Source of the DNA: a virus | Length of the DNA: 25,404 nt | Reading direction: 5' to 3' (one strand) | IMG/VR virus record: IMGVR_UViG_3300033273_000550 | Coordinates: 166,013-191,416 of that record | Shown: positions 1 to 25,404 of the stretch, piece after piece | How positions within the stretch are numbered: position 1 is the first letter of the stretch | Layout: every line of letters starts with the position of its first letter | The notes under the pieces: generated by a model | What the model saw: only the letters and a program-made list of their open reading frames with translations | Told to the model about the DNA's origin: nothing | Database searches by the model: none | Made by a program: the position numbers and the translations under genes

Positions 1-1
1 G

Positions 2-706
2 ATGAAAGACCCTAAAGTTAAAGCTATTTTATGTGCTCATTATAGCAGTAGGTTTTTCGCAGAACATTATACTAGAAATAATAGTTTCGAATATGCTAAT
101 AAAGTTAAACCGTTTATCTTTGGGTTTTTCCACGAATTTGATGTAGATACCTACAGAGAGGTAAGAGATAATACTGAAAAACTTAATCCTAACTTATTTT
201 TTAAAGGAGGAGGAGTTTCATTAGAAAGTTATAGATCTGTTGTCTATCATCTAATGAAAAAAGGTATGTTAGAATCTCATAGCGTACCTCATCCTACTTA
301 TCTTGAGTTATTAGCTAAGCAAGGTATAGCCTTTTCTCATTATCTTGACCTTAATCTCTTTAGATCAGCAACCGAAAATTGTGGAGAACTATGCTACAGA
401 GATATGGAGATGATGTCTATAGGTGTACCTTATATTAGAGTTGAATATAAAAGTGAGTTACATGAAGCATTTTTACCTAACTACCATTATATATGTGTTC
501 CTAGAGAAGATGCTTTCCTAGCTTTTGAAGAAGGAGGAGATGAAGCAGTAGCAGATTTAGTAATAAAGAAATACAATGAAGTAAAAGACAATAAACCATT
601 TCTTGAGTTTATAAGCAAAAATCAGAGAAATTGGTATGATAAAAATATGAGATTTCCTAAAAGTGCAGAACTTGTCAGGGAACTCTCAGGTATGATAAAT
701 TGGTAA
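2..706 (+). CDS. Probable glycosyltransferase-like protein, probably 5'-truncated by the window
   Basis: Open from the window start. The C-terminal CYRDMEMMSIGVP...F.PNYHYI.V segment resembles GT-B/CgeB-type glycosyltransferase tails. Neighbours are glycan genes. Confidence 0.4.
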   Translation: MKDPKVKAILCAHYSSRFFAEHYTRNNSFEYANKVKPFIFGFFHEFDVDTYREVRDNTEKLNPNLFFKGGGVSLESYRSVVYHLMKKGMLESHSVPHPTYLELLAKQGIAFSHYLDLNLFRSATENCGELCYRDMEMMSIGVPYIRVEYKSELHEAFLPNYHYICVPREDAFLAFEEGGDEAVADLVIKKYNEVKDNKPFLEFISKNQRNWYDKNMRFPKSAELVRELSGMINW

Positions 707-707
707 T

Positions 708-1328
708 ATGGGACATTTTAGAGGACATACATCTTATTATAGTGAAATTCTCAAAGGTAATTTTACTGCCCAACAGAGAGATTACGCATTTGATGTTTTA
801 GGTGAATTATTTGAAGATAAAAGACCTTCACAGGTTTTAGAAATCGGGACTTCCTTTGGGGGTACAACACAATTTATTAGAGAAAAACTTAACAGTATAG
901 AATTAGGAAATTCTGTAGTTAGATCATACGATGTTAACGAACAGAAATGGTATAATCAACAGAGAGAAACAGGAATAGATATTAGAGTGGAAAATGTTTT
1001 TTCACATTCGTATAAAGAGCTTTCAAAACCTCAAGATGTAGAAGAGTTCATAACTAGAGAAGGGACTACTATAGTTCTATGTGATGGTGGTAGTAAAGTA
1101 AATGAATTTAGATTACTTGCTCCTTTTTTAAAGACAGGAGATATTATTATGGCTCATGATTATATTGATACAAGAGAAAATTTTATAGAAAATTATTTTG
1201 ACAAAATTTGGAATTGGAGAGAGATAGGTATTGAGGATATTCAAGATGTATGTGATACTTATAATTTAGTTCCTTATATGCAAGAAAAATTTAACGAAGC
1301 AGTTTGGGCATGCAGAATAAAAACATAA
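708..1328 (+). CDS. Class I SAM-dependent methyltransferase-like protein (Methyltransf_24/CmcI-like)
   Basis: Motif I VLEIGTSFGGTT, then IVLCDGG and L..GDIIMAHD. Confidence 0.7.
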   Translation: MGHFRGHTSYYSEILKGNFTAQQRDYAFDVLGELFEDKRPSQVLEIGTSFGGTTQFIREKLNSIELGNSVVRSYDVNEQKWYNQQRETGIDIRVENVFSHSYKELSKPQDVEEFITREGTTIVLCDGGSKVNEFRLLAPFLKTGDIIMAHDYIDTRENFIENYFDKIWNWREIGIEDIQDVCDTYNLVPYMQEKFNEAVWACRIKT

Positions 1329-2977
1329 CAATAGTAACTGGATTATGGGACCTTGGTAGAGGTGATTTAGAAGGATGGTCAAAAAGATCTTTTGAGACCT
1401 ACAAAACTCACTTTTTTAAGTTACTTGAAACCGATGCTCAATTTTGTATCTTTATTCCAAAAGAACTTGAAGAAGAAGTTCGAGAAATAAGAGGAGATAA
1501 ACCCACAGCAATTTATATCAAAGAACTTAAAGATATAGAAACTTGGAATCCTTTTTTTAATGAGATACAAAAGATAAGAGAAGACGAAAAATGGAGCACA
1601 TCGGTAGGATGGCTAACCGATTCTCCCCAGGCAAAATTAAAGTACTATAATGCTTTAATGATGTGTAAGATGTTTATGGTGAATGATGCCTCTGTTTATA
1701 ATCCTTTTAAATCTGAATACTTTTATTGGATAGATGGTGGACTTACTTCTACTGTAAATCCTGGTTACTTTATAAATGATAAAGTTTTAGATAACTTAGA
1801 AAATTACTCAAGAAGTATAGAGAAGTTTACCTTCTTACAATACCCTTATGAAGGAAACACTGAAGTACATGGATTTGAAAGGAAAAAATTAGCTCAATTT
1901 TGTGATACTGAATATGTAAATAAGATCTCAAGAGGAGGTTTTTTTGGGGGTCATAAAGAAATATTAAGCCAATTAAATGGACATTATTATAATTTTTTAT
2001 CTAGCACTTTAACCCAAGGTTATATGGGTGCTGATGAATGTTTATTCACTATCTTATCGTACAGGTATCCAGAACTGATTCATAATTTTGCTTTAGAAGG
2101 TAACGGTTTAGTTTTTCCTTTTTTTGAAAACTTAAAACAGTACGATAAAGTTCGTAATGATTTACAGAAAGACACTGTTCTATATGTAATCACTTATAAT
2201 TCACCAAAGCAGTTTGAAACTATTATAGAGTCTTTTAAACAATACGACCCAGATCTGTTAAAATTAACGGATAAGGTCTTATTAGATAATTCTATGGACC
2301 CTACAACTTTTGATAGATATAAAGAACTATGTGAAGAATACGATTTTAAACATATCAAGAAAGATAATATAGGTATATGCGGAGGAAGACAGTTTATTGC
2401 TGAACATTTTGATAAGGAAACTAACGGAAAGCAGTACTTATTTTTTGAAGATGATATGTTTTTCTATAACGGTAAAGAAACTACTTGTAGAAACGGTTTT
2501 AACCGAAAGGTAAAAAATATACTAAATAAATCTATTCAAATATTAAACAGAGAAAATTTTGATTTTCTAAAGTATAATTTTTCGGAATTTTACGGTGAGC
2601 ACTCAAAACAATGGGCTTGGTATAATGTACCTCAAAATTTAAGAGATAAGTTCTGGCCTGATTACAACAAACTACCAGAAAGAGGTTTAGATCCTCACTC
2701 TCCGTTTTTAGAGTTTAGTAATATAAAAATTTATAAAAGAATACCTTATATTACCGGTGAGATTTACTACTCTAACTGGCCTCAGCTAGTATCTAGAGCA
2801 GGAAATAGAAAAATGTTTCTAGAAACTAAATGGGATAGACCGTTTGAACAGACATGGATGAGTCATTTTTTCCAGCTTACAAAAGAAAAAAAACTCAAAC
2901 CCGGATTATTATTAATTACCCCTACAGAACATGATAGATTTGATTTTTATCCTGCTGAAGAAAGAAGAGAGAATTAG
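1310..2977 (+). CDS. Two-domain glycosyltransferase: HtrL/WlaTC-like N-terminal domain plus GT-A (GT2-like) C-terminal domain
   Basis: N-terminal ITIVTGLWDLGR and YFYWIDGG are HtrL-like. C-terminal LYVITYNS and LFFEDDMFF give a DxD-type acidic motif. ATG 1310 preferred over TTG 1304. Confidence 0.65.
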   Translation: MQNKNITIVTGLWDLGRGDLEGWSKRSFETYKTHFFKLLETDAQFCIFIPKELEEEVREIRGDKPTAIYIKELKDIETWNPFFNEIQKIREDEKWSTSVGWLTDSPQAKLKYYNALMMCKMFMVNDASVYNPFKSEYFYWIDGGLTSTVNPGYFINDKVLDNLENYSRSIEKFTFLQYPYEGNTEVHGFERKKLAQFCDTEYVNKISRGGFFGGHKEILSQLNGHYYNFLSSTLTQGYMGADECLFTILSYRYPELIHNFALEGNGLVFPFFENLKQYDKVRNDLQKDTVLYVITYNSPKQFETIIESFKQYDPDLLKLTDKVLLDNSMDPTTFDRYKELCEEYDFKHIKKDNIGICGGRQFIAEHFDKETNGKQYLFFEDDMFFYNGKETTCRNGFNRKVKNILNKSIQILNRENFDFLKYNFSEFYGEHSKQWAWYNVPQNLRDKFWPDYNKLPERGLDPHSPFLEFSNIKIYKRIPYITGEIYYSNWPQLVSRAGNRKMFLETKWDRPFEQTWMSHFFQLTKEKKLKPGLLLITPTEHDRFDFYPAEERREN

Positions 2978-3006
2978 TTGCAAATAAGATAAATTATTAC
3001 TATATT
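2978..3006 (+). promoter_or_regulatory. Putative promoter TTGCAA-17-TATATT; near-leaderless transcript for thioredoxin
   Basis: TTGCAA 2978-2983, 17-nt spacer, TATATT 3001-3006, ATG at 3013. The same motif recurs at other gene boundaries. Confidence 0.7.
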
Positions 3007-3012
3007 GATATT

Positions 3013-3273
3013 ATGAAAGAAATTATTAAATTTTATGCAGAATGGTGCGGACCATGCAGAATGTATAATCCTATTTGGGATGAGTTTAAAAGAGAAAACG
3101 AAGGTAAAGCTAGTTTTATAGAAGTAGATATAGACAAAGATACTACTGGATTAGCTGCTAAATTTAAAGTAAGAAATATACCTTCTACAGTGGTTGTAGA
3201 AAGTAATGGAGACTTTAAAAAAGAAGTAGGTTTATTGAATTACAGTAAACTTAAAGAATTAACCAATTTATAG
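3013..3273 (+). CDS. trxA: Thioredoxin
   Basis: FYAEWCGPC active site, EVDID, and V.NIP cis-Pro motif. Confidence 0.93.
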   Translation: MKEIIKFYAEWCGPCRMYNPIWDEFKRENEGKASFIEVDIDKDTTGLAAKFKVRNIPSTVVVESNGDFKKEVGLLNYSKLKELTNL

Positions 3274-3275
3274 TT

Positions 3276-3590
3276 ATGTTAAGAAAACCAAATTCTATCC
3301 CTAAAGGGGATACCATTATCGAAGACCCAGCAATTGAACCTTATTTTTTAGTTAAGTCAAGAGTTGGAGGATATGTTCTCTATAAAAGAGTAACAAGAGG
3401 TGCTAATAACACAGAATACATTCAAACAATTTGCTACCCAGGTAATTTTCAACATGCATTGAGATTATTAGGAGAGGAGATGTTGAATAATGGAGAAAAA
3501 GTTGTATATAGTAGCTTAAAAAACTATATTAAAGAATATAATAAAATTGAAGAAAGAATAACTTCAATAAAGGATCAGCCTATATCCTAA
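3276..3590 (+). CDS. Hypothetical protein
   Basis: 104-aa ORF packed between trx and queC with typical codon usage; no motif recognised. Confidence 0.75.
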   Translation: MLRKPNSIPKGDTIIEDPAIEPYFLVKSRVGGYVLYKRVTRGANNTEYIQTICYPGNFQHALRLLGEEMLNNGEKVVYSSLKNYIKEYNKIEERITSIKDQPIS

Positions 3591-3622
3591 TAATACCTGG
3601 CAAATTTAATTATTTTTTTATT

Positions 3623-4474
3623 ATGGCTAAAAATGCTGTTTTATCATTAAGTGGAGGAATGGATTCTTCTACATTATTACTACACCTACTTAGAGAGGGG
3701 TATAATGTTACTGCCTTATCGTTTGATTATGGGCAGAAGCATAGAGTAGAGCTAGAAAGAGCTCAACAACTAGTTGATTACGTTAACTCAAAAAGCGTAC
3801 AGCTAGTAGATTACGATTCTTCGCAAGAACAAGCGATTGCAGAACCGAAATTTAATAAGGTTACTTACCAAGTTATTAAGATTGACGGTATTACCTCATT
3901 ACTAAACTCAGCTCTAGTTGAAGGAGGTAGTGATGTACCAGAAGGTCATTACGAGGAAGAAAATATGAAGGATACTGTTGTTCCTAACAGAAATAAAATC
4001 TTCTCTTCTCTTACTCAAGCTGTAGCACTATCTATTGCAAATAAAACTCAAGAAGACACGTTTATTTCCTTGGGAATTCATGCAGGAGATCACGCTATTT
4101 ATCCTGATTGTAGACAAGAATTTAGAGATGCTGATATGGAAGCGTTTCAAGTAGGTAACTGGGATGCAGATAGAGTTAAATTTTATACTCCTTATTTAGA
4201 TACCGATAAATTTGGTATTTTAAAAGATGGAGAGGTTAGCTGTGAAGAGTTAGGCTTAGACTTTAATGAAGTATATGCTAAGACTAATACTTCTTATAAA
4301 CCTTACCCTTCTGGTAACTCAGATTATAAATCAGCATCTTCAGTAGAAAGAATTGAGGCATTTATTTCTCTTGGAAGACCTGATCCGGTTCAATATGAAG
4401 ATGAAACTGGTCCTGTAGATTACGAAGTAGCTAAGTCACACGTAGAAAAGCTATTAGCTGAATACGCAAAATGA
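3623..4474 (+). CDS. queC: 7-cyano-7-deazaguanine synthase (QueC), variant without the C-terminal Zn-binding cysteines
   Basis: PP-loop SLSGGMDSSTLL, FDYGQKH..EL, TVVPNRN and HAGDHAIYPDCRQEF. Confidence 0.95.
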   Translation: MAKNAVLSLSGGMDSSTLLLHLLREGYNVTALSFDYGQKHRVELERAQQLVDYVNSKSVQLVDYDSSQEQAIAEPKFNKVTYQVIKIDGITSLLNSALVEGGSDVPEGHYEEENMKDTVVPNRNKIFSSLTQAVALSIANKTQEDTFISLGIHAGDHAIYPDCRQEFRDADMEAFQVGNWDADRVKFYTPYLDTDKFGILKDGEVSCEELGLDFNEVYAKTNTSYKPYPSGNSDYKSASSVERIEAFISLGRPDPVQYEDETGPVDYEVAKSHVEKLLAEYAK

Positions 4475-4905
4475 TTTACTGGTTCACAGGCCAACCAGGT
4501 GCTGGTAAAACAGTACTTGCAGATAAGTTAAAATCGCATCTTCCAGATGCATATCGAATTGATGGAGATGATATGAGAGAATTATTCTCTAATAAAGATT
4601 ACTCCATTAAAGGTAGAGTAGAAAACGTGGGTACTGCACAACGCATTGCCCACTATCTACATAACAATGGTAAAGATGTAATAGTTTCTTTAGTTTCTCC
4701 TTATATAGATCAAAGAGAAGATTTTAAAAAATTATTAGGAGACGATATAAAGGAAATTTACGTCCATACAGAAGATATTAGAGGAAGAGAGAATTATTTT
4801 GCTCAGGCTTATTTACCACCAAAAGAAAATTTTATTGACATAGATACTTCTTATGACTCTCCTCTTGAATCTTTTATTAAACTTCTTAAACAATTAAACC
4901 TATAA
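4471..4905 (+). CDS. cysC: Adenylylsulfate (APS) kinase
   Basis: WFTGQPGAGKT P-loop, IDGDDMR, DYS..GR.EN and VIVSLVSPY. Confidence 0.85.
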   Translation: MIYWFTGQPGAGKTVLADKLKSHLPDAYRIDGDDMRELFSNKDYSIKGRVENVGTAQRIAHYLHNNGKDVIVSLVSPYIDQREDFKKLLGDDIKEIYVHTEDIRGRENYFAQAYLPPKENFIDIDTSYDSPLESFIKLLKQLNL

Positions 4906-5243
4906 TGGAAAAGAAAAATACATACTTTGTAGATATCGACGGAACCATTTTTGTTTATAGAAAGTTTGAAACATATAAAAACTCAGAAGCTCAAGTAATT
5001 AAAAGTACTAAGCAGTTTTTGCAACAGAAGAAAGATGAGGGTCACTGTATTATATTAACAACTGCTAGACCAGATTATTTAAGATTACATACTGAATATG
5101 AATTAGAAGTTAATAATATTCCGTATGACCAATTAGTAATGGAAATAGAAAGAGGACCGAGATATTTAATTAATGACTTGTCTCCTCATGAACCTGGCGA
5201 TAGAGCAATAGCAATTAATTTAGAAAGAGATAAAGGTATATGA
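4905..5243 (+). CDS. Small capless HAD-superfamily phosphatase
   Basis: Motif I FVDIDGTI, motif II TTARP, C-terminal LIND. Confidence 0.8.
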   Translation: MEKKNTYFVDIDGTIFVYRKFETYKNSEAQVIKSTKQFLQQKKDEGHCIILTTARPDYLRLHTEYELEVNNIPYDQLVMEIERGPRYLINDLSPHEPGDRAIAINLERDKGI

Positions 5244-5593
5244 AAAAGTATTCAATGTTTATTGGTAGATGGCAACCTTGGCACGACGGACATAGATGGT
5301 TGATTGATCAGAGATTAAAAGAAGGTAAAAAGGTTTGGATAGCTATTCGTAATGTCGAACCTAATGAGAATCAACCTTGGACTCCTCATGAGGTTTTAAT
5401 GAATTTACAAGAAGAGTTGAATGATTTAATTCAAGAAGGTAAAATATTTATATCTATAGTCCCTGATATTGAGTCGATCAATTACGGTAGAGGAGTAGGT
5501 TATGATATCATAGAACACATCCCACCAAAAGAAATCGGAGAAATCTCAGCTACTTCTATTAGAAAACAGATGAAAAAAGATGGTAAGTTATAA
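5240..5593 (+). CDS. HxGH-family nucleotidyltransferase (cytidylyltransferase-like); candidate minimal ATP sulfurylase
   Basis: FIGRWQPWHDGH and C-terminal ISATSIR. Lies two genes downstream of cysC. Confidence 0.8.
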   Translation: MKKYSMFIGRWQPWHDGHRWLIDQRLKEGKKVWIAIRNVEPNENQPWTPHEVLMNLQEELNDLIQEGKIFISIVPDIESINYGRGVGYDIIEHIPPKEIGEISATSIRKQMKKDGKL

Positions 5594-5595
5594 AA

Positions 5596-6102
5596 ATGAT
5601 AGCCACGTTTGACAAATTTTTACTATCTGATAAAATATGTAAAAAAATAATATCAGAATATAAAGATAAAGTTTCTTTAATAGAAATGGTCAATGTTAGA
5701 AGGCAGAAAAATTATCATGAGTATGACGGAACTAGTTGGGTACATGAAGTTGTATCTGATTTGATTTGTAAAAATTTAGGCAGTCAGTACAAGTTATTAG
5801 AACGAGTTACTATTTTAAGATATGATATTAGTGATTATTTTATTGAGCATGTAGATGGTCCTAGTAATACAAAAATGAGAAATGATTTGTCATATCATTT
5901 TTACGGTGGTGTTGAGTTATCTGAAAAATCTGACTTTGACGGCGGAGAATTTTTTATAAAAAAGAAAAAAGTGGATTATAAAAAAGGAAGAATATTTACC
6001 CATGGATTTTCAGACCCACATAGTGTGAGTAAAATAACTAGAGGTACACGATGGAGTATTCATTTTTTAATTTTAAAAGAATATCAAAATGGTATCATAT
6101 AA
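5596..6102 (+). CDS. 2OG-Fe(II) oxygenase (prolyl-hydroxylase-like fold)
   Basis: HVD iron ligand motif, DFDGGEF, and distal H.V.KITRGTRWS. Confidence 0.85.
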   Translation: MIATFDKFLLSDKICKKIISEYKDKVSLIEMVNVRRQKNYHEYDGTSWVHEVVSDLICKNLGSQYKLLERVTILRYDISDYFIEHVDGPSNTKMRNDLSYHFYGGVELSEKSDFDGGEFFIKKKKVDYKKGRIFTHGFSDPHSVSKITRGTRWSIHFLILKEYQNGII

Positions 6103-6295
6103 AAGACACATAGCAAAAACAATTTCCTGGAGAATTCTAGGTACGTTAGATACTTTTATATTATCTTGGGTACTGACAGGGAATGTAAAGATAGGTGCTG
6201 CAATCGGCGGTGCTGAAGTTTTAACAAAAACTATATTATATTTTGTTCATGAAAGAGCATGGTATAAGTTTTCAAAATTTGGTTTAGATAAATGA
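6089..6295 (+). CDS. DUF2061 small membrane protein
   Basis: RHIAKTISWRILGTLDT...LTG...EVLTK..LYFVHERAW signature. Confidence 0.88.
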   Translation: MVSYKRHIAKTISWRILGTLDTFILSWVLTGNVKIGAAIGGAEVLTKTILYFVHERAWYKFSKFGLDK

Positions 6296-7971
6296 TCCAA
6301 TTAGGAATATCAGCTTTTTACCATGATTCTGCTGCCTGTTTAGTAGTAGACGGAAAAGTATTATTAGGTGCTGAAGAAGAGAGATTCACAGAAATTAAAC
6401 ATGATCATAGCTTTCCTGTTAATGCTATCTTATATGTACTAAGAGAATCAGGAATCCAAGATATCAATCAAATTGATGAGATTTGTTGGTACGAAATTCC
6501 GGAAGTTAAAAAAAATAGAGTTCTTAAAACTTTTAATAAGAACTTTTTTAAAACATTTAAAAATAGATTAAGATTTTTAAGAGACTATCATTTTAAAAGC
6601 CCAGCTAAATTATTAAAGAAGCATTTTAACTACACTGGTGACATAACATATGTAGATCATCACTTATCACATGCCGGTTTTTCATACTATACCAGCAAAT
6701 ATGAAAACGCTGCTATCTTATCTGTGGATGGAGTAGGAGAGTGGGAGACTGTTTCTATTTACCATGCAAAAGGTGAAGAATTATGGCAGAAGCATAGTTT
6801 TGTTTTTCCTAACTCTCTTGGGATGTTATACTCTACTGTTACTTCATTTTTAGGGTTTAAACCTAACGAAGGAGAATACAAAGTTATGGGATTAGCACCA
6901 TTCGGTGACCCAGAAAAATACTACGGTAAATTATCTAAAATTTTTACTCAAGAGTATCTAGAAATAGACCAAAAATACTTTACATGGGAATATTCTGATA
7001 GAATAATGTTTAATATGGAATTTTGTAAGCTTCTAGGATTGGCACCAAGGTTTAGTGAAGAGCCGATTGAACAAGAACATAAAGATTTAGCAGCTGCATT
7101 ACAAAAAATATATGAAAGAGAGTTTGAAAAATTAGTTATTCTTGCTAAGAATTATACCTCGACAGATAATATATGTTTAAGCGGAGGTTGTGCGTATAAT
7201 GGTGTAGCAAATAAATTAGCCTACAAACATTTTAAATCAGTACACATACCTTACGCACCATCTGATGCTGGATCTGCTATAGGTGCTTGTTTAGTTAGTA
7301 GAGCAGGTAAGAAAGAATCCTTTAATGTTACTCCATATTTAGGACCAAGAGTAAAAGATAGTGACTTTTTACCTATATTAAGTGATTATAAGGATAAATT
7401 AAGCTGGCAAGAGCTTAAGTTTACTGAGCTTACAGCTCAAGTAGCTAAACTATTAGATGAACAGAATATAGTAGCTTGGGTGCAAGGTAGGATGGAGTTC
7501 GGCGCAAGAGCGTTGGGTAACCGCTCTATATTAGCTTCTCCAAAAAATGCTTCGATGAGAGATAAGTTAAATAGGGTAATTAAAAAACGAGAAGGCTTTA
7601 GACCATTTGCTCCTTCTGTTACTCTAGAAACAGCATTTAAACATTTTAATATAGAAGAGCCTGTACCTTATATGAATATAGTAGTTACAGCTAAGGATGA
7701 TGACGGGTTTGCAAGATTTACTCGATTTCCTGCTGCTACTCATATCGACGGTACCTGCAGAGTTCAAACAGTAACACCAGAAATGAATAGTAGATACCAT
7801 CAACTGTTAAAGGCAGTTGGAAGACAGACCGGTGATGAAGTATTATTAAATACCTCATTTAATCTTAAAGATCAGACTATAACGGTCTCTGGTGAACAAG
7901 CAATCAAAAGATATTTAGATTCAGACATTGATTATTTGGTTATCAATAATTATTTAATTTCAAAGAGATGA
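6292..7971 (+). CDS. Carbamoyltransferase (NodU/CmcH/TobZ family)
   Basis: GISAFYHDSAA, EEERF, HHLSHA, DGVGE, EYKVMGLA, GRMEFGARALGNRSILA, KKREGFRPFAPS and LNTSFN. Confidence 0.95.
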   Translation: MIQLGISAFYHDSAACLVVDGKVLLGAEEERFTEIKHDHSFPVNAILYVLRESGIQDINQIDEICWYEIPEVKKNRVLKTFNKNFFKTFKNRLRFLRDYHFKSPAKLLKKHFNYTGDITYVDHHLSHAGFSYYTSKYENAAILSVDGVGEWETVSIYHAKGEELWQKHSFVFPNSLGMLYSTVTSFLGFKPNEGEYKVMGLAPFGDPEKYYGKLSKIFTQEYLEIDQKYFTWEYSDRIMFNMEFCKLLGLAPRFSEEPIEQEHKDLAAALQKIYEREFEKLVILAKNYTSTDNICLSGGCAYNGVANKLAYKHFKSVHIPYAPSDAGSAIGACLVSRAGKKESFNVTPYLGPRVKDSDFLPILSDYKDKLSWQELKFTELTAQVAKLLDEQNIVAWVQGRMEFGARALGNRSILASPKNASMRDKLNRVIKKREGFRPFAPSVTLETAFKHFNIEEPVPYMNIVVTAKDDDGFARFTRFPAATHIDGTCRVQTVTPEMNSRYHQLLKAVGRQTGDEVLLNTSFNLKDQTITVSGEQAIKRYLDSDIDYLVINNYLISKR

Positions 7972-8087
7972 GCAAAGAAGAGAAAAAAGAAAAACTTTCT
8001 AAAGAAGAACTAGAAAGAGAGAAAAAATTTCAAGAAAAATTAAAAGAACTTAAAAAAAGAGATCCTTTTGTCTACAAAAACTTCTAA
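7968..8087 (+). CDS. 39-aa charged peptide ending KKRDPFVYKNF (not in the ORF track)
   Basis: ATGA overlap with the carbamoyltransferase stop. Translation MSKEEKKEKLSKEELEREKKFQEKLKELKKRDPFVYKNF, TAA at 8085-8087. Confidence 0.75.
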   Translation: MSKEEKKEKLSKEELEREKKFQEKLKELKKRDPFVYKNF

Positions 8088-8748
8088 ATTAAAAGTTGGA
8101 TTTTTCGGTGACAGTTGGTGTGGCTGTAGCACAAAAAATAAGCAAATATACGATATATCTTGGCCTAATTTACTGACTAAGAAATTAAATGCTGAGCCAT
8201 TGTATACCTGCTTACCCGGTGGTCACTTATTTCATGCATATGAAAAATTAGAAAATCATTTAAATGAAGTAGATTATGCTATAATAGTAGTTAGTGATCC
8301 GTACAGACTACCATCTGAATATCAAATACCAGCTATGAGTGCCGGTTATGATGATGAAGTTGCAGAGAGGCTTTTAGGTAAAAGACAAGCTGATATGTTT
8401 GGTAAGTATGTAGAGTATCATTATAGATTTTTTTCAAGAAAATATTCTGGTATAGCTCAAAAAGGATTATTAAGTGAAATAGATAATATGGTGAAAGATA
8501 AGAAAGCACTTATAATTCCTGGATTTAAGTTATCTATGCAAGGGTACAAAATTACTAATGCAGCATATACAAACTGTACTTTACACTCTATTAAGAGAAA
8601 ACGTTTTGATAAAAATAAAACAATCGCAAATCATCTTAATGAAGAGGAAAATATTGTGTTAGCCAATGCTTTATATGATTTTATAACATCAGATTATAAA
8701 AAAGGTGAATTTGATTTAAAAAAGTATTTTAAATATTTGTATAATTGA
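8068..8748 (+). CDS. SGNH/GDSL hydrolase-like protein
   Basis: N-terminal GFFGDSW (block I) and C-terminal ANHLNEE.N..LA (block V-like). TTG start. Confidence 0.6.
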   Translation: MSTKTSKLKVGFFGDSWCGCSTKNKQIYDISWPNLLTKKLNAEPLYTCLPGGHLFHAYEKLENHLNEVDYAIIVVSDPYRLPSEYQIPAMSAGYDDEVAERLLGKRQADMFGKYVEYHYRFFSRKYSGIAQKGLLSEIDNMVKDKKALIIPGFKLSMQGYKITNAAYTNCTLHSIKRKRFDKNKTIANHLNEEENIVLANALYDFITSDYKKGEFDLKKYFKYLYN

Positions 8749-8765
8749 AAATAAAAGGTTATATT
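8737..8765 (+). promoter_or_regulatory. Putative promoter TTGTAT-17-TATATT for queD-queE-ferredoxin
   Basis: TTGTAT 8737-8742, 17-nt spacer, TATATT 8760-8765. Confidence 0.7.
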
Positions 8766-8776
8766 GTATAGACAAT

Positions 8777-8804
8777 AGTGTCGTAGAACCACTTTAAAAA
8801 CACA
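8777..8804 (+). ncRNA. preQ1-I (type 2-like) riboswitch aptamer in the queD 5' UTR
   Basis: P1 AGTG(8777-80)/CACT(8790-93), loop TCGTAGAAC, tail TTAAAAACACA. This parallels the T. tengcongensis aptamer as I recall it (loop UCGCAGUAAC, tail UUAACAAAACAAG). It ends 2 nt before the ATG of a preQ1 biosynthesis gene. Confidence 0.75.
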
Positions 8805-8806
8805 TT

Positions 8807-9274
8807 ATGGGAAAATTTCAATCAACAAAAGTATTCGATGGCTTTTCGACGGTATTCCGTCAATGGAAAGCAGAAACTACCCACTGTAAATATGTACATG
8901 GGTATGGAGTTTCATTTAAATTATGGTTTGAAGGTGATTTAGATGAAAGAAACTGGGTATGGGACTTCGGCGGAATGAAAAGAGCTAAAGGAAAAATAGA
9001 TGGTATGACTCCAAAAGAATGGATGGATTACATGTTCGATCATACCTTTGTAGTAGCAGAAGATGATCCGTATCTTCAATCATTTGTTAAAATGGATGAA
9101 GCAGGAGTAGCTCAAGTAAGAGTAGTACCTGCAACAGGAGCAGAAAGATTTGCTAAATTTATTTACGATAAAGTTAATCCTTTTATTGAAGAAGAAACAG
9201 AAGGTAGAGTAAAAATAGCAAGAGTAGAATTTAGAGAACATGGTAAAAACTCAGCAATATATGAGCCTAGGTAG
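8807..9274 (+). CDS. queD: 6-carboxy-5,6,7,8-tetrahydropterin synthase (QueD)
   Basis: FRQWKA..HCKYVHGY, WVWDFGG, FDHT, and C-terminal EH..NSA.Y. Confidence 0.93.
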   Translation: MGKFQSTKVFDGFSTVFRQWKAETTHCKYVHGYGVSFKLWFEGDLDERNWVWDFGGMKRAKGKIDGMTPKEWMDYMFDHTFVVAEDDPYLQSFVKMDEAGVAQVRVVPATGAERFAKFIYDKVNPFIEEETEGRVKIARVEFREHGKNSAIYEPR

Positions 9275-10037
9275 AATAGAAGATTATAATAAAACTTTAC
9301 CTATAGTAGAGCTCTATACTGCTGTACAATCAGAAGGATCTAGACAAGGATTTCCTACTATAGTAATACGTACTACAGGTTGTACGCATAGATGTTATTT
9401 CGGAGAAGGTGGATGGTGTGATTCTTGGTATACTTCTATACATCCCGAAAAAGGAAAATATAACTTCCAGGATATCATAGATATGTATAATAGTCATCCG
9501 CATATTAGTGAAATGATGTTGACAGGAGGTTCGCCTACTATGCATAAAAAATTAGTTAATGAATTAACACATTTTGCTAATGAGAGAGATATTTTCATTA
9601 CTATTGAAACTGAAGGAAGTCACTTTCTCCCCACAGACTATCCTATTAACCTTTTATCTATTAGTCCTAAGTTTTCTAATTCTATTCCAGTTATAGGTGT
9701 GGAAACTCCAGAAGGTAAGATAACTGATGATAAGATGATTAAACAGCATAATAAATTTAGAGTAAATGTTGAAGCAATTAAAGAAAGCATTAATTATCAT
9801 TCCGATTACCATATTAAACCGGTTCTTGATAAAGAGCTGTCGATGGTGCCAGAAGTAGAAGAGTTTATTAATAAATTAGAAATTCCTAAAGAAAAAATAT
9901 GGGCAATGCCTGCAGGTGATGATAGAGTTTCACTTTTTGAGAGTTATCCGGTAGTAATGAACTTCGTTAGAGATAAAGGATGGAGATTTACCGGTAGGGC
10001 TCATATTATGGCGTTTGATACCGAAAGAGAAGTATGA
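9261..10037 (+). CDS. queE: 7-carboxy-7-deazaguanine synthase, radical SAM (QueE)
   Basis: E.Y..VQSEG...G.PTI.IRTTGC, CTHRCYFGEGGWCDS, LTGGSP, TIETEG and SISPK. ATG 9261 preferred over 9240. Confidence 0.93.
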   Translation: MSLGRIEDYNKTLPIVELYTAVQSEGSRQGFPTIVIRTTGCTHRCYFGEGGWCDSWYTSIHPEKGKYNFQDIIDMYNSHPHISEMMLTGGSPTMHKKLVNELTHFANERDIFITIETEGSHFLPTDYPINLLSISPKFSNSIPVIGVETPEGKITDDKMIKQHNKFRVNVEAIKESINYHSDYHIKPVLDKELSMVPEVEEFINKLEIPKEKIWAMPAGDDRVSLFESYPVVMNFVRDKGWRFTGRAHIMAFDTEREV

Positions 10038-10288
10038 GTTATATCATAGGATCTAAATGTATAGGAACAAAAGATGGTGCTTGTATAGCTGTTTGCCCAG
10101 TAGATTGTATAGAGGAAGGAGAGGATAGCATGTATATCGACCCTGAAACTTGCATTGACTGTGGTGCTTGTGTGCCAGAATGCCCAGTTGAAGCTATCTT
10201 CGATTCTGAAGAAGATGCAATAGCAGCCGGTGAACTAGAGGCTGTAAAAAATAACTATAAATTTTACAATTTAAAATATGAAAACTAA
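10034..10288 (+). CDS. Dicluster (7Fe/8Fe-type) ferredoxin
   Basis: C.GTKDGACIAVCPVDCI and YIDPETCIDCGACVPECPVEAI. ATGA-coupled to queE. Confidence 0.93.
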   Translation: MSYIIGSKCIGTKDGACIAVCPVDCIEEGEDSMYIDPETCIDCGACVPECPVEAIFDSEEDAIAAGELEAVKNNYKFYNLKYEN

Positions 10289-10886
10289 AAATTTTATTTT
10301 ATTACTTAGTTTAGTTTTACTAAGCTGTACTAAAACACAACCAATCGTAGCTCAAGATTTAAGAGAAAGAGTTGAATTTGATATAGACGGATTATTTTCT
10401 GGAGTTTATTCTGAAGTGTTAGAGCAACCATTAGAGGTTACCTATATAGTTCCTTGTCCGGATGGAGATGCTTCAAGAAGTGGATTAGATTTTTACGAAG
10501 ATGATAATATTCATACATCAGATGATGATGATTATAGTAATAACGTTTGGGATAAAGGACATTTAGCTCCTGCTGCAGCATTTGCTTGTGATAGAGAAAC
10601 AATTAAAAAAACTTTTACTTATTTAAACTCAGCCTTACAGCATCAATCACTAAATAGAGGAGCTTGGAATCGATTAGAATCGGTCGAAAGAGGAATGGCT
10701 ATCTGGCATGAAGTAGAAGTAAGAATAGAAGTAATATTTGATGAAAATAGTCAAGTACTTCCATCCGGCGCTACAGTTCCCAAAGCTTTTAGAAAAACTA
10801 TAAAAGCTGGAGATATCACAAAAGTATTTTATTTCCCTAATATAGATACATCAGGTACTGATTGGGAAGATTATTTAGTTAATTAA
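10278..10886 (+). CDS. DNA/RNA non-specific endonuclease (NucA/Serratia-type beta-beta-alpha-Me), predicted lipoprotein
   Basis: DKGHLAPAA, TFTYLN..LQ..SLNRGAW..LE and VPKAF.K. N-terminal MKTKN-hydrophobic-LLSC lipobox. Confidence 0.88.
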   Translation: MKTKNFILLLSLVLLSCTKTQPIVAQDLRERVEFDIDGLFSGVYSEVLEQPLEVTYIVPCPDGDASRSGLDFYEDDNIHTSDDDDYSNNVWDKGHLAPAAAFACDRETIKKTFTYLNSALQHQSLNRGAWNRLESVERGMAIWHEVEVRIEVIFDENSQVLPSGATVPKAFRKTIKAGDITKVFYFPNIDTSGTDWEDYLVN

Positions 10887-10887
10887 T

Positions 10888-11067
10888 ATGAGCGATAAAG
10901 AATTCGTACAATGGTTTAGAGGGTTCGTAGAAGGAGCTCATCACTATAATATCACCCCTAAACAGTGGGATGATTTAAAAGATAAGTTGTCATTAGTAAA
11001 GAAGGAAGGTCCATCATCTTTTGCCTATCAATTGGACAAATCTTGGGTTACTGATATAGCTTATTAG
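10888..11067 (+). CDS. 59-aa hypothetical phage-type protein (not in the ORF track)
   Basis: MSDKEFVQWFRGFVEGAHHYNITPKQWDDLKDKLSLV..., ATG 10888 to TAG 11065-11067. It fills the gap exactly. Confidence 0.75.
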   Translation: MSDKEFVQWFRGFVEGAHHYNITPKQWDDLKDKLSLVKKEGPSSFAYQLDKSWVTDIAY

Positions 11068-11098
11068 GTTATATTTTGTTTAATTTAAATTTTAATTA

Positions 11099-13609
11099 AT
11101 GAGAAATCTCGTTACAATGCTGTTAACATTCTTAACAGTAGGAGCTTACGCTCAACAAGTAGCTGTTAAGGATACAGTCCTGACACAGCAGCTAGAAGAG
11201 GTAGTAGTCTCATCAAGGGTAATTGACGTTGCAAAAGAACGAATTACACCTGTTGCAGTATCTACTATTTCCGCTAGTGACATTTCTTTAAAAACAGGAA
11301 ACTTAGAGTTCCCTGAAATTATGAACAACACCCCAGGTGTTTACGCTACTAAGCAAGGAGGAGGATATGGGGATTCTCGTATCTCACTTCGAGGTTTTGA
11401 TCAGCGTAATACATCTTTCTTAATTAACGGTCAACCCGTTAATGACATGGAAAACGGGTGGGTGTACTGGTCTAACTGGCAAGGATTAACGGACGTTGCT
11501 TCCGGAATCCAAATCCAAAGAGGACTTGGTGCATCAAGACTGGCTGTCCCTTCTGTGGGTGGTACAGTATCTATCTTCACTAAAAGTGCGGATAAAAGAC
11601 AAGGCGGTTCATTTACCCAAGTAGTAGGTAACGACGGGTATACTAAAACGACTGCTGCTTACAACACTGGATTAAATGAAAATGGATGGGCTACATCTGT
11701 TTTATTAAGTAAGTGGGCTGGAGATGGCTATATTTACAACACCAGTGGTGAAGGTTGGACTTACTTCTTTGCATTAGGATATGCACCAGAAGATTCTGAT
11801 CATGCTATTAACTTTTCTTTATTAGGTGCAGGACAATGGCACCACCAAAGAGATGTTTGGGTATCTATTAGAGATTACCAAAACTTTGGTGAAGAAGGAA
11901 TTGATAGAAGATGGAACTCAAACGGTGGTATTTTAAACGGAGAAGAATATAGCCTTAGAAGAAACTTCTATAACAAACCATTAGCTACAATTAACTGGGA
12001 TTGGGACATTTCTGATAATGTTCAATTAAATACATCCCTATATGGTTCAGCTGGTAGAGGTGGTGGAACAGGTCCAAGAGGTAGAAACTACTACAACTCG
12101 GAAACTGATATCTTACCATTTAGAAAAGACCTTACTGAACATTATTTAGAAAATGGTAGAGGTTCAAGATTGGCTAACGGTTTCATCGATTTTGATGCAA
12201 TCGTTCAGTACAATAGAAATAACACTCAAGGATATGATGGAGGAATCTCTGCATATCAAGGAGCTTTAATCGCTTCTAACGGGTACAATGATGATAACGT
12301 AAATAGAGCTGGTCTAGTAAGAAGAGCTTCTATGAACTCTCATGATTGGGTAGGTGCTATTTCAAACTTAGATATTACTGCTGGTAAGATGAGATACTCT
12401 ATCGGAGTAGATTTAAGAAACTACAAAGGTTACCATTATAGAGTACTAAATGATCTATTAGGATTTGATGCTTATTACTCTACTGGTAATAAAAACTCAG
12501 AAGGACAGATTATTGAATCACTAGTTGAAGCAAGTCCATTTCAAAACACTGGAATTAGAGGACCTAAAATCGATTACTACAATATCGGATATGTAGGTTG
12601 GCAAGGTGTTAATGGTTTAGCTGAATACTCAGGAGATGCATTAACTGCTGTAATTCAAGCAGGTCTTTCTAATCAATCATTCCAAAGAGAAGATTTATTT
12701 GATCAACCATCTAACTACCTTTCTGAAAAGAAGAACGTTGGTGGTGGGTATGTTAAAGGTGGCGCAAACTACAACCTAGATGCTAAGTCTAATGTATTCT
12801 TTAACGCAGGGTATATTTCGAGACAGCCTAATTTCGATGCAGTATTCCCTAACTACGCTAATAACGTTAACCCAAATCTACAGAATGAAGAAATTAAATC
12901 TTTAGAACTTGGATACGGATTTATCACAGACAAAGTTAAATTAAACGTAAATATCTACTCTACTAACTGGGGTAATAGATTTGTAACCAGATCTCTTACT
13001 AACCAGCAAGGTGTTGATGGATTTGCTCAATTTAGAGATATCGATGTAACTCACAACGGTGTTGAGATTGAAAGTTCATACAAACCATCTAGTAGAACTA
13101 CATTCAAAGGAATGCTATCAATTGGTGATTGGGAATACGATAATAACTTCGAAGCAGAATTATTTGACGAGAACCAACAATCAATCGGTACAGGTACTTT
13201 ATATACTAAAGGAGCTAAAGTAGGGGATGCTGCACAATTTGTAGCTAACTTTGCAGTCGATCAGAGATTCGGCTCTAAACTTAAAGCTGACCTATCATAT
13301 AGATTCGTTGACGGATTATATGCTGATTATTCAATTACTGATTCAGCATTTACTTCTCCAGATAACGATGGAGCACTTAAATTACCTTCTTATGGTCTTG
13401 TTGACCTAGGAGCTACTTTCTTTGCAGGAAGAGGGTGGAGTTTAAGAGCTAATGTTAATAACGTATTAGACACAACTTATATTGCTGAGTCTAATTCAAA
13501 TATCCATGCAAGTGCAACTTCAACTACATGGAATGGAATTGATGTAAGAAACTCGGTATGGTTCGGATTCGGAAGAACTTGGAACGTATCTCTTAAGAAA
13601 AGATTCTAA
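11099..13609 (+). CDS. TonB-dependent outer-membrane receptor (Bacteroidota type)
   Basis: Signal peptide, LEEVVV TonB-box-like segment, plug ISLRGF..N...LING.PVND, beta-barrel pattern, terminal GRTWNVSLKKRF. Confidence 0.95.
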   Translation: MRNLVTMLLTFLTVGAYAQQVAVKDTVLTQQLEEVVVSSRVIDVAKERITPVAVSTISASDISLKTGNLEFPEIMNNTPGVYATKQGGGYGDSRISLRGFDQRNTSFLINGQPVNDMENGWVYWSNWQGLTDVASGIQIQRGLGASRLAVPSVGGTVSIFTKSADKRQGGSFTQVVGNDGYTKTTAAYNTGLNENGWATSVLLSKWAGDGYIYNTSGEGWTYFFALGYAPEDSDHAINFSLLGAGQWHHQRDVWVSIRDYQNFGEEGIDRRWNSNGGILNGEEYSLRRNFYNKPLATINWDWDISDNVQLNTSLYGSAGRGGGTGPRGRNYYNSETDILPFRKDLTEHYLENGRGSRLANGFIDFDAIVQYNRNNTQGYDGGISAYQGALIASNGYNDDNVNRAGLVRRASMNSHDWVGAISNLDITAGKMRYSIGVDLRNYKGYHYRVLNDLLGFDAYYSTGNKNSEGQIIESLVEASPFQNTGIRGPKIDYYNIGYVGWQGVNGLAEYSGDALTAVIQAGLSNQSFQREDLFDQPSNYLSEKKNVGGGYVKGGANYNLDAKSNVFFNAGYISRQPNFDAVFPNYANNVNPNLQNEEIKSLELGYGFITDKVKLNVNIYSTNWGNRFVTRSLTNQQGVDGFAQFRDIDVTHNGVEIESSYKPSSRTTFKGMLSIGDWEYDNNFEAELFDENQQSIGTGTLYTKGAKVGDAAQFVANFAVDQRFGSKLKADLSYRFVDGLYADYSITDSAFTSPDNDGALKLPSYGLVDLGATFFAGRGWSLRANVNNVLDTTYIAESNSNIHASATSTTWNGIDVRNSVWFGFGRTWNVSLKKRF

Positions 13610-13623
13610 CATTAAAAATAATT

Positions 13624-13654
13624 AAGGGGAGCCCTTGCGGCTCCCTTTTTTTTT
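13624..13654 (+). terminator. Rho-independent terminator after the TonB receptor gene
   Basis: AAGGGGAGCC-cttgc-GGCTCCCTTT hairpin running into a T9 tract (13646-13654). Confidence 0.9.
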
Positions 13655-13662
13655 CATATATT
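13635..13662 (+). promoter_or_regulatory. Putative promoter TTGCGG-16-TATATT overlapping the terminator
   Basis: TTG in the terminator loop at 13635, TATATT 13657-13662, ATG at 13668. Confidence 0.55.
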
Positions 13663-13667
13663 ATAGT

Positions 13668-14069
13668 ATGGCAAAAAAGGTTGTATTAACGTGGGAGGAT
13701 ATAAACTCTCTATTGGATAAAATTCACAAACAGACACAAGGAAAAATAGATATGGTTACGGGTATACCGAGAGGTGGTACCTTACTGGCGATAATGTATT
13801 CGCATAGGTTTAATGTTGCTTATTTACCTTATATGAGTAACCATTATGAAAGACTTCTAATAATTGATGATATAGCAGATTCAGGAATTACATTTACAAA
13901 GACTAGTAAAGAGTTTCCTAATTGTAAGTATGCTGCTATTCATTATAAAAATACTTCAACTTTTAAACCTGACTTCTACGGATTAGAAATACCAGAAGAT
14001 TATGGATGGATCGTTTATCCGTGGGAAAAAAAAGATTCCAAACCTATACAGGATTATTTGGATAATTGA
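13668..14069 (+). CDS. Type I phosphoribosyltransferase, Gpt (xanthine-guanine PRT)-like
   Basis: GIPRGG, PRPP loop LIIDDIADSGIT, and WIVYPWE. The TTG start at 13635 in the track lies inside the terminator, so ATG 13668 is preferred. Confidence 0.88.
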   Translation: MAKKVVLTWEDINSLLDKIHKQTQGKIDMVTGIPRGGTLLAIMYSHRFNVAYLPYMSNHYERLLIIDDIADSGITFTKTSKEFPNCKYAAIHYKNTSTFKPDFYGLEIPEDYGWIVYPWEKKDSKPIQDYLDN

Positions 14070-14086
14070 GTAAAAAATCATATATT
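14058..14086 (+). promoter_or_regulatory. Putative promoter TTGGAT-17-TATATT for folE and the downstream block
   Basis: TTGGAT 14058-14063, 17-nt spacer, TATATT 14081-14086. Confidence 0.7.
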
Positions 14087-14104
14087 ATATTAAATAAAGT
14101 TTAT

Positions 14105-14785
14105 ATGGGTGATAGTGTAAAAAACGAAATTGAAATTGTAAAGACAGGTTTTGCTAATGGTGTAGCACCTGGTTTTCCATTAACTGAAGATGAGAAATGG
14201 AATGTAGTAGAAGAAGCAGCTGAAGCTTATGGTAAGTTTTTAGATGCATTAGGATGTGATTGGAAGAATGATCCTAACTCAGCTGATACTCCTAGAAGGG
14301 TAGCAAAAGCTTATGTTTTTGATCTTTGGAAAGGTAGATACGATGCTATGAGTGATATTACAGCATTTCCTTCTGATGGATATGACGGTATAGTACAAGA
14401 AAGTAACATACCAGTTACCTCTATGTGTAGTCACCACCACCAGACCATAGCTGGTAGAGTATCGATAGCTTACGTTCCTTCTAAAAATGGTAAGGTTGTA
14501 GGATTATCTAAGTTAAATAGAATTGTAGAGCATTTTGGTAGAAGAGGAGCTATACAGGAGCAACTTACTGTTGCTATTCATAATGCTATCCATGTTATAT
14601 GTGAAGGTAATTTAGGAGTAGCAGTAATGATAGATGCAACTCATAACTGTGTTAGTTGTAGAGGAGTAAAGCATTCAGGAGCATCAATGCAAACAGCTAA
14701 ACTATCAGGTTGTTTTCTAGAAGAAGATGCTGCTAGAGCAGAGTTTTATAAAAATATTGAACTTTCTAGCAAATGTCGAATCTAG
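14105..14785 (+). CDS. folE: GTP cyclohydrolase I
   Basis: TPRRVAK, SMCSHH, VVGLSKLNRIV, IQEQLT and ATHNCVSCRGV. ATG 14105 lies downstream of the promoter. Confidence 0.95.
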   Translation: MGDSVKNEIEIVKTGFANGVAPGFPLTEDEKWNVVEEAAEAYGKFLDALGCDWKNDPNSADTPRRVAKAYVFDLWKGRYDAMSDITAFPSDGYDGIVQESNIPVTSMCSHHHQTIAGRVSIAYVPSKNGKVVGLSKLNRIVEHFGRRGAIQEQLTVAIHNAIHVICEGNLGVAVMIDATHNCVSCRGVKHSGASMQTAKLSGCFLEEDAARAEFYKNIELSSKCRI

Positions 14786-15231
14786 AACACGATATTAGAC
14801 CTTGGGGGGAGTATCAAGTACTCTATGATGGAGAAGACTGTAAAGTAAAACGTATTACAGTTTTACCCGGTAAAAAACTATCACTTCAGTATCACTATAA
14901 AAGAGATGAACTTTGGCAGATCATCTCAGGTAAAGCAAAGTTAGTTATAGGATCTGAAGATCTTAAGTATGAAGAATTTGAGTTGCTTCCTCAAGATGAT
15001 TTCTTTATATTTAGAAAACAACATCACCGTATAGAGAATATAGGTGAAGAAAATTTAGTCTTTATTGAAATACAAACAGGTGACTATTTCGGTGAAGACG
15101 ATATAATAAGATTACAAGATGATTTTGGTAGAGTAGACTTTGATCATTTAAAAGATTGGGTTGATATAAAAGAAGAACAAAAAGCCAACAAAACTGATTG
15201 GTGGAAAAAAATGAGTAAAGATGGCAATTAA
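14773..15231 (+). CDS. Mannose-6-phosphate isomerase type II-like cupin
   Basis: RPWG.Y.VL, LSLQYH..R.E.W and EIQTG.Y.GEDDIIR..DDFGR. Confidence 0.85.
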   Translation: MSNLEHDIRPWGEYQVLYDGEDCKVKRITVLPGKKLSLQYHYKRDELWQIISGKAKLVIGSEDLKYEEFELLPQDDFFIFRKQHHRIENIGEENLVFIEIQTGDYFGEDDIIRLQDDFGRVDFDHLKDWVDIKEEQKANKTDWWKKMSKDGN

Positions 15232-15403
15232 ATTAGACGACCATATAGTAGAAATAGAAGGTATTAGGTATATACCTTATGAAGTAGCAGTAAAAGCAAT
15301 CTCTGAGATAGGAGAAGATCAGATTAATAGAGCTGATGAACTTCTAAATAAACTAGCTTCTGACTTAAATTTAACATTTAAAAATATAGATAAGAATGAT
15401 TAA
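15221..15403 (+). CDS. Hypothetical protein
   Basis: 60-aa ORF overlapping both neighbours. Confidence 0.7.
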   Translation: MAIKLDDHIVEIEGIRYIPYEVAVKAISEIGEDQINRADELLNKLASDLNLTFKNIDKND

Positions 15404-16214
15404 GATAGCTCACGAATCTCCTAAGAGTATATTTGAAGACGTACAAAGATTTACCGATTATGATTATGCGTTAGTTCATTTATTTGAAGAGGATGAGGAG
15501 TATCTTAAAATCTTTGAAAAAGCTGTTAGAAAAGGAAGAGAAGTAATTTTAGATAATTCTATTTTTGAATTAGAAGAAGCTTTTGATGCAGATAAATTTG
15601 CTAAGTGGGTGGATCATTTAAGACCTACCTGGTATATTGTACCGGATGCTTTAGAAGATTCTGTTAAGACATGTAAACAGATGGCTTCTTGGGATAAGAG
15701 GTATTCTGAGTTACCTGGTAAAAAGATAGGAGTAGTTCAAGGTAGAACATATGAGGAAATCGTAAACTGTTACAAGTTTATGGATAATTCTGACGTTGAT
15801 ATGATTGCTATTTCCTTCGACTATTCATACTATACTAAATCAGTACCTCATCCTAATAAGTATGTTAGTTGGATGTTAGGTAGAGTTAAGTTATTAGGAG
15901 ATCTACTTAAGGATGGAGTAATAAACGTAAATAAGAAGCATCATTTATTAGGATGTGGGTTACCGCAAGAGTTTCAATATTACAAGCATGCTGATTATAA
16001 TTGGTTATACTCTCTTGATACTTCTAATCCTGTAGTTCACGGTATTAAGGGAATTAGTTATGCCGATCAAGGACTATGGTCTAAAGAATCTCAAAAACTA
16101 TTTGAACTGATTAACTCAGATGTAAGTATAGACCAGTTAAGTGTTATTAAAAATAATATTCAAAAATTTAGATGGTTTGCAAATGGACAACAAGATGTGG
16201 ATAGCGTTTTTTAG
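15396..16214 (+). CDS. dpdA: TGT-fold / DpdA-like guanine transglycosylase (divergent, DpdA3-like)
   Basis: TGT-like motifs ILDNS.FE, VPD, GVVQG, HHLLGC and SLDTS. Short, lacks the tRNA-TGT Zn domain, and sits in a que gene context. Confidence 0.75.
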   Translation: MIKIAHESPKSIFEDVQRFTDYDYALVHLFEEDEEYLKIFEKAVRKGREVILDNSIFELEEAFDADKFAKWVDHLRPTWYIVPDALEDSVKTCKQMASWDKRYSELPGKKIGVVQGRTYEEIVNCYKFMDNSDVDMIAISFDYSYYTKSVPHPNKYVSWMLGRVKLLGDLLKDGVINVNKKHHLLGCGLPQEFQYYKHADYNWLYSLDTSNPVVHGIKGISYADQGLWSKESQKLFELINSDVSIDQLSVIKNNIQKFRWFANGQQDVDSVF

Positions 16215-16731
16215 TCAGACAGGATCTGAAATTGCCGATATTGCTGAGTCGTTAGGTAGATGGCCTGATAGAATAGTAACTAACGATAGACCAGAGCATC
16301 TTAGAACTATAGATGCTAGAATAGAAAAACAAGGTTACTTTACTTTCAGCAATAAACCTGATGTAGAAGAGTATGCTGACTTACTTACGTACTTTCCGGA
16401 CGCTATCATAACTCTACATGGTTGGTTAAGAATAATGCCTCCTGAGATTTGTGAAAGACATAGAATATTTAATGGTCATCCAGGATTAATAACTGAATAC
16501 CCAGAACTAAAAGGAAAAGATCCTCAGATAAGAGCTTACGAAGGCATTAAAGCTGGAAAATATCTGACTGCTGGAGCAGTTTTACACCACGTAACTGCTG
16601 GAGTTGATGAAGGTAAGGTTATTATGGAAGAATATTTTAATGCGCAAGATTTGTCTCTTGATGAATTATTTCGTATATTGAGAGATAGAAGTTTATATAT
16701 GTGGTGTAATTTTCTTAAAAAGGTTTTATGA
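16183..16731 (+). CDS. PurN-like formyltransferase; candidate preQ1 N-formyltransferase (DpdN-like)
   Basis: FFSQTGSE, LHGWLRIM, IFNGHPGL..YP and GAVLHHVTAGVDEGKVI match the GAR transformylase fold with catalytic N/H/D retained. Overlaps the dpdA-like gene. ATG 16183 preferred. Confidence 0.85.
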   Translation: MDNKMWIAFFSQTGSEIADIAESLGRWPDRIVTNDRPEHLRTIDARIEKQGYFTFSNKPDVEEYADLLTYFPDAIITLHGWLRIMPPEICERHRIFNGHPGLITEYPELKGKDPQIRAYEGIKAGKYLTAGAVLHHVTAGVDEGKVIMEEYFNAQDLSLDELFRILRDRSLYMWCNFLKKVL

Positions 16732-17273
16732 TTACAAGAATAGCATTAGTAGGAGCAAGTAGTACAGGAAAGACTACAGTTTATGAATTACTTAAGTCTA
16801 AGTTACCTAAGTATGAATTTATTAATGAATCAACCCGTTCTGTCGGTCAATATGGATTTCCTATCAATGAAAACGGAACAGATGCTACCCAATTAGCTAT
16901 CAGTTCTTTTCATTTAGAGGCATTACTTAATCCTTATAATCTTGTATTAGATAGATGTTATATGGATCTAGTAGCATACTCTAGATTTATGCCTAATATA
17001 AGCAAAGAAACGTTAAATTACATCTTAGATACATGGAAACGTGTTAAAGGCGAGTATACTCATTATGTGTATTTTCCTATTGAATTTGATTCTGTAGACG
17101 ATGGAGTAAGGAGTATCGATGAGCGATGGAGAAAGGATATAGATGATGAGTTTTTTGAAATGCTACAAGATGTGAGACAACCTTATTTAACTGTGACTGG
17201 ATCACCGATGCAAAGAGTAGAACAAATTATAGATTTTATAGAAAATGGGAAAACAACTACAGCTATTCTCTGA
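16728..17273 (+). CDS. P-loop kinase (AAA_28/NadR-like, dNMP-kinase-like)
   Basis: ALVGASSTGKTT, LVLDRC..D.VAY and DDGVR. ATGA-coupled to the formyltransferase. Confidence 0.8.
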   Translation: MITRIALVGASSTGKTTVYELLKSKLPKYEFINESTRSVGQYGFPINENGTDATQLAISSFHLEALLNPYNLVLDRCYMDLVAYSRFMPNISKETLNYILDTWKRVKGEYTHYVYFPIEFDSVDDGVRSIDERWRKDIDDEFFEMLQDVRQPYLTVTGSPMQRVEQIIDFIENGKTTTAIL

Positions 17274-17826
17274 TCAAGAGATTGGACCTTGCAGCAATCA
17301 TGCTAATGAATACGTTCCGTTTGTATCGGAAGTAGAAGAGTTTAATACTACATTTGGTAAACCTAATAATTATGAACCAACCATCCCTGAAGAAAAAGAA
17401 TGGAAATTCGTATACGACTTTATACTCGAGGAACTTGAGGAGTATAGAGAAGCGTGCGAAAGAGGAGACATCGTGGAAGTTTTGGATGCTTTGTGCGACA
17501 TTGCTTATGTTTCCATTGGGAACGGTACTATGCTACATGGCCTTAAAGATAAGATATGGCCAGCATATCTCGAAGTACAAGCGTCTAATTTATCGAAGGC
17601 TTGCACATCTGAAGAAGAAGCAATTGAAACCGTCAGCGTACGAGCTAAGGAACAAGGTGAGGAGTGTCATTATGAAAAGGTAGGAAAAGTTTTTGTAGTA
17701 TATAGAACTAGAGATAGAAAAGTAATGAAATCAGTTAATTATTTTAGACCTGATTTGACTAAGTTTTTTCAAGAGGAGGAAATAGATAAATGTAGACCTA
17801 ATTTTGATCCCGGTACAATAATTTAA
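17245..17826 (+). CDS. MazG-like / PRA-PH all-alpha NTP pyrophosphohydrolase
   Basis: V.EF..TFG, ILEELEEY, EVLDALCDIAYV and EVQASNLSK. Confidence 0.87.
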   Translation: MGKQLQLFSDQEIGPCSNHANEYVPFVSEVEEFNTTFGKPNNYEPTIPEEKEWKFVYDFILEELEEYREACERGDIVEVLDALCDIAYVSIGNGTMLHGLKDKIWPAYLEVQASNLSKACTSEEEAIETVSVRAKEQGEECHYEKVGKVFVVYRTRDRKVMKSVNYFRPDLTKFFQEEEIDKCRPNFDPGTII

Positions 17827-17836
17827 ATATAATAAT

Positions 17837-18748
17837 ATGTCAGAAGTTAAAAATTATCAAGAAGTAGTAGATATTGCATCTAAGCATTTAGGTAAAGTAG
17901 GAGGCGATGGATACTCAGATCAATATAATAGAGATTTATTGGTTAAGGTACCTAGGTTCTTAAATAGAGAAGGTTACGGATTAACATCAGATAGTTTTGT
18001 TGGTGTTGATGTTTGGAATGCTTATGAAGTATCTGCTATTACTGTAAAAGGTCAACCAGTAGCCGGTATGTTAAAGATAGTATGTCCAGCTGATTCCGAA
18101 TTTCATGTTGAATCTAAATCGATTAAGTTATATTTAAACTCTTTTAATATGACTCAAATTGGTGAAACTGCTGCCGATTGTATTAAAGCAATCGAAGCTA
18201 CTGTAAAAAGAGATTTAGATGAGTTACTAGAAACTGAGACAACTGTATCTTTTTATGCAAGTAGTGAAGAGGCGGAAGTTCTATCTTTCGAAGATTATCA
18301 GGATGTAGCAGATGTAGTAGATTTAGATCAAATAGACTTTACTTCTTTTAAATCAGATGCTTCTCAATTGAAGATTGAGGATACTGATGAGGAAGCTAAG
18401 GTAGTAAAATTAAGATCTAATCTTCTTAGATCAAATTGTAGAGTTACTAACCAACCGGATTGGGGAGATGTATTTATTAAACTTAAAGGTAAACATCTTC
18501 CAGCAGCAGACTCCTTAGCTAAGTATATTGTTAGTCATAGAACCGTTAGTCACTTTCATGAAGAGATATGCGAAATGGTTTTTAAACATATTTCTGATGC
18601 ATATGAACCTGAAGAGCTGATGGTAGCTTGTCTATATACTAGGAGAGGAGGTATAGATATTAATCCTGTAAGAGCAACTCATAGTAGTTTAATACCTGAA
18701 TTCTTTACTAACCCTGATTATTTAATTCAGAAGACTCTAAGACAGTAA
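17837..18748 (+). CDS. queF: NADPH-dependent preQ0 reductase, bimodular (type II) QueF
   Basis: GVDVWNAYE, QueF motif VESKSIKLYLNSFN, catalytic SNCRVTNQPDWG, FHEEICE and YTRRGGIDINP. Confidence 0.95.
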   Translation: MSEVKNYQEVVDIASKHLGKVGGDGYSDQYNRDLLVKVPRFLNREGYGLTSDSFVGVDVWNAYEVSAITVKGQPVAGMLKIVCPADSEFHVESKSIKLYLNSFNMTQIGETAADCIKAIEATVKRDLDELLETETTVSFYASSEEAEVLSFEDYQDVADVVDLDQIDFTSFKSDASQLKIEDTDEEAKVVKLRSNLLRSNCRVTNQPDWGDVFIKLKGKHLPAADSLAKYIVSHRTVSHFHEEICEMVFKHISDAYEPEELMVACLYTRRGGIDINPVRATHSSLIPEFFTNPDYLIQKTLRQ

Positions 18749-19092
18749 TGAAGGCTGGGAAGATTTGGGGGAATACCGAGATGATTCATAAAAATGGAGT
18801 TTTAGAATTCCATAGGATTGAATTTAACGCTGGATATAAATGCTCCGAGCATGAGCATAAATTTAAGTGGAACGGTTTTTTTGTTGAATCTGGTAAAATG
18901 TTAATTAGAGTTTGGCAAGATGATCAAAATTTAGTTGACGAAACGATTCTTAACGCAGGTGAATTCACTATGGTTAAACCAGGTAAATTTCATCAGTTTG
19001 AAGGATTAGAAGACGGTGTTGCTTTTGAACTGTATTGGGCAGAGTTTAATCATGAAGATATTTATAGAAGAACAGTAGGTTCAAAAAGTTAA
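18748..19092 (+). CDS. Small cupin (sugar-isomerase-like)
   Basis: KIWG, CSEHEH..KWNGFFVESG and VKPGKFHQF cupin motifs. Confidence 0.8.
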   Translation: MKAGKIWGNTEMIHKNGVLEFHRIEFNAGYKCSEHEHKFKWNGFFVESGKMLIRVWQDDQNLVDETILNAGEFTMVKPGKFHQFEGLEDGVAFELYWAEFNHEDIYRRTVGSKS

Positions 19093-19094
19093 TT

Positions 19095-19358
19095 ATGGCA
19101 GTAGAAAAAACTGAAGTAAAAGAATTGATTGCAGTTAGAGTCCCACCAGGAGATAACTGGGAATTAGTAATAGATAAGGAAAACATTATTGAAGGTTTAG
19201 TTCAAGCATTAACTCAATATATGCGTAAAACTAAATTTAAAGGTCACTATAGATTAGAACCTTTAAATGGTAAACTATTTGCTATCAAAGAAACTGAAGT
19301 AATTGTTCCGGAACCAGAACCAGAGGTATGGGACCTTTACGGTGAAGGTTCGTACTAA
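19095..19358 (+). CDS. Hypothetical protein
   Basis: 87-aa ORF tightly packed between neighbours; no motif recognised. Confidence 0.7.
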   Translation: MAVEKTEVKELIAVRVPPGDNWELVIDKENIIEGLVQALTQYMRKTKFKGHYRLEPLNGKLFAIKETEVIVPEPEPEVWDLYGEGSY

Positions 19359-19942
19359 TGTCAAGATTCTTCAAAAAATTATCCTATAAATACGATTACT
19401 TGAATCTTGAATTAGAAGAAACTCAAGAACTCTCCGATGAATATCAGGTTGAATTCAATAAATTATTTGGGAAGTATTTTATAGATAAAAATTCGGAAAT
19501 GTGGGTTAATGAAGCCACAGGAGAAATCAGAAAAGAAAGACCAGAGAAAGAAGAAGAAAAAGAAGTAAAACCTAAAAAGGTACCGAATAAGAAACTAAAA
19601 GAGCTCTATAAAACTCTTTCAAAGTTTGTTCATCCTGACAAAGGAGGTAATACAGAACTTTTTAATAAGGTTAAAGATTCATACGAGAATGAAGATTTAT
19701 TTTCTTTACTGAAGTTTGCTGGAGATTATGAACTTAAGTATGAGTATGATGAAAAAGATAAAGAGTTAATTAGTAGTTCAATTAAAAGAGTAGAAGACAA
19801 AATTAATACCTTACAGAATACTTTAGCCTGGCATTACTGTACAGGAGATAAACACAAAAAAATTACAGTTATTAAAATGCTTGAAAAACAGTTAAATATA
19901 GAAGTAAAACAGGAAGATATACCTAAAGAGTTACATTTATGA
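19358..19942 (+). CDS. J-domain-containing protein
   Basis: LKELYKTLSKFVHPDKGG..ELF..V..SYE, which is J-domain helix II-HPD-helix III. Confidence 0.75.
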   Translation: MSRFFKKLSYKYDYLNLELEETQELSDEYQVEFNKLFGKYFIDKNSEMWVNEATGEIRKERPEKEEEKEVKPKKVPNKKLKELYKTLSKFVHPDKGGNTELFNKVKDSYENEDLFSLLKFAGDYELKYEYDEKDKELISSSIKRVEDKINTLQNTLAWHYCTGDKHKKITVIKMLEKQLNIEVKQEDIPKELHL

Positions 19943-20826
19943 AATTTATAACCGGTGAAGACTTTCAAAGCTTGTGCGGCACTCAGATAAGTATAGAACC
20001 CTTTACACCTTATGAACTTAAATCAGATATAGTTATTAATGCTTGGGATTATGATTTTACTGATTATGATAATAGTGAATTAGTTTATGTCAATATTGAT
20101 TTAATAAAAGGACCAATCAAGCCTGAAAATTTAAATGAAGAGTCTAAAAACACGTTAGTATTCGATAAAGAAGTTAATATAGTAGATAGTTTAAAAAAAT
20201 TTAAAAATCCATTTAGGTTAGTATTACATAATAATGACGCCGGTTTTGATGAATCTAATTTAGAACTTCTAGACATACCAAATTGTAAAAAGATATATAC
20301 GCAAAACGTTTTAATAGAACACGAAGATGTAGTACCTATTCCAATCGGTTTAGGTAATTCTTGCTGGCATTACGGAGATCAAACAGCTTTTGATAATATT
20401 GAACCCAGTGAAGAAAAAACAGAAGATATCTTTTTTAATTTCACGATAGAGGGAGGATGTCGAGACGTTAAGAGACCTGACTGTTTTAATAAATGTACTC
20501 AATTAGGAATACCTTGGATTAAATCGTTAGATCAGAGAAGTTATATAGAAAAACTTAACACTTATAAGTTTATTATCTCTCCTGAAGGTAACGGTATAGA
20601 TTGTCATCGTACTTGGGAAGCTCTTTACTTAAAGACTATCCCTATTGTTGACAAGAATAAAGTTACAGAGCATTTCAGTAAACTTTTTCCTATGGTTTTA
20701 GTTGATGACTGGAATACCTTTAAATTAGATGATTTAAACGGTGTTTACGAAAAAGCTGACTGGTCTAATTATGAATTGCTTGATTTTAATAAATTTATTT
20801 CTTATATTGGTATAATATGGCAGTAA
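19939..20826 (+). CDS. Exostosin-like (GT47-related) glycosyltransferase
   Basis: PIPIGL and YKFIISPEGNGIDCHRTWEALYLKTIPIV. Confidence 0.8.
   Translation: MKFITGEDFQSLCGTQISIEPFTPYELKSDIVINAWDYDFTDYDNSELVYVNIDLIKGPIKPENLNEESKNTLVFDKEVNIVDSLKKFKNPFRLVLHNNDAGFDESNLELLDIPNCKKIYTQNVLIEHEDVVPIPIGLGNSCWHYGDQTAFDNIEPSEEKTEDIFFNFTIEGGCRDVKRPDCFNKCTQLGIPWIKSLDQRSYIEKLNTYKFIISPEGNGIDCHRTWEALYLKTIPIVDKNKVTEHFSKLFPMVLVDDWNTFKLDDLNGVYEKADWSNYELLDFNKFISYIGIIWQ
20780..20808 (+). promoter_or_regulatory. Putative promoter TTGATT-17-TATATT embedded in the upstream CDS
   Basis: TTGATT 20780-20785, 17-nt spacer, TATATT 20803-20808, ATG at 20817. Confidence 0.65.
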
Positions 20827-21713
20827 AAAGAATATTTGCGTTTGGAGACAGCTTTACTCAAGGTGAGGGAGCTAATTTAAAATTATGTAGAGAGATAGAA
20901 GCTATTTTCGTAAAAGAAAGAAGTAAGTCTAAACGTGCTCATGGTTTAGCTTTAGTAAGTGATATAAATCGTAAACTATCATGGACTCAACACGTAGAAG
21001 ATGATTTAGGAATATACGTTGATAATCAAGCTGAAACAGGTGCAAGCAACCAAAAGATATTCCAGAAAGTTTTTGATGTTGACAAATGGGCTAAGTTTAA
21101 TTCTGATGATTTAATTATTGTAGCATGGAGTTCTATTTTAAGAGATCCTATGCCGTTTCTACCCAATGTGTATCAAGAATCCTCTCCTACCGGTATTGGA
21201 TGGTCAATAAAAGAATTAGCAGGAAAAGATGCAGAAAGATTATTTTTAGAGACCTACCCTGATAAGTTAGATAAATCTGAAAAAAACTATTTAATTGAAA
21301 CGTTAGTTCCTTTTATGAAGGAATTCTTTAAAGATTATATAGTGGATATTCACGACGGTTCACTACATAATTATCTTACAGTTAATTACATTTACTTTTT
21401 ACAGAAGTTTTTTGAATCTAGAGGCATTAGGTATATGATGGTAGATGCTTTTGAAAATACTACTGCATATAAAAGTTGTAATCCTAAGTTATGGAAAAGT
21501 ATAGATACAGAGTACTATATGGGATTCGATAAAACTACCTTATGGGATTTGTTAAATGATAAGTGTGGTGAAAAAGATGTATGGGAAGATGAAGAACTTC
21601 GTAGTAAAACAGATGGAATAAAGCATCATCCTAATATGGAAGGATATAAAATTATAAGTGAATTCGTATTAGAATATCTTAAAGAAACTTTTTTTAAGAA
21701 AACAGCAATATAG
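20817..21713 (+). CDS. SGNH/GDSL hydrolase-like protein
   Basis: IFAFGDSFTQG, N.A..GASN and HHPNMEGYKII. Confidence 0.75.
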   Translation: MAVKRIFAFGDSFTQGEGANLKLCREIEAIFVKERSKSKRAHGLALVSDINRKLSWTQHVEDDLGIYVDNQAETGASNQKIFQKVFDVDKWAKFNSDDLIIVAWSSILRDPMPFLPNVYQESSPTGIGWSIKELAGKDAERLFLETYPDKLDKSEKNYLIETLVPFMKEFFKDYIVDIHDGSLHNYLTVNYIYFLQKFFESRGIRYMMVDAFENTTAYKSCNPKLWKSIDTEYYMGFDKTTLWDLLNDKCGEKDVWEDEELRSKTDGIKHHPNMEGYKIISEFVLEYLKETFFKKTAI

Positions 21714-21742
21714 TTTCTCGTCTGAGATTATTTTCTTATATT
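21714..21742 (+). promoter_or_regulatory. Putative promoter TTTCTC-17-TATATT (weak -35) for nuclease-polA-metK
   Basis: TATATT 21737-21742 in a 48-nt intergenic gap, preceded by the same T-rich spacer as other copies. The -35 deviates from TTG. Confidence 0.5.
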
Positions 21743-21761
21743 TAAGTAATAAAACGGTTAT

Positions 21762-22292
21762 ATGGAAAGTGAATATACTTTAACTATGTATGAGGAAGAT
21801 TTAGGATTTCCTCGAAAAACTTTAGAAAAATATATTAGAGACCCTCAAGCAGCCAGAGACGCAATAATGTACGGCGGTAAACCCTTTTTAACTGAAGAAA
21901 TTATTAAAAATTGGGCTTGTCATTACTTTAGAAGAGATATGAAAGTAGCAAGGACTACTAATAATTTTGGCTTTGATGTAGTTAGTGATGATGGTGAAAT
22001 TTTTATTGAAGTTAAAAGTAGTTGGAAACCTGATTCTAAATACGTATCTTTTAAAAGTATAGGTCAGAAGAAAGATGCTAACGGTGAGTATGCATTTACT
22101 CATATAGCTTTTTATTCTCCTTTATTAGATCCGAATGGAGTTGTTCTTTTTACTAGAAAGCAATTTGTAGAACAAGTTGTTTTACCCCCAGCTGGTAAAT
22201 TAAATATAAAAATGGATCTAAATGAAGGTTATGATAATAATACTTGTCATAAGTCTTCTGTAGCATTTTATAATAATATTAAATGGATGTAA
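21762..22292 (+). CDS. PD-(D/E)XK restriction-endonuclease-like nuclease
   Basis: E.II..W helix followed by GFDVV......IEVKS (D...EXK). Confidence 0.65.
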   Translation: MESEYTLTMYEEDLGFPRKTLEKYIRDPQAARDAIMYGGKPFLTEEIIKNWACHYFRRDMKVARTTNNFGFDVVSDDGEIFIEVKSSWKPDSKYVSFKSIGQKKDANGEYAFTHIAFYSPLLDPNGVVLFTRKQFVEQVVLPPAGKLNIKMDLNEGYDNNTCHKSSVAFYNNIKWM

Positions 22293-24619
22293 TGCAATTA
22301 GAAAAAAAGTACTATACCGTCCAAGACTCAGAGACGTTAAAGTTAATGTTTCAACACATACAAGAGTCAGATATTATCGCAGTCGATACTGAGACTTCAG
22401 GTCTTAATCCTAGAAAGAATAAAATTGTAGGTTGGTCACTCTCAGGAGATGAAGGTATTGGATTTTATATTCCTACTTTAGTGTGGAACTTTGAGAAAGG
22501 TGAGCTAGAGTTGCAGACGATAGATGGTACTTCTACTGAAACTATCTCTAAAAATTTACTAAAAGCGTTAAAAGGTAAAAAATTAGTATTTCATAATGCT
22601 TCTTTTGACGTTCAGTTTATTAAGAACTATTTCGGTATCGATTTGTTACCTGATGTTTGGGTTGATACTGGACTACTTGTTCATACAGTTTATGAAGAAG
22701 GAGCTTTTGGCTATGGTAATCCGTTTGGATTAAAGTCAATTGCTATTATGAATCAAGAAGCTCTAGGGTTAGATGTAGAAAAAGCAGCTAACGAAGAGCA
22801 AATAGAACTAAAAGAAAGTATAAAGAAAAATGGAGGCTCAGTTACTAAAGAAAGTTTTGAAATTTATAAAGCTGATCTTGATATTCTTAGCAAGTATGCC
22901 AGTGCAGATACTGACCTTACTTTACGTATCTGTAACTTATATCTTAAAAAACTTAAAGAAGAAAAATTAGAGAAGTTCTTCTTTGAAGATGAAGTTATGC
23001 CTATCTACCGTGAAGTAACTGTCCCTATGGAAGCTGCAGGTGTTGATTTAGATGTAGAACTTATAGAACAGATTCATGAGGAGATAGTAAAAGATCAAGA
23101 AGAAAATAAAAAGATTGTGATGAAATCTTTACTAGCTCTTTCTGAAGTAAAAGAATGGGTAGTAGCTACTTCTATTACTAACTTTCCTGTATCTCATAAA
23201 GGTAACTGGGCTCAAAGGTTAGTACAAAGATACTCGCTACCTTTACCTAAATCAGAGAAAACCGGAAAATACTCTCTTACTCAGAAGAACATAGAGCAGT
23301 TAGAAGACTCTCCTGTAAAAGAATTCTTACTTACCGGTAATGAAGACTTATTAGAAGACCTTGAAAAAGCTAGGATATCTATGTCGCTATGGAAGGAGTC
23401 TAATGACGGTGAATACATTAATATACAGTCTAAAAAGCACCTTGGAGAGATAGTTTTTGACTATATGGGAATTCAACCTAAAGTTGCTGGTGCTAATACT
23501 AAATCCGGTAGAGCTAAGTTTGATATGGATATGGTTAAGGATTTAGCAAAAGATTATACTTGGGCTGAAAATCTAAGAATTTATAATAAACTACTTAAAA
23601 TTAAATCTACGTATGTAGATAGATTTAGAGATAGAAATGAAGATGGTAAGTACTATTTTTATTTTAAGCAGAACGGTACTGTGTCTGGTCGATACGGTTC
23701 TGATGCTCAGCAACTACCTAAACCTCTAGAAGAAGGAGAAGATGCTCCGATTATTATGAAGTATGTAAACATAGTGAGAGCATTTTTAACTGCCGGTAAA
23801 GGTAGAAAAGTAATTGATGCAGATTACGAATCACTAGAACCTCATTGCTTTGCTTCAGTATCTGGAGATGAGAAGCTTCAAGAAATATTTAATAACGGTT
23901 GGGATTTCTATTCATACGTAGCTATACAGACTGAAAAATTAGAAGGAGTCTCTGCTGATAAAAAAGCTGATAATTACCTTAAAAAGCTAGATCCTGTTAA
24001 GAGAAATAAAGCTAAAGCTTATTCGTTAGGGGTTGCCTACGGAATGGAAGCTTATGCTCTTAAAATGACTTTGGGAGTCGATCAAAAGACTGCAGAAGGT
24101 TTAATTAAAGGTTACTTAGATGGATTCCCAGGTCTAGCTAAATGGAGAGAAAACTCAAGGAGACAGGTTAAGGATAACGGTTTTATTAAAAATTATGTTG
24201 GTAGAGTAAGACATTTACCTAGAGTTAAGAAGATCTATGAAAAGTTTGGTGAGCAGATGATGGATTGGAGATTTAGAAAAGATCTTGAGAATCAAGGATA
24301 TAGTAGAGACGATGTCATTAAAGTTTATAGAGATTATAGAAACGGATTAAATAACTGTTTAAACTTTCAGTTACAGTCTTTAGCAGCAGCGGTAGTAAAC
24401 AGAGCAGCAGTACAGATAAATAGAGCTGCTAAGGAGATGAATATTGATGCTTACGTACAAGCTCAAGTTCATGACCAGTTAATTATAAACGTAGATGAGA
24501 ATCAAGCTGAGGAATTTGCTCCTGTAGTACAGAAGATTATGGAAAATACTACTAAGCTTCCTGGCGTAACCTTAAAAGCACCTCCTGAAATAGCTGATAA
24601 CTGGAGAGATGGACATTAA
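22283..24619 (+). CDS. polA: Family A DNA polymerase with 3'-5' exonuclease and no 5'-3' exonuclease domain (phage type)
   Basis: Exo I AVDTETSGL, Exo II FHNASFD, Exo III YASAD; motif A DADYESLEP, motif B R.KAKAYSLGVAYG, motif C QVHDQL. The start may be ATG 22292. Confidence 0.95.
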   Translation: MDVMQLEKKYYTVQDSETLKLMFQHIQESDIIAVDTETSGLNPRKNKIVGWSLSGDEGIGFYIPTLVWNFEKGELELQTIDGTSTETISKNLLKALKGKKLVFHNASFDVQFIKNYFGIDLLPDVWVDTGLLVHTVYEEGAFGYGNPFGLKSIAIMNQEALGLDVEKAANEEQIELKESIKKNGGSVTKESFEIYKADLDILSKYASADTDLTLRICNLYLKKLKEEKLEKFFFEDEVMPIYREVTVPMEAAGVDLDVELIEQIHEEIVKDQEENKKIVMKSLLALSEVKEWVVATSITNFPVSHKGNWAQRLVQRYSLPLPKSEKTGKYSLTQKNIEQLEDSPVKEFLLTGNEDLLEDLEKARISMSLWKESNDGEYINIQSKKHLGEIVFDYMGIQPKVAGANTKSGRAKFDMDMVKDLAKDYTWAENLRIYNKLLKIKSTYVDRFRDRNEDGKYYFYFKQNGTVSGRYGSDAQQLPKPLEEGEDAPIIMKYVNIVRAFLTAGKGRKVIDADYESLEPHCFASVSGDEKLQEIFNNGWDFYSYVAIQTEKLEGVSADKKADNYLKKLDPVKRNKAKAYSLGVAYGMEAYALKMTLGVDQKTAEGLIKGYLDGFPGLAKWRENSRRQVKDNGFIKNYVGRVRHLPRVKKIYEKFGEQMMDWRFRKDLENQGYSRDDVIKVYRDYRNGLNNCLNFQLQSLAAAVVNRAAVQINRAAKEMNIDAYVQAQVHDQLIINVDENQAEEFAPVVQKIMENTTKLPGVTLKAPPEIADNWRDGH

Positions 24620-24629
24620 AATTTAAAAT

Positions 24630-25404
24630 ATGATAAGAACAGCAGAGGTAGTAACACCTAAACATCCGGACAAAATATGCGACAGAATATCAGATGCTAT
24701 ATTAGACGCATGTCTTCAACAAGATCCAAATACAAGAGCAGCGATAGAAACTATGGGTGGTCATGGTATCATAACAGTTACTGGAGAACTTACCACAACA
24801 GCATATGTAGAGATTCCTGATATAGTTAAATCAGTTTATGGAGAAGATATAGGTATTCAGGTAAATATAGTTAAACAGTCACCAGAAATATCTCAAGGAG
24901 TTGATACTGGCGGTGCAGGTGATCAAGGAATAATGATCGGTTACGCTTGTAATGAAAATGAAGATTATGTTCCTCAAGAATATTATTTAGCAAGAAAACT
25001 AGCTCAAGAGATATATCATAGATATCCATATGATGGCAAAACCCAGGTAACTATTGATGGAGAGAAACTTAGAGTAGTTGCTTCATTCCAGAACGCTCCT
25101 TCTTCTGAATTAGAAGAGATTGTTAGAGGGTACTTTGCTCAATACTCTAAATATACGTTAGAAGAAGTACATTGTAATCCTGCTGGAGATTGGAATATAG
25201 GAGGATTTGTTGCTGATACAGGATTAACTGGTAGGAAGTTAGCTGTAGATAATTATGGACCTAGAGTTCCTCTTGGTGGAGGAGCATTTAGCGGTAAAGA
25301 CTGTACTAAAGTAGATAGGTCAGCTGCTTATATGGCTAGAAAGATTGCTGTAGATTTTCTTAAGGAATGGGATGCTGAAGAAGTGTTAGTTAGATTAGCT
25401 TACG
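24630..25404 (+). CDS. metK: S-adenosylmethionine synthetase, compact form, 3'-truncated by the window (not in the ORF track)
   Basis: Translated from ATG 24630: TAEVVTPKHPDKICDRISDAILD, QSPEISQGVD, GAGDQGIMIGYA, DGKTQVT, DTGLTGRKLAVDNYG and GGGAFSGKDCTKVDRSAAYMAR. Confidence 0.96.
   Translation, partial: MIRTAEVVTPKHPDKICDRISDAILDACLQQDPNTRAAIETMGGHGIITVTGELTTTAYVEIPDIVKSVYGEDIGIQVNIVKQSPEISQGVDTGGAGDQGIMIGYACNENEDYVPQEYYLARKLAQEIYHRYPYDGKTQVTIDGEKLRVVASFQNAPSSELEEIVRGYFAQYSKYTLEEVHCNPAGDWNIGGFVADTGLTGRKLAVDNYGPRVPLGGGAFSGKDCTKVDRSAAYMARKIAVDFLKEWDAEEVLVRLAY

Follow-up and report, generated by a model that had tools for sequence, protein, structure and literature searches.

Genomic setting

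The window, i.e. the whole stretch of 25,404 nucleotides analysed here, is the final 25 kb of a 191-kb virus record from IMG/VR; its G+C content is ~31%, and all ORFs of at least 80 aa lie on the plus strand. At the DNA level, the closest cultured relatives are Flavobacterium phage immuto and Cellulophaga phages. The window encodes a complete route from GTP to 7-deazaguanines, consisting of FolE, QueD, QueE, QueC, QueF, a formyltransferase and a DpdA-like protein (Table 1), and since both QueC and QueF are encoded, the phage should make both preQ0 and preQ1. The same gene set and order (folE, queD, queE, dpdA, formyltransferase, queF) recur in the clusters of Flavobacterium phage vB_FspM_immuto_2-6A and of the Cellulophaga phages; immuto reportedly makes fdPreQ1. 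In the window, queD is followed by queE and a ferredoxin gene, which are probably co-regulated with queD by coupling because of their overlapping starts.

Between a promoter-like box and the start codon of queD lies a short RNA element, which an earlier note had read as a phage-borne preQ1-I riboswitch gating queD and queE. The TATATT box, the AGTG and CACT strands, the tail and the queD ATG were recovered base for base where the note had placed them. Judged from its sequence, the promoter-like box is predicted to set the transcript start a few bases 5' of the element, and nearly every phage copy described below has a (C/T)TATATT-type box ~11-25 nt 5' of P1. No GGAG-like Shine-Dalgarno sequence precedes queD, and no terminator lies 3' of the element. 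The L3 and P2 3' strands together take up positions -3 to -13 of queD, so that the element sits on an A-rich initiation region, and the description of a tail reaching -3 of a gene without a Shine-Dalgarno sequence is borne out by the sequence.

Table 1. Parts of the RNA element and genes of the 7-deazaguanine pathway in the window (Tte, T. tengcongensis aptamer)
Feature	Position	Strand	Remarks
Promoter-like TTTG-N20-TATATT(GT) box	8736-8767	+	TTTG 8736-8739, TATATT 8760-8765
P1 5' strand, AGUG	8777-8780	+	pairs with 8790-8793; G8780 is the closing G, equivalent of Tte G5
TCGTAGAAC	8781-8789	+	L1, P2 5' strand and L2
L1 and P2 5' strand, UCGUAG	8781-8786	+	equivalent of Tte U6 C7 G8 C9 A10 G11
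L2, AAC	8787-8789	+	C8789 is the putative ligand-pairing specificity base; A before C as in type II
P1 3' strand, CACU	8790-8793	+	pairs with 8777-8780
L3, UUAAAAA	8794-8800	+	A-rich strand expected in P1 minor groove; A8800 equivalent of Tte A29
P2 3' strand, CACA (C30 A31 C32 A33)	8801-8804	+	ends at -3 of queD
TT spacer	8805-8806	+	followed by queD ATG at 8807
queD (6-carboxytetrahydropterin synthase-like, 155 aa)	8807-9274	+	Pfam PTPS 2.3e-14; PHROG QueD-like 3e-42; putative directly gated gene
queE	9240-10037	+	start overlaps preceding gene
Ferredoxin	10034-10288	+	start overlaps preceding gene
QueC	3623-4474	+	7-deazaguanine route
FolE	ATG at 14105	+	7-deazaguanine route
DpdA-like protein	15396-16214	+	7-deazaguanine route
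Formyltransferase	16141-16731	+	7-deazaguanine route
QueF	17837-18748	+	7-deazaguanine route

Conservation and gene context of the element

For comparison, 80 phage loci with QueD identities of 71-94% were fetched, and a wider scan of viral contigs was carried out later. In the 90 nt directly upstream of queD in these 80 homologous loci, the element seemed to be absent; this apparent absence is misleading, because in most relatives a small ORF separates the element from queD. The same 30-mer was found as an exact match in another phage contig, with unrelated flanks, where it heads a 91-aa ORF followed by queD-queE. Scanning the loci placed the motif ~270-310 nt before queD, ahead of the small ORF, and revealed a second set of copies before another gene, which in Flavobacterium phage immuto is the annotated folE, with the copy directly before it. 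In phiST, the element was not found in the 13-kb queD region that was searched.

After the wider viral-contig scan, a perfect 4-bp stem was present at 105 of 141 TCGTAGNAC sites in the loci, the chance expectation being roughly 2% by our own estimate. Each of the 62 distinct stem-bearing copies examined stands at the head of smallORF-queD-queE, queD-queE, queE or folE(-dpdA), the folE class being recognised by an ORF of ~236 aa that takes the place of the annotated folE and has dpdA-like genes after it. In each of these 62 copies, an ATG follows 12-20 nt 3' of P1 and 2-9 nt 3' of the tail. Six further distinct variants carrying UCACAG are located ~270-400 nt before queD, ahead of a different ORF. 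A covariance model built from 48 sequences, one bacterial copy included, recovers 102 copies from contigs of uncultured phages, of which 55 are distinct. The 191-kb genome of the window phage holds a single copy, with a score of 50.4 bits (next best site, 16.6 bits) that is partly due to construction, because the window copy belongs to the training set.

A chance resemblance in AT-rich intergenic DNA might be suspected given that the motif is short, that a loose regular expression also matched one unrelated site in the window (15700) and that Rfam finds nothing. The 102 copies, their exclusive queD/queE/folE context and the covariation in P1 refute it, as do the identical 30-mer with unrelated flanks in another contig and the 27-mer, which, with up to 3 mismatches, occurred in none of 100 shuffles. 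The probability left for this explanation is negligible, and the element is a real, widely conserved cis-regulatory RNA. The earlier note had named lack of conservation before homologous queD genes as grounds for giving up its reading; conservation and covariation are both present in the leaders of related phages.

As to the proposal that the element gates queD-queE, its position in the window fits, the queD-queE message having it at the 5' end; most relatives have it before the small ORF preceding queD, or before folE, which argues for a pathway-level rather than a queD-specific regulator. The leaders of folE and queC in the window are without the RNA element, so that in the window phage feedback would cover only part of the pathway. 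The folE leader (14040-14107) has a TATATT-type box and no aptamer, and at least 20 related fetched loci contain two copies, one for queD and one for folE. When relatives were sought through the 226-aa ORF upstream of the element, none were found; the junction of this ORF with the element is specific to the window phage.

The ORF between the element and queD in most of the 80 loci (L001-L080) measures 67-107 aa (e.g. L087:1197-1472, minus strand); its C-terminus reads ..IVGIGEELV or close to it in several copies, and one copy tested had no PHROG match. The window is without this ORF, and queD comes directly after the element. Two loci have a divergent stem-loop immediately 5' of queE (L034:3481-3505 and L035:3481-3516); it reads AGUG-ACUGUAAAAC-CACU with an A-run after it, matches the model weakly (E 0.25-0.8) and has A in place of U6.

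Secondary structure

P1 is fully paired at all four positions in 55 of 55 distinct copies, in line with the 4-bp length given in the earlier note. Five forms occur in phages (AGUG/CACU, GGUG/CACC, UGAG/CUCA, GGAG/CUCC and UGUG/CACA) and a sixth, CCUG/CAGG, in bacteria. Both sides vary in pair 1 (AU/UA/GC) and in pair 3 (UA/AU), while the closing G-C pair is invariant; this amounts to two double-sided changes in the phages and three with Thalassospira. In slid controls, only 27-66% of the cells were paired, versus 100% for P1. Two alignments were used, of which A1 was pre-filtered for stems, whereas A2 was obtained from cmsearch without a stem filter.

Almost no variation is seen in the loop UCGUAGNAC or in the tail A5-C-A. 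Invariant or nearly so are the closing pair of G5, U6, C7, A10, G11, the AC before the P1 3' strand, the A-run and C30-A31. In A1, the hexamer UCGUAG is invariant, and the sole variant, UCACAG, is in every case accompanied by G33 in the tail. A14 and C15 of the alignment do not vary, the first L2 base does (A, C or U), and columns 7, 14 and 15 are constant across the 48 sequences that include one bacterial copy. L3 comprises 7 nt in 51 of the 55 distinct copies, with its As invariant, and C30 and A31 are conserved to at least 90%.

The evidence for P2 is more mixed. G11-C30 is paired in 51/55 copies, the four exceptions being L3-length shifts in the alignment. For positions 9 and 33, the 55 distinct copies comprise 26 with U-A, 8 with U-G, 6 with C-G and 15 unpaired, such that 40/55 (73%) are paired. 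Pairing with position 33 is found in 34 of the 49 copies with U9, and all six copies with C9 have G33; these six may be one lineage, and the T. tengcongensis register of P2 is therefore supported only moderately. The compensatory change from C9-G33 to U-A that had been proposed is accordingly seen in the window and agrees with the six C9 copies, but it does not extend to the 27% of copies in which 9 and 33 fail to pair. An alternative P2 register (U9-A31, G8-C32) was rejected, being broken in the folE class (CAA) and in the UCACAG variant without a compensating change. Likewise rejected as a switch partner was the helix 8775-8784/8800-8808 of the window's minimum-energy fold, which is unavailable in folE-type copies and has an unremarkable z-score. 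Nearest-neighbour folding yielded no significant structure (z ~0), and an uninformative minimum-free-energy fold is expected for a ligand-dependent knot of such size.

Bacterial copies

For a scan of bacteria, a 17-base pattern was informative; a loose 14-base scan gave mostly chance matches (3 stems among 81). The bacterial aptamer reads CCUG-UCGUAGCAC-CAGG-(U)UAAAAA(A)CAC and is present in 10 of 151 genomes of the order of Thalassospira, and in many records of Thalassospira, Vibrio, Marinomonas, Thaumasiovibrio and Leucothrix. The gene that follows it is queD in Vibrio, Marinomonas and Thaumasiovibrio and queC in Thalassospira, where the aptamer comes after a P0-like hairpin and 19-26 nt ahead of queC-queD-queE; in Leucothrix, its distance to queC is 11 nt. 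In Vibrio and Marinomonas, it is located 60-90 nt before a gene for a 118-aa QueD, and the spacer contains a hairpin accompanied by a U-run, along with a box, GUGCUGC, complementary to GUAGCAC of the loop (L369:3337-3460; L354, L384, L387); Rfam had no match for this leader with its hairpin. From its sequence, the spacer looks like a transcriptional or dual expression platform. The expression platforms thus differ, with direct overlap of the start in some copies and a hairpin, U-run and loop-complementary box in others. The use of one aptamer with several expression platforms is typical of riboswitch modularity.

In the likely host family, the motif was found in none of 151 sampled Flavobacteriaceae genomes, under stricter filters, and on these grounds an origin of the element from the host was rejected. 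RF00522, the Rfam preQ1 model, scored above its cut-off in one of the 151 genomes, and that match is of type I (L341).

These data also bear on whether the conserved leader could be bound by a protein or by the ribosome, or serve as a promoter-proximal DNA operator, with no metabolite being sensed. A location 11-25 nt after a conserved TATATT box and a thermodynamically weak structure would suit such a role, and short inverted repeats can be operators. However, stem complementarity is kept through five stem sequences (six with bacteria) and the asymmetric loop is fixed; because the stems vary while their pairing is kept, this pattern is RNA-type covariation and not half-site conservation. Proteobacteria moreover have the same core downstream of unrelated promoters and joined to riboswitch-style platforms, and no candidate regulator gene travels with the element in the loci examined. 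A protein-binding or operator site is considered very unlikely.

Relationship to known preQ1 riboswitches

With Rfam 15 at gathering thresholds, no match to any family was obtained in the whole window. Infernal searches with RF00522, which the earlier note had put forward as a check, did not return the element even at E <= 10, whether in a 161-nt search, in the whole phage genome, in the Thalassospira copy or in one Vibrio copy; over the phage genome, the model gave six chance sites of 9.8-12.6 bits, and the element site was not among them. The preQ1-II (RF01054) and preQ1-III (RF02680) models appeared in neither the window nor the 161-nt Rfam searches, which gave only noise (Plastid-clpP, Histone3 and snoRNA models, E > 0.02). 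The element is thus left unscored by RF00522, the gathering threshold of which is 39 bits. As a calibration, a T. tengcongensis-type aptamer from a Thermoanaerobacter genome scores 24.4 bits against this cut-off; the printed consensus of RF00522 is that of type I (UU...UC), and type I dominates the model. Since the crystallised T. tengcongensis (Tte) aptamer also falls below the cut-off, the miss points to distance from the Rfam consensus rather than to an absent fold. A model built from the phage copies, in turn, does not detect the Tte aptamer.

Class I of preQ1 is the smallest riboswitch known, and direct comparison with its Tte sequence shows a close resemblance. In the Tte structure, the ligand pairs with C15, has its edge read by U6 and A29, and stacks on G5-C16; in P2, G11-C30 and C9-G33 flank G8.A31 and A10.A32 (PMC7641330; PMC11625349). 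Type II aptamers have 'AC' directly before the P1 3' strand (PMC11625349). The conserved bases of the phage element match the ligand and ceiling contacts of Tte: U6, C7, G8, A10, G11, C15, the A-run and C30 are all kept, as the earlier note had stated, and 22 of 28 window positions are identical in an alignment with four gaps. As in the type II aptamers of T. tengcongensis and B. subtilis queC, the layout is of the H-type, with P1, a loop and an A-rich tail. A covarying P1, at 4 bp one pair below the solved structures, ends in an invariant closing G-C (G5-C16), which is followed directly by U and then C in a loop UCG(C/U)AG; AC with the specificity C directly precedes the P1 3' strand, and an A-rich L3 ends in a putative ligand-reading A, followed by C30 and A. 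The placement also corresponds to that of preQ1-I: messages for 7-deazaguanine biosynthesis begin with the element, the tail of which overlaps the region of ribosome binding, the phage copies preceding queD/queE/folE operons and the bacterial ones queC/queD.

The differences from Tte concern mainly size. P1 has 4 bp rather than 5, L2 is 2+C rather than 3+C and L3 has 7 nt rather than 9, giving an aptamer of ~28 nt; in addition, position 32 is C in the queD leaders, and the second Watson-Crick pair of P2 is only partly kept. In contrast to type II representatives, the phage element sequesters no Shine-Dalgarno sequence and would control DNA modification instead of tRNA queuosine. With preQ1-I of type I (e.g. 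L341) and type III (E. coli), it shares the gene theme and the overall idea of a pseudoknot. In type I, the P1 5' strand is followed by UU and the P1 3' strand is preceded by UC, the tail contains a C, and two ligands are bound; type III combines UU with a pyrimidine-rich loop and masks a Shine-Dalgarno sequence, AAGG (PMC11625349). Where the type I example L341 has UU and UC, the phage element has U-C and A-C. Of the original assignment to preQ1-I, a conserved covarying RNA with the type II ligand-contact bases stands, while membership in RF00522 does not.

Proposed mechanism

The element is most likely a miniature type-II-like preQ1/preQ0 riboswitch, and probably an OFF switch that senses preQ1 or preQ0 and buries positions -3 to -13 of a Bacteroidota-type start without a Shine-Dalgarno sequence. 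As such, it would form a miniature H-type pseudoknot like that of preQ1-I type II, right at the start of the queD-queE-ferredoxin mRNA. P1 (8777-8780/8790-8793) would stack under a short P2 made of G8786-C8801, G8783.A8802, A8785.C8803 and U8784-A8804, with the A-run 8796-8800 placed in the P1 groove. The free 7-deazaguanine base, either preQ1 or its precursor preQ0, may bind between the two helices, where it would pair with C8789, be read by U8781 and A8800 and stack on G8780-C8790. The folded knot would then tie up the stretch from -3 to -13 before the AUG and remove the A-rich landing region; ligand would lower translation of queD, and subsequently of queE and ferredoxin through the overlapping starts. 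The outcome would be feedback by the product on how much of the base is available for DpdA to insert into the phage DNA.

The expected direction follows from how initiation works in the presumable hosts. Bacteroidota ribosomes do not use Shine-Dalgarno pairing. In F. johnsoniae, mRNA structure and upstream adenines, among them the A at -3, modulate initiation (PMC6847099). Since such initiation relies on A-rich sequence that is free of structure and has A at -3, the ligand is expected to reduce translation of queD. As to the signal, type II aptamers bind preQ1 tighter than preQ0 and preQ0 tighter than guanine; the gap between preQ1 and preQ0 is only 17-fold in Tte, so either of the two could be sensed. 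Several points speak against the reading as a preQ1/preQ0 switch: RF00522 misses the element and the phage model misses Tte, nearest-neighbour folding gives no significant structure, folE and queC of the window are without the element, P2 has one invariant Watson-Crick pair only, the 9-33 pair failing in 15/55 copies, and no solved structure shows a knot with a 4-bp P1 and shorter L2 and L3 holding a ligand.

The same fold might serve another ligand, the phage copies preferring preQ0, or formyl-preQ1, CDG or an earlier pterin intermediate, and some copies may even be ON switches. The preQ1 model does not recognise the element, the shortened L2 and L3 could reshape the pocket, and these phages make DNA bases beyond preQ1, the window encoding a formyltransferase as well as a carbamoyltransferase. 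Yet every type II base that reads the guanine-like face (C15, U6, A29 and G5) is invariant here, type II aptamers already bind both preQ1 and preQ0, and in queuosine-making Proteobacteria ordinary queC/queD operons have the same aptamer in their leaders. Because the folE and queD copies share the core and the short distance to the ATG, and have no conserved alternative hairpin, nothing supports opposite wiring. A different ligand or wiring is considered unlikely, and a preQ1/preQ0 OFF switch is the preferred reading.

Full-text searches of the open literature found no phage preQ1-type riboswitch and no printed copy of the aptamer in a riboswitch context, although the type II set of McCown 2014 may include bacterial copies; nor did they turn up a virus-encoded metabolite sensor controlling DNA hypermodification. 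The word 'riboswitch' is absent from the study of Cui et al. 2023 on these phage pathways (PMC10516641). It is conceivable, if rather doubtful, that the element represents a separate, uncatalogued riboswitch subclass, with ~28 nt the smallest natural aptamer, which marine Proteobacteria share with phages of Flavobacteriia, the hosts themselves being without it; the phage version would be re-tuned to an intermediate of DNA modification (preQ0 or a preQ1 derivative) and act by occluding a Kozak-like A-rich start independently of a Shine-Dalgarno sequence. If the element binds its ligand, DNA hypermodification would be under the control of a metabolite sensor encoded by a virus, and riboswitch regulation would be exemplified for a translation system indifferent to Shine-Dalgarno sequences. 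The element would also move the lower size limit of natural aptamers to ~28 nt and provide a natural test of which parts of the preQ1-I fold are dispensable. The Rfam preQ1 model has a blind spot that covers this aptamer in Vibrio, Marinomonas, Thalassospira and the phages.

Neighbouring genes

Several ORFs of the window are interspersed with the pathway genes. Between queC and queD (4471-7971) are an APS-kinase-like ORF, two small ORFs, a 2OG-Fe(II) oxygenase and a Nol-like carbamoyltransferase, which could further decorate the deazaguanine base or a sugar. A mannose-6-phosphate-isomerase-like cupin (14773-15231) is situated between folE and the dpdA-like gene and occupies the same position in several related loci ('orf152'). 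Just downstream of the queD operon, an 836-aa ORF (11099-13609) has the Plug and beta-barrel domains of a TonB-dependent receptor, and in one related locus (L222) an ORF related to it likewise comes after queD-queE-ferredoxin.

Follow-up and report, generated by a model that had tools for sequence, protein, structure and literature searches.

Complete replacement of dG by fdPreQ1, a formylated 7-deazaguanine, has been measured by LC-MS in the Flavobacterium phage immuto (Immuto 2-6A), and the names DpdA3 and DpdN come from the same study (Cui, Hutinet et al., NAR 2023; PMC10516641). The phages with DpdA1 or DpdA2 (9g, CAjan) and the bacterial DpdA/DpdB systems share with the locus analysed here the preQ0 pathway and a TGT-fold transglycosylase; in these systems 0.1-30% of G is modified and action on DNA has been shown (PMC10516641).

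Analysis of a 25,404-nucleotide stretch of an IMG/VR virus record (IMGVR_UViG_3300033273_000550), hereafter the window, revealed what is by its sequence a 7-deazaguanine DNA-hypermodification module from an uncultured relative of immuto. The following features were identified, with profile E-values in brackets:

3623..4474, plus strand: QueC, 7-cyano-7-deazaguanine synthase of the preQ0 pathway (PF06508, 2.1e-37)
8807..9274, plus strand: QueD, 6-carboxytetrahydropterin synthase of the PTPS family (PF01242, 2.3e-14)
9240..10037, plus strand: QueE-like radical SAM enzyme, CDG synthase (PF04055, 8.2e-07)
10034-10288: 2x[4Fe-4S] ferredoxin, directly after the QueE-like gene
13624..13648, plus strand: intrinsic-terminator-like hairpin (10-bp stem, 6 GC pairs, T-run)
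13668..14069, plus strand: Gpt/XGPRT-like purine PRTase (PF00156, 4e-08)
14066..14785, plus strand: FolE, GTP cyclohydrolase I, first step to preQ0 (PF01227, 2.9e-43); 4-nt overlap with the PRTase gene
14773..15231, plus strand: cupin of ManC C-terminal type (PF01050, 1e-29); 13-nt overlap with FolE
15221-15403, plus strand: ORF60; 11-nt overlap with the cupin gene
15396..16214, plus strand: DpdA3-subfamily transglycosylase, TGT-fold TIM barrel (assigned by fold and orthology); 8-nt overlap with ORF60
16195..16731, plus strand: DpdN, PurN-like formyltransferase (PF00551, 1e-07); 20-32-nt overlap with DpdA3
16728..17273, plus strand: AAA_28 P-loop small-molecule kinase (PF13521, 7.5e-17); 4-nt overlap with DpdN
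17245..17826, plus strand: PRA-PH/MazG-type NTP pyrophosphohydrolase (PF01503, 6.1e-10); 29-nt overlap with the kinase gene
17837..18748, plus strand: bimodular QueF, preQ0 to preQ1 reductase (QueF_N 7.6e-28, QueF 2.1e-17); 10-nt gap after MazG
22283..24619, plus strand: PolA, family A DNA polymerase with 3'-5' exonuclease domain (PF00476, 9e-58; PF01612, 3.2e-12)

The genes between 13668 and 24619 thus lie on one strand and mostly overlap, with PolA set further on. The hairpin, the sole strong plus-strand terminator-like site between 10000 and 25404, divides a TonB-receptor gene from the module just 5' of the PRTase gene. The DpdN reading frame opens at 16141, with the likely start at 16183 or 16195. 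QueC, QueD and QueE are located upstream of the interval 13668-24619 that an earlier note on this DNA had flagged; in related loci QueC is also found upstream of DpdA3 and QueD is kept, and the QueE-like gene is syntenic with the annotated immuto QueE. A cupin gene lies between FolE and MazG/DpdA3 in 10 of 80 related loci.

Immuto carries the same families in almost the same order, among them the PRTase, an NTP pyrophosphohydrolase, a 'thymidylate kinase' and the downstream PolA. Protein identities between immuto and the window are 74% for DpdA3, 52% for DpdN, 68% for the kinase (gp68), 79% for MazG (gp63), 40% for the PRTase (gp60) and 67% for PolA; at the DNA level, a single stretch of 426 bp can be aligned. 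MazG follows the kinase in the window (an order also seen in lineage L019), whereas it precedes DpdA3 in immuto, and the window carries cargo beyond that of immuto: two cupins, the ORFs at 19939-22292, a TonB-dependent receptor and a carbamoyltransferase. At 191 kb, its genome also exceeds that of immuto (160 kb). As judged from these sequences, the module is a diverged copy of the gene set already described for replacing all guanine with fdPreQ1, and no new system. The earlier note had the genes, their coordinates, their shared strand and their overlapping or near-abutting order right, but it missed that this is the DpdA3/DpdN system already in print (PMC10516641).

The DpdA3 protein has no match in Pfam, the TGT family included, and its TGT assignment was confirmed by the fold. 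The AlphaFold2 model displays a pLDDT of 96.7, its top Foldseek matches are all tRNA-guanine transglycosylases (probability 1.0), and VIA-align comparison with TGT gives Z-scores of 18.2 and 17.9 over 234-238 residues, bearing out the 'TGT/DpdA-like' label of the earlier note. The protein is 43% identical to its CP220 homologue, is matched by hhalign to CGPG_00065 of phiST (99.1%) and has D53, D84 and D208 invariant across 130 homologues; against DpdA1 of 9g, the catalytic LDNS/LDSG stretch alone aligns. It is a candidate base-exchange enzyme whose substrate may be DNA or a free deoxynucleotide. The DpdN profile matches GAR transformylases (2.7e-15), with the catalytic N93/H95/D138 invariant in 32 homologues, and DpdN is predicted to make the formylamino group of fdPreQ1. 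QueF scores 7.8e-72 against TIGR03138, below the cutoff.

A profile of the P-loop protein matches deoxynucleoside kinase (5.4e-06), NadR ribosylnicotinamide kinase and deoxyguanosine kinase (1e-03) in the PDB, and no DNA-dependent ATPases. It has a conserved DR motif and LID arginine, as well as the aromatic residues that characterise acceptor sites for small molecules, and it is 33% identical to gp057 of CP220; we consider it a candidate kinase for a modified deoxynucleoside or deoxynucleotide. The MazG protein is an all-alpha NTP pyrophosphohydrolase of the MazG/HisE superfamily; its C-terminus carries a conserved extension, and its EExxE...D motif is invariant. It matches the PHROG nucleotide pyrophosphohydrolase family (6.8e-29) and nothing significantly in the PDB, and makes a candidate dGTP hydrolase, of a specificity that sequence alone cannot give. 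Membership of the MazZ family was ruled out, the protein not being PF18909. The best PDB sequence matches of the PRTase are purine and xanthine-guanine PRTases (top 9.7e-08); it scores 2.3e-10 against the NCBIfam xanthine PRTase, below the cutoff, is 29% identical to CGPG_00045 of phiST, and probably recycles to GMP the guanine that base exchange sets free.

Linkage was surveyed in 80 IMG/VR DpdA3 loci representing 61 dereplicated lineages. Across the 80 loci, the order DpdA3-DpdN-kinase-QueF hardly varies; in dereplicated counts, 42 of 46 lineages have a small kinase of the nucleoside/nucleotide type next to DpdA3, 48 of 50 have DpdN and 41 of 42 have QueF. Kinases also adjoin DpdA3 in Campylobacter, Cellulophaga and Bacillus phages, and these kinases are non-orthologous. 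CP220 has DpdA3 in an islet of three genes, together with an HD+AAA_33 fusion and an AAA_28 kinase, surrounded by tail genes and at a distance from the other que genes. In phiST the direct neighbor of DpdA3 is an AAA_18 P-loop gene, in Bacillus phage BSTP8 it is the gene of a different P-loop/DR-motif protein, and in one uncultured lineage DCD-like, DpdA3 and AAA_28 kinase genes stand in a row. By contrast, among 17 9g-like DpdA1 loci, a phylogenetically narrow control set (9g itself was also inspected), neither a kinase homologue nor a small Walker-A ORF was found within 10 kb (0/17 each), and one locus has a dNTP hydrolase within that distance; the same two kinase measures give 67/80 and 66/80 at DpdA3 loci.

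The hydrolases are less uniform. The window-type MazG is confined to the immuto-like group, being present in all 23 close lineages, which also have PolA downstream of the module (23/23), and in none of the 11 far (T4-like) lineages; in one far-group genome that is complete, neither MazG nor PRA-PH could be detected. Some dNTP hydrolase usually adjoins DpdA3, with a fold that differs by lineage: enzymes of three folds occur and no single one is universal. phiST carries a MazG, and dUTPase/DCD-fold genes adjoin DpdA3 in lineage L092, the P0264 lineage and the far group. The PRTase is similarly lineage-limited (18/23 close lineages, 1/11 far), and neither CP220 nor the Bacillus phage has it. The co-occurrence with this DpdA clade on which the earlier note had staked its pre-replicative reading is therefore very strong for the kinase, and holds only lineage by lineage for MazG and the PRTase.

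The linkage of kinase and hydrolase suggests, without proof, that guanine is swapped on free nucleotides before the DNA is copied, a reading to which we give a probability of roughly 55%. The MazG-type hydrolase would cleave dGTP to dGMP, a MazZ-type, dUTPase/DCD-fold or HD-domain enzyme taking its place in other lineages. DpdA3 would put preQ1 in place of the guanine in a free deoxynucleotide or perhaps in deoxyguanosine, and DpdN would add a formyl group to the aminomethyl group. The AAA_28 kinase would phosphorylate the formylated product, a cellular NDP kinase would finish the triphosphate, and the phage PolA would incorporate it, so that no G would ever enter phage DNA. The Gpt-like PRTase could return the released guanine via GMP to GTP for FolE. 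Beside the observed gene identities, DpdA3 fold and conserved linkage, we infer every substrate assignment downstream of preQ1, and the evidence on the insertion route is comparative throughout. Polymerases accept 7-substituted 7-deaza-dGTPs, and wherever the pathway by which a phage replaces one base completely has been worked out, as for T4 hmC and the Z genomes, it is known to act before replication. Free dADG nucleoside has been seen in CP220-infected cells. For Campylobacter phages, a route through modified dGTP had been put forward before (PMC6884629). Several observations count against the nucleotide-level route: natural fusions join DpdA3 to DpdN and to QueF but never to a kinase, the far group lacks the window-type MazG, the L093/L096 lineage has no kinase within 6 kb, and in L094 neither kinase nor hydrolase was seen. 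Moreover, we know of no TGT-fold enzyme that acts on a free nucleotide, the characterised members all acting on tRNA or DNA.

The pre-replicative reading runs counter to the authors' own proposal (PMC10516641). In their model, PolA makes G-containing DNA in which DpdA3 then swaps every guanine for preQ1, DpdN formylates in DNA or acts on the free base beforehand, and kinase, MazG and PRTase form a supply line (guanine salvage to GTP for FolE; dNTP-pool management). We regard this model as possible but less probable. It agrees with the polymer-acting habit of all characterised TGT/DpdA enzymes, which is the role that the authors give to DpdA3 (PMC10516641), and a Gpt-like PRTase fits guanine salvage. 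Bulk sequence features do not set DpdA3 apart, because the DNA-acting DpdA1 of 9g matches DpdA3 in acidity (pI 5.6) and likewise lacks a CxCxxC motif. The non-universal MazG also suits the model, as does the wider distribution of the AAA_28 family: about 95 records of Streptomyces, Rhodococcus and Bacteroides phages have it without DpdA3, in replication modules, which equally weighs against the nucleotide-level route. What the model leaves unexplained is the presence of non-orthologous kinases beside DpdA3 in at least five unrelated phage lineages, the CP220 tail-gene islet included, and their absence near DpdA1. A need for GMP phosphorylation would predict a host-type guanylate kinase, and none was seen. 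In the known post-replicative DpdA systems, modification does not exceed ~30% of G, against 100% in DpdA3 phages, and according to the authors DpdA3 showed neither activity nor DNA modification in E. coli, the heterologous model in which DpdA1 and DpdA2 were also tested (PMC10516641).

Two further schemes give a neighbor of DpdA3 another role. The PRTase might join preQ1 or formyl-preQ1 to PRPP, with the kinase forming the diphosphate, a phage ribonucleotide reductase the deoxy form and PolA incorporating it, while DpdA3 only clears residual G from DNA. A PRTase turns a 7-deazapurine base into a nucleotide in toyocamycin biosynthesis, the gene overlaps FolE at the module head, and the same genome encodes the large subunit of a ribonucleotide reductase a short way upstream of the window. 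We nevertheless find this scheme improbable: DpdA3 is universal, whereas the PRTase is missing from CP220, the Bacillus phage and most far-group loci, and is encoded far from the deazaguanine genes in phiST. Replacement is still complete in CP220 (PMC10516641). The P-loop protein, whose gene tightly adjoins DpdA3 in many lineages, might instead be no nucleotide kinase but power base exchange in DNA as an ATPase. The bacterial DpdA of the Salmonella Dpd system reportedly requires the ATPase DpdB; DpdB, however, belongs to a different fold class, the profile match to nucleoside/nucleotide kinases spans the whole length of the P-loop protein, its DR motif, LID arginine and acceptor-site aromatics are conserved, and the DpdA1 and DpdA2 clusters of phages have no such partner gene, which makes an ATPase role very improbable.

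The nucleotide-level route would resemble the T4 hmC pathway (gp56 dCTPase, gp42 dCMP hydroxymethylase, gp1 dNMP kinase) and that of the Z genome (MazZ, PurZ, DatZ, DpoZ). In the logic that we propose they share, a hydrolase both provides dNMP and rids the pool of the canonical dNTP, the base is remade at the monophosphate level, and a tolerant kinase and then the phage polymerase carry the product into DNA. The DpdA3 route would differ in swapping the whole base by a transglycosylase rather than building or decorating it on the nucleotide. The window hydrolase is not PF18909 and the window kinase is AAA_28 rather than of the T4 DNMK family; the likeness is one of proposed mechanism and not of family membership. 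In two uncultured-phage contigs (L093 and L096/L097), a MazG plus a PF18909 domain (2e-17; 'dATP/dGTP diphosphohydrolase N-terminal', MazZ-type) are encoded directly upstream of DpdA3 and PolA.

The window forms the final 25.4 kb of a 191,416-bp IMG/VR viral contig, with a GC content of about 32% and all its sizeable ORFs on the + strand. Identification of its genes with Pfam, NCBIfam, and PHROGs confirmed the tight gene run described in the earlier note, including its start at 13668. A promoter scan was uninformative (57 sites found vs 62 expected).

Features of the window (coordinates, strand, identity)
3623-4474, +: QueC (Pfam, NCBIfam, PHROGs)
8807-9274, +: QueD (Pfam, NCBIfam, PHROGs)
9240-10037, +: QueE-like radical SAM enzyme (Pfam, NCBIfam, PHROGs)
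After the QueE-like gene, +: ferredoxin
10278-13609, +: non-specific nuclease and TonB-dependent receptor, upstream of the hairpin
13624-13648: strong terminator-like hairpin preceding the tight gene run
13668-14069, +: Gpt-like PRTase, heading the tight run
14066-14785, +: FolE
14773-15231, +: cupin, after FolE
Between the cupin and the gene at 15396-16214, +: 60-residue ORF
15396-16214, +: DpdA3, 272 residues, without a Pfam match
Ending at 16731, +: PurN-like formyltransferase (DpdN)
16728-17273, +: AAA_28 kinase
17245-17826, +: PRA-PH/MazG-type hydrolase
17837-18748, +: bimodular QueF
18748-19092: second cupin-domain protein, on the other side of the core module
22283-24619, +: PolA with a proofreading domain
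24630-25403: SAM synthetase (MetK), cut by the contig end

The module is orthologous to and syntenic with that of Flavobacterium phage immuto 2-6A (hereafter immuto), with protein identities of 74% for DpdA3, 52% for DpdN, 68% for the kinase, 79% for MazG, 40% for the PRTase, and 67% for PolA. Cui, Hutinet et al., who introduced the names DpdA3 for the divergent transglycosylase and DpdN for the formyltransferase, found no dG in immuto DNA by LC-MS and describe complete modification in the DpdA3 phages CP220, phiST, and immuto (PMC10516641). By sequence comparison, the locus is a diverged member of this already described system. The full FolE-to-QueF pathway is co-encoded with DpdA3 and DpdN in the window, and the module very probably makes preQ1 and, as orthology with immuto indicates, leads to DNA carrying fdPreQ1, a formylated 7-deazaguanine deoxynucleoside, in place of G. 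The point of interest is the means by which the phage clears every guanine from its own DNA. All such modifications were proposed to be post-replicative on the ground that a DpdA homologue is always present, not from an assay; DpdA3 was inactive in the authors' E. coli system, and the kinase and the PRTase are not mentioned (PMC10516641). A modified-dGTP proposal for Campylobacter phages had been recorded earlier by Hutinet et al. 2019 (PMC6884629), and the literature searched yielded no later enzymology of DpdA3 or of a modified dGTP route.

AlphaFold2 modeling of DpdA3 from the single sequence reached a pLDDT of only 44.9, and we used instead a model based on an alignment of 130 diverse homologues, a TGT-type TIM barrel with a pLDDT of 96.7. 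The top 50 Foldseek matches to this model are all TGT or DpdA (probability 1.0), Salmonella DpdA among them, and VIA-align superposes 234-238 residues with rmsd of 3.1-3.3 and Z-scores of 18.2 to 1iq8 and 17.9 to the Z. mobilis TGT. The comparison set of DpdA3 proteins comes from the phages with measured complete G replacement: beside the close immuto protein, that of CP220 is 43% identical to the window DpdA3, and CGPG_00065 of phiST matches it in hhalign at 99.1% (E 1e-18). Residues D53 (in LDNS), D84, and D208 (in LDTSNP) are unchanged across the 130 homologues, D53 lying opposite the LDSG motif of 9g DpdA1, a DNA-acting transglycosylase, in a weak hhalign match only; D53 and D208 are candidates for the catalytic aspartates of the transglycosylase mechanism. 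No canonical TGT is found elsewhere in the genome. Members of the family are acidic, with a median pI of 5.5, and the CxCxxC zinc motif occurs in 0/130 members; we dropped both features as signs of a small-molecule substrate, since the DNA-acting 9g DpdA1 shares them (pI 5.6, no motif) and they therefore carry no weight. DpdA3/DpdN-type systems are very common in environmental phages, the DpdA3 family comprising 3153 protein clusters at 90% identity and 1562 at 50%, in at least 535 IMG/VR stretches.

The kinase matches PF13521 (7.5e-17) across 160/164 positions and has an invariant GxxxxGKTT P-loop (Walker A), DR motif (D75-R76), LID arginine (R128), and several aromatic residues. Its profile finds a deoxynucleoside kinase (5.4e-06), NadR ribosylnicotinamide kinase domains, and deoxyguanosine kinase in the PDB, with thymidylate kinases weaker, and it is thus predicted to be a small-molecule kinase of nucleoside/nucleotide type. 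This AAA_28 family is not exclusive to DpdA3 phages: about 95 phage records from Streptomyces, Rhodococcus, and Bacteroides also carry it within replication modules. The MazG-type protein carries the EExxE...D signature of all-alpha NTP pyrophosphohydrolases and a conserved C-terminal extension; PRA-PH is its sole Pfam match, and neither sequence nor profile searches of the PDB gave a significant match. Assignment to the MazZ type, the dATP/dGTP diphosphohydrolase of Z-genomes, was rejected, as even with E-values of up to 10 allowed, the PF18909 N-terminal domain of that enzyme is matched nowhere in the 191-kb genome. The PRTase resembles xanthine-guanine PRTases. DpdN finds its best PDB profile matches in GAR transformylases (2.7e-15), and the catalytic PurN triad Asn-His-Asp (N93, H95, D138) is invariant. 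Its invariant FSQTGSE loop aligns with the SGxGSN loop of PurN, with an invariant Glu in place of the phosphate-binding Asn of PurN, which argues against a simple phosphate site in DpdN. A retained PurN 5'-phosphate loop was accordingly dropped as non-discriminating for a nucleotide substrate.

To assess how these genes travel with DpdA3, we examined 80 IMG/VR loci encoding a DpdA3 with 50-76% identity to that of the window, corresponding to 61 lineages after dereplication at 95%. Counting lineages with enough flank, DpdN is present in 48/50, the kinase in 42/46, and QueF in 41/42, and the order DpdA3-DpdN-kinase-QueF is almost invariant. The remaining genes separate an immuto-like group (DpdA3 identity of at least 62%) from a T4-like group with UvsW and UvsY as neighbours: the window-type MazG is found in 23/23 vs 0/11 lineages, the PRTase in 18/23 vs 1/11, and PolA in 23/23 vs 1/11, the kinase being kept in 23/23 and 8/11. 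The earlier note had asked whether kinase, MazG, and PRTase accompany this DpdA clade; in these lineages the kinase does so in most of both groups, the window-type MazG in the close group only, and the PRTase largely in the close group. Two complete T4-like genomes differ in this respect: one carries a small MazG well away from the cluster, and in the other no MazG is detectable.

As a control, we applied the same scan to 17 IMG/VR loci with a DpdA1 that is 40-100% identical to that of 9g. Within 10 kb, a kinase homologue occurs in 0/17 DpdA1 loci compared to 67/80 DpdA3 loci, and an NTP hydrolase homologue in 1/17 compared to 60/80, although the DpdA1 loci span a narrow phylogenetic range and DpdA3 loci supplied the homology queries. 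A small ORF with an N-terminal Walker A motif, a test free of this query bias, is likewise found in 0/17 and 66/80.

More distant DpdA3 lineages repeat this pattern. Between its tail sheath and tail tube genes, Campylobacter phage CP220 has an islet made up of an HD-domain/AAA_33 fusion, DpdA3, and an AAA_28 kinase that shares 33% identity with the window kinase. The gene order in Cellulophaga phage phiST is FolE, MazG, DpdL, an AAA_18 P-loop protein, and DpdA3, while its PRTase homologue adjoins a T4-type dNMP kinase close to ribonucleotide reductase. In Bacillus phage BSTP8, the gene for a DpdA3 member (hhalign 99.3%) is immediately preceded by that for a different P-loop protein bearing a DR motif and immediately followed by PolA. 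In three contigs (L093, L096, and L097), the order is MazG, a protein with the PF18909 'dATP/dGTP diphosphohydrolase N-terminal' domain (2e-17), DpdA3, and PolA. The P0264 contig, from a further uncultured lineage, encodes, at 2213-7180, a DCD-like protein, DpdA3, an AAA_28 kinase, a Vut_1/YhhQ-type queuosine-precursor transporter, QueC, and a FolE2-type cyclohydrolase. Among single loci, a dUTPase/DCD-fold gene lies close to DpdA3 in L092, MazG is encoded two genes upstream in L098, and neither kinase nor hydrolase is seen in L094. DpdA3 is thus accompanied across unrelated phages by a small-molecule kinase and usually by a dNTP hydrolase of varying fold, and the DNA-acting DpdA1 is not.

Taken together, we favour, with a probability of roughly 0.55, guanine replacement at the nucleotide level. 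A dNTP hydrolase would yield dGMP (or an HD enzyme dG), DpdA3 would swap the base of the free deoxynucleotide or deoxynucleoside, DpdN would formylate the exchanged product, the kinase would re-phosphorylate it, and PolA would incorporate the modified nucleotide, the Gpt-like enzyme returning the released guanine towards FolE. This reading is favoured because non-orthologous kinases repeatedly adjoin DpdA3, because dNTP hydrolases of three folds recur, including the MazZ-type domain, and because both functions are absent near DpdA1. Further arguments are that replacement reaches 100%, that free dADG nucleoside is reported in infected cells, and that DpdA3 failed to modify DNA in E. coli. The proposal of the earlier note, that G is replaced before replication via a 7-deazaguanine dNTP, is thereby supported in part, by the comparative linkage of kinase and dNTP hydrolase to DpdA3 as opposed to DpdA1.

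Base exchange on DNA, as in the published model, appears possible but distinctly less probable than the nucleotide-level route. The wider uses of the kinase family and the lack of a universal hydrolase speak for it, and the kinase and PRTase could merely replenish GTP; moreover, we know of no TGT-fold enzyme that uses a free nucleotide. The recurrent kinases and hydrolases, set against their absence near DpdA1, weigh on the other side. Entry of the base through the PRTase, whose resemblance is to enzymes acting on purine bases such as guanine, is unlikely, the gene being found in just 1/11 T4-like lineages. A role of the P-loop protein as an ATPase partner is more improbable still, its nearest PDB profiles being nucleoside kinases. 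A Rosetta-stone search found no DpdA3-kinase fusion; the fusions seen with DpdA3 involve DpdN, QueF, an intein, a homing endonuclease, and DUF3310 only. Natural examples (the family proteins P0159, P0209, P0273, P0274, P0276, and P0275) comprise DpdA3-DpdN of 447 residues, DpdA3-QueF of 531-568 residues, and one DpdA3 with an intein/LAGLIDADG insertion; the fusions to DpdN and QueF fit a direct hand-over of free preQ1 to DpdA3, whether exchange occurs on DNA or on nucleotides.

We see even odds that DpdA3 is the first TGT-fold enzyme acting on free dGMP or dG, with preQ1 giving dPreQ1-MP and guanine. Complete replacement by fdPreQ1, dDG, or dADG would then be pre-replicative, of the T4/Z-genome type, with dGTP hydrolase, transglycosylase, formyltransferase, dedicated kinase, and polymerase in series and guanine recycled to GTP by the Gpt-like PRTase. 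Such a route would extend the TGT fold to a new class of reaction, offer enzymatic access to 7-substituted 7-deaza-dGTPs, and account for the failed reconstitution of DpdA3 in E. coli.

Several loci suggest variants of the system. In the BSTP/BSP-group phages of Bacillus subtilis, the DpdA3-family protein is annotated as hypothetical (BSTP8 locus L004, 16-6276); QueD, QueE, and FolE lie upstream of it, with no QueC among the 16 annotated genes of the 10.1 kb examined, and this gene content predicts a CDG-derived, possibly complete, guanine replacement. The MazG/PF18909/DpdA3/PolA block lies in uncultured siphovirus-like contigs (L093 5304-8198, L096 4913-9008, L097 3-3939), and in L096 no que genes occur within 6 kb on either side. 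The phage of the P0264 contig may import the precursor base besides making it. Locus L040 (5293-8329) lacks DpdN, and its 318-residue kinase ORF is lengthened by a C-terminal extension that gives weak, sub-cutoff Pfam matches to GNAT acetyltransferases. As this extension has no PDB match and no similarity to the GNAT-like tail of the family protein P0205, a fused GNAT domain was not upheld; L040 may, tentatively, be an acetyl-preQ1 variant. A 208-residue protein with the N-terminus MCSIFG, encoded after QueC in locus L087 (10102-10725), resembles class II glutamine amidotransferases and has homologues in 11 loci of the far, T4-like group. The T4-like DpdA3 clusters with this gene also encode QueF and DpdN, and a dCTP-deaminase-like gene separates it from QueD.

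In the window itself, the cupin at 14773-15231 recurs in 10/80 related loci and that at 18748-19092 in 0/80. QueC is surrounded (708-7971) by genes for a methyltransferase, an HtrL/YibB-like protein, an APS-kinase-like P-loop protein, a 2OG-Fe(II) oxygenase, and a 559-residue NodU/CmcH-type carbamoyltransferase, the last found between QueC and QueD in 11/80 related loci; these could take part in an additional modification of the DNA or in auxiliary metabolism unrelated to it. The Endonuclease_NS nuclease gene (1.6e-21), present within the cluster in 13/31 lineages, encodes a lipoprotein signal peptide, indicating export, and was therefore dropped as a T4-style degrader of host DNA supplying dGMP. 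It is followed by the gene for the 836-residue TonB-dependent receptor (10278-13609 for the two genes together), which has a signal peptide, a gene GC of 0.39 vs about 0.31, and no counterpart in the related loci (0/80). The two appear to be cargo of host origin and may act as a pair in taking up extracellular DNA or nutrients. Finally, the record is linear and 100% complete according to CheckV, yet the MetK gene (24630-25403) runs off the contig end, and it may therefore resume at the opposite end of a permuted genome.

Follow-up and report, generated by a model that had tools for sequence, protein, structure and literature searches.

An overlapping dpdA3-dpdN gene pair in an uncultured marine phage, a probable further example of the formyl-preQ1 DNA modification system

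The DNA analyzed here, referred to as the window, comprises 25,404 nucleotides (positions 166,013 to 191,416) of IMG/VR record IMGVR_UViG_3300033273_000550, an uncultured marine genome of 191 kb that is known from this IMG/VR contig alone and is a relative of the Flavobacterium phage immuto_2-6A. The window contains two overlapping genes, the first encoding a predicted 7-deazaguanine transglycosylase of the DpdA3 type and the second a predicted PurN-fold N-formyltransferase, DpdN, and both are accompanied by genes of preQ1 synthesis and nucleotide metabolism (Table 1). The names DpdA3 and DpdN were given to the corresponding immuto_2-6A genes by Cui et al. 2023 (PMC10516641), who found that fdPreQ1 is the sole G-type nucleoside in the DNA of that phage; the DNA consisted of dA, dC, dT, and fdPreQ1, contained no dPreQ1, and the identity of fdPreQ1 was confirmed with a synthetic standard. 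In that study, immuto DpdN is a PurN-like protein with a predicted function only, described as a "preQ1 or dPreQ1 formylase," the activity of DpdA3 in Escherichia coli could not be demonstrated, and complete (100%) replacement of G was reported for DpdA3 phages (PMC10516641). An earlier note on this DNA had referred to such a report on a Flavobacterium phage, and PMC10516641 is indeed that paper, with fdPreQ1, DpdA3, and a PurN-like DpdN.

Table 1. Genes of the window discussed in the text and codons of selected residues
Feature	Position	Strand	Basis
QueC, preQ0 synthase	3623..4474	+	PF06508, E=2e-37
QueD, CPH4 synthase	8807..9274	+	PF01242, E=2e-14; 73% identity to immuto QueD
QueE, radical-SAM CDG synthase	9240..10037	+	Radical_SAM match; 70% identity to immuto QueE
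2x[4Fe-4S] ferredoxin, after QueE	10034..10288		Fer4 matches
Small type I purine PRTase, xanthine/guanine-PRT-like	13668..14069	+	PF00156, E=4e-8; PRPP motif LLIIDDIADSG
FolE, GTP cyclohydrolase I	14066..14785	+	PF01227, E=3e-43
Small 60-aa ORF, overlaps the dpdA3 start	15221..15403	+	Similar-sized ORF at the same position in relatives (immuto, L004)
DpdA3-type 7-deazaguanine transglycosylase (predicted), minimal TGT barrel, 272 aa	15396..16214	+	Immuto homology, fold
DpdA3 D53	15552..15554		Invariant
DpdA3 D84	15645..15647		Invariant
DpdA3 D208	16017..16019		Invariant; putative nucleophile
DpdN, PurN-fold N-formyltransferase (predicted)	16183..16731	+	PF00551, immuto DpdN homology, fold
DpdN SQTGSE loop, residues 11-16	16213..16230		S, Q, T, G, and E invariant
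DpdN N97	16471..16473		PurN Asn106
DpdN H99	16477..16479		PurN His108
DpdN D142	16606..16608		PurN Asp144
AAA_28 P-loop protein, nucleoside/nucleotide-kinase-like	16728..17273	+	PF13521, E=8e-17
MazG-type NTP pyrophosphohydrolase	17245..17826	+	PF01503, E=6e-10; phrog_671; 79% identity to immuto
QueF, two-domain, preQ0 to preQ1	17837..18748	+	QueF_N and QueF domains; ESKSIKLY; NCxVTxQPDW cysteine; 62% identity to immuto
Family A DNA polymerase (PolA), 3'-5' exonuclease	22283..24619	+	PF00476, E=9e-58; syntenic in relatives

The earlier note had described a DpdA-like gene that overlaps a PurN paralogue, which holds, with both frames on the plus strand, but a start of the PurN-like gene at position 16141, and with it an overlap of 74 nt, had to be revised. 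Position 16141 (GTG) is merely the start of the longest possible frame, and the homologues and the gene call on the record begin with MDNKMW (ATG at 16183, 182 aa) or MW (ATG at 16195, 178 aa), so that the two genes overlap by 32 or 20 nt, in different frames. At the other end of dpdN, its stop codon overlaps the start of the AAA_28 gene (ATGA). The 60-aa ORF ahead of dpdA3 shares 34 to 40% identity with its counterparts in two further relatives (L039 and L178).

The DpdA3 protein shares 73.8% identity, along 98% of its length (E=1e-128), with the annotated DpdA of immuto_2-6A (immuto26A_65) and is ~43% identical (E about 1e-48) to proteins of the Campylobacter phage CP220 type, of which CP220 gp056 is the reference DpdA3. 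The protein had no Pfam match, and the canonical TGT family PF01702 was matched nowhere in the genome at E<=1. A search of PDB chains with the single sequence gave nothing meaningful, and the top match of a profile search was the bacterial DpdA 7ui4, which was weak (E=0.23); the alignment of the DpdA3 profile with E. coli Tgt by hhalign reached a probability of only 24%, with the QG and LLG motifs in register. The kinship of DpdA3 and TGT could be established only with a fold search. The AF2 model had a pLDDT of 97.4, and its top folds in Foldseek were all TGT or ArcTGT (E about 1e-8), with DpdA 7ui4 at rank 19. VIA-align superimposed 235 to 240 residues of the model on TGT, ArcTGT, and DpdA folds, with Z-scores of 17.5 to 18.3.

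Three aspartates of the barrel, D53, D84, and D208, were invariant in 63 DpdA3 sequences. In the weak profile match to 7ui4, the HLLG...SLDTSNP segment is aligned in such a way that D208 falls on the Asp of SIDSTTP, and D208 and L185 correspond to Asp256, the nucleophile, and Leu236 of bacterial DpdA; the conversion to this numbering involves a 20-residue tag offset, which was fixed by means of Leu236. D208 is thus the putative nucleophile and equivalent of DpdA Asp256 and TGT Asp280. The likewise invariant elements D53-x-x-x-F57 and P83-D84 are spaced like Asp95/Phe99 and Asp130 of DpdA, in which Asp95 and Asp130 are the general acid/base and base-binding aspartates, and D53 and D84 are candidate equivalents of these two. 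The only cysteines of the protein are C93, C125, and C187, none of them after D208, and there is no CxC motif. According to the literature, DpdA and TGT conserve the insertions and a Zn site (CxCx2Cx22H) that pins Ins8. With no more than 64 residues past the nucleophile and no Cys motif, DpdA3 has neither Ins8 nor the Zn site. Its family is furthermore acidic, with a median pI of 5.5 and a net charge of -8.

The DpdN protein shares 51.7% identity (E=1e-55) with immuto DpdN (KNV73_gp067), and the next phage match is at 28% (E=3e-4). For both genes, the best phage match is that in immuto_2-6A. The Formyl_trans_N domain (PF00551) was matched with 32.3 bits, above the cut-off of 26.1, whereas the PurN equivalog model TIGR00639 gave 36.3 bits and did not reach its cut-off of 150.1. 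The DpdN model was superimposed on PurN with a Z-score of 19.9 and an rmsd of 2.2 over 172 of its 182 residues. As had been read from the sequence alone, the catalytic Asn/His/Asp are kept, since N97, H99, and D142 align by hhalign with the E. coli PurN residues listed in Table 1, and the GAR-phosphate loop is altered, with SQTGSE in place of SGNGSN. The catalytic residues and the S, Q, T, G, and E of the loop were invariant across 27 DpdN sequences; the loop, in the invariant form W-x-x-FFSQTG-x-EI, is common to the window protein and immuto DpdN, and the β1-loop-α1 element, which in PurN holds the GAR phosphate, is retained and invariant. The statement that other pur genes are lacking could be extended beyond the window to the 191-kb genome, in which there is no GARS_A (PurD) match and DpdN is the only Formyl_trans_N protein. 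Phage-encoded FolD, for the supply of formyl-THF, and thymidylate synthase were also looked for, and none was found. Because the identity to the reference is just 52%, the acyl acceptor of DpdN may be shifted with respect to it.

The set FolE-QueD-QueE-QueC-QueF is complete, and QueF, on which the earlier note had relied for the provision of preQ1, carries both of its Pfam domains together with the motif and cysteine given in Table 1. Upstream of queD (8777-8806), a search for a preQ1 riboswitch gave no Rfam match at gathering thresholds, nor did relaxation to E<=10 yield one. The longest frame of the PRTase gene starts at a TTG at 13635, with the ATG at 13668 as the likely start; its match to the xanthine PRT model NF006613 (E=1e-10) is under the cut-off of that model. 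The PRTase gene is present in many close relatives and absent from distant ones, and the more distant lineages have neither MazG nor PRTase near DpdA3. A modified base would have to be copied or used by the family A polymerase. Further modification of the base or the DNA could come from a carbamoyltransferase, a 2OG oxygenase, and a methyltransferase that are likewise encoded in the window. A link to queuosine of the TonB-dependent receptor in the cluster was considered and rejected, as its bacterial neighbors are an M23 peptidase and a phosphoglucose isomerase.

The AAA_28 protein shows weak similarity to dTMP kinases and dNK, and its family PF13521 is that of NadR-RNK. It is 68% identical to an immuto protein and 33% identical (E=5e-17) to CP220 gp057, which flanks the DpdA3 of CP220; the opposite flank of that DpdA3 is occupied by an HD phosphohydrolase-kinase fusion. 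Among 60 related loci with both DpdA3 and DpdN, AAA_28 follows directly 3' of DpdN in 56.

The association of DpdA3 with DpdN is nearly constant. DpdN is present in 61 of the 63 informative IMG/VR DpdA3 loci, usually abutting or overlapping, and its match begins at most about 50 nt from the end of the DpdA3 match in 44 of 68 related loci. DpdN and QueF co-occur in 43 of the 45 relatives' loci that extend for 4 kb or more to each side. Two natural DpdA3-DpdN fusion proteins were found in divergent lineages, each beside an AAA_28 gene. In two related contigs, IMGVR_UViG_3300024264_002661 and 3300025771_003930, a GNAT-like domain fused to the AAA_28 kinase takes the place of DpdN, and a third relative that lacks DpdN has a separate GNAT protein near DpdA3. 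The GNAT assignment, made on the C terminus of one AAA_28 fusion (L039), is based on a sub-threshold Pfam match, an acetyl-CoA motif, and language-model neighbors, and this domain had no sequence match in the PDB. Whether they come from DpdN lineages or from GNAT-bearing ones, the DpdA3 proteins are 66 to 70% identical to that of the window. DpdA3 relatives occur on at least 525 IMG/VR contigs, DpdA3 forms 1,562 clusters at 50% identity (E<=1e-3), and more than 100 DpdN clusters have at least 72% identity to the window DpdN.

Taken together, these data indicate, with a probability of about 85%, that the overlapping pair is dpdA3 plus dpdN, the core of a DNA modification system for fdPreQ1 (7-(formylamino)methyl-7-deazaguanine) in an Immutovirus-like phage of marine Flavobacteriales. 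Each of the two proteins is the top match of its immuto counterpart and lies in synteny with it, and the pathway to preQ1 is complete, so that the prediction of a further DpdA3/DpdN formyl-preQ1 example made in the earlier note is supported; the locus is one more case of the published system and not a new system. The assignment was computed from homology, folds, conserved residues, synteny, and fusions, from which we infer substrates, order of steps, and final chemistry. In the proposed pathway, phage FolE, QueD, QueE with the ferredoxin, QueC, and QueF would convert GTP to the free base preQ1. The DpdA3 barrel, with its invariant aspartates, would exchange guanine for preQ1 at the glycosidic bond, and DpdN would transfer the formyl group of 10-formyl-tetrahydrofolate to the 7-aminomethyl nitrogen, so that a neutral formamide results. 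If the phage resembles immuto in this respect, fdPreQ1 would stand for most or all G in its DNA, which would resist G-dependent restriction enzymes.

As to the order of steps, we commit to exchange first and acylation second, on a sugar-phosphate-linked base. Given the 66 to 70% identity across DpdN and GNAT lineages, it is simplest that all of these DpdA3 proteins insert preQ1 and that acylation comes later, and the invariant DpdN counterpart of the GAR-phosphate-binding element of PurN favors an acceptor of this kind. The presence of a GNAT-like domain in the DpdN slot leads to the prediction that these lineages form an acetyl-preQ1 variant, a DNA base not yet described. Since three DpdN-lacking relatives have a GNAT-type acyltransferase near DpdA3, two of them in the DpdN slot, there is indirect support for the idea that capping of the preQ1 amine matters. 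For the level at which the exchange takes place, we rate the free deoxynucleotide somewhat below even odds and finished DNA slightly lower, the small remainder falling to a free base that is formylated before insertion.

The same product could be made in the nucleotide pool before replication, from MazG through PolA, to which we assign a substantial chance that falls short of one-half. MazG would convert dGTP to dGMP, and DpdA3 would install preQ1 in place of guanine on a free deoxynucleotide or deoxynucleoside. DpdN would formylate a monophosphate that resembles GAR, itself a ribose-5-phosphate with a CH2-NH2 arm, AAA_28 would phosphorylate the product, host NDK would generate the triphosphate, and phage PolA would incorporate it, with the PRTase returning the released guanine to GMP/GTP for FolE. 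C7-substituted 7-deaza-dGTPs are good polymerase substrates, which counts for this route, as does the phosphate-loop element retained in DpdN. The order MazG, DpdA3, DpdN, AAA_28 in immuto and most close relatives mirrors the proposed steps, but the window MazG follows the kinase instead of preceding DpdA3, and the distant lineages lack MazG and PRTase near DpdA3. DpdA3 is without Ins8 and the Zn site, the DNA/tRNA-binding elements of DpdA and TGT, and its family is acidic, although the overall pI says little about DNA binding. AAA_28 resembles small-molecule kinases, keeps its place directly after DpdN, and also flanks the CP220 DpdA3 opposite the HD phosphohydrolase-kinase fusion; DNA-level exchange by bacterial DpdA, however, needs a P-loop partner as well, the DpdB ATPase, so that the AAA_28 link does not choose between the routes. 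The 100% replacement in DpdA3 phages and the cytoplasmic ADG nucleoside in CP220-infected cells (as cited in PMC10516641) argue for the pool, whereas a polynucleotide is the substrate of every characterized TGT-superfamily enzyme and post-replicative insertion was proposed by the authors of the system (PMC10516641). Our most far-reaching proposal, in which DpdA3 is no DNA transglycosylase but a minimal TGT barrel that puts preQ1 in place of guanine on free deoxyguanosine nucleotides, MazG-DpdA3-DpdN-AAA_28 lead pre-replicatively to the fdPreQ1 triphosphate, and the acyl step is modular, with N-acetyl-preQ1 in the GNAT lineage, is tentative and, taken as a whole, rather doubtful.

Formylation of free preQ1 by DpdN, followed by direct insertion of formyl-preQ1 by DpdA3, is in our view improbable. 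The wording of PMC10516641 allows formylation of either preQ1 or dPreQ1, a free base could be passed on within a DpdA3-DpdN fusion, and the DpdA3 family must take varied 7-substituents (ADG/CDG in CP220 and DG in phiST; PMC10516641); nevertheless, this order would leave the invariant GAR-phosphate-site loop without a role, and DpdA3 proteins of 66 to 70% identity that occur with a GNAT-type protein would each need another base specificity. It is very improbable that the PurN-like gene encodes an auxiliary GAR transformylase of purine synthesis, as in some cyanophages, with no part in DNA modification and with unformylated dPreQ1 in the DNA. The Formyl_trans_N match, the intact Asn/His/Asp, PurN as the top structural match, and a weak match to the PHROG of cyanophage PurN would suit such an enzyme, but the score of 36 bits against a 150-bit cut-off, the ~20% identity to PurN structures, and a genome devoid of PurD and any other pur gene do not. 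Strict adjacency, overlap, or fusion with DpdA3 (61/63 loci) also speaks against it, as does the presence of fdPreQ1, without dPreQ1, in immuto, where the orthologous gene is found (PMC10516641).

By itself, the locus merely adds one uncultured phage to a published system. Because the DpdA3/DpdN family is very common in aquatic viromes, complete substitution of an acylated 7-deazaguanine for G may be a means of evading restriction that is widespread in phages of marine Bacteroidota. The comparative results point to a possible new base, acetyl-preQ1, and provide handles on the question of DNA versus nucleotide, namely, the fusions, the near-constant kinase-like partner, the GNAT-for-DpdN swap, and the loss of the nucleic-acid-binding insertion from DpdA3. 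A swap at the nucleotide level, if true, would explain why 100% replacement is reached only by DpdA3 phages.

Several known systems can be compared with this locus. In Z-genome (2-aminoadenine) phages, which encode PurZ, MazZ, and DatZ, one purine is wholly replaced, and PurZ is a homologue of adenylosuccinate synthetase. Here, too, a MazG-type pyrophosphohydrolase (an HD phosphohydrolase in CP220) adjoins the base-changing enzyme, the pattern expected of a pre-replicative route; PurZ is, however, unrelated to DpdA3, whose action on nucleotides is a proposal only. With E. coli PurN (1CDE/1GAR), DpdN shares the single-domain fold over residues 4 to 182, the Asn/His/Asp, and presumably the use of 10-formyl-THF, but it differs in its ~20% identity, the altered phosphate loop, the absence of the C-terminal ~25 residues, and a context of deazaguanine instead of purine genes. 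DpdM of Cellulophaga phage phiSM and Vibrio phage VH7D tailors the 7-aminomethyl nitrogen of preQ1 in phage DNA, as DpdN is predicted to do; its fold is unrelated, and it adds a methyl instead of a formyl group and has been validated in vivo, whereas DpdN is predicted (PMC10516641). The bacterial DpdA/DpdB preQ0 insertase (Salmonella Montevideo, PDB 7UI4; PMC10164549) and TGT have in common with DpdA3 the TIM barrel and the equivalents of Asp256 and Leu236, and the window DpdA3 also has a P-loop NTPase partner gene beside it, kinase-like AAA_28 in place of the ParB-like DpdB. DpdA3 differs in being ~140 residues shorter, without the CxCx2C...H Zn site or the Ins8 insertion, acidic, and without a Pfam TGT match. 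The closest system is that of immuto_2-6A. Its genome is smaller (160 versus 191 kb), its MazG gene precedes DpdA3, a small ORF separates dpdA3 and dpdN where the window has a 32-nt overlap, and two cupins, the carbamoyltransferase, the 2OG oxygenase, an APS-kinase-like gene, and the TonB-dependent receptor are found only in the window cluster. In a megablast search of phage genomes, the 5.5-kb core matched the MazG segment of immuto only, so that the kinship is visible mainly in the proteins, where DpdA3 (74%), DpdN (52%), AAA_28 (68%), MazG (79%), and QueF (62%), together with FolE, QueD, QueE, and PolA, form a shared syntenic block.

The DpdA3 and DpdN genes lie in a deazaguanine cluster that, with a probability of about 0.85, makes fdPreQ1-containing DNA. 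[quoted passage not shown] That study also predicted that its PF00551 protein, KNV73_gp067, is DpdN, together with three homologues from metagenomes. This agrees with the earlier note, which had mentioned formyl-dPreQ1 and a PurN-like DpdN in a DpdA3-bearing Flavobacterium phage. In the same study, the DpdA3 subfamily (phiST, Campylobacter phages, and immuto) is the one with complete replacement; DpdN activity was not validated, and that of DpdA3 could not be demonstrated in E. coli (PMC10516641). No later publication on either enzyme turned up in a literature search.

The DpdN product matches Formyl_trans_N above threshold and is 51.7% identical to immuto26A_67 (E=1e-55), with the second-best phage match at 28%. 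In an hhalign alignment to E. coli PurN, N97, H99, and D142 fall on its catalytic residues Asn106, His108, and Asp144; the three DpdN residues and the altered loop FFSQTG-x-E are invariant in 27 DpdN sequences, two of them very divergent, so that both active-site features noted earlier stand. The model (pLDDT 87.7) superimposes on PurN structures with Z 19.9 and an rmsd of 2.2 Å over 172 residues, and the protein scores 36 bits against the PurN equivalog model (cut-off, 150 bits). In line with the claim that other pur genes are missing, neither PurD nor a second formyltransferase was found in the whole 191-kb genome, nor were a Pfam TGT, FolD, or ThyA. The description of two overlapping reading frames was correct except for the start codon: GTG 16141 is only the start of the maximal frame, and homologues and the recorded gene call begin at MDNKMW or MW (see the table), resulting in a dpdA3/dpdN overlap of 32 or 20 nt in separate frames.

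The DpdA3 product has no match in Pfam or NCBIfam. Aligned over 98% of its length, it shares 73.8% identity with the annotated DpdA of immuto_2-6A; identity with a hypothetical protein encoded by CP220-group Campylobacter phages is ~43%. An AlphaFold model built with 63 diverse homologues (pLDDT 97.4) retrieved tRNA-guanine transglycosylases almost exclusively in Foldseek (E ~1e-8), with 7ui4, the structure of the bacterial DNA preQ0 insertase DpdA, at rank 19; VIA-align gave Z 17.5-18.3 with ~237 of the 272 residues aligned. D53, D84, H183, L185, G186, and D208 are invariant in the 63 homologues. In a profile search of the PDB, 7ui4 was the sole DpdA-family match, a weak one (E=0.23), HLLG...SLDTSNP being aligned to HLLG...SIDSTTP; after a 20-residue tag offset set by Leu236, the aligned Asp is DpdA Asp256, the experimentally essential nucleophile (PMC10164549). 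D53-x-x-x-F57 and P83-D84 are spaced as in DpdA Asp95/Phe99 and Asp130. Only 64 residues, without a single cysteine, follow the nucleophile, and DpdA3 thus has no CxCx2Cx22H zinc site and no large Ins8 insertion. The family is acidic (median pI 5.5, net charge -8).

Coordinates of features in the window and in related phage loci
Feature	Location	Coordinates (strand)	Remarks
QueC, QueD, QueE with ferredoxin, FolE, two-domain QueF	window		all within the window
APS-kinase-like P-loop protein, 2OG-Fe(II) oxygenase, NodU/CmcH-type carbamoyltransferase	window	4471-7971 (+)	between QueC and QueD; carbamoyltransferase, 559 aa
preQ1-I riboswitch candidate	window	8777-8806	upstream of queD
TonB-dependent receptor	window	11099-13609 (+)	836 aa, Plug + beta-barrel; within the deazaguanine cluster
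Gap-free gene block	window	13635-19092	xanthine/guanine-type PRTase, FolE, cupin, 60-aa ORF, DpdA3, DpdN, AAA_28 P-loop protein, MazG, QueF, second cupin
DpdA3	window	15396-16214 (+)	272 aa
DpdN	window	16183-16731 (+)	ATG 16183 (182 aa) or ATG 16195 (178 aa)
AAA_28 protein	window	16728-17273 (+)
S-adenosylmethionine synthetase	window	24630-25403 (+)	runs off contig end
CP220 gp055	L003	7862-10355 region	HD phosphohydrolase fused to AAA_33 kinase; one side of DpdA3 (gp056)
CP220 gp057	L003	7862-10355 region	AAA_28 protein, annotated thymidylate kinase; other side of DpdA3
Distant DpdA3 locus	L086	8978-11468	DpdA3 53% identity
DpdA3-DpdN fusion P0281	L010	2262-3605	447 aa
DpdA3-DpdN fusion P0331	L009	554-1897	447 aa
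AAA_28-GNAT-like fusion	L039 (= L177)	6123-7079	C-terminal GNAT-like domain; gene after DpdA3
AAA_28-GNAT-like fusion	L178	6001-6951	gene after DpdA3, independent contig
HAD-like/GNAT protein	L051	3327-4853	508 aa; E=2e-11; separate protein further downstream of DpdA3

The QueF cited in the earlier note is indeed in the cluster and carries the ESKSIKLY motif and the catalytic Cys; the immuto orthologues and the cluster context support the note's interpretation of the locus as a further example of a known system. The segment 8700-8860 (+), which holds the riboswitch candidate, matched no preQ1 family of Rfam, whether gathering thresholds were applied or hits up to E<=10 were allowed. The carbamoyltransferase, which may be part of a second modification on DNA or a sugar, is found near the cluster in 11 of 80 related loci (57-67% identity) and not in immuto.

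Relatives of the two proteins number in the thousands in metagenomes. Those of DpdA3 form 1,562 clusters (50% identity) at E<=1e-3, 293 of them at 1e-30; all 120 matches listed for DpdN share 72% identity or more with the protein from the window. At least 525 IMG/VR contigs carry a DpdA3 relative, and we compared the best 80 (DpdA3 identity, 50-76%), of which 63 were informative, with at least 1.5 kb available downstream of DpdA3. DpdN was present in 61 of the 63, mostly abutting or overlapping DpdA3; an AAA_28 gene lay directly 3' of DpdN in 56 of the 60 loci having both, and, among 45 loci whose flanks were long enough, 43 had DpdN together with QueF. MazG and PRTase genes are common in close relatives and missing near DpdA3 in more distant lineages, which retain DpdA3, DpdN, AAA_28, and QueF. 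Two divergent lineages encode natural DpdA3-DpdN fusions; both translate cleanly from their contigs and adjoin an AAA_28 gene, and the contig of P0281 also has QueC and QueF. Campylobacter phage CP220 is an ADG producer (PMC10516641), and its genome has neither QueF nor DpdN. Its AAA_28 protein is 33% identical to that of the window (E=5e-17), and its DpdA3 weakly matches DUF6610, the family of DpdA4. In the distant locus L086, DpdA3 and DpdN are separated by a gene for a DUF6445 protein, and the second gene upstream of DpdA3 encodes a 2OG-Fe(II) oxygenase; MazG and PRTase are missing from its vicinity. Further tailoring of the base is possible in this lineage.

The two informative loci without DpdN (L039 and L051), together with the related contig L178, which likewise lacks DpdN, encode GNAT-like proteins. 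The fusions in L178 and L039 are 78% identical overall and 66% in the C-terminal domain, whose assignment is based on a match to Acetyltransf_10 (E=0.0023), on the sequence motif HKGKGLGS, and on language-model neighbours, the nearest of which are GNAT clusters. L039 has QueF and PolA downstream in the usual order; in L051, DpdA3 is followed by a homing-endonuclease-like gene, the HAD-like/GNAT gene, and an AAA_28 gene. These loci predict N-acetyl-preQ1, a DNA base so far undescribed, and suggest that the trait under selection is N-acylation of the aminomethyl group, supporting the earlier idea that formylation neutralises the preQ1 charge. Since their DpdA3 proteins are 66-70% identical to that of the window, the simplest reading is that all lineages insert preQ1 and acylate it afterwards.

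The window is the final 25.4 kb of a 191,416-bp record rated complete by CheckV, with GC ~33% and all genes on the + strand; a ribonucleotide reductase is encoded immediately upstream. The S-adenosylmethionine synthetase gene appears to continue with its C-terminal part at genome positions 1-150, so that the record, listed as linear, is probably a circularly permuted complete genome. Among cultured phages, the closest relatives are the vB_FspM_immuto phages of Flavobacterium (Immutovirus), which are syntenic at the protein level and match at the DNA level in the MazG gene only (81% identity). The TonB-dependent receptor gene (GC ~0.39 versus ~0.32 in its surroundings), found in none of the 80 related loci, is probably a recent acquisition from the host. 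Its product shares up to 77% identity with a housekeeping receptor in marine Flavobacteriales MAGs, where the gene adjoins an M23 peptidase and phosphoglucose isomerase, which points to marine Flavobacteriales as the host.

The exchange is viewed in the literature as post-replicative, on DNA (PMC10516641). In favour of this view, all characterised TGT-superfamily enzymes act on a polynucleotide, and bacterial DpdA, too, needs an ATPase partner. On the other side, the near-constant AAA_28 partner resembles a small-molecule kinase, the neighbours often include MazG or HD phosphohydrolases, and the order MazG, DpdA3, DpdN, AAA_28 in most relatives is that of a pathway in which exchange occurs in the nucleotide pool. 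Such a route, to which we give slightly less than even odds, would also fit the phosphate-loop element kept in DpdN, the 100% replacement in DpdA3 phages, and the missing nucleic-acid-binding insertion and Zn site. No single observation is decisive between the two. The system itself is already known; this mechanistic question, common to the whole DpdA3 family, is what is worth testing. The CxCx2Cx22H zinc site and Ins8 are conserved features of DpdA and TGT, where they make up the surface that binds DNA or tRNA; DpdA3 has neither.
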